Part shown: positions 1-64,000 of the stretch, piece after piece | Layout of the letters: every line of letters starts with the position of its first letter | Numbering within the stretch: position 1 is the stretch's first letter | Source: Candidatus Levyibacteriota bacterium | Lineage (GTDB): Bacteria > Patescibacteriota > Microgenomatia > Levybacterales > UBA12049 | DNA: 64,000 nt | Direction: 5' to 3' | Assembly (NCBI GenBank): GCA_963716145.1 | Contig: OY970292.1 | Coordinates: forward strand, 405,171-469,170 | The notes under the pieces: generated by a model | The model's database searches: none | What the model saw: the letters and a program-made list of their open reading frames with translations, nothing else | Told to the model about the DNA's origin: nothing | Made by a program: the position numbers and the translations under genes

Positions 1-1083
1 AGAGTAATAGTTATAATGTCCCCCACTTTTTTCTTGGCAATTATTGTTGAAAGGGATGTTTTCTCATCAATTTTATTTCCGTCTAATTTCATAATAATAT
101 CTCCCTGCTTTATTCCTGCTTTATCAGCGCTTGATCCATCAATTACCTGCTGAACATATGCTCCTTCGGGCAAATCATTTAGAATTGCAAGGTCTTTTGA
201 AATTAATTTATACGCAATCCCCAGGTATGGTCTCTCGAATTTTCCTGTCTGATTAAAATTGCTTAAAGAATCTTTTAAGGCATTTATCGGTATAGCAAAT
301 CCAATATTCTGGCCTGAGGACGAAACTGCTGTATTTACTCCAATCACTTGGCCTGAGGAGTTAAGTAACGGTCCACCGCTATTTCCAGGATTAATTGCAG
401 CATCCGTCTGAATAACATTATCAAGTCTTTCAGCTGATCCTTCGAACGGACTTCCAGCTGTAATTCCCCGCCCAAGCCCTGAAACAACTCCTGTTGTTAC
501 AGTATTTCTAAATTCCCCCAGCGCGGTTCCAATTGCAATTACATATTGTCCAACCTGCAAGTTTGATGAGTCACCCAAAGCAATAGGTTCCAGTTTGTCA
601 CCCGAATTTTGCGAGGGCTCAACTTTCAAAAGCGCGACATCATTGAGCGGATCACGGTAAATTTTCTGAACCGTATATTTCTTATCTTTACTTGTAATTA
701 CCTGATATTTGCCTGCTGTATCCGCGACCACATGCTTATTAGTTAAGATCAAACCGTCTTTGTCTATAACAAAACCTGATCCAATACTTTGAGGCTCAGC
801 GGGATTAGGCTGCTGTTCTTGAGGAAGGGGAATTCCAAATATGGAGAACGGTCCAAAATTAAAACCTGAATTTGAACCTGTCTCTTGGGTAAGTTCCTCG
901 GCAATTGTAACAACTGAGAGTCCTGCTTTTTTGACAATATCTATAGTTATTGATTCCTCAGTTACAATTTTTACTTTTTCAGGTGTATTAGGAGGATTTT
1001 TTAAGCCTTGATATTTCTTGGAGTAATTATTCAAACCAAGAAGTGCCACTAGAATGATTATTAATACAAATAACTTTTTCATG
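1..1083 (-). CDS. htrA: HtrA/DegP-family trypsin-like serine protease with C-terminal PDZ domain. Partial: the C-terminus lies beyond the window start.
   Basis: The reverse strand translates from the ATG at 1083 (MKKLFVLIIILVALLG...). It shows the trypsin fold motifs GDSGGPL-like (GNSGGPLLNSSGQVIGVNTA) and TNKHVV, plus a PDZ-like tail. This ORF is absent from the ORF track because it is truncated. Confidence 0.8.
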
Positions 1084-1131
1084 AGTTATCTAAAATTTAC
1101 TTCAAGTGTATGAGAAAAAGTTGAAAGTATT

Positions 1132-2409
1132 CTAATTATCCAATACCTCAATTGCTTTTTCAAGTTGTGCGTCATGCGTCGGATTTTTTTCATCAATTTT
1201 TACCTCAACATCCGGCTTTAACCCTTCTCCGTTTTTTCCGTTCCCGACCCAGGTCCCATTTGGAGTCAGCCATTTTGCTATTGTGACATGAAGTCCTGCT
1301 CCGCCTCCCAAATCCTCTGCTTCCTGAATAATACCTTTACCAAATGACGACTCACCTACCAACGTAGCACGTTTGTGATCTCGCAGTCCTCCCGCGACAA
1401 TTTCTGAAGCTGATGCTGATCCCTTGTTGATAAGAACAACAACAGGCACATCATACAATAATCCTTTACCCGATACGGGAAATCCGGTTCTGTCACCGTT
1501 TTTGTCTTCCTGCATTACAGCGTTGCCGTCTTTTACAAATTCTGAAATAATATATACCGCGTCGTTCAAATAGCCACCCGGATTATTGCGAAGGTCAAAC
1601 ACAACCCCCTTTATATCTTTTTCTGTTTTCAGTCTCAAAGCCGCGTCACTTGATAGTTTCTGCCATTCCTCATGGGTTGTGTCTCCAAATTGAGAAAGCC
1701 TGATATAAATAATCTTGTCATTTGCTATTTTTGATGCAGTTGGTGACTTATTAACAGACTCAATGTCCTTTGCTTGCTTTGTATAACTTGTAAGACTTTT
1801 TACCGAAATAGTATCGCGGGTTATATTCACATCAACAGGCGGCTCTCCTTGCTTGCGAATGATAGCAAGTTTTACATTTGTTCCTTTGGGACCACGAATC
1901 TTTTCTACCGCCTGACTCAGGGTTCACCCGAAAGTCACTTGATCATTAACTTTCACAATCGTATCTCCAGCCTTAATTCCTGCTTTTTGTGCCGGCGAAC
2001 CATCAATTGGTGCAACTACAATTATCTGCTTCGATTTTAGTCCGAGCTCTGCCCCTATTCCCTCAAACTTACCGGCTAGTCCGTTTTTAAAATCATCATT
2101 CAGTTTTGGAGGTAGATAAACAGTGTATGGATCGTCAAGACTATCAACCATTCCGGATATAGCACCATTAAGAATTACCTTAGGATCGATTGCTTTTTTG
2201 TTGTAATAATTTTCCTCAAGCTTTGAAAGAACTGTCCAGAAAAGAGTAAAATCCATATGGGTAACAGATGGAGGCGGCTCTTTGCTCGAAACCTCAATAT
2301 GGGGTTTATAATTATGCAGATCAATATTTATTTTTGTCACGCCGATGACATAACCGATAAGGCCTGCGATAATAACTGCCAATATAATTCGTAATCTGGA
2401 TGGGTTCAT
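1132..2409 (-). CDS. ctpA: Carboxy-terminal processing (S41, tail-specific) peptidase with PDZ domain, interrupted by a single in-frame TGA at 1924-1926.
   Basis: Track ORFs 1132..1830 and 1924..2469 are in the same frame. The sequence GDTIVKVNDQVTFG-TGA-TLSQAVEKIRGPKGTNVKLAI is colinear with S41 peptidases. The start is chosen at MNPSRLRI (2409), giving a 4-nt overlap with the upstream gene. Confidence 0.75.
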
Positions 2410-3164
2410 ATGTGTAAAAATATTATTGATTTTGATTGCGCGTCTAAAAACACTTTCTTGCCTGTCCACTCGGTCAATTTCACCATATCTTGCTCAATAA
2501 TTTCTATGATAGGTGTTTGAAAATTTTTTTCAATTATGTGAGCTATGTCTTGATCTTTTATTTCGGTCCCCACTATTCCAATAACCCCTATTCCGATTCC
2601 TTTTAATAACATTTCGCGGGTAAAACTGCCTCCGATCACAATCTTTCCAATCGTTCGGGCATCAAGGTGGTACGCATCATTTGCTTCAAGCCTGAACAAT
2701 TCCCCTTCGCCTTCCCCCCCTACTGACTTGTTACCAATTACAGTATTCTTATCAGTATTTATAACGATTTCATTATTATTACACAATATAGCTTTACCTT
2801 CAACGGGTGAAATTATGTTTTCTACCTCAGCTGAAGCACTTGAATCTGGCTTGATTACCAGGTTACCGGTATCGCGCTCGTAACGAAGAACTGTTCCCGA
2901 TACACGGCTTCTTAATATTATGCTTTTTGTCCCAAATAAATTTTTTTTCAGGGCTATTATATCCCCTTCAATTACTCTATCGCCAGGATTTTTTTTCAAA
3001 ACTTTTCCTATTGCCGAACGCGAAATAGATAGGGCTTGGGGAATATTTATAATCTCCTCTTCATTAATTTTTTTGACCGCGATAACTTGACCAACTGCGA
3101 CCTGGTCGCCCTCTTGAATACTTGGGATAAAACCATCTGGGAGTGAGATAGGCAGAGAAGTCAT
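2406..3164 (-). CDS. Hypothetical protein (252 aa) with a lipoyl/biotinyl-like barrel at the N-terminus and a Gly-rich C-terminal half.
   Basis: Long ORF. It is directly preceded by an R1-family leader element, as rpsR and ssb are. No family was recognised. Confidence 0.5.
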   Translation of the reverse strand: MTSLPISLPDGFIPSIQEGDQVAVGQVIAVKKINEEEIINIPQALSISRSAIGKVLKKNPGDRVIEGDIIALKKNLFGTKSIILRSRVSGTVLRYERDTGNLVIKPDSSASAEVENIISPVEGKAILCNNNEIVINTDKNTVIGNKSVGGEGEGELFRLEANDAYHLDARTIGKIVIGGSFTREMLLKGIGIGVIGIVGTEIKDQDIAHIIEKNFQTPIIEIIEQDMVKLTEWTGKKVFLDAQSKSIIFLHI

Positions 3165-3256
3165 GAAAATTTCAAATAAGTACCAATTTCAAATATCCAA
3201 TTTCCAAAACCTTAATTTAACATTTGAAATTTGATATTAGAAATTTGAAATTAAAC
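3165..3256 (-). repeat. R1-family AT-rich dyad-symmetric element, copy a. It is a 5' leader/promoter-type repeat.
   Basis: Near-identical to 3500-3591, 4171-4247 and 58881-58966. Shared core: AATTTCAAATAAATACCAATTTCAAATATCCAATTTCTAATC ... GTAATTTGATATTAGAAATTTGAAATT. It ends at the start codon of the downstream minus-strand gene. Confidence 0.8.
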
Positions 3257-3499
3257 CTATTTTCCTCCAACAAACGGCATTAATGCCAAATGCCTTGCAT
3301 GCTTAATTGAGCTCGTTAATCTTCTCTGGTGTTTGGCACAAATTCCGTTTCTTGACCTTGGCGTAAGCTTACCCTGACCACTTACAAATTTTTGCAGAAC
3401 CGCAACTTCAGAATACCATGGAGTTACATCTTCTTTACAGAAGTAACATGTTTTCGGAACTGTTATTTTTCTTTTTGGAAATTTTTTTCTTACTGCCAT
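3257..3499 (-). CDS. rpsR: 30S ribosomal protein S18.
   Basis: CYFCKE...RRLTSSIKHARHLALMPF matches the S18 signature. Confidence 0.9.
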   Translation of the reverse strand: MAVRKKFPKRKITVPKTCYFCKEDVTPWYSEVAVLQKFVSGQGKLTPRSRNGICAKHQRRLTSSIKHARHLALMPFVGGK

Positions 3500-3591
3500 A
3501 TTTTATTAATTTCAAATAAATACCAATTTCAAATATCCAATTTCTAATCATTTTTGTAATTTGATATTAGAAATTTGAAATTTGATATTCC
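3500..3591 (-). repeat. R1-family element, copy b (upstream of rpsR).
   Basis: Sequence identity with the other R1 copies. Inverted repeat AATTTCTAAT / ATTAGAAATT. Confidence 0.8.
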
Positions 3592-4164
3592 CTAAAAGGG
3601 AATGTCGTCCGGCATTACTTCATCATCTTGTCCTGAGCCTGTCGAAGGATCACTTTTTTTCTCTGCAACCGGCGCTTCTTCCTCCGCTTTGGCTTCTGTT
3701 TTTGTACTTTTCTTCACTGCTTTTACGCTCTTTTCCTCGGTTGTTTCGGATTCCTGAGTCTCTTCTGCCTCGCCCGTCGAAGCTTTGTTCGTTGGCTGAG
3801 GTTCATCATGTGCGCTTGTTGATCCGGCTTCCTTATTATCAAGCAAGATCATATCGTTTATAATTACTTCTGTTGTTGATTTTTGCGCTCCATCCTGGCC
3901 GGTCCATGATCGGGTACTAAGTCGTCCCTCAACATACACCTTGCGTCCCTTAACCAGAAACTGACTACAAAGCTCTCCAAGCTTATTCCAGGCTATAATT
4001 CTATGAAAATCAACTTCTTCTCTTTTCTCACCTGAGTCGGTTGTCCAGTTCCTGTTGGTTGCTATGCTGAAACTGCAAACTGCATTTCCGTTTGGTGTGT
4101 AACGCAGCTCCGGATTCCTGGTCAAATTTCCGATTAATTGTACTTTATTTAAACTTCTAGCCAT
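3592..4164 (-). CDS. ssb: Single-stranded DNA-binding protein.
   Basis: OB-fold N-terminus (VQLIGNLTRNPELRYTPNG) and the acidic tail ...DDEVMPDDIPF. The start is set at MARSLNKV. Confidence 0.9.
   Translation of the reverse strand: MARSLNKVQLIGNLTRNPELRYTPNGNAVCSFSIATNRNWTTDSGEKREEVDFHRIIAWNKLGELCSQFLVKGRKVYVEGRLSTRSWTGQDGAQKSTTEVIINDMILLDNKEAGSTSAHDEPQPTNKASTGEAEETQESETTEEKSVKAVKKSTKTEAKAEEEAPVAEKKSDPSTGSGQDDEVMPDDIPF
3632..3649. repeat. GC-motif copy CCTGAGCCTGTCGAAGGA inside the ssb C-terminal linker.
   Basis: It encodes PSTGSG. The upstream flank CATCTT is shared with the intergenic copy at 62937. Confidence 0.7.
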
Positions 4165-4170
4165 AGTTTC

Positions 4171-4247
4171 TAATTTCAAATAAATACCAATTTCAAATAT
4201 CCAATTTCTAATCGCATTTGTAATTTGATATTAGAAATTTGAAATTT
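4171..4247 (-). repeat. R1-family element, copy c (upstream of ssb).
   Basis: Sequence identity with the other R1 copies. Confidence 0.8.
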
Positions 4248-4271
4248 CTTTTACTTCGTACGAAGTAAAAG
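4248..4271. repeat. Perfect 24-bp palindrome CTTTTACTTCGTACGAAGTAAAAG spanning the rpsF stop codon.
   Basis: All 12 base pairs are self-complementary. It lies at the rpsF/ssb junction and may be an intercistronic hairpin or processing site. Confidence 0.6.
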
Positions 4272-4577
4272 GTGTCTTATTACATTATCCTGTCTTGTTA
4301 TTCTCTGCTCAAAGTCTTTCGGAATTCCGCCTTTTCCACTTCCGCCTGCTTCAGGATCTGATTCAATTCCCAACATATAATAATGTCCTGATTCTTCGTG
4401 TTGAATTGCGTAAGCTAGAGGTTTTTGTCCCCAATCATCTTCTTTGGTTATTTTAACACCCCCGCCTTGACTCGGCGAGGCAGGTTTCAGCCAGTCTTTA
4501 ATTGTTGTAAATAATTTCTTACGGTCTGCTTCTTTCAAGGATGGCCTCAAAACCAATACCAATTCGTAAAGTCTCAT
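4251..4577 (-). CDS. rpsF: 30S ribosomal protein S6.
   Basis: MRLYELVLVLRPSL... is S6-like, in the conserved rpsF-ssb-rpsR order. Confidence 0.85.
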   Translation of the reverse strand: MRLYELVLVLRPSLKEADRKKLFTTIKDWLKPASPSQGGGVKITKEDDWGQKPLAYAIQHEESGHYYMLGIESDPEAGGSGKGGIPKDFEQRITRQDNVIRHLLLRTK

Positions 4578-4585
4578 AAACGTAA

Positions 4586-5230
4586 TTGTACCACACTCAA
4601 AAGCCTCATCTCAAGGGGGAAAATTCTTACTTGACTTGCAAAATTTTTAAGTTCTATAATTCAACTGTGGCACCAACGGAGACAGAAAGAAGACCTTCAT
4701 CAGCTCACTCACCCGATAGAGTATCAAAAACTCATCGTTCGCGCTCACATACTAGAACAGTAACCTCTAGACTGAGAGAGAGTGTCAGAACTCTGACTGC
4801 TGCTTTTAAACCCAAATCAAAACCTGAAACGGTTTTCATTCCCCCACTTACACCACCGGAATCGCTTGAAGACAAACCTCCCGAGACTGCATTAGATTTT
4901 TTACCTAGCCTGCCTAGGCGAGGTCTCTTACGAGACTTCACTGGCCTTGGATTAACTAAGGCTGAAATTACAGAGGCGCTTGATCCTCTTCTCCCAAGTT
5001 TTCGGGCGGCCAATCCCAATGTTAGAGACAGTAATCTCACCCCCTGGGCCGCACTTGCCGAAAGAGAATTGAGAGCCGCCCACAGAAAAAAATATGGAAT
5101 AGGAATAGCTGATCATGCAGATGAATTAGGATTAGTTACTCCAGAATTAATAGCAAGTGCTGGTAGCAACCCTAAGGAGCCTGCGCATTCTAAAAGAACA
5201 CTTAGAAAAAAACCATCTTTATTGGCCTAG
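4586..5230 (+). CDS. Hypothetical protein. Its N-terminal half is Ser/Thr/Arg/Pro-rich low complexity. The local GC is higher than in flanking genes.
   Basis: A 214-codon open frame fills the whole gap between rpsF and ychF. Its composition is atypical for this genome, and the DNA is rich in short hairpins. I could not confirm that it is coding. Confidence 0.3.
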   Translation: MYHTQKPHLKGENSYLTCKIFKFYNSTVAPTETERRPSSAHSPDRVSKTHRSRSHTRTVTSRLRESVRTLTAAFKPKSKPETVFIPPLTPPESLEDKPPETALDFLPSLPRRGLLRDFTGLGLTKAEITEALDPLLPSFRAANPNVRDSNLTPWAALAERELRAAHRKKYGIGIADHADELGLVTPELIASAGSNPKEPAHSKRTLRKKPSLLA

Positions 5231-5250
5231 GGGTTATCTAAATAACCAAA

Positions 5251-6390
5251 TTAGCTTCCAATTTTGAATTCCACGACATCTCCATCTTTGACTATATATT
5301 CTTTTCCCTCAAGCCTTGCTTTTCCTTTTTCCCGAGCACCCTTCCACCCGCCTCGACTCGCCCCGGAGTCGGGCGAGGCGGGCCCATTATTCGCAACAAA
5401 GTCTTCAAAACCCACAACTTCTGCTTTTATGAATTTTTTTGTAAAGTCGGTGTGGATTTCCCCGGCTGCCTCCGGCGCGCTTGAACCATTTCTGATAGTC
5501 CATGCCCGCACTTCCTTCTCCCCTGCTGTGAGGAAGGAAATTAAGCCGAGAGTTTGATATGCTTTTTGTATTAATCTTTCTAATCCTGATTGGTCTAAAC
5601 CTAAATCTTTTAAATACTCCTTTTGCTCACCGCTTGATAACTCTGAAAGCTCTGACTCTATCTTGGCGCAAATAACTACCAACTTCTGACAACTAACTCC
5701 TAACGACTCACTAAACTTTTTTGTTACGTTTTCTATCTCAGACGGATTGTATTGATCTTCAGAAACATTGAGTACGACTATTTCAGGTTTAGCAGAAAGC
5801 AAAAAAAGCTCCCGGGACATTTCTCTCTCTTCATCGGTTAAAACAATATCCCTCGCTGGTGTTCCCTGCTCCAAACCAATCCTTAACTTTGCAAGCATTT
5901 CTTTTTTTAGAGGACTTTCTTGCTTCTTACTTCTTGATTCTTGATTCTGAACCGTTGCTAGGTCGGCCAAAATTAGCTCGGCATTAATCACTTCATAGTC
6001 AGATTTCGGATCAACTGCTCCTTCTTTGATGACATCAGCGTCTTCAAACGCGCGGACAACATGGGAAATTATTTTTGTTTCGCGGATGTGGGACAAGAAC
6101 TTGTTTCCAAGCCCTTCTCCCTCGCTCGCGCCTTTTACAAGGCCGGCAATGTCGTAAAACTCTACAGTCGCTGGTTTAATTGGCGGTAAACCAGACATTT
6201 TTTCCTCGTCCTTCGTAATTGCGGCGAGCGTAGCGAGCCGATTGTCAGGTACTGCTACAATCCCAACATTTGGCTCAATGGTCGCAAAAGGATAATTGGC
6301 AGCCAAAGCCTGCTGCTTCTTCAAAAGCGCATTAAACAACGTACTCTTGCCGACATTAGGGAGCCCTACTATACTGATGCTTAGGTTCAT
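5251..6390 (-). CDS. ychF: Ribosome-binding ATPase YchF (Obg-family GTPase with a TGS domain).
   Basis: G1 motif GLPNVGKSTLFNAL and a C-terminal TGS region ...LEGKEYIVKDGDVVEFK. It carries an in-frame 36-nt GC-rich palindromic insertion (PASPDSGASRGG). Confidence 0.9.
   Translation of the reverse strand: MNLSISIVGLPNVGKSTLFNALLKKQQALAANYPFATIEPNVGIVAVPDNRLATLAAITKDEEKMSGLPPIKPATVEFYDIAGLVKGASEGEGLGNKFLSHIRETKIISHVVRAFEDADVIKEGAVDPKSDYEVINAELILADLATVQNQESRSKKQESPLKKEMLAKLRIGLEQGTPARDIVLTDEEREMSRELFLLSAKPEIVVLNVSEDQYNPSEIENVTKKFSESLGVSCQKLVVICAKIESELSELSSGEQKEYLKDLGLDQSGLERLIQKAYQTLGLISFLTAGEKEVRAWTIRNGSSAPEAAGEIHTDFTKKFIKAEVVGFEDFVANNGPASPDSGASRGGWKGAREKGKARLEGKEYIVKDGDVVEFKIGS
5348..5383. 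repeat. 36-nt GC-rich imperfect palindrome inside the ychF coding sequence.
   Basis: CCCGCCTCGACTCGCCCCGGAGTCGGGCGAGGCGGG. It encodes about 12 extra residues relative to YchF homologs and keeps the frame. Confidence 0.7.
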
Positions 6391-6435
6391 AAAGAATATT
6401 TTAACACAAACTTCAGTCAAAACATGTACATAAAT

Positions 6436-7407
6436 TTATAAGACAGAAGTCCTCATATGGTGGGCAACGTATCTTTGAAATGGAAACCTGTGGTTATTAG
6501 TATGCATATCACCAGCTCTGTTAGTGCTGTTATTTTGAAACGCATAAGGTGTATGCCCGTCTCTTGTTTGCGGTTGCCGAGCTATAGAGGGAATCATGTA
6601 TGGTATACCTAACCTCTCCTGATGCCACTCTTGCATAACCCCTATGACTACAGATTTCATAAAATAAAGACCTGCTGCAAGATTTCCATCTTGCAAATTA
6701 TTTATTGTACTGTTGTAAGAACTATCAAAAACTCTACCCGCGTTTTCGCTCAATCCATGAATATCCATTTTATTATCAATCAATCTCTGAAGATCATGAC
6801 TATAACTGATATTATTTCCCACAGAAACAGAACGGTCTTTCAGCCCTGCTACCCGACTAGTTATTGTGCTTAAATAGTCATCTTTCAGACATCTTACTCC
6901 GCTTATATAAGCAGCATCACTTAATTGAATTAAGCTACCTCTCCCAACGTCATCAATACTGCCATTTGTGGCCAACTTTGTGAGCGTATTCATCATTTGC
7001 GCAGGCAAGAGCAATCTATGGAATCGGGTATCTTCCGGAGATCCACTCTCGGAGGCATTACCCGTATCTGGGTATGGTTGAAATACCCAGCGCCCATCTA
7101 GAAACCATTCATGAAGGGAATCACGTAATGAGCTAAGTAGGCCTCTATCTGACTTGGTTAATTCATCAGGATCAGCAATACTAATCTCACTAAAAGCTTT
7201 ATACAAATTTTTAATCGCAGGTACATCTACCCTATCTCTTTCACCTGACATGACCATAGCCATAGCAAGCCCTTCCCGTTGGCCAACAAGTCCTCTTGAC
7301 ACGCCAAGGTTATCTATATCTAAATCTTTTGGGGGCCAAGTCCATTGATAATTTCCCCACTCTAGGATGTCTGGAACCATTAATCTAGCCTCTATTTCTC
7401 CATACAT
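6436..7407 (-). CDS. Hypothetical protein (323 aa) of unknown function.
   Basis: Long ORF. Its amino-acid composition is Arg/Gly/Ser/Asp-rich and poor in Lys/Ile, unlike neighbouring genes. Confidence 0.5.
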   Translation of the reverse strand: MYGEIEARLMVPDILEWGNYQWTWPPKDLDIDNLGVSRGLVGQREGLAMAMVMSGERDRVDVPAIKNLYKAFSEISIADPDELTKSDRGLLSSLRDSLHEWFLDGRWVFQPYPDTGNASESGSPEDTRFHRLLLPAQMMNTLTKLATNGSIDDVGRGSLIQLSDAAYISGVRCLKDDYLSTITSRVAGLKDRSVSVGNNISYSHDLQRLIDNKMDIHGLSENAGRVFDSSYNSTINNLQDGNLAAGLYFMKSVVIGVMQEWHQERLGIPYMIPSIARQPQTRDGHTPYAFQNNSTNRAGDMHTNNHRFPFQRYVAHHMRTSVL

Positions 7408-7673
7408 AAAAGAATTATATCATAATATAGGTCTAAATACAATCTAATCTAGAATTAACACTTGTGTATTTTTACAGCAGGTCTTTAATTTTACGGTTTA
7501 GTCATTGGATTGAGTTGAGAATCAAGCGCGATCAGCTATTTCCGAAGAAGTTTCCATAACGTATCGTCTTTCTTTACATTTTCCATAAAAAATATATCAT
7601 GATGCTATTCAATATTTAGCAGCCAATAAATTCCTACATTCCAGAGTCTCTCCGAATCTGATAAAATGAGAGA

Positions 7674-8405
7674 ATGACAGCATTGATTGAAAAAAATAGT
7701 AAACATATACATATAGAGCCTCACATTTCCAATACCAGTTCCAAGCTGAATTGGCTGAGAGCATCTGTGCTGGGTGCAAATGACGGAATTGTTTCAATCG
7801 CAGGTCTGGTTGTAGGAGTCGCGGGTGCTACAAATTCATCACAAATTATTGTGACAGCAGGAATAGCAGGAATTATTGCAGGTGCAATTTCAATGGCAGC
7901 CGGTGAATATGTATCTGTCAGCAGTTCAAGAGATACGGAAAAAGCCCTGCTTGAAAAGGAGCGCTATGAATTGGAAAATAATCCGGACGAGGAATTGGAA
8001 GAATTAGCATGCATTTACGAACAAAAAGGATTATCAAAACAAACTGCTATAGCTGTCGCAAAAGAATTATCGGCAAAGGACGCGATAGCGGCGCATTTTG
8101 ATGCTGAGTTAAATATCGATCCAAATAATTTAACCAATCCCTGGCATGCGGCTTTTGCGTCAGCCGGATCATTTATCATAGGATCAACTATTCCTATGAC
8201 CGCCGTTCTTATTCTCCCTACTGCTGTCCGTATCCCCTTCACATTTGTATCTGTAATAGCTGCGCTGATAATTACAGGCACACTAAGCGCCAAAATAGGA
8301 GGCGCCAATGTTGGGCGTGCAATATTTAGGGTCGTTTCAGGCGGAGCGCTTGCAATGGCAATAACATATGGTGTGGGAAGACTTTTCCATGTTTCAGGAA
8401 TATAG
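7674..8405 (+). CDS. VIT1/CCC1-family (DUF125) membrane protein, a putative Fe/Mn transporter.
   Basis: LRASVLGANDGIVSIAGLVVGVAGA motif, a central coiled/acidic loop and C-terminal transmembrane helices. Confidence 0.75.
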   Translation: MTALIEKNSKHIHIEPHISNTSSKLNWLRASVLGANDGIVSIAGLVVGVAGATNSSQIIVTAGIAGIIAGAISMAAGEYVSVSSSRDTEKALLEKERYELENNPDEELEELACIYEQKGLSKQTAIAVAKELSAKDAIAAHFDAELNIDPNNLTNPWHAAFASAGSFIIGSTIPMTAVLILPTAVRIPFTFVSVIAALIITGTLSAKIGGANVGRAIFRVVSGGALAMAITYGVGRLFHVSGI

Positions 8406-8429
8406 GGCGACATTTTGCTGTTTTGAGAA

Positions 8430-9614
8430 TTAAACTCCGCTTTTTTTTATCCCCGGCCGCAAAACTTTAAAGGAAAGAAAATAACAGAATACAACTAGCA
8501 TTGCTCCTGTCAGAAAGGTATAAGGAATAGCAATTTTTGATGCAACAAATCCTCCAAGTATGGGACCTACAATCATGCCTATGCTTTGATATGATGCATT
8601 AAGTCCCATAATCGCTCCTTGCGATGCCGGCTCTGCCTCATTGGAAAGGATTGTCGGTATTAGAGTCTGCACATGACTATTTGCAGTTGCCAGTAGAATA
8701 GATGCAGCGATGAAAAAAGGCAAAGCATGTGAGAAAAACATCATTAAAAAAGCAACACCAACAAACACTAGAGAATATGTAAAAGTTTTTTTAAGGCCAA
8801 ATGCCTTAGACACCCTGGCAACAATTAAATTTTGAGCTATTAAACCTACTGCTCCGAACAGGGTAAAAAGCAGGGCATTTTGCGTTTGAGTGACATTCAA
8901 AACATGAAGAGTGAAGGGCTGGAATCCATAAATAATCGCGCAGGCAAAAGCCATAAAGAAGAAAAGAGATATCAGGAATGTTGGCCCTACCTGGGGATCA
9001 AATAATGTCCTCCACATCTTAGGAAAATCAAATAATTTACCATGTGAGACTTGTCCCATGTGCTTATTTGTTTCAGGAAGATAAAGCGCTGTCAAAATCA
9101 CGGCAATTGTTGTTATGATTCCAGCTACTATAAATGGCACTGCTGCCCCAAAACCCACAGTAAAAGCAGCAAGAGCAGGACCCAAAACGAATCCCAAACT
9201 CAAAGCACTGCCAATCATGCCAAAAGCCTTTGCCCGGTCTTCAGGCTTTGTTGAGTCGGAAATCACAGCAAAGGCAACAGGAATATTCCCGGCAGTAAGT
9301 CCATCCAGCGCACGAGAGATAAAAAGAATAATTGCGTTCGGAGCAAATGCCGTCATGAAAAATGATACAGCTGTCCCGGCAATTGAAACTAGAAGCATGG
9401 GTCGACGGCCATATCTGTCGGAAAGTCGTCCGATTATAGGAGTTGAGATAAATTGGCAGATTGAGAAAAGAGCAAAAAGCAAACCATTGTCAAAGTCACT
9501 CAGGCCAAACTTTTTGGAATAAGCATAAAGAATCGGGATGATGATCCCATATCCTATCATATTCACAAGAGCGATGAGAACAATTAAAAATAAATTTCTG
9601 TTGGATTTAAGCAT
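8430..9614 (-). CDS. MFS transporter.
   Basis: Twelve transmembrane helices predicted from the hydrophobic pattern. MFS motif GRLSDRYGRRPML. Confidence 0.8.
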   Translation of the reverse strand: MLKSNRNLFLIVLIALVNMIGYGIIIPILYAYSKKFGLSDFDNGLLFALFSICQFISTPIIGRLSDRYGRRPMLLVSIAGTAVSFFMTAFAPNAIILFISRALDGLTAGNIPVAFAVISDSTKPEDRAKAFGMIGSALSLGFVLGPALAAFTVGFGAAVPFIVAGIITTIAVILTALYLPETNKHMGQVSHGKLFDFPKMWRTLFDPQVGPTFLISLFFFMAFACAIIYGFQPFTLHVLNVTQTQNALLFTLFGAVGLIAQNLIVARVSKAFGLKKTFTYSLVFVGVAFLMMFFSHALPFFIAASILLATANSHVQTLIPTILSNEAEPASQGAIMGLNASYQSIGMIVGPILGGFVASKIAIPYTFLTGAMLVVFCYFLSFKVLRPGIKKSGV

Positions 9615-9833
9615 GAATTACATAGTATAGCAGGAATCGCCGTTAACGCCAAAGATAAAAAAACCTAAACTCTACTCCACCACAACCGCAGTAACAATTT
9701 GAATCATAAAAAAATTATAGCAAAAAATTAACCTAGAGGGATTTTACGAAAATGTAAATTAATTTTAAATTAATTTTTAATATAGTTGAATAAATTTAAG
9801 AGGAGACCAATTATGGATTTATAAACTTAGATC

Positions 9834-10103
9834 CTAACTACCTACGTGGATTATGCGCCTTAACTTCCCATTAGATCCTTTACTTTCAATTTTACGTGCA
9901 TTTATACTGCCACCAACTAACGTTTCACTTCTAGTTGCACCAGTGACACGATCTTCATGGTCTAGATCTATCGAATTTTTATCATCCCTTACTGTAACCC
10001 ATAATTTATGCTTTGGCGAAGTTTCAAGCAAAAACCTCCCGGGACTACGATCAGTGCTTCCTATAACTTTGCCATCTACTGCGACAGTTTCTCTAATTGT
10101 CAT
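9834..10103 (-). CDS. Hypothetical small protein.
   Basis: ORF with the start chosen at MTIRETVAV. No family was recognised. Confidence 0.3.
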   Translation of the reverse strand: MTIRETVAVDGKVIGSTDRSPGRFLLETSPKHKLWVTVRDDKNSIDLDHEDRVTGATRSETLVGGSINARKIESKGSNGKLRRIIHVGS

Positions 10104-10238
10104 TATGCGATTATAGCAAAAAGTTTTATAAAAATAAAGTATCATTTTAGCCTCAAATTTCAATTTATCCCCTACTTTACTGATTCATATAAAATCATAG
10201 TTGTAAATTTGTTAAATAAAACATGATATCCTTAATAT

Positions 10239-10562
10239 ATGGCGACGAAGAAATCAACCATAGAGTACCTCACAGAACAAATTTCGGAAGCCGGGGTGAT
10301 AAGATCGCGGGCTATGTTTGGGGAGTATGGAATTTACTGTGATGAAAAAATTGTCGCTTTTGTCTGCGATGACCAGCTTTTTGTCAAACCAACCGAAGCA
10401 GGAAAGAAATTTATTGGCAAAATTGTGGAAGCACCCGCCTATCCGGGATCCAAGATGTATTATCTTGTAACCGGCGACTACTGGGACGATGCGGAATACA
10501 TGTCTGAAATTATAAGAATAACAGCCGCAGATCTCCCGATCCCAAAACCAAAGAAAAAATAG
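10239..10562 (+). CDS. TfoX/Sxy N-terminal-domain protein.
   Basis: RAMFGEYGIYCDEKIVAFVCDDQLFVKP matches the TfoX_N signature (MFGGxGLY...). Confidence 0.65.
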   Translation: MATKKSTIEYLTEQISEAGVIRSRAMFGEYGIYCDEKIVAFVCDDQLFVKPTEAGKKFIGKIVEAPAYPGSKMYYLVTGDYWDDAEYMSEIIRITAADLPIPKPKKK

Positions 10563-10563
10563 A

Positions 10564-11355
10564 TTACTTTTTTCTCTCAACGCTCACGATATACTCAGCT
10601 GTCTCGTAATAACCTTCGAGGAATTCGTCCAATTCTGCCTGATTGAGATAATATGTTCTCATCTCAGGATTTCTGACATATGGAACAATTGTTTTTACTA
10701 TATATTTAGAGCCAATATATCTAGCAGCTTCCTTTTTATTAATCGTTTTGGCTTTTCCGGACATTAAGGCATGATTGATCACTACATACTCCAGCTCCTC
10801 AATAGCTCTATTTGCAATATCAACCAGTCTTATAGCATCATCTTTTGAAACAAATTCTCCGTGTATTGCTCTATTGGCAACTTTTATGATATCTATTAGC
10901 AAATTTTGAAGCGATTCATCAATTACATCTTTCTCAAAAAGATCCACCGCAAGCTCTGTCAGACCAACTTTGTTTGACTTTTTTTGTTTCAAATAAATCT
11001 GCCCCAAGAACCTAACTCTTTTTTCGATTTCAATACGGGCTTTGGCTAGTGCGAGAGCCGGATCGCTCTCAACAAGGTCTTTTAAGATATCAGGTTTTTC
11101 TGAAGACAATTTTTTTTGTTTTTTCTCAGGAATTTTCTCAACTTTTTTCTCAATCTTTCTTATCTCATCATGGGTTATTTCAGCTTCAAATTCTCCAAAT
11201 TTTATTTTTTTAATCAATGGAATATATGGAATAAGAATAATAACTATCAAAAGCAACACAGTGGTGTTATCTATCCTAAAAAAATTATCTGACAGTCCGT
11301 GAAGTACTATCAGAACAATGATAATAGTAATAATTAATGCGTTCCGCTTTTTCAT
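10564..11355 (-). CDS. Hypothetical membrane-anchored protein with DUF4145-like helical repeats.
   Basis: N-terminal transmembrane helices. The blocks DPALALAKARIEIEKRVRFL and IIKVANRAIHGEF are repeated and resemble DUF4145. Confidence 0.4.
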   Translation of the reverse strand: MKKRNALIITIIIVLIVLHGLSDNFFRIDNTTVLLLIVIILIPYIPLIKKIKFGEFEAEITHDEIRKIEKKVEKIPEKKQKKLSSEKPDILKDLVESDPALALAKARIEIEKRVRFLGQIYLKQKKSNKVGLTELAVDLFEKDVIDESLQNLLIDIIKVANRAIHGEFVSKDDAIRLVDIANRAIEELEYVVINHALMSGKAKTINKKEAARYIGSKYIVKTIVPYVRNPEMRTYYLNQAELDEFLEGYYETAEYIVSVERKK

Positions 11356-11423
11356 AAAAAATAACTGGAAGAGAGTTGAGGCAGAGGTACTCTATAGAGT
11401 ATAGAGTGTTTATAAACTAATTA

Positions 11424-12095
11424 CTAGTGGGGATTTTTTTCAAATTTTGCTTTTTTATAAAATTCAGGATCAGATACAAGAATCAATTCTTTTGGTGACT
11501 TTATCAAATCAACATTTACAATTCCTTCCATGTGATCAATCTCATGCTGAAAAACTCTGTTGAGCATTTTTCCCAAGCTTGTGCTATCTTTCATACGCCA
11601 ATATTTCGGATTACCGCGTTCATCATAATAATTAAATTCAATCCATGCAGGGCGTGCTAAGGGTACGATTACCGGATTGGCGCTCATGCACAGTTCAGGA
11701 TATTTCAAAAGCGTTTTTGCTTGCTTTGTAATTTTGGGATTGATAATAATTTCCATTTTTGTCTTATCAAGAGTTGTGTAAACAACAGCAAAGCGCTCAG
11801 GAATTCCCACCTGAACCCCAGCTATCCCGCGCCCATGCCCTGTTAATCTTTTGTAATTTTCTAAACATTTTTTAAGATATTTAATCTTTGCCCGCATTGC
11901 CGAGGATTTAATTTTATTTAAAGAAACTTCCTTTGATGACTTCCTAAGAATCGGGCTCTCGCCTATTTGATATATAAAATCAGTTACTTTAGAAGCGTTT
12001 GTAAAAACTTCCTTTTTATACTTTGAGAATGGTGGTTTCGCAGGCTTAAAAACTTTTGACTTCATGAACGGATTATAGCAAACGTCTATTGGCAA
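11424..12095 (-). CDS. def: Peptide deformylase.
   Basis: Motifs GIAGVQVG, ELCMS and QHEIDHMEG. Confidence 0.9.
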   Translation of the reverse strand: MPIDVCYNPFMKSKVFKPAKPPFSKYKKEVFTNASKVTDFIYQIGESPILRKSSKEVSLNKIKSSAMRAKIKYLKKCLENYKRLTGHGRGIAGVQVGIPERFAVVYTTLDKTKMEIIINPKITKQAKTLLKYPELCMSANPVIVPLARPAWIEFNYYDERGNPKYWRMKDSTSLGKMLNRVFQHEIDHMEGIVNVDLIKSPKELILVSDPEFYKKAKFEKNPH

Positions 12096-12107
12096 AAATA
12101 AGAGGAT

Positions 12108-13547
12108 TTAGAATCTATTCCACAACACCTGATTTGTTACCTCGTGATGATAGATAATTTCCGATTGCTTGATAAGAGTTCCAAGCGCCTTGGGGCTTCT
12201 GTCGGCAGCAGCTTGTTTGAAAGATGCGTATTTTTCTTTATTGTCAGCACCCAAAATTTTACTCATAAAATCACTGGATTTAAAAATTCTAATCGCGTCA
12301 TAAATATTGTCAGGCAAGAATCTTGATCTTTCCCTCTTATCTTGATCCTTTTTAAGCTTGTCTCCTTCGCGTCCAACTCTAAGAATTGTGTACAAAACAA
12401 GATATGGATTTGCATCCGGTGCAACAGAGCGCACTTCAATCCTTGCTGTTCTTTCATTCCCAACCGGAATTCTGATCATCGATCCGCGGTCAAGGGCCGA
12501 AACTTTTATCTGATTTGGAGCTTCAAAATGTGGATCAAGCCTTCTATACGCATTTACTGAGGAATTAAAAACCAGGCAAATCTCAGGAGCATGCTGAAGA
12601 AGTCTTCCAAGAAAATCCCAGGCAGGTTTTGAAAGTCCATCCTGCCCTTTTGGGTCGTAGAAAATGTTTTTTCCCGTCTTCGCGAGCGAGAAATTGGTGT
12701 GCATTCCTGAACCATTGATTCCCATTGCAGGCTTTGGAAGAAAAGTCGCAGTCATTCCCATGGTTCTTGCAACCTGACGGCAGACTAATTTATATAATTG
12801 TATCTGATCAGCTGCACGGACAATATCCGCGTATGAAAAATTCATCTCAAACTGGGAAGGAGCCACTTCCGGATGATCCTTCTCGTTTCTAAATCCCATC
12901 GCGCGCTGTGCCTCAGCCGCGTGATCTATGAAAACACGCAGTTTATCAAGAGGAAGGGAATGAAAATATCCTCCGGTTGTTATGAGTTTTAAGCCTTCAT
13001 CCGGATTAAAATTTTGCTCCGAATTGATTCCATCAACCAAAAATCCTTCAATTTCTGATGCCGCGAATGCAGTAATCCCTTCTTTTTTTCTCAAGGCTTC
13101 TGAGTAAAGTTTTAATTGTCCTCGGAAATCCGATTCATATTGGGTATGGTTGCGGTTATGGACTGATGCAAAAAAGATTACTTTGCCGGGACCGAAAACA
13201 TCGGAGGGCAAATGGCGGATTGATCCCCAGTCAACATCAAGCCTGAGATCTGATTCAAATTGGGCTGAGAATCCTCTGATTGATGATCCGTCAAAAGTCA
13301 GATTGGCAATGGAGTCAAGGAAAAATTTCTTATCATAATCAAGCATATGAAATCTTCCCTCAATATCAGTAAAACAAATAGTAACCGCTTTAATTCTTTT
13401 TTCTTTTGCTAAATACAATTTATATTCTTTTTCCAGATCTTTGGGGCTGGCAGTAAGGGAATCGGCAGCAGCTTTTAAGTTCATTTCCTCCAATTTGTCG
13501 TAAGGAATTTCGAGAAATGTTCTTAGGTTTCTATGCGAATCATCCAT
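12108..13547 (-). CDS. glnA: Glutamine synthetase.
   Basis: 479 aa. Gln-synt N-terminal region (FTDIEGRFHMLDYD...) and catalytic domain motifs. Confidence 0.8.
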   Translation of the reverse strand: MDDSHRNLRTFLEIPYDKLEEMNLKAAADSLTASPKDLEKEYKLYLAKEKRIKAVTICFTDIEGRFHMLDYDKKFFLDSIANLTFDGSSIRGFSAQFESDLRLDVDWGSIRHLPSDVFGPGKVIFFASVHNRNHTQYESDFRGQLKLYSEALRKKEGITAFAASEIEGFLVDGINSEQNFNPDEGLKLITTGGYFHSLPLDKLRVFIDHAAEAQRAMGFRNEKDHPEVAPSQFEMNFSYADIVRAADQIQLYKLVCRQVARTMGMTATFLPKPAMGINGSGMHTNFSLAKTGKNIFYDPKGQDGLSKPAWDFLGRLLQHAPEICLVFNSSVNAYRRLDPHFEAPNQIKVSALDRGSMIRIPVGNERTARIEVRSVAPDANPYLVLYTILRVGREGDKLKKDQDKRERSRFLPDNIYDAIRIFKSSDFMSKILGADNKEKYASFKQAAADRSPKALGTLIKQSEIIYHHEVTNQVLWNRF

Positions 13548-13656
13548 AATTCTTGTAAATTTAATCTAAATTTATATTAAATTAATTTAGTTGTCAAGAG
13601 GGTAAAAATAAAAAGTACGAAAATTATCTTAAATTTGGATATGTTAATGATTATTA

Positions 13657-14433
13657 GTGTTTAGTGAGTGTCTCTCATATCACTGCCCATGCTATAATTT
13701 ATTAATGATAAAGAAATTTAAAAAAAGAATAACTGAATTTTCTGCATTCTCCAAAAGTTCTCATGATTCTGAGAAATTATTATTGGAAATTTTTATTGGG
13801 ATCAGTGCCTTAATCGGAAGTCTTTACATTTTTCTTAAGCTAACTCACAAAGTAATTGATAAAGAAATCATATTTTTCGACAATATTATTATGCAAACAA
13901 TCTACGATTTCCACACCCCTTTTCTGACTCAATTGATGAAAAGTATTACTTTCCTAGGCGGTGAAATGTTCTTGGGTCTTGCTATTATATTGACTATAAT
14001 TATGCTCTTGAGAAAACACAAAAAAGACGCGTTTGTTTTTGGGTTTATTCTCTTGTTTGGTATAATTCTGAACTTATGGCTGAAGGGATTACTTCAAAGA
14101 CCCAGGCCTGATTTTTTCGCTCTAGTTACTGAAACAACTTTCAGTTTTCCATCGGGACACGCAATGAACTCTTCTGTTTTCTTCCTAAGCCTTACCTACT
14201 TTATTTTCCGAAATACAAGGAATAAGATGCTCGGCATTTGGCTTTCTATTTTATCTGCAATTCTTGTTTTCCTAATAGGAACCAGCAGAATTTATCTCGG
14301 AGTTCATTATCCAAGTGATGTAATAGCGGGTTTCGCAGCAGGATTGTTGTGGTTTGTAATTATCCTGCTTTTTGAAAAAATGCTTATATTCTTAAGATTA
14401 TTTCGTGAATATGAACTAATAAGTAAGTATTAG
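13657..14433 (+). CDS. PAP2-family phosphatase (undecaprenyl-diphosphatase-like).
   Basis: Motifs KGLLQRPRP, PSGHA and SRIYLGVHYPSDV. Confidence 0.8.
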   Translation: MFSECLSYHCPCYNLLMIKKFKKRITEFSAFSKSSHDSEKLLLEIFIGISALIGSLYIFLKLTHKVIDKEIIFFDNIIMQTIYDFHTPFLTQLMKSITFLGGEMFLGLAIILTIIMLLRKHKKDAFVFGFILLFGIILNLWLKGLLQRPRPDFFALVTETTFSFPSGHAMNSSVFFLSLTYFIFRNTRNKMLGIWLSILSAILVFLIGTSRIYLGVHYPSDVIAGFAAGLLWFVIILLFEKMLIFLRLFREYELISKY

Positions 14434-14444
14434 ATTTTCTAACG

Positions 14445-14588
14445 TTATCTTATTATTCCAAGCCCCAAAAGTCCGATTATGATCAAATAAATGGCGATCA
14501 GATAATTAAGAAATTTCGGGAAAACCAAAATAAGAACTCCGAAAAGAATAGACACCCATGGATCAAGATTTGCGAAACTTAAAGTCAT
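14445..14588 (-). CDS. DUF3096-family small membrane protein (47 aa). It is not in the ORF track.
   Basis: MTLSFANLDPWVSILFGVLILVFPKFLNYLIAIYLIIIGLLGLGIIR, a typical DUF3096 sequence. Confidence 0.55.
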   Translation of the reverse strand: MTLSFANLDPWVSILFGVLILVFPKFLNYLIAIYLIIIGLLGLGIIR

Positions 14589-14672
14589 AAATAGTCACCC
14601 CCAATCATGACAAGCAAAATAATGCTCGCTCCTCTTATAATAATGTAGCTATGTAATATTCGTGTATGAATA

Positions 14673-15525
14673 TCATCCGTTCACCGGGTGTCCGCCATTG
14701 ACGTGAATAGTTTGTCCCGTTATGTAAGATGCATCCTCGCTTGCAAGAAAAACAAAAGCCGGCGCTACTTCGTACGGCTGCCCCGCCCTACCCAGAGGAG
14801 TATCTGTTCCAAATTTTTCAACTTTCTCTTTTGGGAAAGTGGAGGGAATAAGAGGTGTCCAGATGGGACCGGGTGCAACTTCATTGACTCTGATTCCTTT
14901 TTTGGCCAAATTCGCGGCAAGCGAGCGTGTGAAGCTGACAATTGCTCCTTTGGTTGATGAATAGTCGATTAATTGCTCTCTTCCCTGGTACGCTGTAACG
15001 GATGAGTTGTTTATGATGCTGTTCCCTTCTTTCAAATACGGTAGAGCGGCTTGACACATAAAAAACATTGAGAATATATTGGTCTGAAAAGTTCGTCTTA
15101 GTTGCTCTTCACTGATATCCTCCAAACTTACCTTCGGATGCTGTTCGCCCGCATTATTAATTAATACATCTAATCGTCCCAGCTCATCTATGGTTTGCTG
15201 AACCACATTTATGCAAAACTCTTTCTTTCCAACGTCCCCTTTTAAAAGCAAACATCGCCTTCCTTCTTCTTCAACTTGCCTTTTTGTCTCTTCAGCATCT
15301 TGATCCTCCGATAGATAAACAATTGCAATATCAGCTTCTTCTTTGGCAAATGCAATAGCGCAAGCCTTTCCTATCCCGCTATCTCCTCCTGTTATCAAAA
15401 CAACTTTTCCTCAAACCTCTTTGCGGATTTGTAATTAGGGTTTTCCGACTTAGGCTTGGGATCCATTTTTTGCTCAGTACCGGGTGGTTTTTGTTCCTGA
15501 GGCAGTTGTCCTTTGGAGTTCATCA
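14673..15525 (-). CDS. SDR-family oxidoreductase (YhxC/YghA-like) with a probable -1 frameshift near 15412.
   Basis: Track ORF 14673..15398 begins ITGGDSGIGK. Another frame upstream encodes MMNSKGQLPQEQKPP...NPNYKSAKRFEE. Adding one A at GAGG gives RFEGKVVLITGGDSGIG. Confidence 0.75.
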
Positions 15526-15591
15526 TTTAATCATAAATGCGGATGATTAAATAAGAGTAAGTAATTGTTATGAATAATGTAAGGACTGTGA

Positions 15592-16722
15592 CTATTTTAA
15601 ATACTTTTTATAAAACTCTACCGTATTCTCCATTGCTTGAGTAAAACTCGCTCCTTCTATATCGTGTCCCCCGCTTGGATACTCATGCAGTTCATGAGGA
15701 ACGGCGGTTTGGTCCAGTAATGAATCCAAATCCCTGCTGTAACCGATATCAACAACAGTATCATCAACTGCATGATTTAGCTGAACTGCACCTTTCAAAT
15801 CTTTTAAATAATTAGTGGGAGCGACCATTTTCCAAAAAGTGCTATTATCGCTTGCCTCCCCGTATTTTGTAATCAGCTCGCGTCTTTTATTTTGGCGCTG
15901 TGCACTCAATCCTGTCGGTTGAAAACTAGCGTCGTTGATTCCATACTTTATGCGGTCCGTATATGAATAAACCGCCCCAGCCCAAATGCTTGCGGCCGGG
16001 ATCTCAGGCCTTACAGCAATACTCCTCATAACAATATTTCCCGCCATGCTATGCCCCCATAAACCAATCTTTTTTGGGTTAACAAAACCTGAATTCTCAA
16101 GCGCTGAATAAGCATTAAGAGTGTCAACTATATAATCTGATCCGAAATAACCGCCCCCTGCTTCTCCTTCCGAATCACCATGTCCCCGTAGATCAATTTT
16201 AAACACTACAAAACCATTTTTCGCGAGATAATCAACATATGAAGAATACGCTGCTCCATTTGTTAAGTATTGCGCAGGAGGGATGTAACCATGGATGAAA
16301 ACAATCGCCGGCCACCCACCACTTGGCTCCTCACCTTGAGGCTTAGTAAGTAAACCTTTTATTTTTAAACCTTCAGACTGATAACTGGTAAGATAAGATG
16401 AATAATTTGAATTTTGAGCTAAATCTGTTAATTCCGCCAATTTGCTTTCAAAACGTTGTTCCCTTAAATATGGAATTGTTATTTCCTGAAAAGGAAAAGG
16501 TGTTGGAGAAACAGTTTTACTGTTTACTACTTTTGATTTGATGCTTGAAACAGGATTTACAATCTTTCTTGAATCCCCCTTGGTGAAAATGTAAAAAACA
16601 CTCACAGCAATAATGATATCTATGAGAATAAACACGAGCCAAACTTTTTTTCCTAATCTTGTTTTTGGCGGAAGTGGGGTTTGATTATTTACTGCTGTAA
16701 AATTTTCCGGAGAGTTATCCAT
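15592..16722 (-). CDS. Membrane-anchored alpha/beta hydrolase.
   Basis: N-terminal transmembrane segment, nucleophile elbow GLWGHSMAG and an Asp/His downstream. Confidence 0.7.
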   Translation of the reverse strand: MDNSPENFTAVNNQTPLPPKTRLGKKVWLVFILIDIIIAVSVFYIFTKGDSRKIVNPVSSIKSKVVNSKTVSPTPFPFQEITIPYLREQRFESKLAELTDLAQNSNYSSYLTSYQSEGLKIKGLLTKPQGEEPSGGWPAIVFIHGYIPPAQYLTNGAAYSSYVDYLAKNGFVVFKIDLRGHGDSEGEAGGGYFGSDYIVDTLNAYSALENSGFVNPKKIGLWGHSMAGNIVMRSIAVRPEIPAASIWAGAVYSYTDRIKYGINDASFQPTGLSAQRQNKRRELITKYGEASDNSTFWKMVAPTNYLKDLKGAVQLNHAVDDTVVDIGYSRDLDSLLDQTAVPHELHEYPSGGHDIEGASFTQAMENTVEFYKKYLK

Positions 16723-16795
16723 AAAAGATTATTTTAGCACAAAAATATCTATCAGTGAATGCTGATTGTTTAAAGATAAATAAGTTTGAGAACTA

Positions 16796-17221
16796 TTAAC
16801 TCATCAATCCTATCGTTAGCCCAATTCCAAGGAGTGAGACGAGTTGGTACCCCGTGTTAATCCAAAATAATTTCCAGGGTTTTCCGCCAAATAAAGCATC
16901 TGTTGCCTGAACCGGCATAATAAATCCTAGCCATGACCAAAAAGCAGTCATAAGCCCAGTTGTAACCATTGGATTACCAAAATAAGCCTCAGACATGACT
17001 ATTACATGAAAAAGAACATACGCTGTAACCAATGTCAAAACAAAGTTTATGGCATAAGTTTTTCCCATTCCTTTTCGCGCCTCTTCCATAGAAGCTTTGG
17101 TGTAACCCATCAGCTTCATCCAGGGTTTGCCGAACAATACTGTGTACCAGACAAAACCGATTGCCATACTGACAATTGCGGCAACCAAAACAGTAACGTA
17201 ATTTACTTCTATATTCATCAT
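16796..17221 (-). CDS. DUF1761-family membrane protein.
   Basis: AAIVSMAIGFVWYTVLFGKPWMKLMG matches the DUF1761 N-terminus. Confidence 0.55.
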   Translation of the reverse strand: MMNIEVNYVTVLVAAIVSMAIGFVWYTVLFGKPWMKLMGYTKASMEEARKGMGKTYAINFVLTLVTAYVLFHVIVMSEAYFGNPMVTTGLMTAFWSWLGFIMPVQATDALFGGKPWKLFWINTGYQLVSLLGIGLTIGLMS

Positions 17222-17301
17222 AACTAATCACCTCCTCTCAGTCTTTATTTACGCATTAGACAATTCGATCATAATATAGTTTCCCGAAAATTTGCAATAG
17301 C

Positions 17302-17901
17302 TCAAACGTCATCAATATAATATCTGATCTCTTCTTTTTGAGGATTCAAAAGATTGTACAAATAAGTAATGTCTTTGTCTGTATGCCTAACGCATCCTGA
17401 ACTTCCCGAATTTTCAGCAGCTAAACGCGAGCTATCACCATTAATTCCGTGTAATCCAAAACTTCCGGGAAGTATCCAATCACACTGCCCATTGCACTCA
17501 AGATACGGTGTTGGACCATATGGATAATCCTCTGAATATGGAATATCTAGTATTAAAAAATACGGCGCGGTCTCCGGATCATCTTTGATTTCAACTTTCC
17601 CGGTGATTTTCCAATATTCCCTCCCCAACAATTTGGGCAGAGGCGTAGGGCGCTCACCTGGTATTCCTGTTTTTACCATAAATATTTTAACCAATTCACT
17701 GTTCTGTTTTTCACCCGGAACTCCAAGATACAAATATTCTTTATTTGATTTTCGATGAAGAACTAACCAGTGCGACTTTTTGGGAATTGTCGGCGCATAT
17801 ACTTCTTTATTCAAAATCCCAGCCAACAAAAACCCAAAAGCTACCAAAGTCAGAACGGCAATTAGCTGAAAAATGTGTCTTTGCGTGGTAGAATATATGC
17901 T
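17302..17901 (-). CDS. L,D-transpeptidase (YkuD domain).
   Basis: HGINGDSSRLAAENSGSSGCVRHTDKD is the catalytic His/Cys region. N-terminal transmembrane anchor. Confidence 0.75.
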   Translation of the reverse strand, partial: SIYSTTQRHIFQLIAVLTLVAFGFLLAGILNKEVYAPTIPKKSHWLVLHRKSNKEYLYLGVPGEKQNSELVKIFMVKTGIPGERPTPLPKLLGREYWKITGKVEIKDDPETAPYFLILDIPYSEDYPYGPTPYLECNGQCDWILPGSFGLHGINGDSSRLAAENSGSSGCVRHTDKDITYLYNLLNPQKEEIRYYIDDV

Positions 17902-17902
17902 C

Positions 17903-19021
17903 ATGAAGAAATTAAATAATCCTAATTCCTTATTTATTTTTTTCTTAGTCATATTCTTTTTACTAATGGGCGTATATCTTCTATTGCCTGAAAAAACTCG
18001 GAATATCAAACCTAATAATACCACAGTTATTAGCGAACTATTAAATAGTAGTACCCCTACTCCGGCAAAAACTCAACTTCAAATTCCACCCCCTCAAAAA
18101 ATTCTCCCAACAAACTATCACATTTTTCAAAGCTTTAATAATTGTGGGCCTGCAGCGCTCTCAATGGCTCTATCGCATTATGGAATTACCAAAACACAGG
18201 AGGAATTGGGGCAAAGCCTCAGACCGTACCAAATCGCAAATGGCGATAATGATGATAAGTCTGTAACGCTTGATGAACTCGCCGAGAAAGCAAAAGAATA
18301 CAATCTGATTCCCTATCACCGCCCAAATGGAAGTATAGACTTAGTAAAGCGTTTCATAGCATCCGACATACCGGTTATCGCCCGCACCTGGCTGCATCCA
18401 AACGAAGACATCGGACATTTCAGAGTTATTAAAGGCTATGATGACAGCACTCAGGAAATAATTCAGGATGATTCTTTCGAGGGGCATGATTTGAGATATA
18501 AGTATTCAGATTTTAACGGTATGTGGGGGAAATTTAGCTATGAATACCTGGCCCTTGTGCCAAAAGGTAAAGAGCAAATCGCCCAAGCGATATTAGCAAC
18601 TGATTTTGATAAGCAGCTTGCTTGGGAAAGAGCAGTAAAAAATGCAGAAAAGGAATTGGCTAAAAATCCTCAGGATACATACTCCAGATTCAATTTGTCA
18701 GTCGCTCTTTACAACACGAAAGATTATCAAAAATCAGTTATTGAATTTGAAAAAGTCGAAAACCAACTGCCTTTCCGGACTCTTTGGTACCAGATTGAGC
18801 CGATCCAGGCATATTATGAGATTGGAGACTATCACAGAGTCTTTGCCATAACTGATCAGATTTTAAATAATCAAAACAGAGCCTTTTCAGAACTCTATAT
18901 TATTAGAGGGAAAATTTATCAGAAGCAGGGAGAAATTGACTCTGCAAAACACGAATTCGAAAAGGCGGTGCTCTACAATTCTAACTTAAAAGAAGCAAAA
19001 GAAGCTCTAAATTCACTTTAG
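17903..19021 (+). CDS. Peptidase C39-like domain protein fused to TPR repeats.
   Basis: NNCGPAALSMALSHYG is the C39-like catalytic Cys region. The C-terminus has TPR-like repeats and the N-terminus a transmembrane anchor. Confidence 0.65.
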   Translation: MKKLNNPNSLFIFFLVIFFLLMGVYLLLPEKTRNIKPNNTTVISELLNSSTPTPAKTQLQIPPPQKILPTNYHIFQSFNNCGPAALSMALSHYGITKTQEELGQSLRPYQIANGDNDDKSVTLDELAEKAKEYNLIPYHRPNGSIDLVKRFIASDIPVIARTWLHPNEDIGHFRVIKGYDDSTQEIIQDDSFEGHDLRYKYSDFNGMWGKFSYEYLALVPKGKEQIAQAILATDFDKQLAWERAVKNAEKELAKNPQDTYSRFNLSVALYNTKDYQKSVIEFEKVENQLPFRTLWYQIEPIQAYYEIGDYHRVFAITDQILNNQNRAFSELYIIRGKIYQKQGEIDSAKHEFEKAVLYNSNLKEAKEALNSL

Positions 19022-19059
19022 CTATATAACTGAAAGCTAAAACTAAACTTCAGCAACGC

Positions 19060-19437
19060 TTAATTCTGTGGATTTGAGGTTCCCAAGATTTCGCGGATTT
19101 TTTGGATTAGCTGCTGCGGATTATAATCGGCTTTTAAAAGAACGTATTCAGCGCCATTTTGAAGAAGCTCTTCCTGACTTACGTGGACATTGGTTGATAC
19201 AATCACTTTTATATTTTTTGTTACTGGATTTGCCTTAATACTTTTCAATAAGTCCATACCATTAATTTTGGGGATAAAAAGATCAAGAAGAATAACATCA
19301 GGCATAAAAGATTTTATCTTAACAAGCGCGTCTTCCCCATCCAATGCTGTTTCAAGGATAAAATTTTCAGTCTTGAGAATCTCAACGTACATCTCCCGGA
19401 GAGTTATATCATCTTCAACAACAAGCACCTTATTCAT
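19060..19437 (-). CDS. Stand-alone response-regulator receiver domain.
   Basis: The VLVVEDD, VILLDLFIP and KIK motifs of a CheY-like fold. Confidence 0.8.
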   Translation of the reverse strand: MNKVLVVEDDITLREMYVEILKTENFILETALDGEDALVKIKSFMPDVILLDLFIPKINGMDLLKSIKANPVTKNIKVIVSTNVHVSQEELLQNGAEYVLLKADYNPQQLIQKIREILGTSNPQN

Positions 19438-19532
19438 ATCCTTTCTAATTATTAGCTAATTCATAAAAAAAGTAAATAGCTGCGTAAAAAATGTCTATTG
19501 ACTTAAATCAATCCAGTAAGTAGTATAAAGCA

Positions 19533-20093
19533 ATGGCAAATACCGACGAGCGAAAACCACAAGACGAAACTTGTCCTAAATGCGGTTCCCCACTGGGTGA
19601 GATAACCATCACCAAGACAGGGCGCAAGCTTCAGCGCTGCTCAAAAGGCTCATGGGATGCAGAAACAAAGAAAAATGTGGGATGTGATTACGTCAAATGG
19701 TTTGAGATTGAGCCTGAAATCTTGGATGAAAAATGTCCCAAATGCGGCTCCCCTCTCATACTTGCAACTACCCGCTTTGGGAAAAAGATGAAAAAGTGCT
19801 CAACCGGTGTCTGGAATAAAGATACCAAAAAAGTTGAGGGCTGCGATTATGTTGAATGGATTAACGGAACCACAGAGCCGCTTGATGAAGATTGCCCTGA
19901 TTGCGGACAAAAACTCGTACTATTCACAACAAACGCAGGCAAAAAAATGAAAAAGTGTAGTACCGCAGGATGGGATAGTGAAAAAAGAGTCGCGACAGGT
20001 TGTAAATACGTCTATTGGCTCAAACCCTCAGAGTATGGGGAAAAGGTGGACAATGCCGGAGAAGAATTTTTACCCCCAGAACCTGAAGAATAA
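19533..20093 (+). CDS. Protein with three tandem topoisomerase-type C4 zinc-ribbon modules.
   Basis: Three repeats of about 55 aa: CPKCGSPL...(K)CS.G.W...GCDYV.W. Confidence 0.7.
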   Translation: MANTDERKPQDETCPKCGSPLGEITITKTGRKLQRCSKGSWDAETKKNVGCDYVKWFEIEPEILDEKCPKCGSPLILATTRFGKKMKKCSTGVWNKDTKKVEGCDYVEWINGTTEPLDEDCPDCGQKLVLFTTNAGKKMKKCSTAGWDSEKRVATGCKYVYWLKPSEYGEKVDNAGEEFLPPEPEE

Positions 20094-20627
20094 TTAGCGA
20101 TAAATACCTCTTAAGGTTTTACTTTTTACCAATCCCAATAATTCTCCAATTTGCACATCATTCAACCGATCGCTTATACCCATAATACTCTTAATATCTC
20201 TTTGCGCTAGAAGCTTATCTCTTAGGGTTTCACGCGTCTTTCTATCTCCCTCTCTTAATCCTGCGAAAAGTATCTCCGCTTCTTCCATATTCCCAACACC
20301 TAAACGCACAACCTTACCATCAGGAAAAATTTTGAAGTCATTTGCGACCTCAAATCCCTTCCCTTCAGGATTCCCTATTTCAATTCTTATAAATCTGGAG
20401 GTGTTGTCCGCGGGCTGAAACATTGCTTCAATTTTTACAGTGGGCGATACAATAAAGCCTGCAGAAAAAATGCCTGCTGCTTCTTTAAAACTTCCCATTC
20501 TAGCTAGTTTTTTTACCCGGCTATGAAGTTTTTCCCCGGGTGTTTCACTTTTTTTAAGTCTTTCTTTAAATTTTCTAAATCCTTCTTTCATAAAAAACTG
20601 AAGCTGATTGTACCATACGGAGCTCAC
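20094..20627 (-). CDS. Hypothetical protein (177 aa).
   Basis: ORF only. Confidence 0.4.
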   Translation of the reverse strand: MSSVWYNQLQFFMKEGFRKFKERLKKSETPGEKLHSRVKKLARMGSFKEAAGIFSAGFIVSPTVKIEAMFQPADNTSRFIRIEIGNPEGKGFEVANDFKIFPDGKVVRLGVGNMEEAEILFAGLREGDRKTRETLRDKLLAQRDIKSIMGISDRLNDVQIGELLGLVKSKTLRGIYR

Positions 20628-20663
20628 TTTTAAAACTGTTAGAAGAGATTTTTTAGGAGAAAA

Positions 20664-21584
20664 CTAAATACTCACTCCCTGCGCTTTCGCGCATTGAGGA
20701 CCTTTTAGATATTTTTCCTTACATTCCTTTTTACAAAAAGCCAAACCTGTTTCCTTATCCAAGCAATCATCACATCTTATGTGGTGATAGTGACAAAAAT
20801 TATATTCGCAATTTACGTAAGTGTCACTTGCCTTATTACATTCCATGCACCTGCCAACCACCTCGTGCTCTGGGTCATCAGTATTAAATCCTATTGTTAA
20901 TCTTTTATCAAAAACGTAAAGCTTTCCCAAAAAATGTTCATTTGGGTATTTTTCCATGTATGTCTGAATGCCTCCTTGCAGTTGATAAACATCGTTGAAT
21001 CCATTCATCAGCAGAAAACCGGAGGCTTTCTCACATCTTATTCCTCCTGTGCAAACTGTTACAATAGTTTTGTTTTTGAGATGCTCCAATTTTGGCAAAA
21101 CATCAGGAAGGTCATAAAAATTGTGTATTCCGGACGGAATAAAATCCTTGAAATAACCCGACTGGTATTCATAGTCATTTCGCATATCAACGATGTAAAA
21201 TTCTTTTTTATCATCAAACCACTGATGAAGTTTTTCCGGAGTTATATATTTCCCGCTTACTTTGGTTGGGTCCACAGGTATTCTGACAGTCACTACTTCA
21301 GGACGTACCCGAACTATTAATTTACCAAATGCCTCCCCTGTCCCATCGCTTTTTTTGAATTTGATTCCCACGAACAATTTGTTTCGCGACATTACGGAGA
21401 TATATTTTTTGGTGTCTTTTTCCAACCCTTCAATAGTTCCATTAATACCCTCCGGAGCAACAATAATCCGACCCAAAAGATTAAGAGATTCGCAAAGCGT
21501 TCTTTGCTCACGCAGGACCAACTCTGCATTCTCAATCGAGACGTATTTATAAAAAAGCAAAACCTGGTAGTTAGAGGAATTCAT
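20664..21584 (-). CDS. trhO: Rhodanese-domain tRNA uridine(34) hydroxylase, TrhO/YceA (UPF0176).
   Basis: YKYVSIEN...VAPEGINGT N-terminus, a rhodanese CxGGxRC region (CTGGIRCEKA) and a C-terminal Cys cluster. Confidence 0.8.
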   Translation of the reverse strand: MNSSNYQVLLFYKYVSIENAELVLREQRTLCESLNLLGRIIVAPEGINGTIEGLEKDTKKYISVMSRNKLFVGIKFKKSDGTGEAFGKLIVRVRPEVVTVRIPVDPTKVSGKYITPEKLHQWFDDKKEFYIVDMRNDYEYQSGYFKDFIPSGIHNFYDLPDVLPKLEHLKNKTIVTVCTGGIRCEKASGFLLMNGFNDVYQLQGGIQTYMEKYPNEHFLGKLYVFDKRLTIGFNTDDPEHEVVGRCMECNKASDTYVNCEYNFCHYHHIRCDDCLDKETGLAFCKKECKEKYLKGPQCAKAQGVSI

Positions 21585-21662
21585 ACCTCAATTATAGCAG
21601 AATGCCCACCCTAAAACTTTGTATTTAGTTTTTACGGTGGGCAATGCTCGTCCAACTTACAG

Positions 21663-21809
21663 CTAAGCGTTTCTTTTGATGAAACGCATTAAAAAAACGA
21701 TTATTGCAATGACTAGCAGGACATGAATTATTCCTCCGCCAATATGGAGTCCAAATCCCAATAACCAGAGAACCAATAAAATAATTGCAATTGTTTCTAT
21801 TAAACCCAT
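21663..21809 (-). CDS. lmo0937-family small membrane protein (48 aa). It is not in the ORF track.
   Basis: MGLIETIAIILLVLWLLGFGLHIGGGIIHVLLVIAIIVFLMRFIKRNA. Confidence 0.6.
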   Translation of the reverse strand: MGLIETIAIILLVLWLLGFGLHIGGGIIHVLLVIAIIVFLMRFIKRNA

Positions 21810-21843
21810 TTTTTTCCTCCTTTCTTGAGGAATTCAACTAAAA

Positions 21844-22236
21844 CTAATTAACCATACCACTTGCTCTTCTTGGCTGAGATCCACTAGCCATTTTCGAAGA
21901 GCTTTTTCTGGGACTACTAGACGCGCGCTTTTTTAAAGAGACACTTTTTTTAGTACCGTTTTTACTAGAAGATAGGCCGTTAGTCTTTGCTCTTAATATT
22001 TGAGCTTTTTCACGCATTTTCTGCTCTTCTTTCAAAACTTTGTCCAAGCCTTGTGATGCGCGCTTGGTAAGATCCTCGCCTTTCGATCTAATGCTTTTAA
22101 GCACCTTTCCCGCTTTTTTCCTATTTTTTTTGTTGGAAAGCGCTACTGCAGCAACGCCGGCCGCAACCGCTGCCGTACTTACAATTCCCATCGCTAAGGG
22201 TGTAATCTTTCCATTTTTTTTACTTTTTTCTGCCAT
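21844..22236 (-). CDS. Hypothetical Lys/Ser-rich protein with an N-terminal transmembrane helix.
   Basis: ORF with a low-complexity basic tail. Confidence 0.4.
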   Translation of the reverse strand: MAEKSKKNGKITPLAMGIVSTAAVAAGVAAVALSNKKNRKKAGKVLKSIRSKGEDLTKRASQGLDKVLKEEQKMREKAQILRAKTNGLSSSKNGTKKSVSLKKRASSSPRKSSSKMASGSQPRRASGMVN

Positions 22237-22342
22237 ATAAATTCACCTCCCCTCGGACTTTAATGTGAACCTACTATAAGTTTACTGAGTAATGAGGAAG
22301 TAAAAATGGTGTAAGAATAGAGAAAGAAGCAAGATAGGTTAT

Positions 22343-22744
22343 TTACTTGAGTTGAGTTTGCACAACCTCCAATAACTCCCGCACATCAAATGGTTTTGGC
22401 AGGAAAGCGTTTGCCTCCGACTTCTTAGCCTCCATCATTGCACCGGGTTGGGCTGAAATCATTATAATAGGAATGTTTTTTGTTGCCTTATGGCTCTTTA
22501 ATTTTTTACAAATTATTTTCCCATGCGTACCGGACAGCAATACATCAAGAATTACCAAATCAGGCAGGCTTCTTCTCATACTAATAAAATCCTCAATAAG
22601 ATCCACTTGTTGCGAAATTTCGACTTCATATCCTTCGTTTTCAAGCGTAAATTGGATAGCGTCAAGTATATCCTGATCATCATCAACAACAAGAATTTTT
22701 TTTCCTTTAACCAAACTCTTTTTTTTGTTTAAAAAATTATTCAT
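22343..22744 (-). CDS. Stand-alone response-regulator receiver domain.
   Basis: KILVVDDDQDILD ... LVILDVLL ... KPF. It overlaps the 3' end of the upstream kinase gene by 4 nt. Confidence 0.8.
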   Translation of the reverse strand: MNNFLNKKKSLVKGKKILVVDDDQDILDAIQFTLENEGYEVEISQQVDLIEDFISMRRSLPDLVILDVLLSGTHGKIICKKLKSHKATKNIPIIMISAQPGAMMEAKKSEANAFLPKPFDVRELLEVVQTQLK

Positions 22745-24606
22745 TTCTGCAATGGAATTGTAAAACTAAACTCCGTACCTTTTCCTTTAACGCTCACAAC
22801 CTTTATTTCTCCACCATGACGCTTGATAATTTCATTAGCAATATAGAGCCCCATACCCAACCCGGGGTAGGTTTTTTCTTTTGATCCGGACACGCGGTAA
22901 AACTTTGAAAATATTTTTTTTTGATGTTCAGGGGCTATACCTATACCAAAATCGCGGACGGCAATTTCTGCCGCTTTCTTTTTTTTAGTAAGTGTTATTT
23001 TCACTTTTTTTCCGCCTGGTGAATATTTAACCGCGTTTGTTAACAGATTTGTAATGACCTGGGACAACCGGTCTCTATCTCCAAAAACTTCTTGCCCAAT
23101 CTTTCCTGATAATTCAAACTGATGATTTTTACTCGAATGCTTCAGCATACTGATTATTTCGTTGATCATGTCTTCAATATGGAATTTTTCCATTGTAAAT
23201 TCCATTTTCCCGTGCTCCACCTTTGAAACATTCAGCAAATCTCCAATAAGCACAGCCAACTTTCTGACCTGATTATCTATCTTTTCAAAATATTTAAGAC
23301 TACCTAGTTCCCCGCTTTTTCTATACTTTTCTCTTAGTACCTGAATGTAAAGGTTCAAACTAGTAACCGGAGTTTTGAGTTCATGCGAAGCAACTGAAAT
23401 AAACTCGTCCCTAACCTCAATTGCCTTTTTTGCCTCCGTATAAAGTTGGGCATTTTGTATTGCAAGCGCTACGCGGTTTCCCAACTCCTCAGCAATTGAT
23501 AGATCAGTTGAAGTAAAGTGCCTAGAATTTGTCATGATGAAAGTAATTGCACCAATCGCCGATCCCCCGACAAGAAGCGGAACTTCTATAATCGAGGAGA
23601 GATCAAGACTCCTAATTAACTTAAGAATTTTTTTATTTTCTATGCCTGCAACCAACATTTCATCAGTCACCGCAGGGATGAATTCGGATTTTCCTGATTT
23701 TATTACCCTGGCCACACCGGTATTGGAAGCGAGATCAATCGGATGAGTTTTACGGAATTCACGGGCCAACTTAACCATCTTTGGATCCTTGTGAGCAACA
23801 GCAAGCATTTCAACTTGACCTTCAAAATTTAATGCATCAACAATATACCAATCCGCAATGTGGGGAATAGCTAATTTTGCCACATTGTTTACCGTTGTTT
23901 TGTAGTCAAGCGATGAAGAAAGTAATTTGCTTGCCTCAGAAAGGAATAAAAGTTTTTTTTGGGTTTCTAGCAACTTTTTTTCGCTTTTGCGTCTTTCAGT
24001 TATCTCGAGCTGCGACTGCTTATATAGCCGTGAATTATCAAGCGCTAAAGCAATTCTGTGTCCGATCTCCTGAGCAAATTCCAGATCATTCTTCGTATAA
24101 TACCGGTCACTCCTAACCGAAGAGAGGGTAATTGCTCCAATCACTTTTCCCCGCGCTATAAGAGGAACTCCCATGTATGACTTTAAGCCGATTTTTTTTA
24201 CGCTTTCATAAAGCGGCTTATTGTTCTGAATTGCGTTAAGAATCTTTTCATCTATCACCTCAATTATCTCTGCCTTCCCGCTTCTTAATATTTTTTCAAT
24301 ACCATGAGTCGCCTCTGGCCTTCCTTTATAATTTTCAAATAATTCAGAAGCAAGCTGAACTTTGGAAGGATCTTTGTGATTTACGTTAATTTCTTTAAGC
24401 TGTTTATTTTCATCAACAATAGCAACTCTTGAATAATCGGCAAAGGCCGGTACAAGAAGTTGGGTAATTTCCTGAAGTGTTATATCGTGATCAATCGATG
24501 TGGCAAGCTTATCTATGATGCGCGCAAGAAGTACCTCCCGTCTTGCGAGCGAGGCATTCAGTTTTTTATTTGTTAGATGAGACGAAGACGTACTATCCCT
24601 GTCCAT
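22741..24606 (-). CDS. Sensor histidine kinase with two GAF domains, HisKA and HATPase_c.
   Basis: Tandem GAF-like regions, H-box SVASHELKTPVTS and the N, G1, G2 boxes (NLLTNAVKYS, DFGIGI, GLGMGLY). Confidence 0.85.
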   Translation of the reverse strand: MDRDSTSSSHLTNKKLNASLARREVLLARIIDKLATSIDHDITLQEITQLLVPAFADYSRVAIVDENKQLKEINVNHKDPSKVQLASELFENYKGRPEATHGIEKILRSGKAEIIEVIDEKILNAIQNNKPLYESVKKIGLKSYMGVPLIARGKVIGAITLSSVRSDRYYTKNDLEFAQEIGHRIALALDNSRLYKQSQLEITERRKSEKKLLETQKKLLFLSEASKLLSSSLDYKTTVNNVAKLAIPHIADWYIVDALNFEGQVEMLAVAHKDPKMVKLAREFRKTHPIDLASNTGVARVIKSGKSEFIPAVTDEMLVAGIENKKILKLIRSLDLSSIIEVPLLVGGSAIGAITFIMTNSRHFTSTDLSIAEELGNRVALAIQNAQLYTEAKKAIEVRDEFISVASHELKTPVTSLNLYIQVLREKYRKSGELGSLKYFEKIDNQVRKLAVLIGDLLNVSKVEHGKMEFTMEKFHIEDMINEIISMLKHSSKNHQFELSGKIGQEVFGDRDRLSQVITNLLTNAVKYSPGGKKVKITLTKKKKAAEIAVRDFGIGIAPEHQKKIFSKFYRVSGSKEKTYPGLGMGLYIANEIIKRHGGEIKVVSVKGKGTEFSFTIPLQK

Positions 24607-24641
24607 TTACTGGATAATATAGCATATTTAAAAAGAAGTTT

Positions 24642-24803
24642 CTATTGTGATTTTTGGCCACCTCCATATATTTTGTTAACAGTAGCCCATGCCCTCTCTT
24701 CTGCCTCCTCCTCGGACACCCCCTTCTTCTTGTATCCTTTCTCTATATGCTTTGCTTGCCTCTTTTGCTTACTAGTGTACTTGGATTTATCACCCCTGGG
24801 CAT
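24642..24803 (-). CDS. Small conserved basic protein (MPRGDKSKYTSKQKRQAKHIEKGY...).
   Basis: ORF. It resembles a widespread small stress-associated protein family, which I did not name. Confidence 0.4.
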   Translation of the reverse strand: MPRGDKSKYTSKQKRQAKHIEKGYKKKGVSEEEAEERAWATVNKIYGGGQKSQ

Positions 24804-24890
24804 ATAATCACCCCCTTTTTTTGACAAAATAATTGTAAACAAAAAGAGTTAAAAAGTGTTATAAAAAATGTAAGAGGATAGAAAGAGCAA

Positions 24891-25553
24891 CTATTCTTTT
24901 ATTATGTAACCAAATCCGCGAACTGAGGAAATAAGCTTTTTGCTGCTGCCACCGTCGATTTTTTTCCGTAAATATCCAACATACACATCAACTACCCGAC
25001 TGTCTACATCCATTGAATATTTCCAAACTCTGTTAAGGATCATTTCACGAGTCAGTACGCGACCTTTGTTCACCAGCAGATAATGAAGCAATTTAAATTC
25101 GTGAGGCGTTAGCTGTATTTCATTTCCATTTCTGGTAACTCTTACTGCCTGAGGATCAATAACCAGATCATCCACTTCAATTTTTGCGCTTGTTTCAGTT
25201 CTTAATCTTACCCCAATACGCGCCATAAGCTCATCCAGCTCAAACGGTTTACCGATATAATCATCTGCCCCCAATTTAAACCCATCGACAATATCTGCTG
25301 TCTGATTTTTGGCGGTGAGAATGATAACAGGAAGAGTTGGAAATTGCTTTTTTATTTCGCGGCAAACCGACTCACCTGTTATTTTGGGAAGACCCAAATC
25401 CAGAATAACCAAATCGGGGAGATTTTTTCGGACAGAATCAAGAGCCGCTGCGCCATCTTCAACCGCGTCGACAAGAAAACCATTTTCAGTCAGAAAATTT
25501 TGAATTCCTTCACGGATTGTCTGATCGTCCTCAGCGATTAATATCCTGTTCAT
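24891..25553 (-). CDS. OmpR-family response regulator (receiver plus winged-helix).
   Basis: RILIAEDD...LVILDLGLP...KPF, then LTPHEFKLLHYL...GYLRKKI. Confidence 0.85.
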   Translation of the reverse strand: MNRILIAEDDQTIREGIQNFLTENGFLVDAVEDGAAALDSVRKNLPDLVILDLGLPKITGESVCREIKKQFPTLPVIILTAKNQTADIVDGFKLGADDYIGKPFELDELMARIGVRLRTETSAKIEVDDLVIDPQAVRVTRNGNEIQLTPHEFKLLHYLLVNKGRVLTREMILNRVWKYSMDVDSRVVDVYVGYLRKKIDGGSSKKLISSVRGFGYIIKE

Positions 25554-25610
25554 TTGCTAGCTTAGTATAGCATGCAAGTTTCAATTTGCAAGACGCTTTA
25601 TGTGAAGGTT

Positions 25611-25976
25611 TTAATTAATATTTCGGTCTATTGCTTTTAGTAATATTTCCCGCTGAAACGGTTTTGGTATAAATTCATTTACAGCCAACTTTTGGGCCAT
25701 CTGTTCGGCCTGAGAGCTAGCAGACATCAAAAGTATAGGCAGATTTGCGCCGGCCGCGTTTCGCATATTTGTAATAATGTCCTCAGCATTTTCTCCAGGC
25801 AAAAAATAATCGAGTAAAACAAGATCAGGTTTTTCCTGCTTTGCTTTACCAACTCCTGCGCGTCCCGTATTAAATGAAGCGACATTATACCCTTCCATCT
25901 CGAGCAACATTGAGAGAATTTCACCTATTGAAGCATCATCATCCACTACAAATATTTTTTTTGCCTGATTATCCAT
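25611..25976 (-). CDS. Stand-alone response-regulator receiver domain.
   Basis: KIFVVDDD...LVLLDYFLP...KPF. Confidence 0.8.
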   Translation of the reverse strand: MDNQAKKIFVVDDDASIGEILSMLLEMEGYNVASFNTGRAGVGKAKQEKPDLVLLDYFLPGENAEDIITNMRNAAGANLPILLMSASSQAEQMAQKLAVNEFIPKPFQREILLKAIDRNIN

Positions 25977-26113
25977 ATCCTATATCCATTCTAGTCTTAG
26001 CATCACTCTTGTATATTAAAATTATGTAAGAAAAGCGCAAGAATTGCCTTATAATCAATTATTTTGACAAAAATATTGTCGATTTCAACTATAATATCGA
26101 TAAATCATAATTT

Positions 26114-27275
26114 ATGAAATCATTTAAACTTCAACGGGGGCAGGTTTTGAAAAACAAAAAAACAATTTTCCATAAAATTTTAGATCACATTTTGGCGGTT
26201 CTTTTTTCTCTAATTGGAATATTGATAGTTACTTTAGCTGGTTCTCCACTGAATACTGTACCTTTATTAATTTTTATTCCTCTTATTGTTATTAGTGCAT
26301 GGAACGGAGGATTATCTGCAGGCATATTAACCACTGTAACTTCAGCACTACTTATTGTTTTATATCCTTTTCAATCAAGCAGCATATATGATTATATTGA
26401 TATTGCACATGTCTTCGTGTTTGTTTTATTTGTAATCGAAGGTACTTTTTTCAGTTTTATAATTAATTTGTTGCAGCAGCGGGCCCAGGATCGGAGAGTA
26501 CAAAAAACGCGAGAGGGAGTTAAATAAAAGGATTTTTGAGCTTGAAGAACAAAATAAGAAAAATGAAAAAGAGATAAGGTCCCGTGACGAATTCCTATCA
26601 ATTGCCTCACACGAGCTGAAAACCCCTCTTACGTCGATGCTTCTTCAAACCCAAACAGCACTTCACAATATAAGAAATGTTTCTGTTGCGCATTTTTCTT
26701 TTGAAAATCTTTTGAAGATGCTGGAGAGCGTTGAAAATCAAACAAAAAGACTGTCCAAGATGATAAATGACCTTTTGGCTGTTTCAGTAATTACAATCGG
26801 AAACTTAAATCTCGAATACGAAGAAATTGATCTGGGCAAATTGGTAAAAGGAGTTTTAACTGATTTTCAGGCTAGGATAAATAAAGAAAAGATCGAGGTA
26901 ATATTTAATTCCGAAGAAAAAGTCATTGGCAAGTGGGACAAAATTAGAATTGAGCAGGCTATTTCAAATTTTGTCTCCAACGCAATTAAATACGGCGCAA
27001 ACAAGCCTGTTGAAATTGCTGTCAGGAAAAATAACCGCTATGCGGAATTTGTCATAAAAGACAATGGAATCGGGATTTCCAAATCAAAGCAAAAACTGAT
27101 TTTTGAACTTTTCCAAAGAGCTGTTTCAACTGAAGAATATAAGGGACTTGGTGTCGGACTCTATATAACTCAAAAAATAATTATTGCCCATGGTGGGATA
27201 GTAGAAGTTTCAAGCAGCCCCAACAGAGGCTCAAAATTCACAATGAAGCTCCCCTTCAAAAGACCCCAGAAATAG
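26114..27275 (+). CDS. DUF4118-domain sensor histidine kinase with a probable frameshift in the A6 run at 26503-26508.
   Basis: Track ORF 26114..26527 is a DUF4118-like membrane domain. ORF 26637..27275 is HisKA/HATPase_c. The H-box FLSIASHELKTPLTSM lies between them in the +1 frame. One fewer A rejoins the frames. Confidence 0.75.
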
Positions 27276-28715
27276 TCATACGCTGGGTAAATTTTCTACC
27301 GAGGTTTTCAGTTTATATTGCCAGTTGCGATCCCCCACTTCTTTTTCGGTTCCGGGGATATTTATTCGATCAGTAGTCAAAAGCCAATCCTGAATTGAAA
27401 TAATTACGGTTTCTGCTGGCGAGTCGATTATTCCATCGCGAAGATTTTTCGCGAATACTTTCTCAACCGAATTGTACTTCACACCGCATGCACGAGCAAG
27501 TGATTTTCTTTGCTTTGGTGATAAGTTCCGCAGATACACAAGTAGTGTCTCCGTATCATGTGTTGTCGTGTACGCAACGGTCAAGGCAGGATAGTTGCTG
27601 ATCTTTGCGTATTCTTTATTTATCTTTTCCTTTTTTTCATTCAGAGCAAATCGAAGAATTTTAATTCCCGGAGTTTTGAGCTTATTAAGAGAATTCCTCA
27701 GCTCGCTGAGATGCTCCCCGCTATCTTCGGCAAATATTGAGAGTCCCGCTCTCTTTCCATAAAGCATCAACTCCTCAAATACAACATGCCCCGGACCTTT
27801 TATGTACTTATCGTTATTTTCATTTGTTAAATCTATCTCTCCGTAATCAAACAGTCCTTTCGCGTGATCAAAACGAATTGAATCAAAAAGAAGCGACAAA
27901 TAATGCAATCTGCATTTCCAAAAATCAACAACTCTTTTGCTTTGAGTCTTATCCCCCCATTTATAAAGCGGATGTCCCCAAACTTGTCTTCCAAAATGAG
28001 CGGACGGACTATCCGGAATTCCTGAGACATAACGTGTCCTGCCGTCTTTCTCAAACTGAAAAACGCCTTGATTAGCCCAAACAAGCGGGCTCTGCATAGA
28101 GACATAAAACGGTAAATCGCCTATCAGTTTGATTTTTAGTTTTTTCGCTTTGTTTTTTAATTCCTTGTACTCTTTATGCAGATGGTACTGAACTAAGATA
28201 TGTTGGTCAATTTCCTTTTTTAATAAGTTGGAATAACTATCTATTGCGATTTTTTTTCTTTTTCTTAAATCAGGAATCCATTCTCTCCAATCATCAGTTC
28301 CCAAGTGATCGCGAAGCGCGCAAAAAAGCGCGTAATCTCCTATCCACTCCTTGTTTTCATTGACAAACACTTCAATCTCTTTTTTGCTCTTGCGCTCTTG
28401 CGCTCTTGCGCCCACTGATAAATACCTTGGGTCCAGTCCAATTCCATATCCTTTATACGGAGATGGAACATGCCGAGTTGCTGAGCCTTTTTCGAGTTGA
28501 GTCTGATGGAGTGGAAGTAATTGCCAGGCCGATTGATTAGTTTTATGCAGCCAGTCGAGGAAATATAAGCCTGTTTCAAAAATTCCCTGATCTTCTTTCT
28601 TGGATTTTAAACTTGAAAGCGCGGAAACCGGCACAAGCGTACCAATAATTTTCTTTTTTTGAGTCACATAGATAATTATATCATCTATGCAATTAGCGAC
28701 TTTGGGGAGGAACAA
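27276..28715 (-). CDS. malQ: 4-alpha-glucanotransferase (amylomaltase, GH77).
   Basis: WQLLPL, LIGDLPFYVS and RIDHAKGLF motifs. It contains the 26-nt (GCTCTTGC)x3 tract at 28389-28414. Confidence 0.8.
   Translation of the reverse strand: MFLPKVANCIDDIIIYVTQKKKIIGTLVPVSALSSLKSKKEDQGIFETGLYFLDWLHKTNQSAWQLLPLHQTQLEKGSATRHVPSPYKGYGIGLDPRYLSVGARAQERKSKKEIEVFVNENKEWIGDYALFCALRDHLGTDDWREWIPDLRKRKKIAIDSYSNLLKKEIDQHILVQYHLHKEYKELKNKAKKLKIKLIGDLPFYVSMQSPLVWANQGVFQFEKDGRTRYVSGIPDSPSAHFGRQVWGHPLYKWGDKTQSKRVVDFWKCRLHYLSLLFDSIRFDHAKGLFDYGEIDLTNENNDKYIKGPGHVVFEELMLYGKRAGLSIFAEDSGEHLSELRNSLNKLKTPGIKILRFALNEKKEKINKEYAKISNYPALTVAYTTTHDTETLLVYLRNLSPKQRKSLARACGVKYNSVEKVFAKNLRDGIIDSPAETVIISIQDWLLTTDRINIPGTEKEVGDRNWQYKLKTSVENLPSV
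28389..28414. repeat. 26-nt tandem micro-repeat GCTCTTGCGCTCTTGCGCTCTTGCGC inside malQ.
   Basis: Identical to 56899-56924 inside dnaX. Both encode ARAQERKS in the same frame. Confidence 0.75.
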
Positions 28716-29052
28716 TTGCAGATGGTGATCTAGCAGGAACGGAAGAAGTTACATCGGGTGATTGAACTGGCTTAGGATCACCTAGACCACCTGAAGCGTA
28801 CAAAAGCGCTACTGTAACTGCGCTACCTACGCCAACCAGAGCGCGATTTCTTCTCCGGAGAGATCTATCTCTAGCTCTGTCTGCCACAGCTTCATCTCTT
28901 CTTCGTTGCCTCGCCGCTGCTTTATTTCTAGCCTTAGCTTTCTGTATGGCGTCGTGCCTTGCAAGTGGCATATCTAGACTTGGATCCTCTAAACCGAAGT
29001 CTGGGTTTGTTATCCCACCGCTTGTAATTTTATTTAAAAGTTCAGTTCCCAT
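28693..29052 (-). CDS. Hypothetical Arg-rich protein.
   Basis: ORF only. It overlaps the malQ start. Confidence 0.3.
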   Translation of the reverse strand: MGTELLNKITSGGITNPDFGLEDPSLDMPLARHDAIQKAKARNKAAARQRRRDEAVADRARDRSLRRRNRALVGVGSAVTVALLYASGGLGDPKPVQSPDVTSSVPARSPSAIVPPQSR

Positions 29053-29124
29053 AAAAATATTCTCACTAAACGTGACTTATAGTATTTTAGCGCAAAAAAC
29101 TTGATTTGTCAAGGCCTGGACTTA

Positions 29125-29376
29125 TTAATAGCTACCTAAAATCAAAAGTAGCATAATAAATACCGCTGTTACAAGAGATAAACCGATACAGGCCTTTATA
29201 ATTCTTCTTATAAATTGTGGCGAATTAAGGCCAATGTGCCTGGTGGATACATGCAGGGAATGATATAAATAAAGCCAGTTGTAAGATACAAGCATAACTG
29301 CCACTAAAAGATATGCAGCAAGAAGCGCTGTTTTTAATCCGCTTAAATTCGATAAAAATGCGCTCATAACATTCAT
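29125..29376 (-). CDS. Hypothetical small membrane protein.
   Basis: ORF with two or three hydrophobic helices. Confidence 0.4.
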   Translation of the reverse strand: MNVMSAFLSNLSGLKTALLAAYLLVAVMLVSYNWLYLYHSLHVSTRHIGLNSPQFIRRIIKACIGLSLVTAVFIMLLLILGSY

Positions 29377-29975
29377 ACTGCTGGTTTTACCACTAATCCT
29401 GCTCTTCCTTTAAGCCATATCGTTTCTTCTGCTTTTTTCCTGCCCGAATCCATCAATTTCTGAGTCAACAATCTATCAATCTCATCACAGTTCTTCACAT
29501 CTCTTAGCACGAATTCCTCCTGATGTGTTGGCCGGTCAAAGGTGATTGTTAAACTTCCCATATCAATAAGTTCATGGAAAAATCCTTTTGAGCTTAAATC
29601 AATCTCCGTACAGTTCACTTTATCCAAAAACACATCGTTGATTATGTGGTTGGAAAGGGGTGTGTACCACACCTCAAGAATTTTTCTACTAGTGAGTACG
29701 TATAGATGGAAGTACCAATATACTATCGCATAAGCAACAGCACTCATTGAAACACTCAAAATCAGTAAAAATGTGACTAAGAAAAGTGGAAATGAATGAA
29801 CGTAATAATTAAAGAAGAAAAATGCCGAAACTGAAAAAATCGAAGCTATAATTGTGATCAGAAATATTGGGGATAATAAAATAAAGATATGGCGGCGTTT
29901 TACCAAAAATAACTCTTCGTCTTCAAGATTTATGAAGCTTCCCCAATCCCCTTTTATTACCATTCCGTCATTCAC
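29373..29975 (-). CDS. Hypothetical membrane protein, possibly with a bacterial PH-like domain.
   Basis: ORF with transmembrane helices. Its start overlaps the downstream ORF by 4 nt. Confidence 0.4.
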   Translation of the reverse strand: MNDGMVIKGDWGSFINLEDEELFLVKRRHIFILLSPIFLITIIASIFSVSAFFFFNYYVHSFPLFLVTFLLILSVSMSAVAYAIVYWYFHLYVLTSRKILEVWYTPLSNHIINDVFLDKVNCTEIDLSSKGFFHELIDMGSLTITFDRPTHQEEFVLRDVKNCDEIDRLLTQKLMDSGRKKAEETIWLKGRAGLVVKPAV

Positions 29976-30195
29976 GTTCCTGCCTCCTCTCAGCTTTAGA
30001 TAAATTCGGTGAGCTAATTAGGGATTGATTAGTTCACCCATATTGTACACCTACTATATATAGTGTCAAGAGGATCAAATATAACTAAATGTATAGAAAC
30101 AGTTCAGTTTTTAGATTTTTTTCTAAACCGAGAATTCCTATAGTAACTACCGCCAGAATCTGTTAAAATCAGGCCCTGCTCAAGAAAATTATATA

Positions 30196-30957
30196 ATGAG
30201 ACCAAACATTAGAGAAAACGGATCGCATTTCCATATTCCGGAAATGCCCGAGAAAGAACATCTCCCTCAATTGGTTAGATTATTCAACGCCTCAGGTCAA
30301 CATAGGGTTGTTGAATTAAGACGCGAGCTAAATAAAGCTTTGGATGAAAGAAACCTAAGAAAGAAGGATTGTGATTATGTTATTCAAATGACCGCCCTAG
30401 CCTATTGGTTACATAGAAAAAAAATCAGGATTACTACAGGCGATCCCTACATTGTTCACCCGCTGGAAGTTGCTATACACATGGCAAAAGATGAATTCAT
30501 ACCCAAAAATCTTCTCCCCCGAGCAATTGCGGGGGCTGTATTGCATGACACTGAGGAAAATAATACTCATGTAACGCACGAAAAACTTGCAGCAGTTGCA
30601 GGTAAGGCAGTTGCCAACGATGTAGAAGTATACAGCCGCAAAAGCGCCAATGATATAGCTGTGAGATGGGATACTAGCTTAAGCGAAGAGGAATATCTGA
30701 AACGAATTTTACAAGCGCTTCCCCATGTTAAGCGCGGCAAGGTGAGAGACCGGATTAATAATATGAGCACCATGCCTGAAGGTGCAAAAAAGATGTATAA
30801 CAAATATTTCCGGGAAGACAGAGAGGCCTTCATTGCAATAATAAGAAGCCTGGGCATTAATGGTCAAAATCTGTATAGAGACTATAAAAAAGTTCATGAC
30901 GCAAATAAGCCAGCAGATGTTGAAGAATTACCAACGTTTGAAGAAATGGCTGCATAG
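30196..30957 (+). CDS. HD-domain protein (RelA/SpoT-type hydrolase-like).
   Basis: IVHPLEVAI ... LHDTEEN, an HD motif arrangement. Confidence 0.55.
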   Translation: MRPNIRENGSHFHIPEMPEKEHLPQLVRLFNASGQHRVVELRRELNKALDERNLRKKDCDYVIQMTALAYWLHRKKIRITTGDPYIVHPLEVAIHMAKDEFIPKNLLPRAIAGAVLHDTEENNTHVTHEKLAAVAGKAVANDVEVYSRKSANDIAVRWDTSLSEEEYLKRILQALPHVKRGKVRDRINNMSTMPEGAKKMYNKYFREDREAFIAIIRSLGINGQNLYRDYKKVHDANKPADVEELPTFEEMAA

Positions 30958-30996
30958 AAAATCCTTACTCAATCTGCTACACTGGATTTACTGCCA

Positions 30997-32274
30997 ATGG
31001 GATATATTAAAAACTACGATAAGCTTGCCACCAACGAAGACCGCAAAATTGTTCTGGAACTCATAGAATCAGCTTTTGCCGCGATTCAGCCGGAAGTTGT
31101 ATTCAACAACCACTTTTCTATTCAAGACAAGATATTGAAAATTCAGGACAAAACTTTTGATCTCACCAATTTTGAGCGGATATTTCTCATCGGATTTGGC
31201 AAAGGTTCAGCACTGATGTGTAAAATCCTTGAAGAAAAGATGGGAGACGTACTTACGGATGGCTATGTAATTGATGTTGTTGAGCAAAGTTTTAATAAAC
31301 TTAAGTCCACGCTTGGCACTCACCCCCTTCCCTCTCAGGCAAATTTTGATTTCACCCAAAACATAATTGATGAATTTAACAATTTAACAGAAAAGGATCT
31401 GGTAATCATAACAACCTGCGGCGGGGGCTCTGTATTATTTGAAAAACCCAACACATTTGATCTCAACAAAATGATTGAGGTCAATAAAACACTTCTTAAA
31501 TCAGGGGCTACAATTTCTGAGATAAATTCAATCCGCAAACATCTTTCGCGCGTGAAAGGCGGTGGATTGGCAAAAATACTTTATCCCGCCTCGGTTGTAA
31601 ATCTCATCTTTTCAGATGTTCCGGGAAATGATTTGTCTGTTATTGCATCAGCCCCACTTGTCAAAGATCAAACAACTACTGATGACGCATGGAGTATTTA
31701 TGAAAAATACAAAATGAGCCAAACCCTGCACCTAACTATTGAGGATTTTACTGAAACACCGAAAGAAGATAAATATTTTGAAAAAGTACACAATATTCTG
31801 ATGCTCAGTAATCACACGGCCTTAATTGCTATGGAGAAAAAGGCTCGGGAGCTGGGGAAAAACGTATTTGTTTTGACAGATGCCCTGCAAGGCGATGCCC
31901 GCGAAATGGGAAAAAAATTGATCGAGCAAACTCCAGCCGGGCAAATACTTTTGGCGGCGGGTGAAACAACGATCAAGATAACAGGAAGCGGCAAAGGGGG
32001 ACGTAATCAGGCACTTGTGCTCTGCTCTCTTCCATATGTTAAAGAAGGAACAACTATCGCGACTTTTGACTCAGATGGTTGGGATTTCTATGAATTGGCC
32101 GGCGCAATTGCCGATTCCGATACTCTTAAAAAGGTTGATGATTTAGGTCTTGACGTAAAATCATTTTTAAACGAAGATAATAGTTATGGATTCTTTGAAA
32201 AAAGCGGGGATGGTATCCTAACAGGAAAGCTCGAATCAAATGTTTCTGATTTATTCATAGTTTTCAAAGCCTAA
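30997..32274 (+). CDS. Glycerate 2-kinase (MOFRL family).
   Basis: LAAGETTIKITGSGKGGRNQALVL matches the MOFRL signature. DUF4147-like N-terminal domain. Confidence 0.75.
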   Translation: MGYIKNYDKLATNEDRKIVLELIESAFAAIQPEVVFNNHFSIQDKILKIQDKTFDLTNFERIFLIGFGKGSALMCKILEEKMGDVLTDGYVIDVVEQSFNKLKSTLGTHPLPSQANFDFTQNIIDEFNNLTEKDLVIITTCGGGSVLFEKPNTFDLNKMIEVNKTLLKSGATISEINSIRKHLSRVKGGGLAKILYPASVVNLIFSDVPGNDLSVIASAPLVKDQTTTDDAWSIYEKYKMSQTLHLTIEDFTETPKEDKYFEKVHNILMLSNHTALIAMEKKARELGKNVFVLTDALQGDAREMGKKLIEQTPAGQILLAAGETTIKITGSGKGGRNQALVLCSLPYVKEGTTIATFDSDGWDFYELAGAIADSDTLKKVDDLGLDVKSFLNEDNSYGFFEKSGDGILTGKLESNVSDLFIVFKA

Positions 32275-32343
32275 CTCAAAATGCAAAAGTCAAAGCTCAA
32301 AAGTGCAATTCAAAATTAAAAAGTATAACAAACTTTTGCCTTT

Positions 32344-33249
32344 ATGATTGATCAATTAACGGATTCTAAATTAAAAGAGCTAAAACTGAAAGCCAATCAG
32401 GCAAGAAAGCTCCTTATTGAAGAGCTTGAAGCTGCCTGTAAAAATTCCGGAGCAGGCCACACAGGAGGACCTCTGGGAATGACTGATATTTTTACGGCTT
32501 TATATTTTTATATTATGAAGCATGATCCCAAAAATCCTGACTGGGAAGAGCGGGATAGGCTAATACTCTCAAACGGTCACATCTGCCCTATCCGCTACGT
32601 AAGCATGAGCCAAGCAGGTTATTTTCCTGTTGAGGAATTGAAAACTTTGAGAAAAATCGGAACAAGGTTACAGGGACATCCGCATAGAACTGCGCTCCCC
32701 GGTGTTGAGAATACATCAGGACCGCTGGGCGAAGGACTATCCCAGGCTGCAGGGATTGCCTTGGCAGGCAGACTTGATAAAAAAGATTATAAAATATATT
32801 GCCTGACATCCGATGGCGAACACCAGGAAGGAAATATCTGGGAGGCTGCTCTTTTTGCTGCGAAAATGAAGCTAAATAATTTAATTCAGGTGATTGATTA
32901 CAATAACATACAGATTGATGGACCGGTTGCAGACATAATGCCGCTTGAGCCATTCCGCGCGAAATATGAGGCTTTTAATTGGCACACGATTGATGTTGAC
33001 GGAAATGACATAAAAGCATTTATTGAGGCTGTAAAGGAGGCGCAAAGCGTGAAAGACAAACCTGTGATCATCATCGCCCATACAGTTCCGGGAAAAGGTG
33101 TAAGCTATATGGAAAACAATTACAAATGGCACGGAATGCCGCCTGGCCTTAAGGATGTTGAAGGCGCCCCGCCAAAAGATCAGCAAGTCAAAGTTGCTCT
33201 GGACGAAATAGAGGCTGAGAAAACTAGAATTATGAATCAGGAATTATGA
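32344..33249 (+). CDS. Transketolase, N-terminal (TPP-binding) subunit.
   Basis: GHTGGPLGMTDIFTALYF ... LSNGH ... GPLGEGLSQAAGIA. Confidence 0.85.
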   Translation: MIDQLTDSKLKELKLKANQARKLLIEELEAACKNSGAGHTGGPLGMTDIFTALYFYIMKHDPKNPDWEERDRLILSNGHICPIRYVSMSQAGYFPVEELKTLRKIGTRLQGHPHRTALPGVENTSGPLGEGLSQAAGIALAGRLDKKDYKIYCLTSDGEHQEGNIWEAALFAAKMKLNNLIQVIDYNNIQIDGPVADIMPLEPFRAKYEAFNWHTIDVDGNDIKAFIEAVKEAQSVKDKPVIIIAHTVPGKGVSYMENNYKWHGMPPGLKDVEGAPPKDQQVKVALDEIEAEKTRIMNQEL

Positions 33250-33414
33250 ATTAAGGTATTGCGATTGAGAAGAGCGAGTAATGATTTTTTCGCAAGGACG
33301 AATGGTAATTATAATTACAAAACCAAAATAAGGTACTCACAAACGGTCAAAACAACTTGAATATTTATAGTTAGGCGGGTTCAAGAAAAAATTATTACGA
33401 GATCTAAAAAACAT

Positions 33415-34406
33415 ATGCTTAATCCAAATTTGAAACTAAATCCGAAAATATTTGATGAGGATGTTGAGAAAGATGCTACACGCATTGGATACGGCAAAGG
33501 ACTTCTCAAACTGGGTCAGGAAAACCCAAATGTTGTCGCGCTTTGCGCTGATTTAACAGAATCAACAAATGCACATCTTTTTGCCAAAGAATTTCCTGAT
33601 AGATTTTTTGAGATGGGAGTTGCGGAGCAAAATATGGCAGCAGTTGCCGCAGGACTTGGCGTCACTGGCAAAGTCGCATTCATCTCCTCATACGCCACCT
33701 TCTCCCCCGGTAAAAATTGGGAAACAATCAGAACAACTATTGTCTATAACCAATCAAATGTTAAAATCGCGGGGCACCACGCCGGAATCATGACAGGACC
33801 GGACGGTGCAACGCATCAAGCAACTGAGGATATCGCGATAACCCGCTGCTGGCCTGATATTGAGATTTTTGTTCCATGTGACGCGATTGAAGCTGAAAAA
33901 GCAACGATTGCGGCAGGCCGCACCACAATGCCTGCGTATCTACGCTTCTCAAGAGACAAAACTCCCTTCATGACGACTGCCCAAACACCCTTCGTCCCCG
34001 GCAAGATGCAGAATTTTTGGGTGAGTGAAAATCCGCAAGCTACAATTTTTGCAATGGGCTATATGGTTCACTATGCACTGGTTGCGGCCCGGGAACTGGA
34101 AGAAGAAGGAACCAAGTAACAGTTGTAAATGTTTCAACAATAAAACCACTCGACGTTGAAGGAATTCTAAATTTTACCAACCAAACAGGTGCGGTTGTTA
34201 CGGTTGAGGATCACCAGGTAATGGGCGGCATGGGCTCAGCGATTGCTGAAGCACTAGCGAAAACAAATCCCCTGCCCATGGAGTTTATCGGTCTTCAGGA
34301 CAGATTTGGTGAAACAGGAAATCCAAAAGATTTAGTTGAAAAGTTGGGAATGGGAACAAAGGACATAAAAGCTGCTGTAAAACGTGTAATTGGTAGAAAG
34401 AAATAG
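33415..34406 (+). CDS. Transketolase, C-terminal subunit, with a probable frameshift near 34116.
   Basis: Track ORF 33415..34119 ends ...ELEEEGTK*. The +2 frame continues VTVVNVSTIKPLDVEG...HQVMGGMGSAIAE (ORF 34221..34406). Changing AAGTAA to AAGGTAA restores EEGTKVTVVN. Confidence 0.8.
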
Positions 34407-34509
34407 TTCCAGAACACTCGGAAAACTCCGATTATCAGTAATTTCAGGCCGTCTGAAAACCTGAAAGTCAGAATATCTGGATTCCTGAGTATTCTGAGTA
34501 TTCTGAGAT
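34407..34509. repeat. R3-family MITE-like element, copy a, with terminal inverted repeats TCAGAACACTC / GAGTATTCTGA.
   Basis: It shares the 20-mer CAGAACACTCGGAAAACTC and the inverted 3' end with 58067-58180. It ends 2 nt before the ATG of the FAD oxidase gene. Confidence 0.7.
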
Positions 34510-36162
34510 ATGAATGAACAATTATTAGACGAACTAAAACAAATAATCACCGGTGATGTTGCGATTGACGATGAAACGCTCAATAAATACTCCCATGACG
34601 CGAGTATTTTTGAGATTAAACCTCAAGTAGTTGTATTCCCTAAAGACGATGAGGATGTACAAAATCTGGTAAAGTTTGTAATAAGGCACAAGCTCCACAA
34701 TCCGGAACTAAATCTTACTGCCCGAGCCGCAAGCACCTGTATGTCGGGAGGAGGACTAAATACTTCAATAGTTGTCGCTTTTCAGAAGTACTTTAATCAC
34801 AAACCAAAAGTTTCAGGACGCAGCGCAACAACTCAACCCGGAGTTTTTTATCGCGACTTTGAAAAAGAGACACTGAAACACGGACTTCTTTTCCCCTCCT
34901 ACCCATCTTCGCGTGAAATATGCGCGATGGGAGGAATTGTAAACAATAATTCTGGCGGTGAAAAATCGCTTGAATATGGAAAAACTGAGGATTATGTAAC
35001 AGAGCTCAAGATGGTTCTGGCTGATGGAAATGAGTATATTATCAGCTCCCTGACTGAGAAAGCGCTGCATGCAAAGATGGCGCAGAATGATTTTGAAGGC
35101 GAAATGTACAAAAAAATATATAAATTAATTACCGATAACTATGAATTAATCATGAGCGCCAAACCGGATGTCTCCAAGAATTCCGCAGGATATTATCTAT
35201 GGAACGTTTATGACAAAGACAAAAAAACATTTGATCTCTGCAAATTATTTGTCGGGGCTCAAGGGACGCTTGGGCTTATGACACAAGCAAAAATAAAATT
35301 AGTCCCGACAAAAAAACACACCGAGATGATGATAATTAATATGCATGATTTTAATCACCTTGCTGAATTGGTAAATATTATTCTGCCCCTCAAGCCCGAA
35401 AGCATTGAAGCATATGATGACAAGACTCTCAAGCTAGCGCTCAAATTTTTTCCTGAATTTTCCAAAAAACTTGGCACCAGGAGCGTTTTGACAACAGCTC
35501 TTAAATTTTTGCCTGAGTTGATTCTTTATAAAGAACACAAATTGCCAAAGCTTGTCATGCAGATAGAATTTGCCGATAATCATCTGAGCAACCTTAAAAA
35601 AAGAATTGAAGAGCTGACCCAAAAACTACAAAATCTTCATCCTGAGACAAAAATTGCGATTGATGCGGAAGAGAAAAAATATTGGGAGATAAGAAGGGAC
35701 AGTTTTGGACTTTTACGGGGCCATGTAAAAGACATGTATTCCTCCCCTTTTATTGATGACATTGTTGTAAAACCTGAATATTTACCCGAATTTCTGCCCC
35801 AATTTAATGCAATTCTTGATAAATACCCTTCAGTAATTGGAACTTTTGCGGGGCATGTTGGGAACGGAAATTTCCACTTTATTCCTCTTGTCAGATTGAC
35901 TGATCCCAAAGAGCAGCATCTTATTCCCAAAATTTGTCAGGAAGTATTTACACTCGTGACAAAATACAAAGGATCAACCAGCGGCGAACACAATGACGGT
36001 TGGATCAGGACTCCCTATCTTCATCTACAATATAGCAAAGAGGTCTTAAAACTTTTTGAGGAGACCAAAAAAATCTTCGACCCACATGGGATTTTCAATC
36101 CTCACAAAAAAGTAGATGGAGATTTGGAATTTGCAATGAAGCACGTGAGAATGAGTTGGTAA
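34510..36162 (+). CDS. FAD-linked oxidase (GlcD / D-lactate dehydrogenase-like).
   Basis: FAD_binding_4 N-terminal region and an FAD-oxidase C-terminal domain, 550 aa. Confidence 0.75.
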   Translation: MNEQLLDELKQIITGDVAIDDETLNKYSHDASIFEIKPQVVVFPKDDEDVQNLVKFVIRHKLHNPELNLTARAASTCMSGGGLNTSIVVAFQKYFNHKPKVSGRSATTQPGVFYRDFEKETLKHGLLFPSYPSSREICAMGGIVNNNSGGEKSLEYGKTEDYVTELKMVLADGNEYIISSLTEKALHAKMAQNDFEGEMYKKIYKLITDNYELIMSAKPDVSKNSAGYYLWNVYDKDKKTFDLCKLFVGAQGTLGLMTQAKIKLVPTKKHTEMMIINMHDFNHLAELVNIILPLKPESIEAYDDKTLKLALKFFPEFSKKLGTRSVLTTALKFLPELILYKEHKLPKLVMQIEFADNHLSNLKKRIEELTQKLQNLHPETKIAIDAEEKKYWEIRRDSFGLLRGHVKDMYSSPFIDDIVVKPEYLPEFLPQFNAILDKYPSVIGTFAGHVGNGNFHFIPLVRLTDPKEQHLIPKICQEVFTLVTKYKGSTSGEHNDGWIRTPYLHLQYSKEVLKLFEETKKIFDPHGIFNPHKKVDGDLEFAMKHVRMSW

Positions 36163-36179
36163 ATCAAACCATTAAGGTC

Positions 36180-36578
36180 CTATTCGCTCTTATTTATGTT
36201 ATCTTTCAATCGGGATAACACGCGTCTTAATGATTCTCTCTTGGGTTTTGAACCTCGATCAAAAAGTATTTTTGAGGCCCTATCTACCACTTCTGAATCT
36301 ACTCTTCTCTGCCTCAGTATCGGTTGCGCTGCGGAAGATTTACCGATATTAGTCACTTCTTCTTTCTCAGCAATCCCCCTTAGTTCTGCTAAAACTCTTT
36401 TAGCGTCTAGTTTAACTTTTTCTCCCTCTCTTGCGGCCACTGCCTTAGTCGCATCACGTACTTGATGGACGAGGTTATGTACTCGCGGTCGGCCCGGCGA
36501 ATGAGGGTTAACTTCAAAATCCGCCCTTTTAAGGGCATAAACTATATGGAGCATTCTTCGCTCTGCTGAATTATGCAT
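36180..36578 (-). CDS. Hypothetical basic protein. Its GC is higher than the surroundings.
   Basis: ORF only. Atypical composition. Confidence 0.35.
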   Translation of the reverse strand: MHNSAERRMLHIVYALKRADFEVNPHSPGRPRVHNLVHQVRDATKAVAAREGEKVKLDAKRVLAELRGIAEKEEVTNIGKSSAAQPILRQRRVDSEVVDRASKILFDRGSKPKRESLRRVLSRLKDNINKSE

Positions 36579-36623
36579 TGCTGTATTATAGGACTAATAT
36601 TAGCAAAAGTCAAATCTGGGTAG

Positions 36624-37088
36624 TTAAAGAAGCTTTTGGAGAATTAGCTTTGTATTTTCGTGAATAGGAAGTTTAAAGGCTTCTTCTTTTGTGAACCAAC
36701 CGATATCATGCGATTCGCGGGAACTATTACGAAGCTCCTGTTCATCAACCTCCAAAACATAATTTATATCAAGATGAAAATGCTCAGGTTCCCCGGTTCT
36801 TTCCGAAATCAAAAATTGCGTAAAAAACTCAGGAATCGGCAAGAATACACCAATATCATCTATTCTTTTTATGCTTTTTGCAAAAAATTCGATGTCCAAA
36901 CCTGTCTCTTCTTTCACTTCCCGTATCGCGGTCTCTATAGGATTTTCAAACATTTCAACATGCCCTCCGGGCTGAACCCACTTCTCAAATTTTTTGTGAT
37001 GGATCAGAACAACTTTTTTCGGAGTTGTTTTTGTTAAAATCCAAACAGACGACGTGAAATGCTTTTCCCCCTTAACAATATTTCTCAT
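36624..37088 (-). CDS. NUDIX hydrolase.
   Basis: Nudix box GGHVEMFENPIETAIREVKEETGL. Confidence 0.85.
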   Translation of the reverse strand: MRNIVKGEKHFTSSVWILTKTTPKKVVLIHHKKFEKWVQPGGHVEMFENPIETAIREVKEETGLDIEFFAKSIKRIDDIGVFLPIPEFFTQFLISERTGEPEHFHLDINYVLEVDEQELRNSSRESHDIGWFTKEEAFKLPIHENTKLILQKLL

Positions 37089-37150
37089 ACAGCCATTATA
37101 CTAAATTTTGTATTGCTTTTTATTTCTAAAATGAGTAATATTAAATAGAT

Positions 37151-38197
37151 ATGGAGCAAGTTAATTTAGGACAAATTGCCAAAAGCTTGGTTGCGCATGG
37201 AAAAGGAATACTTGCAGCTGATGAAAGCAGTACTACATGTCAGAAGCGATTTGACAGTGTAGGAATTGAGTGTACAGAGGAAACCAGACGTGAATACAGA
37301 GGAATACTACTTACAACCCCCGGAGCTGAAGAATACATGAGTGGGGTTATCTTTTATGACGAAACTTTCTGGCAGAAAACCGATGACGGAAAAAGTTTCC
37401 CTGAATATCTCAAATCCAAATCTATAGTTCCCGGAATCAAAGTAGACAAAGGTTTGGTAGACTTCCCCGGTTTTAATGGCGAGAAGCTTACCCAGGGACT
37501 GGACGGTCTACCCGAACAAATGGCGAAATATGATGAAGCAGAAGCCAGATTTGCCAAATGGAGAGCGGTGATTACAATAGGTGAAAAAACCCCGACTGAT
37601 GAAAATATCAACGCAAATGCTTTTGTTCTCGCCCGCTATGCACGTATTTGCCAGGATGCAGGAATTGTGCCAATTGTCGAGCCGGAAGTGCTCTATGACG
37701 GTACGCACAGCATTCAGCAATGCGAAGACGTCATAGCACGGACTTACGATGTACTTTTTAAGACACTTAAATCTCTGCGTGTGGACCTAGCCGGAACAAT
37801 TCTCAAAACAAGCATGGTTCTTCCCGGCAAAAATAGCGGGACAGCAATGGACCACGATGATGTTGCCTCAAGGACTGTAAAAACACTTCATGAACACGTA
37901 CCTGCTGAATTGGGAGGCGTTGTATTCTTGAGCGGTGGCCAAACCAGCAATGATTCGTTTATGAATCTCAATCGTATCGCCAAAAAAGGTCCTCATCCAT
38001 GGGGAGTTACATTCTCTTTCTCACGTGCTATTCAGGACCCGGTCCTCAAACTTTGGGCAAAAGACCGCACTGCCAAAAAAGAAATTCAGGATCTATTTCA
38101 TCATCAGCTTCAGCTTGCGAGCGCTGCGAGTATCGGGGAATTGGATGAAGCACAACTGGGTAACGATAATTTCGTCACTAAGAGTCAGGATTTATAG
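37151..38197 (+). CDS. fba: Fructose-bisphosphate aldolase, class I.
   Basis: GKGILAADESSTTCQKRF ... EETRREYR N-terminal signature of class I FBA. Confidence 0.8.
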   Translation: MEQVNLGQIAKSLVAHGKGILAADESSTTCQKRFDSVGIECTEETRREYRGILLTTPGAEEYMSGVIFYDETFWQKTDDGKSFPEYLKSKSIVPGIKVDKGLVDFPGFNGEKLTQGLDGLPEQMAKYDEAEARFAKWRAVITIGEKTPTDENINANAFVLARYARICQDAGIVPIVEPEVLYDGTHSIQQCEDVIARTYDVLFKTLKSLRVDLAGTILKTSMVLPGKNSGTAMDHDDVASRTVKTLHEHVPAELGGVVFLSGGQTSNDSFMNLNRIAKKGPHPWGVTFSFSRAIQDPVLKLWAKDRTAKKEIQDLFHHQLQLASAASIGELDEAQLGNDNFVTKSQDL

Positions 38198-39168
38198 ACT
38201 TCCTCAATTTGATCCTTTGTCATCAAGCCTGTTTCTGCCCCCACTTGCCCTACAACTGATGCTGCATTCATAGCTCCCCAGCGCATGCACGTCTCCAAAT
38301 CAAATCCGTGGATTGTGGCGCCCAAAAATCCTGATGCAAATGCGTCACCTGCTCCTGTTCTCTCAACTGTTTTTCCCGGAAATAAATCCTGCGCCGTGAA
38401 ATTGCCCTTTTCGTCCAAACAATAAGATCCTTCCTTACCGTTTGTTATGATAACTATTTTTGGTCCCAGTCGCTGTAATTCCAAACATAAATCTTTTATA
38501 TAATGCTCGGAGTTATCAACCTTTTTATTGTAATGATTAAAAAGAATCAACTCCGCTTCATCTTTATTTACAAAAAGAATTTCTGATGCCTGAAGTGCCC
38601 TGCTAATAACCTCTTTTCCTCCATGTAGCTGATGTGTTCCGGGATTGAAGGCTATCTTGCAGTTTTTTTGAGATTTTGCGAACTTAAGAACTTTTTCATA
38701 AGCTTTTTCCCACTCTTCACCAAGGCTGGTTAGATATATATAATCTGCGCCTACTTCTTCAAACTGAAAATCGTGCGGGCGCACAACATCTTCTGAGAAA
38801 ATAGTCCTGTCTCCTTTGAAATTTATAATTACAGAAAAATTTGATTGAGCATTTTTAAGCTGTGTCACCAAAAGCCGCTCAACGTTTTCCTGGGCTAAGT
38901 GATTTCGCATTTTGATTGAGAACTCATCATCCCCTATTTCCGTACAAATTGTCGCCTTCAGTCCCAGGCGGGTCAGCCCGACTGCTACATTGGCAGCGTT
39001 TCCCCCAAGGCAAAAATCATATCTCTCAACATTTATCTTCTCTCCTTGGCGGAAACTCAATTCATGGGTATCAGGATTTTCATGAATTTTGCTACCCACA
39101 TCATGAATCTTCATGAACGCGTCAATCGTCATCTCCCCAATAGTTATAACATCATAATGTCTGGCCAT
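38185..39168 (-). CDS. PfkB-family carbohydrate kinase.
   Basis: GGNAANVAVGLTRLG ... GAGDAFASGFLGA. Confidence 0.8.
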   Translation of the reverse strand: MARHYDVITIGEMTIDAFMKIHDVGSKIHENPDTHELSFRQGEKINVERYDFCLGGNAANVAVGLTRLGLKATICTEIGDDEFSIKMRNHLAQENVERLLVTQLKNAQSNFSVIINFKGDRTIFSEDVVRPHDFQFEEVGADYIYLTSLGEEWEKAYEKVLKFAKSQKNCKIAFNPGTHQLHGGKEVISRALQASEILFVNKDEAELILFNHYNKKVDNSEHYIKDLCLELQRLGPKIVIITNGKEGSYCLDEKGNFTAQDLFPGKTVERTGAGDAFASGFLGATIHGFDLETCMRWGAMNAASVVGQVGAETGLMTKDQIEEVYKS

Positions 39169-39217
39169 ACATCAAGAGTAACACAAAAAAATCCCAAAAG
39201 GCAAAGGTGAAAGTGGT

Positions 39218-39547
39218 TTAGCTTGTTTCGAGTTTTTTGAGGCGTTTATCGTGGTCTATAACTTTTTCATCCAAAACTTTTACATCATGATCAGTAAATA
39301 TCCGGTCTTCTCTTTGCTGTGACAATTCCCCCATCAGCTCATCAAATCTTGTAAAAATGTCGCTTTTGAATTGCACAAATCTTTCTTCAAACTTTCTATC
39401 CAGCTCATCAAATTTCTGGTACATCTCATTCTTAGTTGGATAGTTTTCAAGAGCTTTATGTAAATCTTTTTTAGTTGGGTAATCTAATAGCGCTTCTTTG
39501 AGCTTTGCTTCTGTTACCGGCTCTTTGCCAACAGTTTTTTGTTTCAT
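39218..39547 (-). CDS. Hypothetical coiled-coil protein.
   Basis: ORF with the start at MKQKTVGK. Confidence 0.35.
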   Translation of the reverse strand: MKQKTVGKEPVTEAKLKEALLDYPTKKDLHKALENYPTKNEMYQKFDELDRKFEERFVQFKSDIFTRFDELMGELSQQREDRIFTDHDVKVLDEKVIDHDKRLKKLETS

Positions 39548-39641
39548 GGGAAATAAGTATAGAGAGATAAAAATAAAAATACAATATGACAAACTAGAGC
39601 AAAATTGTAAATTAAAGACTAAACTTTTATAATGGTTAGAC

Positions 39642-40847
39642 ATGAAAAAACTTGGCGGAATTGTTTTAGTTTTAATTATATTAATAACCGCTTTCTGGTT
39701 TTATTTTGCCAAGACTTACCCCTCAACTCCTCCGCTTAAATCTTTTGGCTATTTTTTGGAGCATATTATGAAACCACGTACAAAACTGCAGAAGGAAACG
39801 ATCGGCTTTCTACCCTATTGGCGGATTGATGACAGCAAGTACACGCGTTTGGATTTAATTACAGAAATAAATTACTTCGGTCTGTTTGTAAACGATGATG
39901 GAGACTTTATAAAAATAGTAAATGGTGAAACAAATCCCGGCAAACGCGAGTGGGAAAGCCAGAAAGTAAAAGATCTGATCACCAAAACCCATGTATTCGG
40001 AGCAAAATTCACGCTCACAATCGTCTGCCAAAATGACAATGATATTGAGTCGATTTTGGATGATGAAAATATCCAACGCAAACTTATCACTAATATCGTG
40101 AGTGAGGTTAAATCCCGGAATTTGGACGGGATAAATATCGATTTTGAATATTCAGGCACGCCTGATCCGGAATACCAACAAAAATTTACCGATTTCAGCA
40201 AAAAATTAAAACAAGAATTAAAAAAGCAAAATCCCGATACCCAACTTGAAGTAAGCATAATGCCAAGATCTGCCCGGATCCCTAATATTTTCGATTTTGC
40301 CAAACTCGTACCTATTTACGACTATTTTATCGGCATGTCGTATGACTTTTATGGCAGTTACCCAGAAATCACCGGACCAATTGCTCCTATTACCGGATTT
40401 AAGGAAAATAAATATTTCTTTGATGTTACAACGATGTATGATGATTTGGAAAAATATATTCCCAAAGAAAGTATCGTGATGGGAGTTCCCCACTACGGCT
40501 GGGATTGGGCAGTTGAGGATGGCAAGCAAATTCAAAGCGCTACACTTCCTCAAAATGACCCCAATAGTTACGCTGCGGTAATTTCTTATGCAAGAGCACG
40601 TGAGAATAAAAACTTTAAAAAGTCTCAGTGCAAATTTGATGATTATGCAAAAGAACCATGGTGCTGGTACACTGATCCCAAAACTCAGATTGACCACCAA
40701 GTTTGGTTTGAAGACAATAAATCAATCGGCATAAAGTATGATTTCGCGAATAAACACGATTTTGGAGGTATCGCGATCTGGGTCCTGGGCTATGACAAGG
40801 ATTATCCCGATTTGTGGAATTTAATGAGAAATAAGTTCTCCCGATGA
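39642..40847 (+). CDS. Glycoside hydrolase family 18 protein.
   Basis: LDGINIDFEY (DxxDxDxE). N-terminal transmembrane anchor. Confidence 0.75.
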   Translation: MKKLGGIVLVLIILITAFWFYFAKTYPSTPPLKSFGYFLEHIMKPRTKLQKETIGFLPYWRIDDSKYTRLDLITEINYFGLFVNDDGDFIKIVNGETNPGKREWESQKVKDLITKTHVFGAKFTLTIVCQNDNDIESILDDENIQRKLITNIVSEVKSRNLDGINIDFEYSGTPDPEYQQKFTDFSKKLKQELKKQNPDTQLEVSIMPRSARIPNIFDFAKLVPIYDYFIGMSYDFYGSYPEITGPIAPITGFKENKYFFDVTTMYDDLEKYIPKESIVMGVPHYGWDWAVEDGKQIQSATLPQNDPNSYAAVISYARARENKNFKKSQCKFDDYAKEPWCWYTDPKTQIDHQVWFEDNKSIGIKYDFANKHDFGGIAIWVLGYDKDYPDLWNLMRNKFSR

Positions 40848-40997
40848 GAATTATTTTTTCGATGGAAAATTGGGAGCCTTGTGAGCTGGAACTTTTACTA
40901 AATTGCGCTTAGGCACGAAAAAACTAAGCAAACAGGAAAAGTAAAAATTAATTAATAGTTGTAAATTTCTCATAACATTCACCTCCTTTTTTAAATC

Positions 40998-42164
40998 TTA
41001 TTCATAGTATTGAACAGCAATTGGGGGTTTAAGGCGATAATCAGGTTTTCTCAATTCCTGAAGTTTGCCTGTAAACTCATCGTAGGCGACAATATCTGTT
41101 TCGGCGAGCTGGACTAGATCAATTTCCTGATAGTCAGACAGAGTAAGCCCAACTTGGGCAAATATTTTCTCTCCGAAAGTCCCCCATTGAGGATCTTTAA
41201 ACTTCTGCATGATATTGTTTATGACAAAAGGATGCTCTACCATCGCAACGTATCCAAGCCAATAGGAAATGTACTCCGGATCTTCAAGTCCCTTCCTCCA
41301 GTGTTTCTCTTGAGTAATATTTTGTGTTGGATCCAAATCTTCAGTCGAGTTTTTAATATCTTCCCGCGCTTCAAATCCCGAAAGTTCTTTATCCTGTTTC
41401 ATAGTCTCAAGAATTTCTTTTGCACACAAGCTTTCGCCTTTTAAGCAAAACAAATTTCCAAGCATGACGACGCGATCCAAATGATGACCTGCTGTTAAGA
41501 AACCAAGGCATACATCATTGTTAAGAAGCTCTGGATACTTGTTGATACTAAACGCAAAATTTTCAAGCGTATTGGTAGAGGCATCTTCTATAAAAAGACT
41601 TTCGTCGATGCTTTTTTTGTATTTTTTCTGATAAAGTTCGCCGTAGGTTGAGCGGATAATATCTGCCATCAGCGATGCTTCCGATGGCCATGCATTAAGC
41701 CGCTCAGCGGAAATGCGCTCTCTAGCTTCTTTGGAGATTGTTTTCCCACCAGTTAAAATCACCTGTTTTGCAAACCCTTTATACAATGCAAATCCAGCAG
41801 CTAAGGCGTTCTGTCTTCCCCATTGTTTCATCGCGAACAAGCCGGTTTGCTGCCATTCATGACGTACTTTTTCTTTCTCAAATACTATTTCTTCACGGCT
41901 TAAATCCTTCCTGGCATCTGCCTCATGAAGTTTTGCTAGATACTCAGACCTATGCATCAACCAAAAACTCAATTCAGGAGTGTTAAGCGGATCTTTTTTG
42001 TAGGAAAGCCAAGCCGTTTTCTGCTCGGGCGTTAGTTCATTTTCAAGCAATACTGGTTTTATTGGTCCTTCACCAAATACTATAACGGTATCTACATATG
42101 ATTGTTCTAATTGTGAATTTTTTGGGGCATCTTCCTCTGTTTCTCTTTTTTGGGCAGATAACAT
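40998..42164 (-). CDS. DUF218 (YdcF/SanA-like) domain protein.
   Basis: VILTGGKT ... SEASLMADII ... EDASTNTLENFAFS. Confidence 0.5.
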   Translation of the reverse strand: MLSAQKRETEEDAPKNSQLEQSYVDTVIVFGEGPIKPVLLENELTPEQKTAWLSYKKDPLNTPELSFWLMHRSEYLAKLHEADARKDLSREEIVFEKEKVRHEWQQTGLFAMKQWGRQNALAAGFALYKGFAKQVILTGGKTISKEARERISAERLNAWPSEASLMADIIRSTYGELYQKKYKKSIDESLFIEDASTNTLENFAFSINKYPELLNNDVCLGFLTAGHHLDRVVMLGNLFCLKGESLCAKEILETMKQDKELSGFEAREDIKNSTEDLDPTQNITQEKHWRKGLEDPEYISYWLGYVAMVEHPFVINNIMQKFKDPQWGTFGEKIFAQVGLTLSDYQEIDLVQLAETDIVAYDEFTGKLQELRKPDYRLKPPIAVQYYE

Positions 42165-42279
42165 AAAATGAATAATTAAACCTCCTTATTGAATATTTAC
42201 AGATTTATTACAAATCTATTACATATTTATTAAACCACTATCACTGAGGTCTGTCAAGTTAGAGTACCGACAATTAATT

Positions 42280-43662
42280 ATGCCAAAAGAATTAGCTGCA
42301 GATCTTATCCTTGGAGTCGGTGATTCAGACCTACAAGTCATTGGCGAACGATACACATTAGACGAAGAAAAATCTGAAGAGACAATGTGGCGCTTTTTTG
42401 CCAAGACTTCAAACAAAGTTTATAAAAATACCACCCCTGATGAAGGCATAGACCGCTACCACAAGTGGCAACAGGACATCAAGCGCCTAAAATACTTGGG
42501 GATTAGACATTATCGCACATCAATATCCATGGCGCGAACCATGGACAGGCAGGGACGACCAAACAAAAAGGCGCTAGATTGGTATATACGCTATTTTAAG
42601 GCTCTAAAAGCTGGAGGGATAAATGTTTATGCGACACTTTATCACTGGGAGCTCCCGCAGTACTTAAGTGCGCAAGGCGGATGGACCAATAGGAAAACTG
42701 CTGAAGTTTTCGCGCGCCACGTTGAGATAGCAGTAGAATACTTAAGCCCCTTCGTTGAGGAATTTTTTATCCTGAATGAGCCATGGGCTTCCTCCATGCT
42801 TTCATACCATAAAGGTCTTCATGCACCGGGAGAAAAGAATCTTTCAAGAAGTATACTCGCTGCGCACCATCTCCTGCTTGGACAGGCAATGGCTTATGAA
42901 AAACTTCGCGAATTATCATCTGAAATAAAAATCAGCACAGTCTACAACGTTATTCCGGCTTACCCGCACACTAATACTCCCACGGATATTGCTGCTGCAA
43001 AACTTGCTGATGGCTACGTAAATCGCTGGTTCTTAGATCCCCTATTTTTTGGAGCATACCCAAAAGATATGGTTGAGATGTATGGCGATGCAATGCCTGA
43101 TGTACCAGACGAAGATATGGCAAGGATTAAAATTGGAGGCAAATTGAATGCGCTTGGGATCAATTATTATTTTGGCGATTCGATTACTGCAGACCCAAGC
43201 GCTGAACTCGGATACAAACAAGTGCTCAGAAAAGGTGCAGATTCATTTGGTATAGGATGGCCCGTTACCATACCTCCTGTCTACCCAAGTGGATTATTTG
43301 ACGCGTTGGAACAAACTTACAATAGGTATAAGCATGCAGGATTAAAACGATTATATGTCGCGGAAAATGGATTTGCCGAGAATTCCCCATGGGATGGAAA
43401 AAATGATGTCATCTCCGACCCCAAGCGCATTTCTTACTTTAAAAAACATATTGCTCAGACAATCGATGCGATAAATGCGGGTATCCCAGTTGAGAAATAT
43501 TTTGCCTGGACGATGATAGACAATTATGAATGGGGCTTTGGGTACAAACCGGATGCTAGTTTCGGATTTTTTGGGGTTGATAGAAAAACAATGCGAAGAT
43601 TGCCTAAGCAAAGTGCTTTATGGTATAGAAATTTAAATAAGACTCGGATTCTTGAAGACTAG
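42280..43662 (+). CDS. Glycoside hydrolase family 1 (beta-glucosidase-like).
   Basis: YHWELPQ, LNEPW, YVAENGFAE and TMIDNYEWGFGY. Confidence 0.85.
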   Translation: MPKELAADLILGVGDSDLQVIGERYTLDEEKSEETMWRFFAKTSNKVYKNTTPDEGIDRYHKWQQDIKRLKYLGIRHYRTSISMARTMDRQGRPNKKALDWYIRYFKALKAGGINVYATLYHWELPQYLSAQGGWTNRKTAEVFARHVEIAVEYLSPFVEEFFILNEPWASSMLSYHKGLHAPGEKNLSRSILAAHHLLLGQAMAYEKLRELSSEIKISTVYNVIPAYPHTNTPTDIAAAKLADGYVNRWFLDPLFFGAYPKDMVEMYGDAMPDVPDEDMARIKIGGKLNALGINYYFGDSITADPSAELGYKQVLRKGADSFGIGWPVTIPPVYPSGLFDALEQTYNRYKHAGLKRLYVAENGFAENSPWDGKNDVISDPKRISYFKKHIAQTIDAINAGIPVEKYFAWTMIDNYEWGFGYKPDASFGFFGVDRKTMRRLPKQSALWYRNLNKTRILED

Positions 43663-45095
43663 ATTTTCCTAACCTTTTCTATCAAACTTTTGTTCTTCAG
43701 CAAATCACCCATCATCTTTTCCCCTTGTTCCGTTATATAAATTTCATCTGCATTATTCAATAATCTTTCTAAATTTTCTATCCAATCCTCAAACCACGAA
43801 GAAATGTCTGTAAAGCCATCATATTTTCTCCTTGAAAACACGTACACATTTCTAAAAGAATGCGGCAGAAGTTCTCCTTTTTTTTCTTCCTGAAAATCTT
43901 TTATCTTGCGCGTAAAAACAGATTCCGGAATCCGTTTAAAAACTTCCTGTGTTGTCGGCATTGGAACTACAAAACAGATTGGGTAGATATTTTCATTATT
44001 TTTTAACCAGTTATCTTTTCCCCAAATTTCTTTATTAACCAAAATTGCCAATTTTTTAGGCATCTTTTTAGGAGAATTCTTCTTTTGCGAAAGGCGAAGG
44101 ATCAATTCTGCTGCTTTTTTTGCTCCGAACAATTCTCCATTGTGAATTTCTTTAAGTTGGGTAACGATATCTTTTCTAAATTTTTCGTTAGTAAGTAATT
44201 TTTCTATATAAATTTGAGTTTTGTTTGTTATTTTTTCAGTAATAAATAATGCTCTTTTGAAAATCGGGTCAAGAGCTTTTGGATTTTGCAACACCTGCCC
44301 CGCCTCGCCCAAAACAATAGTTGGTTTATGCAACGCAAGTGACTCAAGAATCTGTAGAAATCCGAATTTCACAAGCACCAAATCAGCTGTATAAAGAAGC
44401 GAAAAATAATCTTCTCCCGAGACTTGCGGGATCAAAATAAGTTTTCCTTTTTTCTTTATTTCTGTCACGCCGGGCTTTGAAACTACTGTATAAAAATCAA
44501 TCTTTTTCTTTTCCAGTTTTTCCGTAACCTGCTCAATCTTTTTAAATACTCCTGCGTGATATCCAGCCCCAAAAATGATCTTTGCATTCTCCGCAATACC
44601 ATACTTTTTATATATCCTTTTCTTTATACCCGGATCAGGCATCATCTCTATTTGCGGGGGTACTATTTTAATTTTGCTAGTCCCTTCATTTGCGAATGCA
44701 GAAATGGAATTTACCAAAACTAAATCAGCGCTTTGAACAAACCTAGCCATTACTGTTTCGCTGAATTGTCCCTTTTTGTATAACTGCTCACAAATGACAA
44801 TTCTCTTCCCCTGCAGGAGAGCTGCCCTATATACACAATATTCAAAAAGCTCGTTTGAGGGAAGATCGGCAAAGATAACTGTTTCTATTCCTTTTGGAAA
44901 AATGATGCTTTGAGGATTGGTAAGTCCGGCGTTTTTTGTTTCAACAGTAAATCCGTAGGATTTTATAAATGCGCTGTCATAAAGATTCCAAAACAAAATA
45001 TCACTCTTCTTAAAATACGCGGCAATCCTGATGACACGCATTTGGACACCTCTCCAACCCGGCTCTCCATAAGTAATAAATAAGTATTTAGGCAT
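43659..45095 (-). CDS. Putative glycosyltransferase (GT-B fold).
   Basis: Long ORF with two Rossmann-like halves. Weak resemblance to the GT28/GT4 families. Confidence 0.4.
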   Translation of the reverse strand: MPKYLFITYGEPGWRGVQMRVIRIAAYFKKSDILFWNLYDSAFIKSYGFTVETKNAGLTNPQSIIFPKGIETVIFADLPSNELFEYCVYRAALLQGKRIVICEQLYKKGQFSETVMARFVQSADLVLVNSISAFANEGTSKIKIVPPQIEMMPDPGIKKRIYKKYGIAENAKIIFGAGYHAGVFKKIEQVTEKLEKKKIDFYTVVSKPGVTEIKKKGKLILIPQVSGEDYFSLLYTADLVLVKFGFLQILESLALHKPTIVLGEAGQVLQNPKALDPIFKRALFITEKITNKTQIYIEKLLTNEKFRKDIVTQLKEIHNGELFGAKKAAELILRLSQKKNSPKKMPKKLAILVNKEIWGKDNWLKNNENIYPICFVVPMPTTQEVFKRIPESVFTRKIKDFQEEKKGELLPHSFRNVYVFSRRKYDGFTDISSWFEDWIENLERLLNNADEIYITEQGEKMMGDLLKNKSLIEKVRKI

Positions 45096-45159
45096 AGGGT
45101 ATTAGTAGGGATTTTCCCGGAATGCGGAAGGGGCTAGAGGCTTCTATCATTAATGTAAT

Positions 45160-46386
45160 TTACGCCGTAAATACTTGCTTGAAGAACGATTCGATTGGCA
45201 AATCGGTCTGCTTGCTCTTTCCGGCAGCCTCATTATAAACCTTTTCAAAACGCCTTGCAATACTGTCCCAGCTAAATTTCTCAACTATGGTTTTGTATGC
45301 TTTCTCCCCTATCTTTGCGCGCAACTTATCATTTTCCAAAAGCGTATTTACCTTCTCTGCGATTTCTTCACTACTACGTACCCGCACTAGATATCCGTTC
45401 ACCTTGTCATTAATTATTGAGACAATTCCTCCTTTTTTTGTAGCAACCACTGGAGTTCTGGCAGCCATTGCTTCAAGAATTGTCAGACCCAAAGGCTCAT
45501 CCCAGGTACTAGGCGCTACATAGACATCGGCCCTCTCATAATATGCATGGTAGAGCTCGTTTTTATTGGAATTTATATAACCTGCCAAAATTACATTGGT
45601 AATTTTTTTCTTCTCAATCTCCTGCTTTATCGTTTCCCTCTCAGGACCATCACCCACAATAAGAACTGTGCCTTTTATTTGTTTTGCCGCACGGACCAGG
45701 TGTATAACTCCTTTTTGCTTGGTCAATCTTCCCGTAAAAAGAACTACCTTCTGATCATCTGTAAAATTGTATAGCTTATTTATAAGCGCAATGTGGTTGG
45801 GATCTTTTTTATAGTGATCAAGGTTGACACCTCCTACAACTACTGTACTCTTGGGCCTTAAGGATTGACCAAACATCCGCAAATACCATTGCTTTGTAAA
45901 TGAGCTGTTGGCTGTAATCATACGGGCGTGCTGATTTGCATCTTTAACAAGCCCCACAAATCTCCTGTCTTTCTCCATGTAATGTAAGTCACTACCATGT
46001 GTGGTGATAATATACGGAATTCCAAATATAGATTTGAGCGTTCGCGCAACACCCGGCAGAAAAGCAGTATGAAATACATGAATGACGTCCGGCTTGAAAT
46101 CAGACGCAGCATGAATCGCAGCCCACAGATAACTACTGTAGATATCCCCTAACTCCTGTCCTGACATTTCAGAGAAGGGTTTAGCACCCGGAAGCTCAGG
46201 ATTCCCTACAAAAACTCCATTCTGAGGAGGGTTAACTTTATAATGAGTAATTCCTGGAAGCTTGTGATCATCTGGTGCCACAATAGCGATTTCATGACCG
46301 TCTTTTAACTTATTGCTGAGTTCTCTTAAGAAGACGCCACTCCCGTTACCAAACAGTGGAAACATGTGTAGAAAAAGTACTTTCAT
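45160..46386 (-). CDS. Glycosyltransferase family 4.
   Basis: VGRLTKQKG ... EPLGLTILEAMAARTPVVATKKGG is the GT4 EX7E region. Confidence 0.85.
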   Translation of the reverse strand: MKVLFLHMFPLFGNGSGVFLRELSNKLKDGHEIAIVAPDDHKLPGITHYKVNPPQNGVFVGNPELPGAKPFSEMSGQELGDIYSSYLWAAIHAASDFKPDVIHVFHTAFLPGVARTLKSIFGIPYIITTHGSDLHYMEKDRRFVGLVKDANQHARMITANSSFTKQWYLRMFGQSLRPKSTVVVGGVNLDHYKKDPNHIALINKLYNFTDDQKVVLFTGRLTKQKGVIHLVRAAKQIKGTVLIVGDGPERETIKQEIEKKKITNVILAGYINSNKNELYHAYYERADVYVAPSTWDEPLGLTILEAMAARTPVVATKKGGIVSIINDKVNGYLVRVRSSEEIAEKVNTLLENDKLRAKIGEKAYKTIVEKFSWDSIARRFEKVYNEAAGKSKQTDLPIESFFKQVFTA

Positions 46387-46463
46387 CTTTAGGGTAATTA
46401 TGATGATATTTATACCGTTTTAGTTGAGCATTGGGTAATAAAAAGGTAAGAAGAAATAGGTGC

Positions 46464-46802
46464 TTAAGGCAGCTGGTTAAGTTGGTTTACTGTATTCAGC
46501 TGACTGGTTATTTGGTTCATCAAGCCCACCGCGAAATAAACCGTAATGCCGACTGAGATAATTGTTAACAGGATTGCAGTTAATCCTACTAGTTTTGCTT
46601 TAGTTCCTTTTTGCATCAAGTATTTAACTCCCGGCCATAAGCCCAAAGGCGGCAAAAAAACGCTTAATAAATAAACCCCGATCTGCTTGCCAATTGTAAT
46701 AGGTAGAGGTTTGGAACGCAATTGAGAACCGCAATTGGGACAGAAATAAAATACGGGAAGGACTTGAAGGTGACATTTTGGGCAGGTTGGATTTGAATCC
46801 AT
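46464..46802 (-). CDS. Zinc-ribbon membrane protein, hypothetical.
   Basis: CPKC...CPNCG followed by transmembrane helices. Confidence 0.45.
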   Translation of the reverse strand: MDSNPTCPKCHLQVLPVFYFCPNCGSQLRSKPLPITIGKQIGVYLLSVFLPPLGLWPGVKYLMQKGTKAKLVGLTAILLTIISVGITVYFAVGLMNQITSQLNTVNQLNQLP

Positions 46803-46903
46803 AAATCAATTGTAGCAGGAAAACTAGAATTATGAATTAAGAGGTGCGAATTAAGATTTGGCTTAAAATAAATATAATACCCTTAATTCTTAACTCTTGC
46901 TTC

Positions 46904-47311
46904 TTACTTCTTTTCGAAATTCAGAGCGCAGGAGTTGATGCAGTAATGCTGATTTGTTGGAGAAGATGAATCATCAAATACATGACCCAGATGTCCTCCA
47001 CATGTCTTGCAGATGACTTCGGTGCGTTGCATACCAAGATCATTGTCTGGTCTTAGCTCAACAGCGTCACTATTGGCAACATCGGCAAAACTTGGCCAGC
47101 CCGAAAGACCCGGCTGGTCTGATTCATATTTGGACTCACTTTTGAAAAGAACCGTTCCGCATGCTGCGCATGTATAATCTCCCGTGTCATTATTGTGGAG
47201 CAATTTACCACTTCCCGGATACTCTGTCCCTTTCTCGCGAAGAACTTTATACTGCTCAGGGCTCAATTTCTTTTTCCAATATTCCTCAGGCTTGTCCTTC
47301 ATACCGCTCAT
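46904..47311 (-). CDS. msrB: Peptide-methionine (R)-S-oxide reductase MsrB.
   Basis: CAACGTVLF ... GWPSF ... RTEVICKTCGGHLGHVF ... YCINS. Confidence 0.9.
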   Translation of the reverse strand: MSGMKDKPEEYWKKKLSPEQYKVLREKGTEYPGSGKLLHNNDTGDYTCAACGTVLFKSESKYESDQPGLSGWPSFADVANSDAVELRPDNDLGMQRTEVICKTCGGHLGHVFDDSSSPTNQHYCINSCALNFEKK

Positions 47312-47356
47312 TGTAGATAATTTTAGCATATTTTGTGCTAGAATATAAAGACTTTT

Positions 47357-49558
47357 ATGAGAAAAAGAATCGGGATCAGGTGGAAAGAATTCAGAATCAA
47401 ACCTTTTTTGCAGAACTTTATTAAGCATCACAAACGCGCGGTTGTATATGCGGGGATCGCTCTTATCATTCTCATTCTTCTGGTTCCCCCTCTCACCTAT
47501 CTCTATTTTGCAAGCGATTTAAGAGACAAAGAAAGCATCATGAACCGGGGCAAGACCGGTCTTACTCTTCAAACACGCGATGGTGAGACTTTCTTCAAGT
47601 TTTACCAACCAAAAGAAATAAAATACGTTCCTATATCCGAAATTCCCGAATCTATGCAAAAAGCTGTAATCGCGACTGAGGATAAAAATTTTTATAATAA
47701 CCCGGGATTTTCAATTCGGGGAATAGCAAGAGCATTCTTCGTAAATCTTTTTGCCCACAAGATCGTCGAGGGCGGATCAACGATCACCCAAGAACTTGCC
47801 AAAAATGCTTTTCTAAACAATAGAAAGAATTTTTTAAGAAAATATCAGGAGATAGTTCTGGCAGCTGAGCTAAACAGGAGATTTAGCAAAGAGGATATTT
47901 TGGAAATGTATCTTAATTCTGTTTATTTCGGCGAGGGAGCTTTTGGAGTTGAGAATGCTTCGGTTGCCTACTTTGGCAAACACGCCAGTGAACTCACGGT
48001 TTCCGAATCAGCTCTTCTGGTTGGAATACTTCCTGCTCCATCAGCCTATTCTCCCTTGTCCAATGATGACGCAAATGCATTAAGACGGCAAAAAATTGTT
48101 TTGTCGGAAATGGTTGAAGATAAATACATTACAGTAGAAGAAAAAAACCAGGCAATTTCCAAACCACTACACTACCAACCAACAAAAATAGATGATGGCA
48201 ACACGCTGGCGCCGCATTTTGCTTTATATGTAAAAAAACAGCTAATAGATAAATACGGGGAGGAACGTATAATTAGAGAAGGTTTTCAAGTAAAAACAAC
48301 GCTAAATAAAGCTAATCAGGGGTACGCCGAAAGAATTGTTAAAAACCAGGTTCTTAATCTCAAATACAATAACGCAAGTAACGCCGCGGCCATAGCAATT
48401 GATCCGAAAAATGGGGAGATTCAGGTGATGGTCGGAAGTTACGATTGGAACGATGAGAATTTTGGAAAGACCAATATGAGCGTATCTCCACGGCAACCCG
48501 GATCATCATTTAAGCCACTTATTTATTCAGCTGCCATTGAGAAAAAACTTATAACTCCGGCAACTATTTTGGATGACAGTCCGAAAACTTTTGAAGGCTA
48601 TAGCAAAGATAAGCCCTTATTAAATAATGATAAAAGATTTAGAGGCCCTGTCACAGTGCGGCGCGCGCTTGCAAACTCACTTAATATCCCGGCAGTTGAA
48701 GTGATGGAAAAAGTCGGCGTTTCCGAAGGACTGGATCACTCAAAAAAGTTTGGCATCACAACGCTTGATAAGTTTGAAGGCGGATTGTCACTGGTACTGG
48801 GGGCTAGTGAGGTAAAACTTTTGGAGCTGACCAATGCTTACGGTGTATTTGCCAATAAAGGAGTGCTCAATGAACCGAAAGCAATTATTGAAATAAAGGA
48901 TAAATATGGCAAAAATGTTGATAATACAGGCGGATTATTTTCGTTCTTAAACATTTTTAAGGTCTTTAAACCCGGTACATCGCAGAGAGTTTTGTCGGAA
49001 GAAGCAGCATTTTTAATATCCTCAATTCTTTCTGATAACCGAGCGAGGGCTGAAACATTTGGAGGATCTCTGACAGTTTCAAGAATCGCGGCTGTCAAAA
49101 CAGGAACTACCAATGACTATCGCGATGCGCTTACAGTTGGCTACACACCTAGTCTTGTTGTTGGGGTTTGGGTTGGAAACAATGACAATTCTCCGATGGA
49201 CAATGTCGCCGGGTCTTTGGGCGCTGCGCCCATCTGGCGGTCTTTGATGAACAATTTTTTGCTGAATACAAAGCTTGAAACTTTCCAGAAACCGACATTT
49301 GTTGTGTCACAACCTGTTTGTGTAACCGGGGCCAGAACTATAACAGAGTATTTCATCGCCGGAACTCAACCACAGTCCTGCGAGCTACCAACACCTACGT
49401 TATCTCTGACGCCAAGTCCATCCGTGACAACAACCCCAACACCCACCAATAAACCTGAGGATCCAACTCCTACCCCGACTCCTTCGCCAACGCCGGAAGA
49501 GGAGCAACCAACTCCAACGCAATCAATATCTTTGCCTACAATACAAGTAACTCCCTAG
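47357..49558 (+). CDS. Class A penicillin-binding protein (transglycosylase plus transpeptidase) with a Pro/Thr-rich C-terminal tail.
   Basis: GT51 motifs (EDKNFYNNPG, ITQELAKN) and a transpeptidase SxxK-type region (SSFKP). Confidence 0.85.
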   Translation: MRKRIGIRWKEFRIKPFLQNFIKHHKRAVVYAGIALIILILLVPPLTYLYFASDLRDKESIMNRGKTGLTLQTRDGETFFKFYQPKEIKYVPISEIPESMQKAVIATEDKNFYNNPGFSIRGIARAFFVNLFAHKIVEGGSTITQELAKNAFLNNRKNFLRKYQEIVLAAELNRRFSKEDILEMYLNSVYFGEGAFGVENASVAYFGKHASELTVSESALLVGILPAPSAYSPLSNDDANALRRQKIVLSEMVEDKYITVEEKNQAISKPLHYQPTKIDDGNTLAPHFALYVKKQLIDKYGEERIIREGFQVKTTLNKANQGYAERIVKNQVLNLKYNNASNAAAIAIDPKNGEIQVMVGSYDWNDENFGKTNMSVSPRQPGSSFKPLIYSAAIEKKLITPATILDDSPKTFEGYSKDKPLLNNDKRFRGPVTVRRALANSLNIPAVEVMEKVGVSEGLDHSKKFGITTLDKFEGGLSLVLGASEVKLLELTNAYGVFANKGVLNEPKAIIEIKDKYGKNVDNTGGLFSFLNIFKVFKPGTSQRVLSEEAAFLISSILSDNRARAETFGGSLTVSRIAAVKTGTTNDYRDALTVGYTPSLVVGVWVGNNDNSPMDNVAGSLGAAPIWRSLMNNFLLNTKLETFQKPTFVVSQPVCVTGARTITEYFIAGTQPQSCELPTPTLSLTPSPSVTTTPTPTNKPEDPTPTPTPSPTPEEEQPTPTQSISLPTIQVTP

Positions 49559-49567
49559 TGGGAATAT

Positions 49568-50383
49568 CTAAGTTGTTGCGATGTGATGATTGGCGGATTT
49601 TGTGGAATTTCCTCCAAATCTTCTATCTCTTTCCGCATACTCTTCAAGTGCAGCGTCTAAATCTTCGGGACCAAAATCTGGCCAAAGTTTTTGTGAAGTA
49701 ACAGGTTCTGCATAATGAGCTTCCCATAACATAAAACCACTCTGGCGGTGCTCTCCGCCTGTACGAATAATTAAATCTACGGGGCTCATATCAGGAGCAT
49801 ACATATGACCTGATACCATTTCCTCCGTTACGCTTTCATCAACTTGATCAAGAGGTATTTGTAGCCTTACAATTTCTTTTACAGCGTCAACTATTTCCGC
49901 TCTTCCACCATAGTTAAGGGCAAAATTTACAATAATTTTCCTTCCGTCTTTTGTCTGCTCCTCAACCTCCCTTATTCTTCTTGCAATATCCTCTGGGAAT
50001 TGAGCAACGCGTCCTATTGCTCTAATTCTTATTCCCTCCTCAATAAATCTTTCAACCAAATTACCATCAAAAGTTTCCCGAAACACCCGAAATAACTCAT
50101 TAACTTGTACCTCTCCTCTTTTCCAGTTCTCAGTTGAAAATGCCCATATGCTCAGCTCGCTTATTCCACGTTTTGCTGCGTGAATTACCACAGGCTCTAG
50201 ATTACCATTTAAACCTCTTCTGTGTCCTTCTATGCGAGGAATCCCATGCCCTTCTGCCCATCGTCTATTTCCATCCATAATGATAGCAACGTGGTTGGGT
50301 GCTGACCCGATCAGCTCTCTACCTTCAGGCTCCGCTTTCAATACTCCTCCATTCGATTGACCCGGTCGCTCTATAGCTGTCAT
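49568..50383 (-). CDS. uppS: Undecaprenyl-diphosphate synthase.
   Basis: HVAIIMDGNRRWA ... NYGGR. Confidence 0.9.
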   Translation of the reverse strand: MTAIERPGQSNGGVLKAEPEGRELIGSAPNHVAIIMDGNRRWAEGHGIPRIEGHRRGLNGNLEPVVIHAAKRGISELSIWAFSTENWKRGEVQVNELFRVFRETFDGNLVERFIEEGIRIRAIGRVAQFPEDIARRIREVEEQTKDGRKIIVNFALNYGGRAEIVDAVKEIVRLQIPLDQVDESVTEEMVSGHMYAPDMSPVDLIIRTGGEHRQSGFMLWEAHYAEPVTSQKLWPDFGPEDLDAALEEYAERDRRFGGNSTKSANHHIATT

Positions 50384-51864
50384 TTTTTTCTCACTTTAGC
50401 TCCCTTTTTGCTGTCTTCGAGTACATATCCCAACTTTTCAATCTTATTTCTCATCTGATCTGCCAGATTGAAGCGCTTGTCTTTTCTGAGCTGCTCACGT
50501 TCTCTGACCATTTCTTTAATCTCCTCAGGCACTATTCCCTGATCTTTTTTAATAACTTCCCTATTTTGTGATAGGTTCAGACCCAGCACTTGATCCATTT
50601 TAAAAAGCGTTTTCGCCTTGGCGCCGGTTGGATGGTCAGACTTGACCATGTCCCACATTACAGCCAGGGCTTGAGGCATATTGAGATCGTCATTAATCGC
50701 CTCCAGAAAGCGCTTGTCGTACTCAGGAAGTGATCCGGCCGGCTCATCCCAAAGCGCAATGTCTTGAAGTAGATTTTTCAGAGCATTTTCGGATGCATCA
50801 AGTGAGGGAAAAGTAAAGTTGAGCTCTTTGCGGTAATGCGTCTGAAGATAGAGATAGCGAAGACTCATCGGGTGATACCCGCTTTTATCCAAATCGTAAA
50901 GTCTGTAATTGTTCCCAAGACTTTTACTCATTCGCTCGCCTTGAATCAGAATGAATGCGGAGTGAACCCAGTAATTTACAAATTTTTTGCCAGTTGCGGC
51001 CTCAGCTTGTGCAATTTCATTTGGGTGATGTGTCTGCTTAAGATCTACTCCGCCAGCGTGAATATCAATGGTTCGACTATGCTCACCATTGACCCTGAGC
51101 TTGCCGAATGGGTCAAAACTCTCTGTTAAATACTTCAATGCCATCGCGGAGCATTCTATATGCCATCCCGGAAATCCCAAGCCCCACGGAGATTTCCATT
51201 GCATGTGCCTCTTACTCAATCCTGAGCCTGCCGAAGGACTAAATTTCCACAGCGCGAAATCCTGGGGATTTTTCTTCTCTTCATTTATACCAATCCGGGA
51301 AAAACTAGCTCCTTCCCCGCCCTGAGCTTGCCGAATGGGTTTGATCTGATCAAGATCTGATAATTTCCCGTAATCTTTAAATTTCGAGGTATTGAAATAA
51401 ATCCCATCACTTGTTGAGTAAGTAAATCCTTTCTTCTCCAAACGCGTAACCAGATCAATTTGTTCTTTAATGTGATCTGTGGCTTTGGCAAAGCGTTCAG
51501 GCTGTTCCAGATTTAATGCTTCGTAATCTTTCAAAAATGCTTCCGTGTAGAATTTGGCGACATCCCAAGCAGTCTTTCCTTCTTTTTTGGCAGCTTTCTC
51601 CATCCTGTCCTCCCCGGTGTCAGCATCCCCGAGATTGTCCCCTGTCAGATGCCCGACATCTGTCAGATTCATAATGTATTTCACGCTGTAACCATTGTGC
51701 TTTATAGTTCTGATCAGTAAATCAGCGGTCGTGTAAGTGCGAAAATTTCCGATGTGAGCAAAGTCATAAACAGTGGGACCACAGGTATACATCCCAACTT
51801 GCTTTGGATTAATTGACTTAAAAGTTTCGACTTTTCTGGAGAGAGAATTATAGAGTTTTAGCAT
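50380..51864 (-). CDS. cysS: Cysteine--tRNA ligase. It carries three in-frame copies of the GC-rich 18-nt motif.
   Basis: CGPTVYDFAHIGN, HIECSAMA, KMSKSLGN. Extra loops (SPSAGSGLS, DPFGKLRVNG, KPIRQAQGG) sit at the motif copies. Confidence 0.9.
   Translation of the reverse strand: MLKLYNSLSRKVETFKSINPKQVGMYTCGPTVYDFAHIGNFRTYTTADLLIRTIKHNGYSVKYIMNLTDVGHLTGDNLGDADTGEDRMEKAAKKEGKTAWDVAKFYTEAFLKDYEALNLEQPERFAKATDHIKEQIDLVTRLEKKGFTYSTSDGIYFNTSKFKDYGKLSDLDQIKPIRQAQGGEGASFSRIGINEEKKNPQDFALWKFSPSAGSGLSKRHMQWKSPWGLGFPGWHIECSAMALKYLTESFDPFGKLRVNGEHSRTIDIHAGGVDLKQTHHPNEIAQAEAATGKKFVNYWVHSAFILIQGERMSKSLGNNYRLYDLDKSGYHPMSLRYLYLQTHYRKELNFTFPSLDASENALKNLLQDIALWDEPAGSLPEYDKRFLEAINDDLNMPQALAVMWDMVKSDHPTGAKAKTLFKMDQVLGLNLSQNREVIKKDQGIVPEEIKEMVREREQLRKDKRFNLADQMRNKIEKLGYVLEDSKKGAKVRKK
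51094..51112. repeat. GC-motif copy CCTGAGCTTGCCGAATGG, flanked by TTGACCC / GGGTCAA, inside cysS.
   Basis: It reads DPFGKLRVNG in frame. Same 18-mer as 51321-51338. Confidence 0.75.
51221..51238. repeat. GC-motif copy CCTGAGCCTGCCGAAGGA inside cysS.
   Basis: It reads SPSAGSG, in a different frame from the other cysS copies. 17/18 identical to the ssb copy at 3632-3649. Confidence 0.75.
51321..51338. repeat. GC-motif copy CCTGAGCTTGCCGAATGG inside cysS.
   Basis: It reads KPIRQAQGG, in a third frame. Confidence 0.75.
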
Positions 51865-51960
51865 AGCGAGTCAACAATGAAGCAGCTGCATGTGTATTAT
51901 AGCTTGATTGTGGCAAAAACTCCAATAGCTGCTTATTCTAGAACTGCTAAAAAATTCTTA

Positions 51961-52254
51961 TTATGCAGCAGTTGCAGCCATTTCCCGACGGCGGGCGTCT
52001 CTTTTATCCCGTAATGCACTATATATTGAAAAACCAACTTCATCCATTACAGCAGAGTTTGCCCAATTGCGCTTTCCCTGATCAGGAATTAAAAATCCGA
52101 AACGCCTATCCATTCTATCTGCAGAATCTACGATGATCTCATTGACTGCATGTAGAAGGGCCGGATGTCTTGTTGTAATTTTCCTCTTGTCATGCATGAT
52201 TGGACTGTAATCAGAATCATAACCGGCAATACTCAAAATATGAACTGCTGTCAT
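51961..52254 (-). CDS. Hypothetical protein. It may be the 3' part of a longer disrupted gene that starts at 52516.
   Basis: ORF MTAVHILSIAGYDSDYSPIMHDKRK... An upstream small ORF at 52355..52516 (MNYIEQSIKPAVAPAPAEG...) ends at a TGA. A +1 frame stays open across the gap. Confidence 0.35.
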   Translation of the reverse strand: MTAVHILSIAGYDSDYSPIMHDKRKITTRHPALLHAVNEIIVDSADRMDRRFGFLIPDQGKRNWANSAVMDEVGFSIYSALRDKRDARRREMAATAA

Positions 52255-52526
52255 TATGTGTTTTTCATCCTTTGACCACAGACTCTCTGCGGGTTCGTCT
52301 TCTACGGGAAATTTTTTGTCGCTTATTTGTCTGTTGATTCCTGCTAAAATATCAGGAACGCAAGGATTCTGCAGACTCCATTACTTTTGTCCGCTTCGCA
52401 TCATCCATTCCTTCAAACTGCAATGCTCTACCCAATCTAAACCTGGCTTCAGGAACAAGTCCTTCTGCTGGTGCTGGTGCTACTGCCGGCTTAATACTTT
52501 GTTCTATGTAATTCATAAGTTCCTTT

Positions 52527-52556
52527 CAAAACACAAAAAACCCGCTTTCTGGCGGG
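52527..52556 (-). terminator. Rho-independent terminator (minus strand).
   Basis: Minus-strand sense reads CCCGCCAGAAAGCGGG followed by TTTTTTGTGTTTT. It lies downstream of the 52638..53300 gene. Confidence 0.65.
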
Positions 52557-52637
52557 TGATTTTCTGTAAATCGACACCGCCCTTACGGGTTGACGAGAAT
52601 GACGACTACTGAAAGTGAATTTCTAAATTTGTACATA

Positions 52638-53300
52638 CTAAATATATTTTATCACTAAAAATGACATAATCAAGTAGCAAAATAGCTCTACCCGCTGAGC
52701 ACCGCGGAATGTTTCTGTTTTTTGCTGGCTCATTTTAAGCGCAAATCCCGTTGTTTTTGCCTTCTTACCCATTCTATTGCGTCCTTTTCCTGTTGCTTGA
52801 GGAAGCTGTTCCTTTTCCTCAGCTTCTTTTTTCTTTTTCTGCTCTTCCTCTTCTTCTTGTTGTTTCTTACGCTCTGCTCTCTGCTGCTCCTGCTCGCGTC
52901 GAAACTTCTTAACTCTATCCTCAAGCGTCATCACCGACTCATCAAAATAATGCTGCATGTGAAACATGATATCCTCGGCACCCTTGGCGTCTCCCTTGTC
53001 CAGATATTGCTGTCTGGCTATAAATTTCGCGTGGTCCCCTGCATTACTGGTTCCTGAAAGGATGTGTACTGCTTTCTTGGGTTTAGGAGACGGTGCGGCT
53101 TGCTGCTGAGGATTTTTTGCGTTTGGATCCTTCGGATCTGCTGAAGACTTATCGGTTACACCATACAATTGAGCTACAATGTCGTTTGTTACGGCTTTTG
53201 CTTGCTGCTTGGCGGCGTCACTCAATGCTTTAACGGGTTTTGTGAGAGAAATTCCATTTTCAAAACTTGTTTCTTCGCTCCCAAAAGTATTTTTTGCCAT
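52638..53300 (-). CDS. Hypothetical Lys/Glu/Gln-rich protein.
   Basis: ORF. The C-terminal 30 codons look like read-through. The true stop may lie earlier. Confidence 0.4.
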   Translation of the reverse strand: MAKNTFGSEETSFENGISLTKPVKALSDAAKQQAKAVTNDIVAQLYGVTDKSSADPKDPNAKNPQQQAAPSPKPKKAVHILSGTSNAGDHAKFIARQQYLDKGDAKGAEDIMFHMQHYFDESVMTLEDRVKKFRREQEQQRAERKKQQEEEEEQKKKKEAEEKEQLPQATGKGRNRMGKKAKTTGFALKMSQQKTETFRGAQRVELFCYLIMSFLVIKYI

Positions 53301-53356
53301 AACTTAATAATACTACCAATGCTAAAAATCAACAAATTACATAAATTATTATAACT

Positions 53357-53965
53357 CTAATACTCACTTCTCCCCACCATGGCTTGGTCTAAGGTGGTTG
53401 AATCAGCATATTCAATATCCGCTCCTGTCGGTAAGCCCCTGCCTATCCTTGTGATTCTCAGTTCTGAGTTCAAAGTTTTAAGTTGTTTCGCAAGAAACAT
53501 AGCTGTCGCTTCTCCCTCCATAGTGGGATTGGTTGCCAATATAACTTCCGTAATTCTTGGTTCTAAATTCTTGATTCTTTGTACGAGTTCGCTTATGCGA
53601 ATCTCGTCCGGCCCGATATTATTTAACGGATCTATTTTCCCATGCAAAACATGATAAACTCCCTGGTACTTTCCGCTCTTTTCAAATGCCAGAATATCAA
53701 GTGGCTGCTCCACGACACAAATTATTTGCTGATTCCGCTTATTATCCGAACAAATACTGCATGGATCTATCTCATCAACTGAAAAACAAATTGAGCAAAT
53801 AATAGTATCTTTTTTTAGATTCTGAACTGACAAAGCAAACCTATCAAGTTCACCTTGCGGAACATGCAGAAGATAAAAAGCGAGGCGTTGAGCAGTCTTG
53901 GGACCCACCCCCGGCAAACGCTCAAAACCCTCAACTAAATTGGTAATTGCTTTTGGAATACGCAT
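53357..53965 (-). CDS. recR: Recombination protein RecR.
   Basis: HhH N-terminus, C4 zinc finger (CSICFSVDEIDPCSIC) and a Toprim domain. Confidence 0.9.
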   Translation of the reverse strand: MRIPKAITNLVEGFERLPGVGPKTAQRLAFYLLHVPQGELDRFALSVQNLKKDTIICSICFSVDEIDPCSICSDNKRNQQIICVVEQPLDILAFEKSGKYQGVYHVLHGKIDPLNNIGPDEIRISELVQRIKNLEPRITEVILATNPTMEGEATAMFLAKQLKTLNSELRITRIGRGLPTGADIEYADSTTLDQAMVGRSEY

Positions 53966-53967
53966 AA

Positions 53968-54083
53968 TCTAATTTTCAGTTTTTAATTTAAAATTTGAAA
54001 TGAATATTTAATGTTTTAAATTTAAATTTTTAAACATTTTATACTTCAATGAAAATTGAAAATTTCAAATTGAAAATTGTTCT
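53968..54083 (-). repeat. R2-family AT-rich element, copy a (upstream of recR).
   Basis: The 51-nt block 53985-54035 is identical to 59358-59408. The tail TTCAATGAAAATTGAAAATTTCAAATTGAAAATT is conserved. Confidence 0.8.
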
Positions 54084-54086
54084 ATC

Positions 54087-54980
54087 TCATTTCCTATCAT
54101 CTCCCCAACCGACAGGATTTCTAACTTTGGAAACTTCTTTTCTTGTGGGACACAACACTGAATCTGTCACAAAAACTTTATTTATAATTGATTCTTGTAG
54201 CAACTTAGGTGCATCCACTGAAAAAATCGGATGAGTAACAAAAGCATAAATTTCTTCAATCCCGTTTTTTTGTAAAAGTTTTGCCGACTCGATAAGTGTT
54301 CCCCCGCTTGATGCCATATCGTCAACAATAAAAGCTTTTTTTGCATTTGGGGACAAATCTCCTTCAATCTTTTTAATCTGAATACTCCCGGTTGCAAGAT
54401 CGCGGTCTTTCACTGTCGCGATCCATGGCATATTACCAAGCGAATCGGACATTATCTTTATCCTGCGCAATCCTCCCATGTCAGGAGAAACCAAAACAGA
54501 ATTATCATCAATTCCGATTTCTTTAATCTTCTGCGCAAATAAAGGGAGAGCCGACAAATGCGAGACAGCAATAGAAAAAATCTCAGGCGTTTTTACGGTA
54601 TGAAAATCAATAGCAATGACTCTGTCTATTTTTACTGATTGTAAGGCATTCACTATCACCTCAAGCGAAACTGCTTCTCCATCGCGAAAAACATGATCCT
54701 GCCTCTGATACCCAAGATACGGAATAATGACGGTTATTGATCTTGCTCCTGATCTCCTCAGGCCATCCGCGATAAAAAAAAGCTCCATATAATTTTGATC
54801 AACCGGGGCTGCGGTGGGTTGAACAATAACGGTATCTTCCTCTAGAACGGGCGTTTCAATCCTAACGCGTCTTTCCCCGTCGGGAAAAACAAATATTTCA
54901 ATCGGGGAAAGTTGTAGGTTCAAATGCTTTACAATTTTTTCAGCCAAAGGCTTATTGCTACTCCCGCTAAATATTTTCAT
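54087..54980 (-). CDS. prs: Ribose-phosphate pyrophosphokinase (copy 1).
   Basis: Prs N- and C-terminal PRPP-binding motifs (DLHA-like region, VLVDDMIDT-like FIVDDMASSGGT). Confidence 0.8.
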   Translation of the reverse strand: MKIFSGSSNKPLAEKIVKHLNLQLSPIEIFVFPDGERRVRIETPVLEEDTVIVQPTAAPVDQNYMELFFIADGLRRSGARSITVIIPYLGYQRQDHVFRDGEAVSLEVIVNALQSVKIDRVIAIDFHTVKTPEIFSIAVSHLSALPLFAQKIKEIGIDDNSVLVSPDMGGLRRIKIMSDSLGNMPWIATVKDRDLATGSIQIKKIEGDLSPNAKKAFIVDDMASSGGTLIESAKLLQKNGIEEIYAFVTHPIFSVDAPKLLQESIINKVFVTDSVLCPTRKEVSKVRNPVGWGDDRK

Positions 54981-55031
54981 CTGTGATTATTGTACTATTA
55001 ATGAGGCTTCGGGGGCAAGATAAATCAAAAT

Positions 55032-56012
55032 CTAGAGTATCAAATCACGGCTGATGGACTCACCTGTCTGAATACGTCTTATTGCTTCGGCCAAAAGCGG
55101 AGCGATTGAGGCAATTTTAATTTTTTTATTATTTTCCACCTCCGGTTTTTGTTTTATTGTATCAGTGACAAATACTTCATCAATTGCCGGTGCTGCAAGC
55201 CTTTCCATCGCGGGACCTGAAAATATTCCGTGGGTTGCTGCCAAACGAATACTGGCAGCACCTTGTTTCTTTATAAAATTCGCAGCACTCACAATAGTTC
55301 CTGCCGTATCAATCATATCATCAACCAAAAGAACATTTTTATCTTTTACATTTCCAATCATATATAGTGCTTCTGATTGATTATTCACAGCGACATCCCG
55401 CTCTTTATAAACAAGCGCAACACCTTCTGCTCCCAGAAGCTTTGCGTAACCAGTAGCGCGCACCATACCGCCCTTATCAGGAGAAGCAATTACCAGATTT
55501 TTTAGCTTTTGCGCTTTAATCATGGGGATAAGAGCATATGATCCGTATAAATTATCCCATGGAATATTGACAAATCCCTGCTGCTGCTGCGAATGTATAT
55601 CAATTGTCAGGATTTGGGTCGCGCCGGCTGTTGTAATCATATTGGCAATAAGCGAGGAACTGATTGGAACTCTTGGCATTTCTTTTCTGTCCTGGCGGGA
55701 ATATCCAAAGTACGGAATAATCGCGGATATTTCTGCAGCAGAAGAACGCTTAGCTGCATCAATCATAAGAAGTAGCTCCATAATCCTATCATTCACAAAA
55801 GGAGCTGTTGGCTGAATTATAAAAACATGCCTGTTACGCATACTTACCGGTATACGTACTCTAACTTCCCCATCGGAGAAATAACTCAACGGCTCAAAAA
55901 CTTTTTGCCCAATTAGTTTGGCAATATCCTGCCCCAGCTTGGTATTAGCCTTTCCTGACAAAAGAATAAACTCACCCACTTTAAAATCACTTATGCTTTT
56001 CTTATTTGCCAT
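55032..56012 (-). CDS. prs: Ribose-phosphate pyrophosphokinase (copy 2).
   Basis: GEFILLSGKANTKLGQDIAKLIG ... LLVDDMIDTAGT. Confidence 0.85.
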   Translation of the reverse strand: MANKKSISDFKVGEFILLSGKANTKLGQDIAKLIGQKVFEPLSYFSDGEVRVRIPVSMRNRHVFIIQPTAPFVNDRIMELLLMIDAAKRSSAAEISAIIPYFGYSRQDRKEMPRVPISSSLIANMITTAGATQILTIDIHSQQQQGFVNIPWDNLYGSYALIPMIKAQKLKNLVIASPDKGGMVRATGYAKLLGAEGVALVYKERDVAVNNQSEALYMIGNVKDKNVLLVDDMIDTAGTIVSAANFIKKQGAASIRLAATHGIFSGPAMERLAAPAIDEVFVTDTIKQKPEVENNKKIKIASIAPLLAEAIRRIQTGESISRDLIL

Positions 56013-56030
56013 ATATTTTAATACTACCAA

Positions 56031-56145
56031 TAACCCAATATGTAAATACTACCAATCAATTCCCAATGCAAAATAAACAAATAATTCTGCATTAAACCAT
56101 TTTTATTGATTTGTTTATTGGCTTATTTGTTTATTGGTAGTATTT
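56031..56145 (-). repeat. AT-rich dyad element upstream of prs copy 2. A 14-bp inverted repeat AATACTACCAATAA / TTATTGGTAGTATT plus direct repeats.
   Basis: Seen directly. It shares the ATTGGTA motif near the start codon with the R1 elements. Confidence 0.6.
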
Positions 56146-56439
56146 CTACTTTCCACCTAATAATCCTCCAAGACCGCCCATTCCTCCCATGCTTTGCAAT
56201 TTCTTGGCAGCAACTTCCTGAGACTTTTTAACTGCTTCATTAACTGCTCCTCTTATGTCGCTGTCTGATTTCCCGTTGCTTATAATTTCCCGTATCTCCT
56301 GATCTCCTGAAATACGCACATAAACACCGTGCTTATTTATCTCAACTTCCTCCATTTTGAGCTGCTTTTGAATCTGCATCGCCTGATCGCGCATTTTTTT
56401 AAGTTCTCCCAATTGACCAAATGGATTATTCATATTCAA
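56146..56439 (-). CDS. ybaB: Nucleoid-associated protein YbaB/EbfC.
   Basis: MNMNNPFGQLGELKKMRDQA ... ends in a Gly-rich tail. Conserved dnaX-ybaB-recR order. Confidence 0.85.
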   Translation of the reverse strand: MNMNNPFGQLGELKKMRDQAMQIQKQLKMEEVEINKHGVYVRISGDQEIREIISNGKSDSDIRGAVNEAVKKSQEVAAKKLQSMGGMGGLGGLLGGK

Positions 56440-56476
56440 TCACCCCCAATTAATTTTCAGTTTTCAATTGAAAATT
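56440..56476 (-). repeat. R2-related short element with the palindrome TTTTCAATTGAAAA.
   Basis: AATTTTCAGTTTTCAATTGAAAATT lies between dnaX and ybaB. Confidence 0.5.
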
Positions 56477-58066
56477 TTATTTACCTTTCAATTGTACCTC
56501 AACTGCCACATCTTTTCCAGTAAGCATTTTAGCTATTCTGGAAATCTCATTTAGTGTTTTAACATCACTAAGCCGTTCTTTGTGAAATTTAAATTCTGTC
56601 TCTATAATAAGAGTTTTTTTATCAAAACTGCTAAGGCGTGCTCCCCTCAGAACTCCGGCAATTGTGTGATTATAATTTTTCATTTCAGAAATTATGCTTC
56701 TCCAGAATGTCTCAAGCCATTCTTTGGAGAGAGCGCCTGTTGCTGAAGTATGCAAAAGATTGCCACTCTTATTGACTGGCAAAGCCTCTTTCGCCGCTGA
56801 ATCCTCCTTTGGAGGACCATACATTGCTTTGATTTTTTTCATATTTCCATCCTGTTTTCTAAGCGTTGAAACAGAAACTCCGGATTCTTCTTCATTATTT
56901 TCGCTCTTGCGCTCTTGCGCTCTTGCGCTTAACTGACCAATCTCTATGATCGCCAATTCAAGCGGCAGCTGCGGAAGAACTGAGTATTTGGTATCCTGGT
57001 AAACCTGATTAAAAATCTTGGCTAGAGTTTTTAATTCGTTGACATCAAATTCTACATTCAAAGATCGTTCATTTTCTGATTTTTTCTCTACCCCAACTTC
57101 TTCCAACAATCTTTTATTTAGCTCCATTAAAATTTGTACAATAAAAAATTTAATATCAATTCCTTGTGAAATTAATGTTTCAATTATCCTAAGCCCATAT
57201 TTTACGCCCTCGTTTTTATCGCCATTCTTAAGTGAAGCAAATAAGTTTGCGATGTGCAGAGGAATGCTTGTTGTCTTGTATGACTTTTCAAGAAGTGCAT
57301 GTGTAATTTTAGTGGTATTATTTAGTGATATTTCCTCCAAAATCTTTGCGGCGTCCCGAAAGCCACCATCTGCCATTTTCGCGATTGAATAAAGAGAATC
57401 GTCATCTATTTTGATCTTCTCCGCATCAACTATGCGTTTGAGTGAATGCACAATCTCCTCCTCGGTTGCCAGATTAAAATTGATATGAAAGCATCTTGAT
57501 ACAATTGTGTCAGGAACTTTTTGCGGTTCAGTGGTACAAAGAATGAACATCGCATGCTCCGGAGGCTCCTCAAGAGTCTTGAGAAGAGCATTAAACGCTT
57601 CAGTTGTGAGCATATGCACCTCGTCAATTATGTAAACCTTTTTACTTGAGCTCATAGGCGCAAGTCTGATTTTTTCTTTTAGATCCCTAATCTCATCAAT
57701 CCCCCTGTTGCTAGCAGCATCAATTTCCAGAATATCCATGTTGGAACCATTAGTTATCGAGATGCACTGTTCACATTTGTTGCAAGGCTCTATGCTTCGC
57801 AAACTTTGAACTGAGGACTCAGAACTAAGAACATTTCCTTTGAGTTCTTTGTTCTTTGTTCTTTGTTCTTTGTTAACTGTACGGCCAGTACAGTTAACGA
57901 CTTTTGCGATTATTCTGGCGGCTGAAGTTTTACCAAGTCCTTTTGGGCCTGTAAAAAGAAAAGCGTGGGCCGGTTCTTTGACCAATAGAGAAGTTAAAGT
58001 CTCACGCACTGACTTACTGTCAAGATCGTCAATTTTTTGCGGGCGATATTTACGATAATATACCAT
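56477..58066 (-). CDS. dnaX: DNA polymerase III subunit gamma/tau.
   Basis: AAA+ motifs GPKGLGKTS and DEVHML, plus a zinc module (CNKCEQC). It contains the (GCTCTTGC)x3 tract at 56899-56924. Confidence 0.9.
   Translation of the reverse strand: MVYYRKYRPQKIDDLDSKSVRETLTSLLVKEPAHAFLFTGPKGLGKTSAARIIAKVVNCTGRTVNKEQRTKNKELKGNVLSSESSVQSLRSIEPCNKCEQCISITNGSNMDILEIDAASNRGIDEIRDLKEKIRLAPMSSSKKVYIIDEVHMLTTEAFNALLKTLEEPPEHAMFILCTTEPQKVPDTIVSRCFHINFNLATEEEIVHSLKRIVDAEKIKIDDDSLYSIAKMADGGFRDAAKILEEISLNNTTKITHALLEKSYKTTSIPLHIANLFASLKNGDKNEGVKYGLRIIETLISQGIDIKFFIVQILMELNKRLLEEVGVEKKSENERSLNVEFDVNELKTLAKIFNQVYQDTKYSVLPQLPLELAIIEIGQLSARAQERKSENNEEESGVSVSTLRKQDGNMKKIKAMYGPPKEDSAAKEALPVNKSGNLLHTSATGALSKEWLETFWRSIISEMKNYNHTIAGVLRGARLSSFDKKTLIIETEFKFHKERLSDVKTLNEISRIAKMLTGKDVAVEVQLKGK
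56899..56924. repeat. 26-nt tandem micro-repeat GCTCTTGCGCTCTTGCGCTCTTGCGC inside dnaX.
   Basis: Identical to the malQ copy. It encodes ARAQERKS in a non-conserved linker. Confidence 0.75.
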
Positions 58067-58180
58067 ATTTCAGAACACTCGGAAAACTCGGTGAATCAGC
58101 GCTTCGGACAATCTGATATTCAGACACATCAAACTCTCTGACCTTCTGAGTGTTCTGAGTTTTCTGAATAAAACTCATTT
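58067..58180. repeat. R3-family MITE-like element, copy b. It lies between the dnaX start and the ybeY stop.
   Basis: 5' TTCAGAACACTCGGAAAACTC ... 3' CTGAGTGTTCTGAGTTTTCTGAA. The terminal inverted repeats and the 20-mer are shared with 34407-34509. Confidence 0.7.
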
Positions 58181-58567
58181 TTACTCATGATGAAGACCAA
58201 GCAAATGAAGCATTCCGTGCCTTACAAGCTCCTCAACTCTCTCGTCAACCAACAGTTCGTCGCGTGCTGCTTCTTTTATTACCTCAGGATAAGAAATAAC
58301 TATGTCTCCAAGCCGCGTTATGCCTGATGGCAATTTTGATGATTCGCCTTCAGCAAGTGGAAAAGAAAGAACATTGGTCGTCGTATCCTTATCGCGGTAC
58401 TGCTTATTGAGCTTCTTCATCTTGCGGTCTCCAACTATCGCGACAGAAACTTCAATCGGGCTTTTGAGCTCATTTTCTTCGCAAACACTGTATATAGCAG
58501 ATTTTATCTTCTTACGAGCAACTTTATATCTGCTTTCAACATAGATGAGAACATTAATATTATCCAT
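58181..58567 (-). CDS. ybeY: rRNA maturation endoribonuclease YbeY.
   Basis: HGMLHLLGLHHE (H..H.....H). Confidence 0.85.
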   Translation of the reverse strand: MDNINVLIYVESRYKVARKKIKSAIYSVCEENELKSPIEVSVAIVGDRKMKKLNKQYRDKDTTTNVLSFPLAEGESSKLPSGITRLGDIVISYPEVIKEAARDELLVDERVEELVRHGMLHLLGLHHE

Positions 58568-58669
58568 ATGCTATCTTCCATTTTCCAGGTTCCTTCTGCC
58601 ATTAATTGTCCATTTTAAAATTATCAAATCGAAAATAAATGGAAAATGGTAAATGGACAGTGGAAAATC

Positions 58670-58858
58670 TTAAAAGAGTTTAACTCTCGCTGCTTCTTCC
58701 TGCTTCATTTTTTTCTTAAGCTTTTTAGCAAGTGACGGCTTGAGATAAAATTTGCGTCTTTTGGCCTCCTGGATAATGCCAGCGTCCATTACTTTTTTTG
58801 AAAAATTTCTGATTACCTGATCATCTGACTGACCGGGCATTTTTTTAACATGTACCAT
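58670..58858 (-). CDS. rpsU: 30S ribosomal protein S21.
   Basis: MVHVKKMPGQSDDQVIRNFSKK ... RRKFYLKPS, S21-like. GGTGG Shine-Dalgarno upstream. Confidence 0.7.
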   Translation of the reverse strand: MVHVKKMPGQSDDQVIRNFSKKVMDAGIIQEAKRRKFYLKPSLAKKLKKKMKQEEAARVKLF

Positions 58859-58880
58859 AAAACAACACCACCTTTCGATA

Positions 58881-58966
58881 AATTTCAAATAAATACCAAT
58901 TTCAAATTACAAATGCTAAATTAATTATTGGGAATTGGATATTTGAAATTAGAAATTTGTAATTCC
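58881..58966 (-). repeat. R1-family element, copy d (upstream of rpsU).
   Basis: AATTTCAAATAAATACCAATTTCAAAT ... ATTTGAAATTAGAAATTTG. Confidence 0.75.
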
Positions 58967-59011
58967 TTGCTATATTCTACCCCAAATCCTGCCTTGTGTA
59001 AACAGTAGCTT

Positions 59012-59338
59012 CTACATCCCGTCCGTATTTTTCATCGGGCCCATGAGGTGGATGTGGAAATGTTTTATCGCTTCAGCTCCCCCGGCATTAATACCTATTC
59101 TATAACCTTTTCCCTTATCAAGTCCTTCCCGATTGGCTATTTTCTTAACAACTTCAAGCAATTTTTGCATCAAATCAGGCTCAACTGATGAAAATTCTGG
59201 GACATGGACTTTCGGAACAATCAAAAGATGAACAGGCTTCACCGGATGAATATCAGGAAAAACCATTACGTCGCTATCTTCATACAAAAATTCTTTTTTA
59301 ATCTCCCCTGTTACAAATTTACAAAAAAGACAATCCAT
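59012..59338 (-). CDS. HIT-family protein.
   Basis: Histidine triad HFHIHLMG. Confidence 0.85.
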   Translation of the reverse strand: MDCLFCKFVTGEIKKEFLYEDSDVMVFPDIHPVKPVHLLIVPKVHVPEFSSVEPDLMQKLLEVVKKIANREGLDKGKGYRIGINAGGAEAIKHFHIHLMGPMKNTDGM

Positions 59339-59340
59339 AC

Positions 59341-59448
59341 ATTAATTTTTAATTCTCAATTTAAAATTTGAAATGAATATTTAATGTTTTAAATTTAAAT
59401 TTTTAAACCTTTGGATTTCAATAAAAATTGAAAATTACAAATTGAAAA
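59341..59448 (-). repeat. R2-family element, copy b (upstream of the HIT gene).
   Basis: 51-nt identity with copy a, plus the conserved tail. Confidence 0.8.
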
Positions 59449-60354
59449 TTAAATTCTCTCTAGCACTCTAATTATATCAGCTAGGGATAATTTTGTCGGG
59501 CGCATTTTGGGATTTTTGGGAGTACCATTGAGAAGCATTTTTTTGGAGATGTGCAGAAACCAAGTGGCATCTGGATCAATTTTCCTCAATTGCTCATAAG
59601 CCAGAGTCAGGTCTATGCCTTTGTCTTTTACTGTCGCCGGTAATGTCTTGATCCTGACATATCCCTTTCTCGGATCTTTACGGACTACAAGAACATAGCC
59701 TTGTTTTTGTGCCAGTTTCAAAACCGTGTCATTCAGAGTCTCAAACCCCATCGCTTTTCCGTATTTTGTCTTAAATTCAATCCCCTTCTCCTTAATCTCC
59801 TTCTCAGCCCAAATACGGTTCTCAAAAGTGTGAACCAGACCCTCCAGACAATCAATTCCAAATTTCACGTATTCACTATCTTGTCCTGGTTTTTGTAACT
59901 TTACCCCCTCCAAAAGACCAAGTAAAGAAAATTCGTGATAGTCAGCTGAGGCGTCTTTCCAATAAACCTCTTTAAAATGATCAGTATCGACAATTATCTT
60001 GACAATTCTGGATACTGCTTCGATATGCTCAGGAGTCAACGTGTCTCCAGCCTTTTTAATCTGCTTTTGCACATAATCCCAGCTGAGCGATGCTCCGCAA
60101 ACAGTTGTATCTTGAGTTTGGTGATGATCAAGCGGCCCAAGCCCCGTGTCAACATGTATGATTTCCTCCTCGCCAATAAGTTCTATCGGGTCTTTTCCTT
60201 GATTCTTAATTCTTAATTCTTGCTTCCCCAATCTTTGCCCCGCAGGGACAAACTTGACTTCAGCTTTCTCCCATCCGGGTAAAAACCTTTTTATAATCCA
60301 GACAGAACCTATCGCATCCCAGTCTGGGGACATGTGGGTAACAATGATTTTCAT
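59449..60354 (-). CDS. DHH-family phosphoesterase (NrnA-like).
   Basis: HMSPDWDAIGS ... HVDTG ... LDHHQ. Confidence 0.7.
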   Translation of the reverse strand: MKIIVTHMSPDWDAIGSVWIIKRFLPGWEKAEVKFVPAGQRLGKQELRIKNQGKDPIELIGEEEIIHVDTGLGPLDHHQTQDTTVCGASLSWDYVQKQIKKAGDTLTPEHIEAVSRIVKIIVDTDHFKEVYWKDASADYHEFSLLGLLEGVKLQKPGQDSEYVKFGIDCLEGLVHTFENRIWAEKEIKEKGIEFKTKYGKAMGFETLNDTVLKLAQKQGYVLVVRKDPRKGYVRIKTLPATVKDKGIDLTLAYEQLRKIDPDATWFLHISKKMLLNGTPKNPKMRPTKLSLADIIRVLERI

Positions 60355-60540
60355 TAGGGTAAGTATACGCTAACAATTTTTAATTTTCAATTTTTAACTT
60401 GAAATGAAAGCTAAATGTTTTAAAATTTAATTTTGAACCTTGCCTGCCGGCAGGCAGGAATTCATTGAAAATTGTAAATTTTAAATTGAAAATTTTGAGT
60501 TGAACTATAGATTGACATGAACCCTTGACAAACATCCGTA
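60355..60540 (-). repeat. R2-family element, copy c (diverged). It carries an embedded GC palindrome GCCTGCCGGCAGGC at 60442-60455.
   Basis: Similar AT-rich blocks (TTGAAATGAAAGCTAAATGTTTTAAAATTTAATTTTGAAC; TTCATTGAAAATTGTAAATTTTAAATTGAAAATT). Confidence 0.6.
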
Positions 60541-60569
60541 AATGTCTGAAGATATAAATATAGACTATT

Positions 60570-60971
60570 ATGGATCCGACATCACTTTCCAATCTTGACC
60601 CAAAATTGAAGGATACGTATGAACGGGTGATGGGGACTTCTACTCCTGCCCCGGCAGATGCTTCAGCACCTACTACTCCTACTGCGTCTCAAACTCTTGC
60701 CGACTCAGCCCCCGCAGCTGACTCTTCAACGACAGAGAATACGCTAAGCCCGCTTCCGGAAAATACATCTCCGGCTTCTGCCGAACCACATCCTGAGACA
60801 GTTACCATAAACCAGCCATTACCACCGACACCAGCCGCTTCAGCAATAATAGATAAGCCACATGGACATTCTGGACTAATTGTAGTGTTCTACGTTTTGG
60901 GAGCAATAGTGTTTTTTGTAATCTATATTTTCTTCTGGGCCAAAATCTTCAATATTGCTCTTCCGTTCTAA
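60570..60971 (+). CDS. Hypothetical Pro/Thr/Ala-rich protein with a C-terminal transmembrane helix.
   Basis: ORF with a low-complexity extracellular-type region. Confidence 0.45.
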   Translation: MDPTSLSNLDPKLKDTYERVMGTSTPAPADASAPTTPTASQTLADSAPAADSSTTENTLSPLPENTSPASAEPHPETVTINQPLPPTPAASAIIDKPHGHSGLIVVFYVLGAIVFFVIYIFFWAKIFNIALPF

Positions 60972-61229
60972 CATAATTCTTACCGCATTATCCTTGTAAT
61001 CGAGCTCAGTTTAGGCTATAATTATGGCTTATGAAAGATGGTCAACCTATTGATATGTCGCGATATTTTATAAAACCTTCCAGTGATTCTGAAAGTGTTA
61101 GGGAAGGAACTAGAAAAAAGTGGAAGAAAGGACCTAAGCCCCCACCGGAAAAATACAAGGAAGCAACACGAAAGGAGGGCGAGAGGAGAGGTAGTAGAGG
61201 ACGCGAACCCAGACCGATGCCTTAATTTC

Positions 61230-62918
61230 CTACTTCATCCGCTTCAAAACTTCATCAAACGTTAACAGTTCCGTTTCTTTCTTGGTTCTTTCCTTCCACT
61301 CGATCTTGCCTCCTGACTTGGTACTGACGACCAGTCTCACAGGAATTCCAATCAGGTCCGCGTCAGCAAATTGAGTACCAGCCGATACATCCTCCCGATC
61401 GTCATATAAAACTTCAATACCCGCCTTTTGTAGCTGCTCATAAACTTTCTCCGCTTTATCACTACTTTTGATAGAAATCAAATGAACATCAAACGGCGCC
61501 ACAGACGCAGGCCAGATAATACCTTTGTCATCATTGCTCACTTCAACAACAGCAGCCATTGATCTACCAATTCCAAACCCATGTGCTCCCATATAGTATG
61601 GAATTACATTTCCTTTTTCATTCATAAAAGATGCGCCTGCCATTTTCAGGGAATAATGCTGACCATATTGGAAAATATTACCCGCTTCAATTCCTCTCTT
61701 TTCAATTAGTTTTGATTTACCATCAGGTGCGAGAAATCCATCCTTTGCTTTTGCAACATCAGCTGTAATTGGATGTTCAAAATCTCTTCCATAATTTACA
61801 TTTCTTGAGTCGGTTTTTTCTTCCTTCTGTCCGCCTATAAAATTCCTAACAGTTCTAAGAGAGTTATCTCCGACAAATTTCACTTTTTTATCTTTGTATC
61901 CCCAGGAGTGAACGTAACCTGATTTTGTTCCAATCGATGCCAGATCTTCATCCGTTGCGTCATCCAAAAGCCCAATGGTATCTGTAACGTGCTCTAGTTT
62001 ATTCTTATTGACTTCAAGATCTCCTCTTATGGTTGCTATAATAATTTCGCCGGTAACCCGATTTTTATAAACAACGTTTTTCACAAACCTTGATGTCGAC
62101 AATTTGTAATACTTCGTGTTTTCAGCCATAGTTCTCACCCAGTCAGGCTGCTCAACAATTTCAAATTCTTTGACCTCTTCTTCGGGATTTACATCTTCAT
62201 GCTTAAATGTCGCGATATCCTCATGGGCAATATATTTTCCGTCTTCAGAAACAAAATATGTACTCTCACCGACTTGACTTTCGACAATAAATTCATCGCA
62301 ATATTCACCACCAAAATATCCATTATCTGCTGGCACAACTTCAACTTTTAATCCAATCCGTTCAAAACTTTTTAAATAGGCTTTTTTAAACAATTCGTAT
62401 TGTTCTATAAATTCTTCATTGCTTCTTGCGAATGTATATGCATCCTTCATCACGAATTCTCTGACTCTTAAAAGCCCGCCCCGTGCCCTTAATTCATCCC
62501 TAAATTTATGCCCGAATTGATAGATGTTGATAGGAAGATCTTTGTAGCTTATCTGAAATTTGCGGACAACATCAACAAACATTTCCTCCGCAGTTCCCCC
62601 AACTGCAAATTTGGCACCGCGGCGGTCTTCAACTGTCATCAGCTCATATCCACCTGATTTATCCCTATTTGTTTCCTCCCATAACTCTATCGGGTGAAGT
62701 ATTGGGGCAAGCATCTTCTGAGCTCCAATCCTATCCATTTCCTCCTCAACAATTTTGGAAACCTTATCATGCACTCTCATACCAAGAGGTAATAGGTAGT
62801 ATCTCCCCGCGGTGCTTTCGCGGATGAATCCTGCTTGATGCAACAATTTGTGAGACGCTAGAGTTGCGTCCTTTGGCACATCTTTAATTGTTTTACCGAA
62901 TAGCTTACTATACCTCAT
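61230..62918 (-). CDS. proS: Proline--tRNA ligase (bacterial type).
   Basis: Class II motifs (FRDELRARGGLLRVREFVMKDAY ... GGRG-type), editing insertion and a C-terminal anticodon-binding domain. 562 aa. Confidence 0.9.
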   Translation of the reverse strand: MRYSKLFGKTIKDVPKDATLASHKLLHQAGFIRESTAGRYYLLPLGMRVHDKVSKIVEEEMDRIGAQKMLAPILHPIELWEETNRDKSGGYELMTVEDRRGAKFAVGGTAEEMFVDVVRKFQISYKDLPINIYQFGHKFRDELRARGGLLRVREFVMKDAYTFARSNEEFIEQYELFKKAYLKSFERIGLKVEVVPADNGYFGGEYCDEFIVESQVGESTYFVSEDGKYIAHEDIATFKHEDVNPEEEVKEFEIVEQPDWVRTMAENTKYYKLSTSRFVKNVVYKNRVTGEIIIATIRGDLEVNKNKLEHVTDTIGLLDDATDEDLASIGTKSGYVHSWGYKDKKVKFVGDNSLRTVRNFIGGQKEEKTDSRNVNYGRDFEHPITADVAKAKDGFLAPDGKSKLIEKRGIEAGNIFQYGQHYSLKMAGASFMNEKGNVIPYYMGAHGFGIGRSMAAVVEVSNDDKGIIWPASVAPFDVHLISIKSSDKAEKVYEQLQKAGIEVLYDDREDVSAGTQFADADLIGIPVRLVVSTKSGGKIEWKERTKKETELLTFDEVLKRMK

Positions 62919-62936
62919 AATAAATTCATCTTAAAT

Positions 62937-62954
62937 CCTGAGCTTGCCGAAGGA
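62937..62954. repeat. GC-motif copy CCTGAGCTTGCCGAAGGA, intergenic, just upstream of the proS start.
   Basis: The exact core sits outside any ORF. Confidence 0.75.
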
Positions 62955-62983
62955 CCGAATAATTTAGAATATTTCATATTAAT

Positions 62984-63611
62984 TTATAGATTACTCTGAA
63001 CCCCTGCCTTTTGCAATATACCTCTGTATCCATCAGAAAAAGCTTTTCCTTTCATGCATAAAAATCTTTGATCCCCTAAAGGATACGCTACTAATGTTTT
63101 ATTCCTGAAAAGTGCTCGCGTTAGTCCTTCGCTAAAATGAATATACGAAAAACCATCCAGATACCTTCTGCTTACAACCACCGAACATTCTCCCCTTTTT
63201 CTCCCCATCACTACTTCAGTATCGATTCCCACGTGATCAATACCGGTTGGCTCTTGGATTCCTAAATCTTTGACAATTTTTGCCTTATTATACGACTCAT
63301 GATCAAAGGACGTTGTTAACGCTAGGCTGGAAAAACCATCATACCCATTGCGTATTACTAAAGTTTTGGGAACAACTAATTGATTTTTGCTAAATTTCCC
63401 AAGTAATTTTTCATCTTTTCCTAACTCCCGCTTTACATCGTCTCCATGTACATAAAAATCTCCAATTCTTATAACTTCCCATGAGCTATAATCAACTCCT
63501 TCAATTAACTCCTGTGCTGTATCGCAGAGGAACTACCCTCGCCGCAGCAGTTTCTCCCTGCTGAGTAAGGGCTCCTTCCATTTCGTCATGATTTATGTTT
63601 CTTTCAATCAT
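62984..63611 (-). CDS. Hypothetical protein between the T-box leader and proS. The long frame has no ATG until 63611 in another frame, so a frameshift is possible.
   Basis: Frame A: MIERNINHDEMEGALTQQGETAAARVVPLRYSTGVN*. Frame B is open for about 180 codons (...ELIEGVDYSSWEVIRIGDFYVHGDD...GILQKAGVQSNL). Confidence 0.3.
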
Positions 63612-63628
63612 ATTCTTGTTTACATTTC

Positions 63629-63685
63629 CAAACAACAAAAACGCCCGTATCTCCTCTCCAATTATTTGAAGAAGAAATACGGGCG
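63629..63685 (-). terminator. Intrinsic terminator of the T-box leader (minus strand).
   Basis: Stem CGCCCGTAT / ATACGGGCG followed by TTTTTGTTGTTT in minus-strand sense. It ends about 20 nt before the ATG at 63611. Confidence 0.7.
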
Positions 63686-63862
63686 ATCTTAATCGCGGTA
63701 CCACCGTAATTTGTACTCACATGCTCCGTGACCGACACATGTTTGTTCTGTAACGGGAACCTCCCGTACTGCTTATCGCAGTCAGCCCCGAGTTAATCGG
63801 GATCCCGAATGAAAACTATCATCGGGACTCGTCTGGTAGGATGCCAGACTATAACGCTTTAT
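63629..63862 (-). promoter_or_regulatory. T-box riboswitch-like leader (tRNA-sensing transcription antitermination).
   Basis: Minus-strand AATTACGGTGGTACCGCG (plus 63694-63707) matches T-box AGGGUGGNACCGCG at 13 of 14 positions. It is directly 5' of the terminator. Upstream hairpins include GUCUGG-CAUCCUA-CCAGAC (CCU followed by A). An aminoacyl-tRNA synthetase gene lies downstream. Confidence 0.6.
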
Positions 63863-63868
63863 GATTTG

Positions 63869-63897
63869 ATTATATAAACAAAAATCCCTTTTGTCAA
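63869..63897 (-). promoter_or_regulatory. Consensus sigma70-type promoter on the minus strand (TTGACA-17 nt-TATAAT).
   Basis: Minus-strand sense reads TTGACAAAAGGGATTTTTGTTTATATAAT. It drives transcription into the T-box leader. Confidence 0.65.
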
Positions 63898-63920
63898 CTT
63901 CTGTATAGAAAGTTTCTTAT

Positions 63921-64000
63921 TCAGCTCTTTGAGGACGTCTTGATTGAACAATACGTTCTTGCAAGGTCTCTGCATATGATCGCAGATTCTCAAGAGAAAT
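63921..64000 (-). CDS. 3' end of an unidentified minus-strand gene (partial).
   Basis: Open frame ...ISLENLRSYAETLQERIVQSRRPQRAE* that ends at 63921. Confidence 0.3.

Follow-up and report, generated by a model that had tools for sequence, protein, structure and literature searches.

In the window, i.e., the whole 64-kb stretch of DNA that was analysed, the gene ychF of the ribosome-binding ATPase (5251-6390, minus strand; Pfam PF01926 and PF06071) contains a 36-nt imperfect GC-rich palindrome, CCCGCCTCGACTCGCCCCGGAGTCGGGCGAGGCGGG (5347-5382, plus strand), which is read in frame as a part of the protein. The question raised by this locus is how such a sequence came to lie in a protein-coding gene, and whether it is kept for the sake of the protein, for the sake of the nucleic acid or for neither. 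Very probably, the palindrome is a translated and tolerated copy of a selfish GC-rich hairpin repeat. Its family would consist of GC-rich imperfect palindromes of 24-40 nt, scattered over the AT-rich genomes of Patescibacteria and of several other phyla, and copies inside genes would persist where the reading frame is kept and a harmless loop is added to the protein.

The palindrome in ychF and related sequences in the window

A first-pass annotation of the window had reported a palindrome in ychF at positions 5348-5383; the palindrome is present, but these coordinates are off by one and the correct interval is 5347-5382. The plus strand of this interval has the orientation of the family consensus, CCCGCCTCGACTCG...GCGAGGCGGG. 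The two stems described in the annotation are both found in the sequence: the outer arms CCCGCCTCG and CGAGGCGGG form a perfect 9-bp inverted repeat, and the inner pair GACTC/GAGTC is there as well. So is the contrast with AT-rich surroundings, since the G+C content is 83% in the 36-mer and 39.4% in the window. The 36-mer sits within the longest of the ten GC islands detected in the window, and as single-stranded DNA it has a folding energy of -15.6 kcal/mol, with z = -3.1 in relation to shuffled sequences. When up to three mismatches are allowed, there is no other copy of it in the window, and the chance expectation is also none.

On the coding (minus) strand of ychF the element is translated in frame into the 12 residues PASPDSGASRGG, which are located between ..FVANN(G) and WKGAREKG in the YchF protein of the window, with ..NNGPASPDSGASRGGWK.. 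as the junction peptide. The Pfam domains MMR_HSR1 and YchF-GTPase_C are recorded for a protein (P0001) that is identical to this YchF. In an AlphaFold2 model with a mean pLDDT of 85, the insert corresponds to residues 336-347, between the helices 328-333 and 348-354, with pLDDT values of about 68-73 for the blocks of the insert and above 90 for the surroundings; the 12 residues are predicted to lie in a surface loop. An Rfam search, with the gathering threshold as well as with a permissive E-value, gave no match at the element. An intrinsic terminator was considered and rejected, since the element lies inside the open reading frame, with some 100 nt of coding strand still to come before the stop codon, and has no T-run; the sequence that follows the hairpin is TGGAAGGGTGC when the coding strand is read and CCCATTATTCGC when the other one is.

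A second, shorter member of the same family, here called family 1, lies 860 bp from the ychF copy, in frame in the gene rpsF of ribosomal protein S6 (4251-4577, minus strand), which is identified by synteny with the Ribosomal_S6 genes of the loci L001 and L003. This 24-nt element, CCCGCCTTGACTCGGCGAGGCAGG (4461-4484, plus strand), equals the ychF element minus its central 12 nt, encodes PASPSQGG and agrees with the ychF copy in orientation and reading frame. Neither L001 nor L003 has it in its syntenic rpsF gene. The exact 24-mer is at the same time the commonest variant of the family, with 20 identical copies among loci from other genomes. The ychF and rpsF copies are the only two clear members of family 1 within the 64-kb window.

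A second GC-rich palindrome, GCCTGCCGGCAGGC, had been reported at 60442-60455 and is found exactly there. It is included in the 20-nt sequence CTTGCCTGCCGGCAGGCAGG (60439-60458, no strand assigned), which lies in an AT-rich spacer and is a copy, with one mismatch, of the perfect 20-nt palindrome CCTGCCTGCCGGCAGGCAGG. Exact or near copies of CCTGCCTGCCGGCAGGCAGG occur in L003, L004, L014, L019, L050, L060, L114 and L119, and the copy in L004 is placed 7 nt past the ychF stop codon. Judged from these sequence matches, the palindrome at 60442-60455 belongs to a second widespread family (family 2), which has CCTGCC/GGCAGG termini in common with family 1.

The first-pass annotation had proposed, more generally, that GC-rich palindromic mini-elements occur in both genes and spacers. 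For families 1 and 2 the proposal holds, but not for a motif in ssb (3627-3648) that had been put in the same set. This GC-rich insert is lineage-specific, and other genomes have near copies of it; it is no palindrome and is of a different family. The possibility, named in the annotation, that the ychF palindrome is unique in its genome does not apply, given the 24-nt relative in rpsF, the family-2 copy in the spacer and the occurrence of family 1 in more than 100 other genomes.

The insertion site among YchF homologues

To see how the insertion is distributed, consider an alignment of the 120 best-scoring YchF homologues, all of them Patescibacteria-like. In about 111 of the 120, the sequence ..FVxNx runs straight into GWKG and there is no insert, which agrees with the earlier description of an in-frame insertion of about 12 residues that is missing in homologues; the nearest relatives, P0003-P0011, are among these proteins. 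The remaining nine have some insert at the site. On the coding strand, empty sites read AAT AAC GGA TGG (L003) or AAT AAT GGC TGG (L131), and the filled site of the window reads AAT AAT GGG [CCC GCC TCG CCC GAC TCC GGG GCG AGT CGA GGC GGG] TGG.

All variants of the insert in ychF are placed at exactly one shared codon, and they are of several kinds. In L001 (protein P0002), 35 of the 36 nucleotides are as in the window, with a single synonymous change in the loop, and the insert peptide is identical in P0001 and P0002. The insert of L005 has the same arms as in the window and a different centre. In L002 the element is reversed, so that the other strand has the asymmetric 15-mer GCGAGTCGAGGCGGG and the encoded peptide is GPASTRGESTRG. 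A 30-nt relative with the same termini is present in both L004 and L006, and L130 has a third variant with these termini, CCTGCCCGCAATGCTACGCATAGCGTGGCAGGCGGG; its relative P0115, with 92% identity, is without insert. The annotation had also raised the case of an insertion conserved as a peptide without palindromic DNA; what is found is that relatives sharing the insertion share the palindromic DNA as well.

When carriers and non-carriers are compared, the presence of the insert is seen to be patchy. The carrier P0002 shares 90% identity with P0008, which has no insert, and only 81% with the YchF protein of the window. By such identities the carriers are non-sister lineages, an argument that does not rest on topology, the YchF tree being a plain neighbour-joining tree without support values. 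The constraint on the element is furthermore exerted at the level of nucleotides. Between the window and L001, the ychF DNA is 72% identical overall, as compared with 35 out of 36 nucleotides in the element, and when only identical residues are considered, the codon is unchanged in 11 of 12 cases within the element and in 131 of 292 outside it (Fisher p = 0.0013). The patchy distribution of carriers, the reversed and variant copies and the nucleotide constraint together indicate repeated gain of a sequence-constrained element, and the loop of YchF would then have been struck repeatedly and independently.

The same observations bear on the possibility that the insert extends a loop of YchF as a lineage-specific adaptation, selected as protein, with the palindromic nature of the DNA being incidental. 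That the frame is kept, that P0001 and P0002 have identical peptides, and that the predicted surface position could form an interaction site are all as expected from such an extension. A loop conserved by peptide selection, however, fits poorly with patchy carriers and constrained nucleotides; the carriers are non-sister, the reversed element in L002 gives the different peptide GPASTRGESTRG, and the same DNA is found in rpsF, in dozens of unrelated proteins and in spacers. Selection for the peptide is therefore very improbable as an explanation, and we consider it largely refuted.

Another history, with no repeated gains, would be that the insert is ancient in this YchF clade and that precise excision between the flanking GGG triplets has removed it many times. 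It is well known that palindromes flanked by short direct repeats are readily deleted, and since the junctions here have the form GGG/...GGG/, loss by slippage between the flanking triplets is possible for some YchF lineages; the location of every variant at exactly the same codon would also be accounted for. Many independent losses would, however, be needed among the 120 homologues, neither the opposite orientation in L002 nor the different families at the site would be explained, and 35 of 36 nucleotides are identical although more than half of the synonymous codons differ. Taken together, this makes an ancient insert decidedly improbable.

It may, finally, be asked if the palindrome is an artefact of assembly or amplification, such as a fold-back chimera. 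The sequences are metagenome assemblies, and multiple-displacement amplification can create palindromes. However, independent assemblies from different projects have the element at one and the same codon and differ there by a single synonymous change, copies in genes preserve the frame, and the sequence is foreign to its flanks and is no fold-back of them, so that the chance of an artefact is negligible. We therefore continue with the selfish repeat, repeatedly gained, as the preferred explanation.

Family 1 in other genomes and inside genes

Family 1 was sought with the pattern CCCGCCTYGACTC N(0-18) CGAGGCRGG in one genome per species, and at least 120 stretches matched. The family is found in more than 100 other genomes, in genes as well as in spacers. 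Taxon labels are the titles of the records, and among the matches listed (80 titled loci) 42 are labelled Patescibacteria of many classes, 12 are Gammaproteobacteria MAGs, where some of the contigs could be mis-binned, and 8 are Planctomycetota; other labels among these matches are WOR-3, Omnitrophota, Elusimicrobia, Bacteroidota, Spirochaetia and one Bathyarchaeia. Several of the Planctomycetota copies are on contigs of 80-440 kb and within genes, e.g., for a 1053-residue rhamnosidase, and the few matches in high-GC actinobacteria are probably due to chance. Among 2.9 million viral contigs there were only three matches, so that phages are no obvious reservoir. The members are 23-40 nt long, with conserved arms (CCCGCCTYGACTCG ... 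GCGAGGCRGG) and a variable centre; they end in CCCGCC/GGCGGG, and the termini CCTGCC/GGCAGG also occur within the family. A literature search with DNA strings, with peptide strings and for REPs in Patescibacteria returned no published description of the element.

To what extent these copies are translated can be judged from their lengths. Consider the 112 copies from genomes with less than 55% G+C, and let a copy be deep in an open reading frame when there are at least 40 codons of the frame on both sides of it. Half of the copies, 56 of 112, are deep in this sense. The length is divisible by three for 52 of these 56 and for 23 of the 56 elsewhere, and the lengths of non-coding copies are not confined to multiples of three. 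From the divisibility by three and the open frame follows that the in-gene copies are translated, and selection has filtered them. Orientation and frame are those of the window, giving PASP..S(Q/R)GG, in 26 of the 56 deep copies, and 12 others read (T/A)RLDS... The hosts are ordinary housekeeping proteins, such as RecG, a ComM-like ATPase, PolA and 5'-3' exonuclease, TypA/BipA and RNase R, and further PheT (twice), TsaD, ThyA, a class I aminoacyl-tRNA synthetase, LigA and a Mur ligase. The copies that survive in genes would be those in permissive surface loops, a position modelled for YchF only, and the ychF copy would do nothing useful for YchF itself. Family 1 explains recurrent odd peptides, such as PASPSQGG, and length variation in conserved proteins of uncultivated bacteria; in-frame elements of this kind affect alignments, phylogenies and structure prediction, and the in-gene copies are natural markers of permissive loop sites.

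That an element is constrained at the nucleotide level could also mean that it has a function as DNA or mRNA, i.e., as a cis-acting site of pausing, of processing or of binding by a conserved host protein, or as a stabiliser of the mRNA. Synonymous sites are far more conserved within the element than elsewhere in ychF, distant genomes have identical arms, and the fold is more stable than that of shuffled sequence. A 5' stem-loop could, in addition, matter where hairpins are found at a fixed 8-46 nt upstream of the start codons of certain nuclease genes of the GIY-YIG type, which are considered below. Against a cis-acting function stands the fact that the copies are scattered over spacers and many unrelated genes, with no common position and with either orientation to the gene, and that the nearest YchF relatives do without the insert. 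Moreover, the short form keeps two fixed non-Watson-Crick positions where compensatory change might have been expected, the hairpin is not followed by a T-run and no Rfam family matches it. We consider a functional cis-element unlikely, and return to the selfish repeat with the question of how its copies enter DNA.

Entry into DNA, nuclease genes and known systems

A natural pair of filled and empty sites is present in L119. Here a 36-nt sequence, AAACATTCCGG followed by GGTAGCTCAGCGGTA and then by GAGCGGTCGC, is intact as the start of a tRNA-Asn gene, and in a filled copy about 300 nt upstream, a 38-nt family-1 element is inserted at the first of the two junctions and the 20-nt CCTGCCTGCCGGCAGGCAGG at the second. 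There is no target duplication at either insertion, and there is none at the ychF and rpsF sites, where runs of G leave an ambiguity of up to 3 nt. Over all copies the flanks have a purine at position -1 and a pyrimidine at +1, and the dinucleotides GG just before the element (27 of 113, with 5.7 expected) and CC just after it (21 of 113, with 5.7 expected) are enriched four- to five-fold. In these sequences a copy is thus shown to be added cleanly, as one block and with no duplication of the target site, often beside GG. Among the loci compared there was no presence/absence polymorphism of the element within a species.

Two types of duplication were tried and rejected. An inverted duplication of the target is not seen, since the complementarity between flanks is no higher than in controls. 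Direct repeats in the flanks are in excess (14, as compared with 6.6 expected), but they are of irregular length and spacing, and do not amount to a regular target-site duplication; the excess is mostly in AT-rich spacers with tandem repeats. Miniature inverted-repeat elements (MITEs) are defined by terminal inverted repeats, target-site duplication of fixed length and a size of 70-300 bp, and family-1 copies are too short for this class and lack target duplication in L119, ychF and rpsF. The hairpin elements derived from IS200/IS605 (PATE-like) have no target duplication, a fixed tetra- or pentanucleotide target and a strand bias. For family 1, the corresponding observations are an absence of duplication, a preference for GG as the sole target signal, and no significant strand bias relative to GC skew.

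Movement would most likely take place by break-dependent copying or by an insertion that is catalysed in trans. As enzyme, the only candidate seen is a group of small GIY-YIG nucleases, with genes that are located at tRNA genes and immediately downstream of long-form copies. In the loci selected by the element there are eight small GIY-YIG genes (Pfam PF01541), and seven of the eight have a long-form (38-40 nt) element upstream, at no more than about 180 nt from their start, where random placement in 8-kb loci would give about 5%. In a second set of 80 metagenome loci, selected by GIY-YIG proteins with three close homologues as queries, 33 of 73 GIY-YIG genes adjoin a tRNA gene on the same strand, and the stop codon is often inside the 5' end of the tRNA. 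A perfect GC-rich hairpin is found in the 100 nt upstream of the GIY-YIG gene in 24 of 74 cases, as compared with 6 of 243 control windows, and for all of the four closest homologues in this set a family-1 element lies 12-24 nt upstream.

The hairpins that go with GIY-YIG genes are inside a partial upstream duplicate of the 5' part of the tRNA, often just past the GG of the D-loop. Among copies in the element-selected loci, the joined flanks match tRNA sequence in 11 of 111, all of them long forms. That these are intron-like inserts in an intact tRNA gene was rejected: removal in silico never yields a complete tRNA, and from this follows that the tRNA-like flanks are fragments.

The association between hairpins and GIY-YIG genes is real, and it is a lead, not proof of mobilisation. 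The nuclease may mobilise the hairpins, or both may target or accumulate in the DNA of tRNA genes; they may have safe havens in common, or a preference for DNA that resembles tRNA. Of about 113 copies, only 7 have a GIY-YIG gene next to them, and some of the copies inside tRNA fragments have no such gene nearby. A profile search detected no gene of this type, either in the window or in the ychF loci; nor is there any tRNA gene within the 64-kb window. As a tentative proposal, which we regard as rather doubtful, the palindromes could be non-autonomous partners of a mobile system driven by SLX1/YhbQ-like GIY-YIG nucleases. These would be encoded in cassettes lodged at tRNA and 16S rRNA genes and would make breaks or cut extruded cruciforms, after which GC hairpins would be copied to new sites, including permissive loops of essential genes, and the system would spread across bacterial phyla. 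If true, this would be a bacterial counterpart of mitochondrial GC clusters with their homing endonucleases, and the link to tRNA-associated GIY-YIG cassettes would be a route to the mechanism.

To our knowledge, selfish palindromes inserted in frame are textbook material in bacteria only for Rickettsia. The accounts of these Rickettsia elements, the RPEs (Ogata et al. 2000), in PMC10969869 and PMC3733652 describe selfish palindromic repeats of about 100-150 bp, found in frame in housekeeping genes and translated, landing in loops and judged compatible with the fold, and present also in non-coding DNA; two short types, RPE-4 and RPE-6, carry a terminal CGTC tag. Family 1 is like the RPEs in being in frame in genes for functional proteins as well as in non-coding DNA, and is set apart by these descriptions in its length of 24-40 nt, its occurrence in many phyla and its lack of a terminal CGTC. 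Here a much shorter element is found in many housekeeping genes, in Patescibacteria and in contigs labelled as other phyla, with some copies identical base by base.

The GTAG- and CGTC-tagged REPs are imperfect palindromes of 20-40 bp with stems of 8-9 bp, which occur as single units, dimers or clusters and occasionally in frame in genes, and for the CGTC class there is no known dedicated transposase (PMC3733652). Family 1 is likewise an imperfect palindrome of 20-40 bp. Unlike the REPs, it has no conserved terminal GTAG or CGTC tetranucleotide, about half of its copies are in open reading frames, and its sequence is common to several phyla instead of being specific to a species.

The mobility of mitochondrial GC clusters has, as far as we know, stayed unexplained for 40 years. 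In the AT-rich genomes of fungal mitochondria these clusters are short GC-rich palindromes, located mostly between genes, which also occur in frame in the yeast ribosomal-protein gene var1 and flank tRNA genes in Neurospora; their loops change faster than their arms, clusters merge, and they coexist with homing-endonuclease genes (PMC8811140). Family 1 is similar in being GC-rich in an AT-rich genome, in spacers and in frame in a ribosomal-protein gene, with loops that change faster than arms, merged copies, tRNA flanks and nuclease genes nearby. Unlike the clusters, it is found on bacterial contigs of several phyla, with no sequence relation to them, and lacks their AG/TAG terminal repeats, which have been read as target duplications; its 24-mers are identical in very distant genomes, whereas mitochondrial clusters diverge quickly.

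A special case is the byp GC clusters in Magnusiomyces mitochondria (Lang et al. 2014), where, as cited in PMC8811140, the ribosome skips the element and the frame need not hold. Family 1 resembles them as short GC-rich hairpins within protein-coding genes of an AT-rich genome, but the 52 of 56 in-gene copies that are multiples of three with an open frame argue for ordinary translation and not for bypass. Family 1 fails the defining tags, lengths and duplications of RPEs, REPs and GC clusters as these are described. In behaviour, the fungal mitochondrial GC clusters are the closest of the known systems, and family 1 would be a bacterial parallel to them that has a bearing on their origin.

Inserts in YchF, SSB and S6

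When YchF homologues from related genomes are aligned, short inserts occur in further loops of the protein, in P0012, P0014, P0017, P0018, P0026 and P0027 and also in P0035, P0061, P0066, P0099, P0107 and P0116. Several insert peptides recur in these loops, namely VGGGDPHASL, LRSAQDDN, SVIPAQAGIHG, LDSRLRGN and EASAGQAGSGG, and from these peptides it would seem that the same permissive loops of YchF are used by several other repeat families.

Lineage-specific, in-frame inserts are found in two more genes of the window, which are neighbours of ychF. The first lies in the C-terminal tail of ssb (3627-3648), where the window has the peptide KKSDPSTGSGQ and neither of its syntenic counterparts, L001 and L003, does. 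At the DNA level this insert (CCTTCGACAGGCTCAGGACAAG) is no palindrome; near copies of it occur in L044, L061 and L087, which are loci from other genomes. The other is a second insert in rpsF (about 4329-4355), which is GC-rich and adds nine residues (..DPEAGGSGKGG..) to S6; it is common to the window and L001 and absent from L003.

Spacers and neighbouring reading frames

AT-rich repeats of type AATTTCAAATATCCAATTTCTAAT / TTGAAAATTG recur in the spacers between the genes of the window, at 3185-3231, 3525-3589, 4195-4247, 53981-54038, 59346-59447 and 60375-60505. In other genomes, elements of family 1, the GC-rich imperfect palindromes, are often situated within similar tandem repeats of the GAAAATT type (L053, L067, L074, L085).

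Between rpsF and ychF, the plus strand carries an ORF of 214 residues (4586-5230), to which nothing in the syntenic L001 and L003 corresponds in size or strand. Inside this ORF there is a small palindrome-like stretch, CCTGCCTAGGCGAGG (4909-4923), the left end of which is family-like.

The gene for an S41 peptidase (about 1141-2409, minus strand) has a single in-frame TGA at 1924-1926, in the context VTFG*TLSQ, where both L001 and L003 have the TGG codon of a conserved Trp. The rest of the gene is intact, with 77-79% identity to its counterparts in these two loci and no gaps, and translation with table 11 gives long ORFs elsewhere in the window. The TGA may have arisen by nonsense mutation; it may also be a sequencing error, or be read through locally.

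Palindromes and GIY-YIG genes at RNA genes

In the window (1-64000), ARAGORN finds no tRNA or tmRNA genes, and an Rfam search of the whole 64 kb gives no family at gathering score. In L073 (3500-4190) and L028 (about 2720-3000, minus strand), partial pseudo-copies occur beside tRNA genes that are themselves intact. The pseudo-copies are split by GC-rich palindromes of several families, and no nuclease gene lies between them and the tRNA genes.

In L119 (60-560, minus strand), and also in L118, L102, L039, L123, L043 and the metagenome loci L132-L135, tRNA genes are the sites at which small genes for GIY-YIG nucleases (about 80-100 residues) are lodged. The stop codon of the GIY-YIG ORF falls within the 5' end of the tRNA gene, and upstream of the nuclease genes there is a partial duplicate of the 5' part of the tRNA, split by one or two GC-rich palindromes. 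In the metagenome loci L147, L168 and L211, the nuclease gene directly follows sequence from the beginning of a 16S rRNA gene (its 5' end, AGAGTTTGATCCTGGCTCAG...GCATGCAAGT), as read from about 100 nt before the start of the GIY-YIG gene, so that the nuclease gene appears to lie within the 16S gene, near position 60-70.

Follow-up and report, generated by a model that had tools for sequence, protein, structure and literature searches.

The question raised by this locus is why one tandemly repeated octamer lies in frame within two unrelated genes, a malQ-like gene and dnaX, of the same 64,000-nucleotide stretch of DNA (hereafter the window). A preliminary description of the window had placed identical 26-mers at 28389-28414 and 56899-56924; the sequences at these positions are CTTGCGCTCTTGCGCTCTTGCGCCCA and TTTCGCTCTTGCGCTCTTGCGCTCTT, respectively, and differ. 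The exact match between malQ and dnaX was confirmed, and its sites were found 3-4 bases away: the 26-mer GCTCTTGCGCTCTTGCGCTCTTGCGC is common to plus-strand positions 28386-28411 and 56903-56928, consists of GCTCTTGCGCTCTTGCGCTCTTGC followed by GC, and is bordered by different bases at the two sites (T/C before it, C/T after it). The genes and tracts concerned are as follows.

27276-28715, minus strand: malQ-like gene, GH77 4-alpha-glucanotransferase (Pfam PF02446, E 4e-88; homologs and alignment)
28386-28411, minus strand: malQ tract, sense GC(GCAAGAGC)x3, perfect period 8, 26 nt, encoding ARAQERKS
56477-58066, minus strand: dnaX, DNA polymerase III tau-type subunit, 529 aa, with DNA_pol3_delta2, AAA, lid and DnaX_C domains
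56902-56929, minus strand: dnaX tract, sense AGC(GCAAGAGC)x3G, perfect period 8, 28 nt, encoding ARAQERKS

At both loci TRF called a perfect array of period 8 (100% matches), with 3.2 copies in malQ (28386-28411) and 3.5 in dnaX (56902-56929), in keeping with the earlier account of a genuine array of three 8-nt units. These are the sole perfect period-8 arrays in the window, and degenerate copies of the tract (up to 8 mismatches) were found nowhere else in its 64 kb. For the 16-mer formed by two units, 4 occurrences were counted where 0.02 would be expected, and none of 100 shuffles reached that number. The tract has a GC content of 62% in a window of about 39% GC, and its copies in the two genes lie 28.5 kb apart with the same orientation and codon phase. 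The flanks had been described as related, a likeness that proved weak, with one side merely an A-rich run and the other an ACTGA that requires a 1-nt indel. A longer element defined by common flanks was considered and rejected: just TTAAGC, TCAGT and A-runs are shared, and these were judged to be chance or extension of the periodic array. Apart from GCGC mini-stems, no palindrome, terminal inverted repeat or target-site duplication was found in the tract or its flanks; when the tract was folded, the stems gave mini-hairpins of the form GCGC-AAGA-GCGC with modest energies (-5.5 to -8 kcal/mol, z -1.5 to -2.75). No match was obtained in the window with Rfam or with a tRNA scan.

That the tracts are an assembly artefact, as the preliminary description had allowed, or a chance coincidence is given almost no credence. 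The source genome is metagenome-derived and the window departs from Logan contigs at two single nucleotides (54152 and about 58591), which leans toward such a reading, but the same two arrays were recovered by a separate assembler. The Logan contigs, a k=31 k-mer assembly of run ERR11593400, pass both tracts unbroken: contig L120 is identical to window positions 21273-33772 and spans the malQ tract with three units, and contig L134, which covers 54049-57563 with one 1-nt difference from the window far from the tract, spans the dnaX tract, also with three units. Because both tracts are reproduced by these independent contigs, they are not artefacts of assembly. They also lie in frame within intact conserved genes, homologous tracts are carried by three other genomes, and the 16-mer count (4 against 0.02 expected) weighs against chance.

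The proteins of the window have their best matches in Saccharimonadales/Patescibacteria genomes from metagenomes. The database form of the MalQ-like protein (P0121) begins at an ATG at 28667 and comprises 463 aa. Orthologs were aligned for each protein (16 sequences each for MalQ and DnaX), and at both sites the alignments were gap-rich, hypervariable and rich in indels, which bears out the earlier placement of the tracts in non-conserved linkers; around ARAQERKS itself both sites were unconserved and tolerant of indels. The MalQ tract falls in a stretch variable in length and sequence between ...GLDP(K/R)YL and ...F(V/I)xxN(K)(D/E)WI, and HMMER alignments to solved GH77 amylomaltase structures (PDB) split exactly there. 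The dnaX tract begins 6 residues past the conserved LPLELAIIE helix (VLPQLPLELAIIE), with the clamp-loader body before it and a variable spacer followed by DnaX_C (residues 442-529) after it. Judged from the alignments, both sites are genuine linkers.

Both tracts are read in their minus-strand ORFs as GCA AGA GCG CAA GAG CGC AAG AGC, giving ARAQERKS at residues 103-110 of the 479-aa MalQ ORF (87-94 of the 463-aa form) and at residues 381-388 of DnaX. The preliminary description was right that three units of 8 nt preserve the frame. Within ARAQERKS no repeat is seen, and for both Ala and Arg two different codons are used, a consequence imposed by the 8-nt period, so the periodicity belongs to the DNA and not to the protein. 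The octamer unit is free of stops in all six frames, and its three sense frames yield one cyclic hydrophilic peptide; an array of it should therefore be easily tolerated in loops. In computed alleles, unit numbers of 0, 3 and 6 keep the frame, and numbers of 1, 2, 4 or 5 truncate both proteins, with MalQ stopping at 95-111 residues and DnaX at 387-411.

Four other genomes were compared at these sites: rel1 (ENA ERZ25039516 contig_13401, the nearest other genome, with protein identities of 71% in MalQ and 79% in DnaX), rel2 (GCA_038254115), rel3 (a Logan contig from SRR32818505) and rel4 (GCA_035478335). Pairwise identity groups them roughly as ((window, rel1), rel2), (rel3, rel4). At the site of the window's malQ tract, rel1 carries TTAAGC(GCAAAAGC)x3GCAAA, which is perfect over 33 nt (x4.1) and differs from the window by an identical G-to-A change in all three units; the array encodes AKAQKRKS, with one synonymous change among the three. 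The orthologous dnaX site of rel1 holds an imperfect, decayed copy (CCAAGAAC GCAAGAGC CCAAGAGC). In rel2 the dnaX tract is likewise decayed (GTAAGAGC GCAAGAGG GCATTTTG) and malQ has an unrelated long insert. The malQ sequence of rel3, GCAAAAGC GAAAAAAC, is a possible remnant of the tract, and the malQ site of rel4 is occupied by a different perfect non-triplet array, (TCAAAAA)x4.9, which marks the site as a spot of repeat turnover. More distant orthologs in the alignments have neither tract. This distribution (dnaX tract in the window, rel1 and rel2; malQ tract in the window, rel1 and possibly rel3) fits vertical descent; since relatives have the orthologous sites filled as well, the tracts are not recent insertions but old and inherited vertically. 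The two arrays go back to an ancestor common to this genome and its closest known relatives.

It had been suggested that the length of the tract might differ from strain to strain. Neither the genomes nor the assemblies compared showed such a difference: at both loci the linker corresponds to three units in every genome that bears the tract, and the Logan assembly crosses it unbroken. The comparison spans genomes at about 71-79% MalQ/DnaX identity, none of them at species level, and is a weak test of length variation. That only 0, 3 or 6 units are in frame accounts for a constant linker length across the tract-bearing genomes. A scan of metagenome contigs for strain variants with the conserved dnaX flank AGCGAAAATAATGAAGAAGAA gave 8 matches, 0 of them dnaX.

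The window and rel1 are 70% identical in nucleotide sequence over malQ (47% at third codon positions) and 78% over dnaX (58% at third codon positions), and the 36-nt flanks of the tracts differ by about 25-33%. For the 24-nt malQ array, about 7 scattered differences would be expected by our estimate, against 3 found, all at one position of the unit. Arrays that are perfect internally, and a change that is periodic, despite a background divergence of about 30% point to concerted evolution of the units. We thus consider it rather probable that the tract is a coding microsatellite, an in-frame (GCAAGAGC)3 array seated in linkers of MalQ and DnaX that are hypervariable and of surface type, and kept perfect by concerted evolution. 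The units would be homogenised by slipped-strand mispairing inside the array, by short-patch gene conversion (which may act between the loci) or by both, selection on the reading frame would purge unit numbers that are not multiples of three, and ARAQERKS would be a passive hydrophilic spacer. The slippage or conversion mechanism, the neutrality of the peptide and the cause of the shared unit at both loci are what we infer. The tract behaves as repeated DNA and not as a selected peptide, in agreement with the concerted one-base change in the malQ units of rel1 and with the unrepeated peptide. The proposal that the tract is slippage-prone held in part: the periodic change is a signature of slippage or conversion, but length variants were not seen.

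Several points count against this explanation. It is from the periodic substitutions only that slippage is suggested, and no genome carried a length variant. A three-unit array in an essential gene would homogenise with difficulty, because intermediates that have gained or lost one unit truncate DnaX. The dnaX array of the window could instead be an unmutated ancestral copy, for which the estimated probability of no change in 24 nt is about 0.005-0.06. Slippage alone also gives no account of one 8-mer in two unrelated genes, and the chance that independent local origins would produce the same unit is estimated at roughly 1e-4.

Two candidate explanations exist for the occurrence of one unit in both genes: copying from one locus to the other, or a unit that is itself prone to slippage. 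Copying would mean that a cassette of 24-26 nt of frame-neutral DNA was spread or refreshed between the loci by ectopic gene conversion or templated repair, which we regard as unlikely. In that case malQ and dnaX would hold copies from a single source, and their identity would record a recent exchange. The identity of the 26-mers, in the same orientation and codon phase at a distance of 28.5 kb, is what such a process would leave, but the 64 kb hold two copies and no degenerate ones, terminal inverted repeats and target-site duplications are missing, and the likeness of the flanks amounts to a few bases. By parsimony the A-type malQ unit (GCAAAAGC) of rel1 and rel3 contrasts with a G-type in the window that matches the window's own dnaX; the A-type remnant of rel3, however, has just one perfect unit, which may be coincidental, and we estimate that about 1 in 24 single concerted changes would agree with the other locus by chance alone. 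The dnaX tract is perfect in the window and decayed in rel1 and rel2, yet the two loci of rel1 are not homogenised with each other, and both sites are filled in relatives with no presence/absence polymorphism. Other short GC-rich sequences inside housekeeping genes of the window (cysS, ychF) also favour copying. A broader form of this idea, in which the tract is one of several tiny, stop-free, frame-neutral, GC-rich cassettes inserted into and exchanged among surface loops encoded by housekeeping genes in Saccharimonadales by ectopic conversion or templated repair, appears distinctly unlikely. The heptamer arrays, the hairpin insert in ychF and the TTCGGCAAGCTCAGG motif, of which cysS holds three copies read in three frames, may be further cassettes of this kind. 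If this were so, protein linkers in these reduced genomes would be assembled and renewed through changes in the DNA, and through the dnaX copy a truncated, gamma-like clamp-loader subunit could arise at the DNA level. The slippage-prone alternative is fitted by the mini-hairpins that GCGC-AAGA-GCGC can form and by the frequency of the unit elsewhere, where its arrays are common VNTRs: a scan of 185,579 species genomes found at least 59 arrays of (GCAAGAGC)n, 24-65 nt long, in many unrelated phyla. Among the matches listed, one Roseiflexaceae MAG holds dozens of GCAAGAGC arrays beside other 7- and 8-mer arrays; judged from flanks alone, without ORF analysis, the listed arrays look mostly non-coding, and other 7- or 8-mer arrays are often found next to them. 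The same scan, for GCAANAGC x3, gave at least 117 stretches, none of them from Patescibacteria among the matches listed. On viral contigs the GCAAGAGC unit was counted once, against 0 and 0 for two composition-matched controls, counts too low to compare.

The microsatellite reading also has to be set against roles in which the tract moves or switches. The suggestion of a mobile micro-repeat did not hold up, given the lack of terminal repeats or a target duplication, the lack of further copies in the 64 kb and the occupied orthologous sites. The suggestion of a contingency-type tract was not borne out either: three units make a short tract, malQ and dnaX both have housekeeping roles, and length did not vary among the genomes and assemblies compared. 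As a contingency locus, gain or loss of one unit would toggle malQ and turn DnaX tau into a gamma-like form, which we hold to be very unlikely. The 8-nt unit is indeed not divisible by 3, a two-unit allele would give a 95-aa MalQ stub and a 387-aa DnaX ending in ...ARAQERK* just after the clamp-loader body, perfect repeats are kept as would be expected of active slippage, and elsewhere (GCAAGAGC)n lies between promoter-like boxes and genes (e.g. Cardiobacteriaceae loci L055, L081 and L100). High switching rates in known contingency genes, however, need tracts far longer than three units, and those of the window have 3.2-3.5; linker length is identical in all tract-bearing genomes, and the k=31 Logan contigs cross both tracts unbroken. 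GH77 MalQ and DnaX are moreover housekeeping proteins and not products of surface, host-interaction or restriction-modification genes, and dnaX tau is essential in model bacteria. Programmed production of tau and gamma, with the dnaX tract as a slip site for RNA polymerase or the ribosome and a gamma-like product, seems extremely improbable. The tract does lie just past the last conserved helix of the clamp-loader body, the -1 frame directly after it reads CGA AAA TAA TGA, and rel1 has exactly the same 18 nt downstream, GAAAATAATGAAGAAGAA. But there is no slippery X XXY YYZ heptamer or homopolymer run around the tract and no significant structure downstream, rel2 has no immediate stop in the -1 frame, off-frame stops are expected from AT-rich Glu and Asn codons, and the same tract occurs in malQ, where recoding would be senseless.

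Two further roles were tried and rejected. A link to restriction-modification or methylation was considered, as GCGC recurs every 8 nt in the tract; in the window the observed/expected ratio of GCGC is 0.91, which indicates neither avoidance nor enrichment. For an uptake-sequence or Chi-like role, single GCAAGAGC 8-mers outside the arrays numbered 4, against about 2 expected. Literature on this repeat, on octanucleotide phase variation and on tandem repeats of Saccharibacteria yielded nothing relevant.

Set beside known systems, the tract is a coding microsatellite, and there is no sign that it acts as a switch or moves as an element. With coding SSRs and VNTRs ('cryptic simplicity') it shares a perfect short array in an ORF, a variable, hydrophilic and probably disordered segment, concerted evolution and a total length constrained by the frame. 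It differs from them in that the octamer is not a multiple of the codon, the DNA repeat is invisible in the peptide, only steps of three units are allowed, one unit occurs in two essential or housekeeping genes that are unrelated, and the number is apparently frozen at three across about 71-79% protein identity. Contingency loci are exemplified by tetra- and pentanucleotide tracts in surface genes of Haemophilus and Neisseria, which likewise have a non-triplet coding unit and are truncated by a one-unit change; here, by contrast, there are 3 units, no length polymorphism was seen, and malQ and dnaX are not surface or restriction-modification genes. Another comparison is with Rickettsia palindromic elements and mitochondrial GC clusters, small mobile sequences whose insertions into ORFs keep the frame. 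The tract resembles them in being short, GC-rich (62%), stop-free and in frame, in surface loops of unrelated conserved genes of an AT-rich reduced genome, but it is a direct tandem repeat and much shorter (24-28 nt), lacks terminal repeats and target duplications, and has been inherited vertically at each site, with no presence/absence polymorphism. The tau and gamma forms of dnaX arise by a -1 frameshift in E. coli and by transcriptional slippage in Thermus; the boundary after the clamp-loader body and the immediate -1-frame stop are similar here, whereas a slippery heptamer or A-run is missing and the identical tract stands in malQ. Cyanobacterial STRR heptamers and the 7-8-mer arrays of Chloroflexota also have units of 7-8 nt and several types per genome, and the Roseiflexaceae MAG has the same GCAAGAGC unit, in arrays of any length (24-65 nt) that look mostly intergenic by their flanks; the arrays of the window differ in being genic and fixed at three units.

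If the microsatellite reading holds, the tracts provide a clean natural case of non-triplet microsatellites in essential genes, in which only three-unit states survive and concerted evolution is visible as periodic substitutions. They would also be of value to annotation, as sequences that are not errors, and would give insight into the origin of linkers in streamlined CPR genomes. The observation would matter more if the shared unit reflected exchange of DNA between loci or a wider system of short coding inserts; this would point to an unrecognised mutational or repair process shaping the proteins of Patescibacteria.

Conserved-protein loops in this window have been altered repeatedly by short DNA-level events, which proves nothing about the octamer tract; these other mini-inserts in coding regions are what keeps copying between loci alive at low probability. 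One of them lies in dnaX itself.

57844-57874, minus strand: second dnaX array, perfect (AAAGAAC)x4.4, encoding NKEQRTKNKE in a variable insert before the zinc module

This array is a feature like the octamer tract, built from a different unit. Peptides similar to NKEQRTKNKE are present in the DnaX orthologs P0001 and P0005, and Logan contig L133 ends exactly within the (AAAGAAC) array. Other perfect non-triplet arrays in the window are limited to two 7-mer arrays, both coding. Perfect or near-perfect heptamer arrays were observed in dnaX, ychF, recR and a DHH-type gene. A 15-21-nt motif, TTCGGCA(A/G)GCTCAGG, occurs 5 times in the window against 0.13 expected; three of its copies lie inside cysS, in three reading frames, as three inserts relative to a 463-aa baseline, and one of these cysS inserts is present in a more distant relative and absent from the closest. 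In YchF, an insert of 12 residues is encoded by a GC-rich hairpin that folds strongly.

At the MalQ linker site, non-triplet arrays differ from lineage to lineage. The malQ gene of a relative, GCA_035478335.1, carries a perfect heptamer array encoding KSKIKNQKSK, positioned exactly at the linker site of the window's octamer tract. In dnaX of the window, a second perfect heptamer array translates to NKEQRTKNKE and occupies the variable insert preceding the DnaX zinc module.

L135 (GCA_035478335.1) 3261-3294: perfect (TCAAAAA)x4.9 array in malQ
Window 57844-57874, minus strand: perfect (AAAGAAC)x4.4 array, 31 nt, in dnaX

Peptides resembling NKEQRTKNKE were also found in the homologous protein P0001 and in P0005, a more distant homolog. 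A Logan contig from run ERR11593400 (L133) covers window positions 57845-59041, and its end falls exactly within the 31-nt dnaX array. Such a break would be expected of a k=31 graph if additional copies of this array, or alleles of greater length, were present in the sample. Between the window and the Logan contigs of this run, single-base length differences were also seen at two positions; these could reflect either misassembly or genuine variation. The difference at 54152 (GGGACACAAC vs GGGACCAAC) lies within the second PRPP-synthetase-like ORF (54087-54980), for which the Logan gene call gives a product of 304 aa, compared with 297 aa from the window. The second difference, GGAACC vs GGACC at about 58591, falls in the intergenic DNA upstream of ybeY.

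Four imperfect heptamer arrays of the AAGAAYN type, each with four to five units, were additionally observed on the sense (minus) strand of the window, three of them coding and one in a promoter-proximal spacer.

5914-5948, minus strand: in ychF
46877-46911, minus strand: intergenic, in the promoter-proximal spacer
53544-53578, minus strand: in recR
60193-60227, minus strand: in the DHH-type ORF 59449-60354, with 60202-60221 a perfect repeat

A single Roseiflexaceae MAG (JANLSE01; L010-L119) contained dozens of (GCAAGAGC)n arrays adjoining other 7- and 8-mer arrays (GCAGAAC, GCGTTAT and CATTGAAA), an arrangement resembling cyanobacterial STRR repeats. In MAGs of Cardiobacteriaceae (L055, L081 and L100), the (GCAAGAGC)n array was flanked by a TATAAT-like box and a AAAATTAAAATTAAAAC leader, a placement typical of phase-variable promoters.

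The motif TTCGGCA(A/G)GCTCAGG, written for the sense (minus) strand, was observed at five dispersed positions against 0.13 expected, and two of the five copies match identically across 21 nt.

51094-51111, 51221-51238 and 51321-51338, minus strand: three copies in the cysS ORF 50380-51864
3632-3649: copy inside ORF 3592-4179
62937-62954: intergenic copy upstream of proS

The cysS copies are read in three distinct frames (giving PIRQAQG, SPSAGSG and PFGKLRV) and fall at three insertions seen in comparison with CysRS orthologs of 463 aa. Of these, insert c (DPFGKLRVNGEHSRTI) is shared by the homolog P0247 but missing from that of a closer relative, P0246. No significant folding of the motif was detected. 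The ychF-like ORF holds a GC-rich palindrome with a DNA fold of -15.6 kcal/mol (z -2.4), which encodes ANNGPASPDSGA, a 12-residue YchF insert missing from the aligned solved Thermus YchF (2DBY).

5335-5390, minus strand: GC-rich palindrome CCGCCTCGCCCGACTCCGGGGCGAGTCGAGGCGG in the ychF-like ORF 5251-6420
4456-4489: shorter related sequence, CCTGCCTCGCCGAGTCAAGGCGGGGG, in the neighbouring ORF 4251-4577

Upstream of malQ, an Arg/Ala-rich ORF of 119 aa and unusual composition (28693-29052, minus strand) has a 3' end that overlaps the malQ ORF at its upstream TTG start; at the equivalent position, the Logan contig and relatives carry genes without a Pfam match. AT-rich intergenic repeat families composed of the 7-mers AATTTGA, AAATTGA and TTTAAAT were also noted.

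3168-4247, 53963-54083, 58881-58964, 59336-59455 and 60367-60513: AT-rich 7-mer repeat families, intergenic

These repeats recur upstream of several genes in direct and inverted copies and may represent promoter or regulator-binding architecture.

Follow-up and report, generated by a model that had tools for sequence, protein, structure and literature searches.

What is a palindrome of about a hundred nucleotides doing between two genes, when it begins at the stop codon of the first and ends at the start codon of the second? The window that we analysed, a 64-kb stretch of DNA, contains two such palindromes, called R3, which an earlier note on the same DNA had taken for copies of a MITE-like or REP-like element. 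The genomes of CPR bacteria are tiny and densely packed, and little mobile DNA is usually expected in them. We favour the reading that R3 is a non-coding palindromic repeat family of CPR/Patescibacteria, similar in kind to the Rickettsia palindromic elements (RPEs), that has been gained over evolutionary time and kept where gene expression survives, with the hairpins of the window bridging stop and start codons. We put the probability of this reading at roughly 60%.

The window has a G+C content of 39% and a gene content typical of a CPR bacterium, its closest named relatives being Levyibacteriota/Levybacteria, and it contains no rRNA, tRNA or tmRNA genes. Most of its genes lack a Shine-Dalgarno (SD) motif; of 69 starts, about 8 have a motif that resembles one. 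Many first genes carry a -10-like box at a distance of 6-10 nt from the ATG. The combination suggests widespread leaderless-type initiation in this genome. Boxes resembling TGnTAnAAT precede start codons at, for example, 36579-36600, 37089-37110, 46803-46825, 47335-47356, 21585-21600 and 24607-24625. The two genes downstream of R3 (Table 1) are both without an SD motif. The ATG of the FAD-binding oxidase lies 1-4 nt past the hairpin foot and that of dnaX 2-4 nt past it, with 4 nt between arm and ATG. Upstream of copy 1, tktC has a 1-nt frameshift near 34108-34118 relative to intact orthologues of 330 amino acids, and a histidine kinase gene (26485-26527) has a 1-nt frameshift of the same kind relative to intact orthologues in relatives; these are either long-read assembly errors or pseudogenes. 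An S41 peptidase gene at 1831-2405 is possibly broken.

Table 1. Features at and around the two R3 copies of the window.
Feature	Position	Strand	Remarks
Transketolase C-terminal subunit (tktC)	33415..34406	+	upstream of copy 1; stop 34404-34406
R3 copy 1	34407..34509	+	fills entirely the 103-nt spacer from tktC stop to FAD-oxidase ATG; palindrome 34410-34505
Copy 1 left arm, CAGAACACTCGGAAAACTC	34410..34428	+	exact 19-nt match
Copy 1 right arm, GAGTATTCTGAGTATTCTG	34487..34505	+	inverted partner of the left arm; 9-nt units
FAD-binding oxidase (PF01565, PF02913)	34510..36162	+	downstream of copy 1; ATG 34510
Sibling hairpin, AAATACTACCAAT units	56031..56145	-	ybaB-prs spacer
dnaX	56477..58066	-	downstream of copy 2; ATG 58066-58064
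R3 copy 2	58067..58180	-	fills entirely the 114-nt spacer from ybeY stop to dnaX ATG; palindrome 58071-58166
Copy 2 arm, CAGAACACTCGGAAAACTC	58071..58089	+	same sequence as copy 1 left arm
Copy 2 inverted arm, GAGTGTTCTGAGTTTTCTG	58148..58166	+	
ybeY	58181..58567	-	upstream of copy 2; stop 58181-58183
Sibling hairpin, TTTTCCA/TGGAAAA units	58568..58669	-	fills rpsU-ybeY junction

Both copies sit where the earlier note had placed them, directly ahead of the start codons of the FAD oxidase and dnaX. Each contains an imperfect palindrome of exactly 96 nt from arm end to arm end. The 5' 20-mer that the copies had been said to share is an exact shared arm at both sites, 19 nt long rather than 20, and its inverted partner at the opposite end of each palindrome has 3 mismatches. 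In the window, CAGAACACTCGGAAAACTC has 4 matches with up to 3 mismatches (0.02 expected), a number that none of 100 shuffles reached; a search with a degenerate form of the pattern also supports the repeat. The arm consists of two and a half 9-nt units (ACTCNGAAN), and the hairpin is laid out in blocks of 3-4 bp separated by single variable, often mismatched, positions. Overall, copies 1 and 2 are 67% identical, with near-identical arms and interiors that have diverged yet can be aligned. The predicted hairpins of both copies have free energies of -32 to -35 kcal/mol, and z-scores against dinucleotide shuffles range from -3.8 to -5.4 on either strand. Given these matches beyond chance and folds better than shuffled sequence, the pair of repeats with inverted ends is real. 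A covariance model finds only these two copies in the 64 kb. Copy 2 has its best score on the + strand, with 107.9 bits as against 68.5 on the other, and copy 1 on the - strand, with 97 bits as against 74; the sense of transcription is + at copy 1 and - at copy 2. Thus, the copies are inverted in absolute terms, as had been proposed, and share the same orientation relative to transcription.

The history of the two sites can be read from related genomes. At the tktC|FAD junction we compared eight related contigs, whose FAD oxidases are 79-82% identical to that of the window. Four of them have almost no spacer: taa-AAAT-atg in L150 and L151, taa-AATT-atg in L147 and taa-AT-atg in L157. The others have a 15-nt spacer (L149), a 45-nt hairpin unrelated to R3 (L158), a 143-nt hairpin of another family (L148) and a GIY-YIG gene cassette (L156). 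R3 is present at this junction in the window only. The junctions of 2-4 nt in four of the eight contigs indicate that copy 1 was gained by insertion, and its restriction to the window makes a single gain the simplest reading. The 15-nt spacer of L149 (TAGTTATTTCTAAAT, L149:9986-10000) resembles the left flank plus the right end of copy 1, and may be the deletion footprint of an earlier R3 copy. The cassette in L156 (440-840) consists of a 94-aa GIY-YIG nuclease gene between two short hairpins whose stems, ATTCTGG/CCAGAAT, recall the R3 terminus TTCTGG/CCAGAA; no second copy of this gene was found among the collected loci.

The ybeY|dnaX junction gives a different picture. Metagenome contigs yielded DnaX relatives of at most 54% identity, and closer ones were obtained by protein search and contig look-ups. 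An orthologous R3 is present in L152, whose DnaX is 79% identical to that of the window, and in L005; hairpins of other families occupy the junction in L153, L154, L155 and L119-L121. One gene further upstream, the rpsU|ybeY junction has a 102-nt hairpin in the window and no spacer at all (taa|atg) in L152-L154. The comparison of insertion sites that the earlier note had called for therefore separates the two copies: copy 1 marks a polymorphic site and an insertion, and copy 2 is orthologous in L152 and L005. The note had also named ancient regulatory hairpins as the alternative to a mobile element, and this scenario is half borne out by copy 2, which is orthologous and conserved far above synonymous sites (see below). 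The syntenic block of L152 also contains two genes that are absent from the window, an integrase-like gene with rve_3/HTH_32 domains (L152:14732-15841) and a 23S_rRNA_IVP four-helix-bundle gene (L152:7862-8224).

Between the window and L152, the spacer that contains copy 2 is 89% identical and the element itself 85%. For comparison, identity in ybeY and dnaX is 58-60% at third codon positions and 87-95% at first and second positions. Copy 2 is thus constrained relative to third codon positions. R3 copies that lie inside open reading frames (ORFs; see below) and are shared between genomes are 66-84% identical, as against 55-66% for the flanking coding DNA. RNAalifold predicts a long stem, almost all of whose pairs are invariant; with so little variation at paired positions, covariation is uninformative, and selection on pairing cannot be separated from selection on sequence. 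By these comparisons R3 is not evolving neutrally, with sequence, pairing or homogenisation between copies as candidate causes. Judged by its conservation, copy 2 behaves like a constrained hairpin and not only like selfish DNA, and its conservation, taken with that of the arms, suits a functional element no less than a selfish one.

R3 is not confined to this lineage. A DNA pattern scan with CAGAAYACTCRGAAWACTC, using one genome per species, returned more than 117 loci, and at least 12 genomes carry R3 copies that are homologous over their full length. The host labels among the matches listed are Levyibacteriota, Collierbacteria, Woesebacteria, Curtissbacteria, Microgenomates, Paceibacterota and Patescibacteria, plus a few metagenome-assembled genomes (MAGs) labelled otherwise. 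Copies in CPR genomes are 81-130 nt long, with predicted free energies of -22 to -66 kcal/mol. The arm consensus tTTCAGAA-N-ACTC-N-GAA-W-ACTC, with a terminus of 21 nt, is near-invariant over 42 arms, an invariance that is inflated since arm similarity was required for an element to be selected. About half of the characterised copies are intergenic and about half are read through in frame inside genes, and both orientations relative to transcription occur across the family. Intergenic copies elsewhere are found at FtsW|MurG, at Ppa|GyrA, upstream of InfB, upstream of CysS and between an S1-domain protein and RadA, with each foot a few nucleotides from a stop or start codon. One Collierbacteria contig has four copies within 16 kb. 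In the lineage of the window the copy number is low, with two in 64 kb of the window, one in 21.6 kb of L152 and none in about 130 kb of six other relatives, which counts against a mobile reading. In the literature that we searched, we found no description of palindromic elements of this type in CPR bacteria.

Matches in Prevotellaceae and other Bacteroidales (L016:390, L052:3832, L023:6520, L101:5455, L100:977 and many more) were set aside as R3 candidates, as they are tandem 9-mer arrays without a hairpin. These head-to-tail arrays of TCNGAWTAC share their unit with the R3 arm, use all four bases at N and are not palindromic. Read in one frame, they give Ser-Glu/Asp-Tyr repeats. Several of them either close with ...TTATGA, which overlaps the next ATG, or are followed 20-40 nt further on by a lipoprotein-like start.

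Twelve R3 copies are stop-free and in frame within long ORFs, with conserved sequence on either side. Two are located in one class II ribonucleotide reductase (RNR) and two more in neighbouring paralogues; others are found in MurD (two genomes), in an O-antigen-ligase-like membrane protein (two genomes), and in an ATP-dependent DNA ligase, DprA, YchF and one further ORF. These inserts have no counterpart in known homologues, namely Thermotoga maritima NrdJ (1xjk) for the RNR, a solved MurD structure (3lk7) for MurD, and the window's own YchF for YchF. At the same MurD position in two genomes, the R3 inserts are read in different frames, so the conserved entity is the DNA and not a peptide. Of the six possible frames, in-ORF copies have 1.8 open on average, compared with 0.7 in shuffled sequence. 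Searching 5.8 billion proteins with a profile built from three peptides that the element encodes yielded no candidates, a null result that is probably due to the low-complexity words in these peptides, and phmmer with a 33-aa peptide encoded in the window returned only unrelated repeat proteins from 1.84 billion representatives. The window also contains short periodic repeats with one arm only inside ORFs, at 5914-5948, 53544-53578, 60193-60227, 28373-28419 and 56890-56936. Their hosts are YchF, RecR, a DHH-like protein, a GH77 glucanotransferase and the dnaX linker. In translation they give stretches of low complexity, for instance from GAATCAAGAA units or from GCTCTTGC repeated three times. 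These may be remnants of palindromic elements or independent products of slippage.

Within the window, R3 is one of several families of the same design. Many spacers between co-directional genes are hairpins of 70-140 nt with family-specific arm units of 8-10 nt, and in most of these spacers the hairpin foot lies 0-5 nt from the ATG. One family can turn up at several sites across genomes: the AAATACTACCAAT family, found here in the ybaB-prs spacer, occupies tktC|FAD in L148 and ybeY|dnaX in L155. At least four or five other families, each with its own unit, fill stop/start spacers, the sites being 3165-3256, 3500-3591, 4180-4250, 46826-46911, 53966-54086, 58889-58960, 59339-59448 and 60355-60569 in addition to the two in Table 1. 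As with R3, these families show presence and absence, and turnover of one family for another, between relatives.

How far does R3 qualify as a mobile element? It is non-coding and, at 81-130 nt with inverted arms of 19-21 nt, well below the size of about 300 bp up to which a MITE is expected, and it is multi-copy with presence/absence polymorphism (two copies in the window, four in the 16 kb of Collierbacteria, an empty tktC|FAD site in four relatives). The target-site duplications and cognate transposase that the earlier note had proposed to look for were not found. Across 21 copies, no direct repeat of 2-9 nt exceeded the permutation expectation at boundary offsets of 0-5 nt, and the comparison of filled with empty sites reveals no duplication either. 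A Pfam scan of 50 window ORFs detected no transposase, no RAYT (Y1) and no IS200/IS605 protein; the window genes beyond these 50 were judged from synteny with annotated relatives. Among the collected loci there is no longer parent element with R3 ends and no pair of arms flanking a gene. Given that there is no target-site duplication, no transposase in the 50 ORFs and no autonomous parent, transposition as such is at most a candidate mechanism, and gains of R3 could instead have come about by recombination or gene conversion with other copies. The label MITE-like thus survives in part: R3 is small and multi-copy, has terminal inverted repeats and was inserted in at least one of its window positions, but it is not supported as a canonical MITE, as no target-site duplication was found. 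Nor is the label REP-like supported, since REPs are strictly extragenic and about half of the characterised R3 copies are inside ORFs.

The closest parallel among known systems is provided by the RPEs of Ogata et al., which are summarised in PMC10969869. Like R3, RPEs are palindromic repeats, about 100-150 nt long, of which several families occur in one reduced genome. Roughly half of their copies interrupt unrelated housekeeping genes in frame, the others being intergenic, and for RPEs as for R3 no mobilising enzyme is known. The R3 family shows the same in-frame insertion in its 12 read-through copies, although both window copies are intergenic. The two are unrelated in sequence, and the host of R3 is a CPR bacterium and not an alphaproteobacterium, so that R3 is at most an analogous kind of element and not a member of the RPEs. 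There are further differences. RPEs are described as coding for a conserved peptide; at one MurD site, by contrast, R3 is read in different frames. Unlike those of RPEs, the arms of R3 consist of 8-9-nt units with TCNGA cores that are near-invariant across several CPR classes, and the intergenic copies of R3 fill stop/start junctions exactly.

Correia elements (CREE) of Neisseria and ERIC sequences of enterobacteria are likewise small, have terminal inverted repeats, are co-transcribed with flanking genes, can form long RNA hairpins and show insertion-site polymorphism between relatives. Correia elements duplicate a TA target and carry promoter elements, neither of which was found for R3, and R3, unlike these mRNA-acting bacterial MITEs, has no known IS whose ends match. 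REPs and REPINs share with R3 the inverted pairs of a short conserved sequence that form a hairpin, the lack of a target-site duplication, and vertical inheritance over long periods with the sequence conserved. They differ in being extragenic throughout and linked to a single-copy RAYT (Y1 transposase) gene that is itself flanked by REPs; R3 also occurs inside ORFs, and the scan of window ORFs detected no Y1 gene. A functional analogy is offered by ribosome shunting at the CaMV 35S leader and by translational coupling through RNA structure, as in the RNA phage MS2. As at the R3 junctions, one ORF terminates where a long stable hairpin begins, and the following start codon is located at the 3' foot, without an SD motif. 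This likeness is purely anatomical.

If our preferred reading is correct, new R3 copies would arise at new sites over evolutionary time and would survive in one of two ways: in frame and stop-free inside genes, where they would be translated as hydrophilic loops, or in operons, by filling precisely the gap from one stop codon to the following start codon, as both window copies would have done. The two types of position that we find are those where an insertion would not abolish expression. The transcript at each window copy is predicted to fold into an imperfect hairpin of roughly 45 bp, with its 5' foot touching the upstream stop and its 3' foot the downstream ATG. From the empty junctions of 0-4 nt in relatives and the lack of SD motifs, that is, from anatomy, we infer that the downstream genes are probably expressed by coupling of termination and reinitiation. 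A hairpin folding back on itself would keep stop and start adjacent, and a ribosome on the stop codon would melt the outer base pairs and free the ATG region. Adjacency and melting together would allow coupling to survive the insertion, which would place the palindrome under purifying selection. It is again from the anatomy of the junctions that we infer a dependence of coupling on the hairpin, and a role in processing or stability is the main rival to this part of the reading.

Such a role would make R3 primarily a cis-acting RNA hairpin, a site of processing by RNase III or another enzyme or an mRNA-stability element, whose spread is secondary; it would separate cistrons or provide short-leader mRNAs in a largely SD-less organism with leaderless-type starts. 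The conservation of copy 2 well above synonymous sites, the presence of some hairpin at ybeY|dnaX in every genome examined, the position of the foot 0-5 nt from the ATG, and the frequent -10-like boxes 6-10 nt before the ATG of first genes in a genome mostly without SD motifs all agree with this explanation, and Correia elements are substrates of RNase III (PMC10969869). We nevertheless consider it unlikely. No hairpin is present at tktC|FAD in four relatives or at rpsU|ybeY in three, about half of the family is located inside ORFs, where cleavage of the mRNA would be harmful, both orientations relative to transcription occur, and no Rfam family matches. Selection could also act on the DNA, with R3 serving as a binding array for a conserved DNA-binding protein, whether a recombinase, a nucleoid protein or a factor related to methylation or restriction; the TCNGA cores, themselves palindromic, are spaced every 8-9 bp with overall dyad symmetry, and the potential to form a hairpin would then be a by-product. 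The arm sequence itself is near-invariant, its variable positions are exactly the N of each unit, and the constraint is independent of reading frame and orientation. But no candidate protein was identified, and sibling families in the same genome have wholly different units yet the same architecture and positions, which points to a structural rather than sequence-specific constraint on where they sit. An array of this kind seems improbable to us.

Two further explanations deserve hardly any weight. A guide-RNA-type array, either TIGR stem-loop or CRISPR-like, was considered because R3 contains CUGA (box D-like) motifs, because palindromic stem-loop arrays can form part of the TIGR-Tas systems found in CPR (PMC12045711), and because there are weak sub-threshold matches to C/D snoRNA models. 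Searching Rfam 15, we obtained no match at gathering score in the window, and nothing credible at E<=1 over both copies; the sub-threshold hits were to miRNA-precursor and C/D snoRNA models at 17-23 bits, which is chance level, and the 17 bits compare with gathering thresholds of 40-52 bits. R3 copies are single hairpins scattered between and inside housekeeping genes, and do not form tandem arrays beside a gene with a Tas or Nop domain. Their units are 8-9 nt long, with no box C and no spacers of 8-12 nt, and no Nop- or Tas-like protein was found among the 50 window ORFs scanned. We regard this identity as very improbable. The same judgement applies to a similarity that is due to chance or low complexity, and to R3 as an ordinary pair of intrinsic terminators or promoters. 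The arms do consist of short tandem units in a genome rich in AT-rich periodic spacers, but the failure of all 100 shuffles to reach the observed matches and the full-length homology across many genomes are not expected from chance. As to terminators and promoters, neither copy has a terminator-like site (0 found) or a T-tract, and neither has a promoter-like site in sense orientation. We also found no match of R3 to phage, plasmid or viral sequence.

A broader version of our preferred reading can be put forward only tentatively, and we think it rather doubtful as a whole. In CPR bacteria (Microgenomatia and relatives) there may be a whole class of unit-specific palindromic elements that act as hairpin bridges, or 'shunts', for reinitiation, with R3 as the most widely conserved member and its arm implying a CPR-wide, sequence-specific factor by which it is copied or bound. 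Elements of this class, each family with its own unit of 8-10 nt, would colonise the stop/start junctions of SD-less operons and in-frame positions of essential genes, and would come under purifying selection once they served as bridges.

R3 is a repeat family common to several CPR classes, found between and inside core genes such as dnaX, RNR, MurD, YchF and DNA ligase, and its nucleotides are better conserved than the surrounding synonymous sites and even than the surrounding coding DNA. Hairpins of this type inflate the 'intergenic' space of CPR MAGs and add odd low-complexity inserts to their protein predictions, and they can be used as lineage markers. If R3 is translated, it would be a source of loop insertions in essential enzymes, as has been proposed for Rickettsia. 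If the intergenic copies do bridge stop and start codons, they would provide a handle on the translation of operons in organisms that largely lack SD motifs.

What the first reader, a model, noticed from the sequence alone, without database searches (positions are those of the whole stretch)
50380..51864. An 18-nt GC-rich motif is inserted in frame three times in cysS, once in each reading frame, with further copies in ssb and upstream of proS
The core CCTGAGCYTGYCGAAKGG occurs at 51094, 51221 and 51321 inside cysS. It also occurs at 3632 in the ssb linker and at 62937 just upstream of the proS start. Degenerate copies lie at 5047-5064 and 52694-52711. In cysS the three copies sit in three different frames relative to the core, yielding DPFGKLRVNG, SPSAGSG and KPIRQAQGG. 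Each coincides with a loop that is longer than in typical CysRS (E. coli WKMSKEGEPSWPSPWG versus WKFSPSAGSGLSKRHMQWKSPWG here). The ORF stays intact. An identical or 17/18 match of an 18-mer in unrelated genes of a 64-kb AT-rich window is far beyond chance. This looks like a small selfish or structured DNA element that tolerates being translated, a miniature analogue of Rickettsia palindromic elements. Alternatively it could be a selected uptake or recognition sequence.
Basis: partly seen in the sequence, partly recalled or inferred. Interest (0 to 1): 0.8.

Follow-up and report, generated by a model that had tools for sequence, protein, structure and literature searches.

The report
Tiny hairpin repeat inserted inside genes
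A GC-rich DNA hairpin element about 24 bases long has been inserted repeatedly, in frame, into essential genes (cysS, ssb, old proS start) of an AT-rich candidate-phyla-radiation bacterium, where it is read as short extra protein loops; this is a very small variant of the known in-gene palindromic repeats of Rickettsia and other bacteria.

Summary
**Observation:** confirmed. Five copies of YCCTGAGCYTGYCGAA(T)GGR lie at the stated coordinates, against about 0.2 expected by chance. All five are on the + strand. The three cysS copies are in three different frames.

**Insertions:**
- The copies are insertions absent from close relatives: exactly 24 nt in ssb, 24 nt at cysS site A and 48 nt (two hairpin units) at site C.
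- The proS copy sits in a leftover of the old proS start.
- The two "degenerate copies" are not supported.

**Orientation:** in genes the element is always antisense to the mRNA.
- 23 of 23 in 120 CysRS relatives.
- 14 of 14 in low-GC metagenome contigs, whose hosts include ArgRS, LeuRS, RNase J and QueA.
- Intergenic copies lie either way.

**Distribution:** the core belongs to a repeat family found across phyla. In Sphingobium and Polaromonas it lies between convergent genes, like a REP element. It has no Rfam family and I found no paper naming it.

**Second family:** another 24-nt GC-rich palindrome is inserted in frame in rpsF and ychF.

**Best reading:** a REP-like miniature element, translated and filtered by selection.

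**Open questions:** the propagation mechanism is unknown. The core is conserved at synonymous sites, which leaves a functional motif possible.

The parts
50380..51864 (-). cysS (CysRS, 494 aa), host of three copies. Closest relatives without inserts are 463 aa.
51067..51114 (+). cysS site C: a 48-nt insertion (16 codons, DPFGKLRVNGEHSRTI) made of two 24-nt hairpin units in opposite orientation. Unit 1 (51091-51114) carries the core at 51094-51111. Unit 2 (51067-51090) reads AATGGT-GAGCATAGTCGA-ACCATT on the mRNA strand.
   Evidence: Codon alignment with P0004 and P0002, which lack it. There is a 16-aa gap against PDB 3sp1. The fold is -17.8 kcal/mol, z = -2.2. P0003 has a compensatory change in the unit-2 stem.
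51214..51237 (+). cysS site B: a 24-nt motif segment (PSAGSGLS) replacing about 12 nt of the ancestral loop. The core is at 51221-51238.
   Evidence: Other lineages carry clean +8-aa inserts at this loop (for example FSPKGD-PAERSGQG-KRQM).
51316..51339 (+). cysS site A: a 24-nt insertion (PIRQAQGG). The core is at 51321-51338.
   Evidence: 8-aa gap. Shared with P0002 and P0046. P0007 has a further 24-nt element nested inside it.
51297..51318 (-). Second small hairpin next to site A (GGGGAA-GGAGCTAGTT-TTTCCC), created by an extra 9 nt (SFS) present only in carriers of the site A insert.
3592..4179 (-). ssb, host of one copy in the disordered C-terminal linker.
3625..3651 (+). ssb insertion: exactly 24 nt (CCTTCGACAGGCTCAGGACAAGAT on the mRNA strand, PSTGSGQD). 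A GAT repeat leaves the register ambiguous by 3 nt. The core is at 3632-3649.
   Evidence: Codon alignment with the closest relative L333 (AGT GAT|GAT GAA) and with L334. SSB tails are shown.
62915..62977 (-). Leftover of an older proS start. ATG at 62977 reads MKYSKLFG-PSASSG-FKMNLL-stop, and the stop overlaps the present proS ATG (62918). The core at 62937-62954 lies in frame inside it.
   Evidence: The relative's proS starts ATGAAATATTCAAAATTATTT. The window's ProRS N-terminal two thirds are unusually divergent and carry an extra editing domain.
61230..62918 (-). proS (562 aa).
4461..4484 (-). Second family: a 24-nt GC-rich palindrome CCTGCCTCGCCGAGTCAAGGCGGG inserted in frame in rpsF (PASPSQGG).
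   Evidence: Absent from rpsF of L333 and L334. Gap against PDB S6.
5353..5388 (-). Second family: a 36-nt GC-rich palindrome (AATGGGCCCGCCTCGCCCGACTCCGGGGCGAGTCGA) inserted in frame in ychF (NGPASPDSGASR).
   Evidence: Absent from ychF of L333 and L334. 12-aa gap against PDB 2dby.

Best explanation
The motif is the core of a very small (24-nt unit) GC-rich hairpin repeat of the REP type. In other phyla the same family lies between genes.

In this Patescibacteria lineage, copies have been inserted many times into protein-coding genes. The copies that persist share four properties:
- They add whole codons: 8, or 16 for a two-unit dimer.
- They lie antisense to the mRNA, the orientation with no stop codon in any frame.
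- They mostly encode small polar peptides (PS[TA][GS]SGQ, IRQAQG, PFGKLR).
- They fall in surface loops or disordered linkers.

They are therefore translated as extra loops.

**Shown:** the insertions, their unit size, their orientation, their recurrence at several sites and in several genes, and their decay in some lineages.

**Inferred:** that the element propagates as a non-autonomous mobile DNA. This could be through a single-stranded hairpin intermediate handled by an enzyme encoded elsewhere, as for REP/RAYT. Insert-bearing gene segments may also move between related genomes by recombination.
For: **Non-random repeat.** Five copies against about 0.2 or fewer expected.

**Insertions relative to close relatives and solved structures.**
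- ssb: 24 nt.
- cysS: 24 nt at site A and 48 nt at site C.
- The same 8-aa quantum appears across 120 CysRS, including a nested 24-nt insert.

**Patchy presence.**
- Site C is absent from the 87%-identical P0002 but present in relatives of 59-82% identity.
- The site B loop is hit in different frames, and also in a Daviesbacteria cysS of 43% identity.

**Orientation.**
- Antisense in 23 of 23 CysRS cases.
- Antisense in 14 of 14 copies inside long ORFs of low-GC metagenome contigs, in ArgRS, LeuRS, CysRS, RNase J, QueA and others.
- Intergenic copies lie in either orientation. This points to selection acting inside ORFs.

**Family outside this lineage.**
- The core occurs in many contigs of 0.32-0.73 GC, with a covarying Y-R closing pair and conserved 5' flanks.
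- It lies between convergent genes in Sphingobium and Polaromonas replicons, with up to 12 copies per replicon.

**Decay.** An old +8-aa insert in the CysRS region W(D/E)(D/E)P is degraded in most of 29 carriers.

**Precedent.** Intragenic REPs, including some in tRNA synthetase genes, are documented (PMC3733652).
Against: - No transposase, RAYT or other HUH enzyme was found in 60 window ORFs. The rest of the 1.14-Mb genome could not be read.
- There is no consistent target-site duplication: GAT in ssb, TTGA/GAY at site C, none at site A or in rpsF.
- The GTAG/CGTC tag of classical REPs is missing.
- Site B is a replacement rather than a clean insertion in this genome.
- The core is conserved at synonymous sites between orthologs whose other synonymous sites are near saturation: 51 of 57 identical codons against 43-55% elsewhere. 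Junk DNA alone does not predict this.
- Single-copy hairpins are thermodynamically weak, with z near 0.
Confidence: 0.6

Rival explanations
1. The motif is a selected nucleic-acid signal, such as a protein-binding site, an RNA or single-stranded DNA hairpin with a host function, or a DNA uptake or recognition sequence. On this reading it is maintained by selection wherever it can be accommodated, including inside genes.
For: - The core is conserved at synonymous positions between orthologs (WIN-P0039 11 of 11 codons against 45%, p = 2e-4). Meanwhile the adjacent half of the site C insert diverged at 9 of 24 nt, against 1 of 24 in the core.
- The core sequence is nearly the same across phyla.
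- G.T pairs far outnumber A.C at the flanking pairs (25:4 and 42:3), so one strand seems to fold.
- Hosts are enriched in aminoacyl-tRNA synthetases: 4 of 10 annotated hosts, p about 4e-4, a post hoc test.
- Saccharibacteria are naturally competent (PMC10633639).
Against: - Close relatives do without the copies: L004 has none in 21 kb, and ssb and cysS have empty sites in relatives.
- In 1.2 Mb from 80 other genomes, many of them Patescibacteria, only one carries the motif.
- Old copies decay.
- Density is 1 per 13 kb, and the same sequence in unrelated phyla does not fit an uptake signal.
- In genes, the strand that seems to fold is the one absent from the mRNA.
- No Rfam family matches.
Confidence: 0.22
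2. The element is not itself mobile. A few ancient insertions, or slippage products, are passed around among related genomes by homologous recombination or natural transformation. Short-patch gene conversion between copies keeps them alike.
For: - The distribution of site C does not follow overall CysRS identity, and carriers share the flanking residues ALxYLT.
- The proS 5' part appears to have been replaced by recombination.
- Competence is known in the group.
Against: - At least five different sites in CysRS, plus ssb, proS, ArgRS, LeuRS, RNase J, QueA and others, each need an original insertion of the same 24-nt unit.
- Flanks of the shared site C insert differ at most synonymous sites, so no recent transfer.
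- One copy is nested inside another.
- An 18-24-nt tract is short for gene conversion.
Confidence: 0.12
3. Chance, codon or composition bias, convergent low-complexity loops, or an assembly artefact.
For: None beyond the fact that Ser/Gly-rich loops are common.
Against: - Shuffles give about 0.2 or fewer matches against 5 observed.
- Identical nucleotide cores encode three different peptides.
- GC-rich codons are atypical for a 39% GC genome.
- The same inserts occur in independent assemblies from ENA, JGI, NCBI and Logan.
Confidence: 0.01

Closest known systems
Rickettsia palindromic elements (RPE-1 and relatives)
   Same: Palindromic repeats inserted in frame into functional genes and translated as extra surface segments. 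Presence and absence vary among relatives.
   Different: RPE-1 is roughly 100-150 nt (own knowledge), and the RPEs are Rickettsia repeats; here the unit is 24 nt. The core here is found in many phyla. No sequence comparison with RPEs was run.
Intragenic REPs of the GTAG/CGTC super-families (Di Nocera et al. 2013, PMC3733652)
   Same: Palindromes of 20-40 nt, mostly extragenic. Some single units or dimers lie inside ORFs, including tRNA synthetase, replication and repair genes, and dimers encode 20-30 aa. The cross-phylum relatives of this motif lie between convergent genes, like REPs.
   Different: Window copies have no GTAG or CGTC tag. The central part is long and conserved (TGAGCYTGYCGAA) with a short 3-4 bp stem, rather than a long stem with a short loop. 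In this genome all five copies are, or were, intragenic. Orientation in genes is strictly antisense.
REPIN/RAYT systems
   Same: Short hairpins, sometimes as inverted pairs (site C is such a pair). They are thought to be moved in trans by a single-copy HUH tyrosine transposase acting on single-stranded hairpins.
   Different: No RAYT was found in the window, and the whole genome was not available. Most copies here are single units. No association with any enzyme has been shown.
Mobile GC clusters and 'byp' elements of yeast mitochondria (own knowledge)
   Same: Short GC-rich hairpin elements that invade coding regions of an AT-rich genome.
   Different: Byps are skipped by the ribosome and need not keep the frame. 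Here every insert keeps the frame, has no stop codon and shows a peptide bias, so it is translated. The two are unrelated in organism and sequence.
DNA uptake sequences (USS/DUS)
   Same: Short over-represented motifs that also occur inside genes and shape encoded peptides.
   Different: Uptake sequences are lineage-specific and occur about once per kb in both orientations. Here the density is 1 per 13 kb, copies in genes are strictly antisense, the motif crosses phyla, and it arrives as a discrete 24-nt insertion.

Membership tests
Rickettsia palindromic elements | In-frame insertion in functional ORFs, absent from orthologs | tested here: met
Rickettsia palindromic elements | Element length about 100-150 nt with the RPE consensus sequence | tested here: not met
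   Inserts are 24, 36 or 48 nt. No sequence comparison with RPEs was run.
REP (repetitive extragenic palindrome) | Short (20-40 nt) imperfect palindrome able to form a hairpin | tested here: met
   The Y-CC...GG-R closing pairs covary: 36 Watson-Crick plus 9 G.T pairs of 47, with 0 of 2000 shuffles reaching this. Some copies have longer stems. The folds themselves are weak.
REP (repetitive extragenic palindrome) | Extragenic, typically downstream of genes or between convergent genes, with many copies per replicon | tested here: inconclusive
   Met for relatives in Sphingobium and Polaromonas. Not met in the window, where all five copies are inside genes or a gene remnant.
REP (GTAG/CGTC super-families) | Unpaired GTAG or CGTC tag at one end | tested here: not met
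   Window flanks are TTGT, TGAC, CAAT, CCGC and AAAT. Elsewhere the 5' flank is mostly CCGTTCG or GCYTGC.
REPIN/RAYT | A RAYT (IS200-like Y1/HUH) gene in the same genome, flanked by the repeats | tested here: inconclusive
   None among 60 window ORFs scanned with Pfam. The remaining 1.08 Mb of the genome could not be read.
MITE | Terminal inverted repeats matching an IS, plus a fixed-length target-site duplication | tested here: not met
   No consistent duplication at five junctions. In Moraxella the motif is only cargo inside a different MITE.
DNA uptake sequence | Lineage-specific motif, about one per kb, in both orientations | tested here: not met
   Five copies in 64 kb, all on one strand. 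The same core occurs in contigs of 0.32-0.73 GC and in Proteobacteria. It is absent from most of 80 other genomes.
Rfam RNA families | Match to a curated covariance model | tested here: not met
   No hit at gathering threshold in the window or in five multi-copy loci. Only chance-level hits appeared at E up to 10.

The most novel reading that the evidence does not exclude
A defined 24-nt hairpin module would be the smallest self-propagating DNA element described. It belongs to a cross-phylum super-family and, in candidate-phyla-radiation bacteria, acts as a general seed of new loops in essential proteins (tRNA synthetases, SSB, S6, YchF, RNase J). Its core is kept intact at synonymous sites because the strand opposite the mRNA has a function of its own.
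Probability: 0.25. Interest if true: 0.85.

Novelty: new variant of a known kind. Interest (0 to 1): 0.66.

Why it matters
- It gives a concrete source for the many lineage-specific insertions seen in proteins of ultra-small, uncultivated bacteria.
- It shows that essential enzymes tolerate repeated 8-codon additions.
- It links these insertions to a repeat family that is widespread in bacteria but that I could not find described in Rfam or in the searchable literature.
- The strict antisense rule inside genes and the conserved core are simple, testable features. They could reveal how such hairpins are recognised and spread.
- Practically, such inserts mislead alignment, gene calling and phylogeny of marker genes in metagenome-assembled genomes.

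Tried and rejected
- **Rfam.** Gathering and E-value modes gave no family.
- **Literature.** Searches for the sequence, shorter cores and the encoded peptides found nothing relevant. Topic searches on Patescibacteria, repeat elements and in-frame insertions likewise found no paper describing this motif.
- **Genome-contig scan.** I spent the single scan on CysRS.
- **Organism name.** Not retrievable.
- **AlphaFold on CysRS.** With the 20-sequence alignment, mean pLDDT was 45, which is unusable.
- **MITEAba12.** I checked it as the Moraxella carrier; its ends differ, so it is not the same element.
- **Cultured phages.** No match.
- **Ideas dropped on inspection of the sequence:**
  - hammerhead core (lacks CUGANGA);
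  - tRNA T-arm or anticodon mimic;
  - internal promoter (no -10 box at the right spacing);
  - CIRCE, parS or Chi-type sites (different sequence or length).
- **Tandem G.A pairs on the forward strand.** The idea (UGAG/CGAA) is only weakly backed by nearest-neighbour folding, with the forward strand 0.6-1.3 kcal/mol better.
- **Replication-strand-specific insertion as the cause of the orientation bias.** Disfavoured, because intergenic copies lie in both orientations relative to neighbouring genes (small sample).
Full report

Yes. The pattern CCTGAGCYTGYCGAAKGG matches at 51094 and 51321 exactly. It matches with one mismatch at 3632, 51221 and 62937. All five matches are on the + strand. Dinucleotide-preserving shuffles give 0.18 matches at up to three mismatches. 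With the consensus CCTGAGCTTGCCGAAGGA, block shuffles give 0.01 at up to three mismatches against five observed.

The window is 35-44% G+C with a steadily negative GC skew, and about 70% of its ORFs are on the minus strand. cysS is 50380-51864 on the minus strand. Its three copies start 753, 626 and 526 nt after the ATG, so each is in a different frame. They encode DPFGKLRVNG, SPSAGSG and KPIRQAQGG. The ssb copy encodes PSTGSGQ.

The two "degenerate copies" do not hold.
- 5048-5065 has five mismatches, and about two such hits are expected by chance.
- 52694-52711 encodes the conserved C-terminus TFRGASG of a small protein, which relatives also have.

**2. Are the copies insertions?**

Yes. The organism is a member of the Patescibacteria. 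The nearest named relative is a Candidatus Saccharimonadales MAG (GCA_035478335.1) with 82% CysRS identity.

*cysS.* The closest CysRS without inserts are 463 aa, against 494 here. A codon alignment with three relatives shows the three sites.
- Site C is a clean 48-nt insertion between TTT and GAY ATT.
- Site A is a 24-nt insertion plus a separate 9 nt.
- Site B is a 24-nt segment replacing about 12 nt.

Against a solved CysRS (3sp1), the same places are gaps of 16, 8 and 3 residues.

*ssb.* In the closest relative the sequence reads AGT GAT|GAT GAA. The window has exactly 24 extra nt there.

*proS.* This copy is not simply "upstream". On the minus strand it lies between two versions of the first 23 nt of proS. 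The upstream ATG (62977) reads MKYSKLFG-PSASSG-FKMNLL-stop. The stop overlaps the present ATG.

A relative's proS starts ATGAAATATTCAAAATTATTT, which is closer to the upstream version. The window's ProRS has an extra editing domain. Its first 246 residues are only 42% identical to that relative, while its C-terminal roughly 190 residues are 58% identical and CysRS is 75% identical.

I infer that the 5' part of proS was replaced by recombination. The copy would then be a former in-frame insertion in the old gene start. So all five copies are, or were, inside coding sequence.

**3. Anatomy.**

The constant part is Y-CC-TGAGCYTGYCGAA(T)-GG-R. In 47 distinct copies from low-GC DNA, the pair just outside CC/GG is Watson-Crick in 36 and G.T in 9. 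None of 2000 shuffles reaches that value. Longer stems occur in only about a quarter of copies.

The inserted unit is 24 nt, or 8 codons.
- ssb: 24 nt.
- cysS site A: 24 nt.
- cysS site C: 2 x 24 nt.
- A 24-nt element is nested inside the site A copy of another genome (L332 10538-10561).
- In 120 CysRS homologs, inserts of exactly 8 or 16 residues dominate at four places.
- One metagenome contig has two tandem 24-nt units (L243).

Site C is an inverted pair. Unit 1 carries the core antisense to the mRNA. Unit 2 (AATGGT-GAGCATAGTCGA-ACCATT) carries a core-like loop in the other orientation. In P0003 its stem has a compensatory double change: GTCAATGGT...ACCATTGA becomes GTCGATGGT...ACCATCGA.

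Folding energies of single units are unremarkable (z about 0). Only the site C pair stands out, at -17.8 kcal/mol with z = -2.2.

I found no consistent target-site duplication. The junctions show GAT in ssb and TTGA/GAY at site C, and none at site A.

**4. Orientation and hosts.**

Among 120 CysRS homologs there are 23 exact motif-derived peptides at five or more sites. All 23 come from the orientation in which the mRNA reads CCUUCGRCARGCUCAGG. None comes from the other orientation. These cases are not independent events; I estimate at least seven.

In contigs of 0.42 GC or less, all 14 distinct copies inside open frames of at least 150 aa are antisense. The frames encode:
- HSASSGQ, 10 copies;
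- IRQAQ, 3 copies;
- PFGKLR, 1 copy.

The annotated hosts are RNase J, a GT2 glycosyltransferase, a radical SAM protein, CysRS, an M1 peptidase, LeuRS, two ArgRS, a thioredoxin-reductase-like protein and QueA. One ArgRS gene carries three copies (L287). Four tRNA synthetases among ten hosts is more than their share of coding length predicts (p about 4e-4, a post hoc test).

Intergenic copies in the same kind of contigs lie in both orientations relative to neighbouring genes, about five against four. The bias therefore belongs to ORFs. I read it as selection, and three features fit that reading.
- The forward orientation has a TGA in one frame.
- The reverse orientation is open in all three frames.
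- The reverse orientation mostly gives small polar residues.

An additional RNA-level cost of the forward strand is possible. That strand tolerates G.T but not A.C at the flanking pairs (25:4 and 42:3), which suggests it is the strand that folds. Because every insert keeps the frame, lacks stops and shows a peptide bias, the inserts are translated rather than removed or bypassed. This is an inference.

**5. Age, decay and conservation.**

Presence is patchy.
- Site C is absent from the 87%-identical P0002 but present in P0003, P0039, P0044 and P0058 (59-82% identity).
- The site B loop carries different inserts in many lineages, in different frames. This includes a Daviesbacteria cysS of 43% identity.
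- An old +8-residue insert after W(D/E)(D/E)P is degraded in most of its 29 carriers, to forms such as PSESQG and PILDSG. Only three keep PS[AT]SSG. So copies can decay.

Where orthologs share a copy, however, the core is unusually well kept. Across pairs, 51 of 57 codons are identical, against 43-55% for other codons that encode identical residues. WIN-P0039 has 11 of 11 (p = 2e-4) and WIN-P0002 has 12 of 13 (p = 0.005). At site C the core half differs at 1 of 24 nt between the window and P0003, while the other half differs at 9 of 24.

This could mean constraint on the nucleotide sequence, homogenisation between copies, or repeated re-insertion. I cannot tell which.

**6. The family outside this lineage.**

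Hits span 0.32-0.73 GC. The 5' flank is conserved (CCGTTCGY), and some copies form long palindromes with a reverse copy.

The composite CCGTTCGCCCTGAGCTTGTCGAAGGGC...TGGTTCGACAGGCTCACCACGAACGG matches unannotated DNA in several cultured bacteria:
- Sphingobium, with up to 12 places per replicon;
- Polaromonas;
- Comamonas;
- Moraxella osloensis plasmids.

In three cases examined it lies between convergent genes, which is the classic REP position. In Moraxella it is cargo inside a roughly 130-nt MITE. That MITE interrupts umuC in one plasmid and sits next to a DDE transposase gene in another.

The family is not universal. In 1.2 Mb from 80 other genomes, many of them Patescibacteria, only one carries the motif. 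The 21-kb locus of the 82%-identical relative has none.

No Rfam family matches. I found no paper containing the sequence or its peptides.

**7. A second family in the same window.**

rpsF carries an exact 8-codon insertion, CCTGCCTCGCCGAGTCAAGGCGGG (4461-4484). ychF carries a 12-codon one built on the same arms (5353-5388). Both are absent from the two closest relatives and both fall in gaps against solved structures. A segment of the ssb linker (3764-3783) looks intermediate between the two families. In-frame GC-rich hairpin modules are therefore a general habit of this genome.

**8. Mechanism and rivals.**

Best reading (0.6): a REP-like miniature element that spreads as DNA, is inserted into genes now and then, and survives only where translation of it is harmless. 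The enzyme and the insertion chemistry are unknown. No transposase domain was found in 60 window ORFs, and the rest of the genome was out of reach.

Rival 1 (0.22): the core is a selected signal. The synonymous-site conservation and the cross-phylum constancy support this. The empty sites in close relatives, the decay of old copies and the low density count against it. An uptake sequence in particular fits poorly.

Rival 2 (0.12): spread only by recombination between genomes. This probably contributes to the patchiness, but it cannot create the many different sites.

Chance or artefact is excluded.

**9. Comparison with what is known.**

In behaviour this is the same as Rickettsia palindromic elements and as the intragenic REPs catalogued by Di Nocera et al. 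Those authors also noted REPs in tRNA synthetase genes (PMC3733652).

It is not a member of the RPE, GTAG or CGTC families, because the length, the tag and the stem/loop proportions all differ. Four features appear to be new:
- the fixed 24-nt unit;
- the strict antisense rule in genes;
- the presence of the same core from Proteobacteria to Patescibacteria;
- its role as a recurrent source of loops in essential proteins of a reduced genome.

I rate it a new variant of a known kind.

**10. Limits.**
- No genome-wide count was possible.
- The CysRS cases are phylogenetically related.
- The structure model failed.
- Mobility is inferred from comparative data only.

Noticed in passing
window 4461-4484 (rpsF) and 5353-5388 (ychF): A second GC-rich palindromic family (arms CCYGCCTCG / CGAGGCGGG) is inserted in frame. 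It adds exactly 8 codons in rpsF and 12 in ychF. Both inserts are absent from the two closest relatives and both fall in gaps against solved structures.
   Followed up: yes
window 62896-62977 and proS 61230-62918: The first 23 nt of proS are duplicated around the motif copy, leaving a 20-codon upstream ORF (MKYSKLFGPSASSGFKMNLL). The window's ProRS has an editing domain that relatives lack (562 aa against 409-414). Its N-terminal part is far more divergent than its C-terminal part, which suggests partial gene replacement.
   Followed up: partly
window 52638-53300 (minus strand), near 52694-52711: Relatives end this roughly 203-aa protein with ...TFRGASG-stop. The window reads GGTGCTCAGCGGGTAG, as if one extra C shifts the frame and adds 17 residues. 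This may be a real frameshift or a sequencing error.
   Followed up: partly
window 51865-52637: About 770 nt lie between that gene and cysS, with two small ORFs (51961-52254 minus, 52256-52612 plus) that have no Pfam match. There is no counterpart in relatives L004 and L331, where the gap is about 80-100 nt.
   Followed up: no
window 60438-60458: A GC-rich palindrome, CCTTGCCTGCCGGCAGGCAGG (perfect over CCTGCCTGCCGGCAGGCAGG), lies in an AT-rich spacer. It shares the GCCTGCC word with the 5' flank of the main family seen in metagenomes.
   Followed up: no
window 3764-3783 (ssb linker): TCTGCCTCGCCCGTCGAAGC combines the 5' half of the second family with the 3' half of the main motif. The encoded KASTGEAE is also present in relatives, so it may be an older, shared copy.
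   Followed up: partly
window 27644-27654 (4-alpha-glucanotransferase gene): ATTC-A-GAGCAAATCGA-A-GAAT is a hairpin with an AT-rich version of the core. A similar AT-shifted variant (CCTGAGTTTATCGAAGG) occurs in L287 and L208.
   Followed up: no
L332 10538-10561: A different 24-nt palindromic element (CCTCGCCTGACTCGAGCAGGCAGG) is inserted inside the loop of the cysS site A copy. It splits GGCAA|GCTCAGG, so this is one mini-element nested in another.
   Followed up: partly
L287 5660-5677, 6411-6428, 6844-6860: An ArgRS gene on a low-GC metagenome contig carries three antisense copies, mirroring the three copies in cysS here. Four of ten annotated hosts in the metagenome sample are tRNA synthetases.
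   Followed up: partly
L243 746-787: Two head-to-tail 24-nt units (CCTGAGCYTGCCGAATGGGCCTGC) lie on a high-GC contig, read as AHSAGSGQAHSASSGQ on the other strand.
   Followed up: no
L210 about 2975-3097 and L209 about 2971-3095 (Moraxella osloensis plasmids): A roughly 130-nt MITE with ends CTATAGTSAA carries the two-hairpin composite of the motif family. In L210 it interrupts the start of the umuC-like polymerase gene. In L209 it lies just upstream of a DDE_Tnp_1 transposase gene. It is not MITEAba12.
   Followed up: partly
L333 2139-3241: ychF of the closest relative is split into two ORFs (168 + 199 aa). This is either a frameshift or an assembly error.
   Followed up: no
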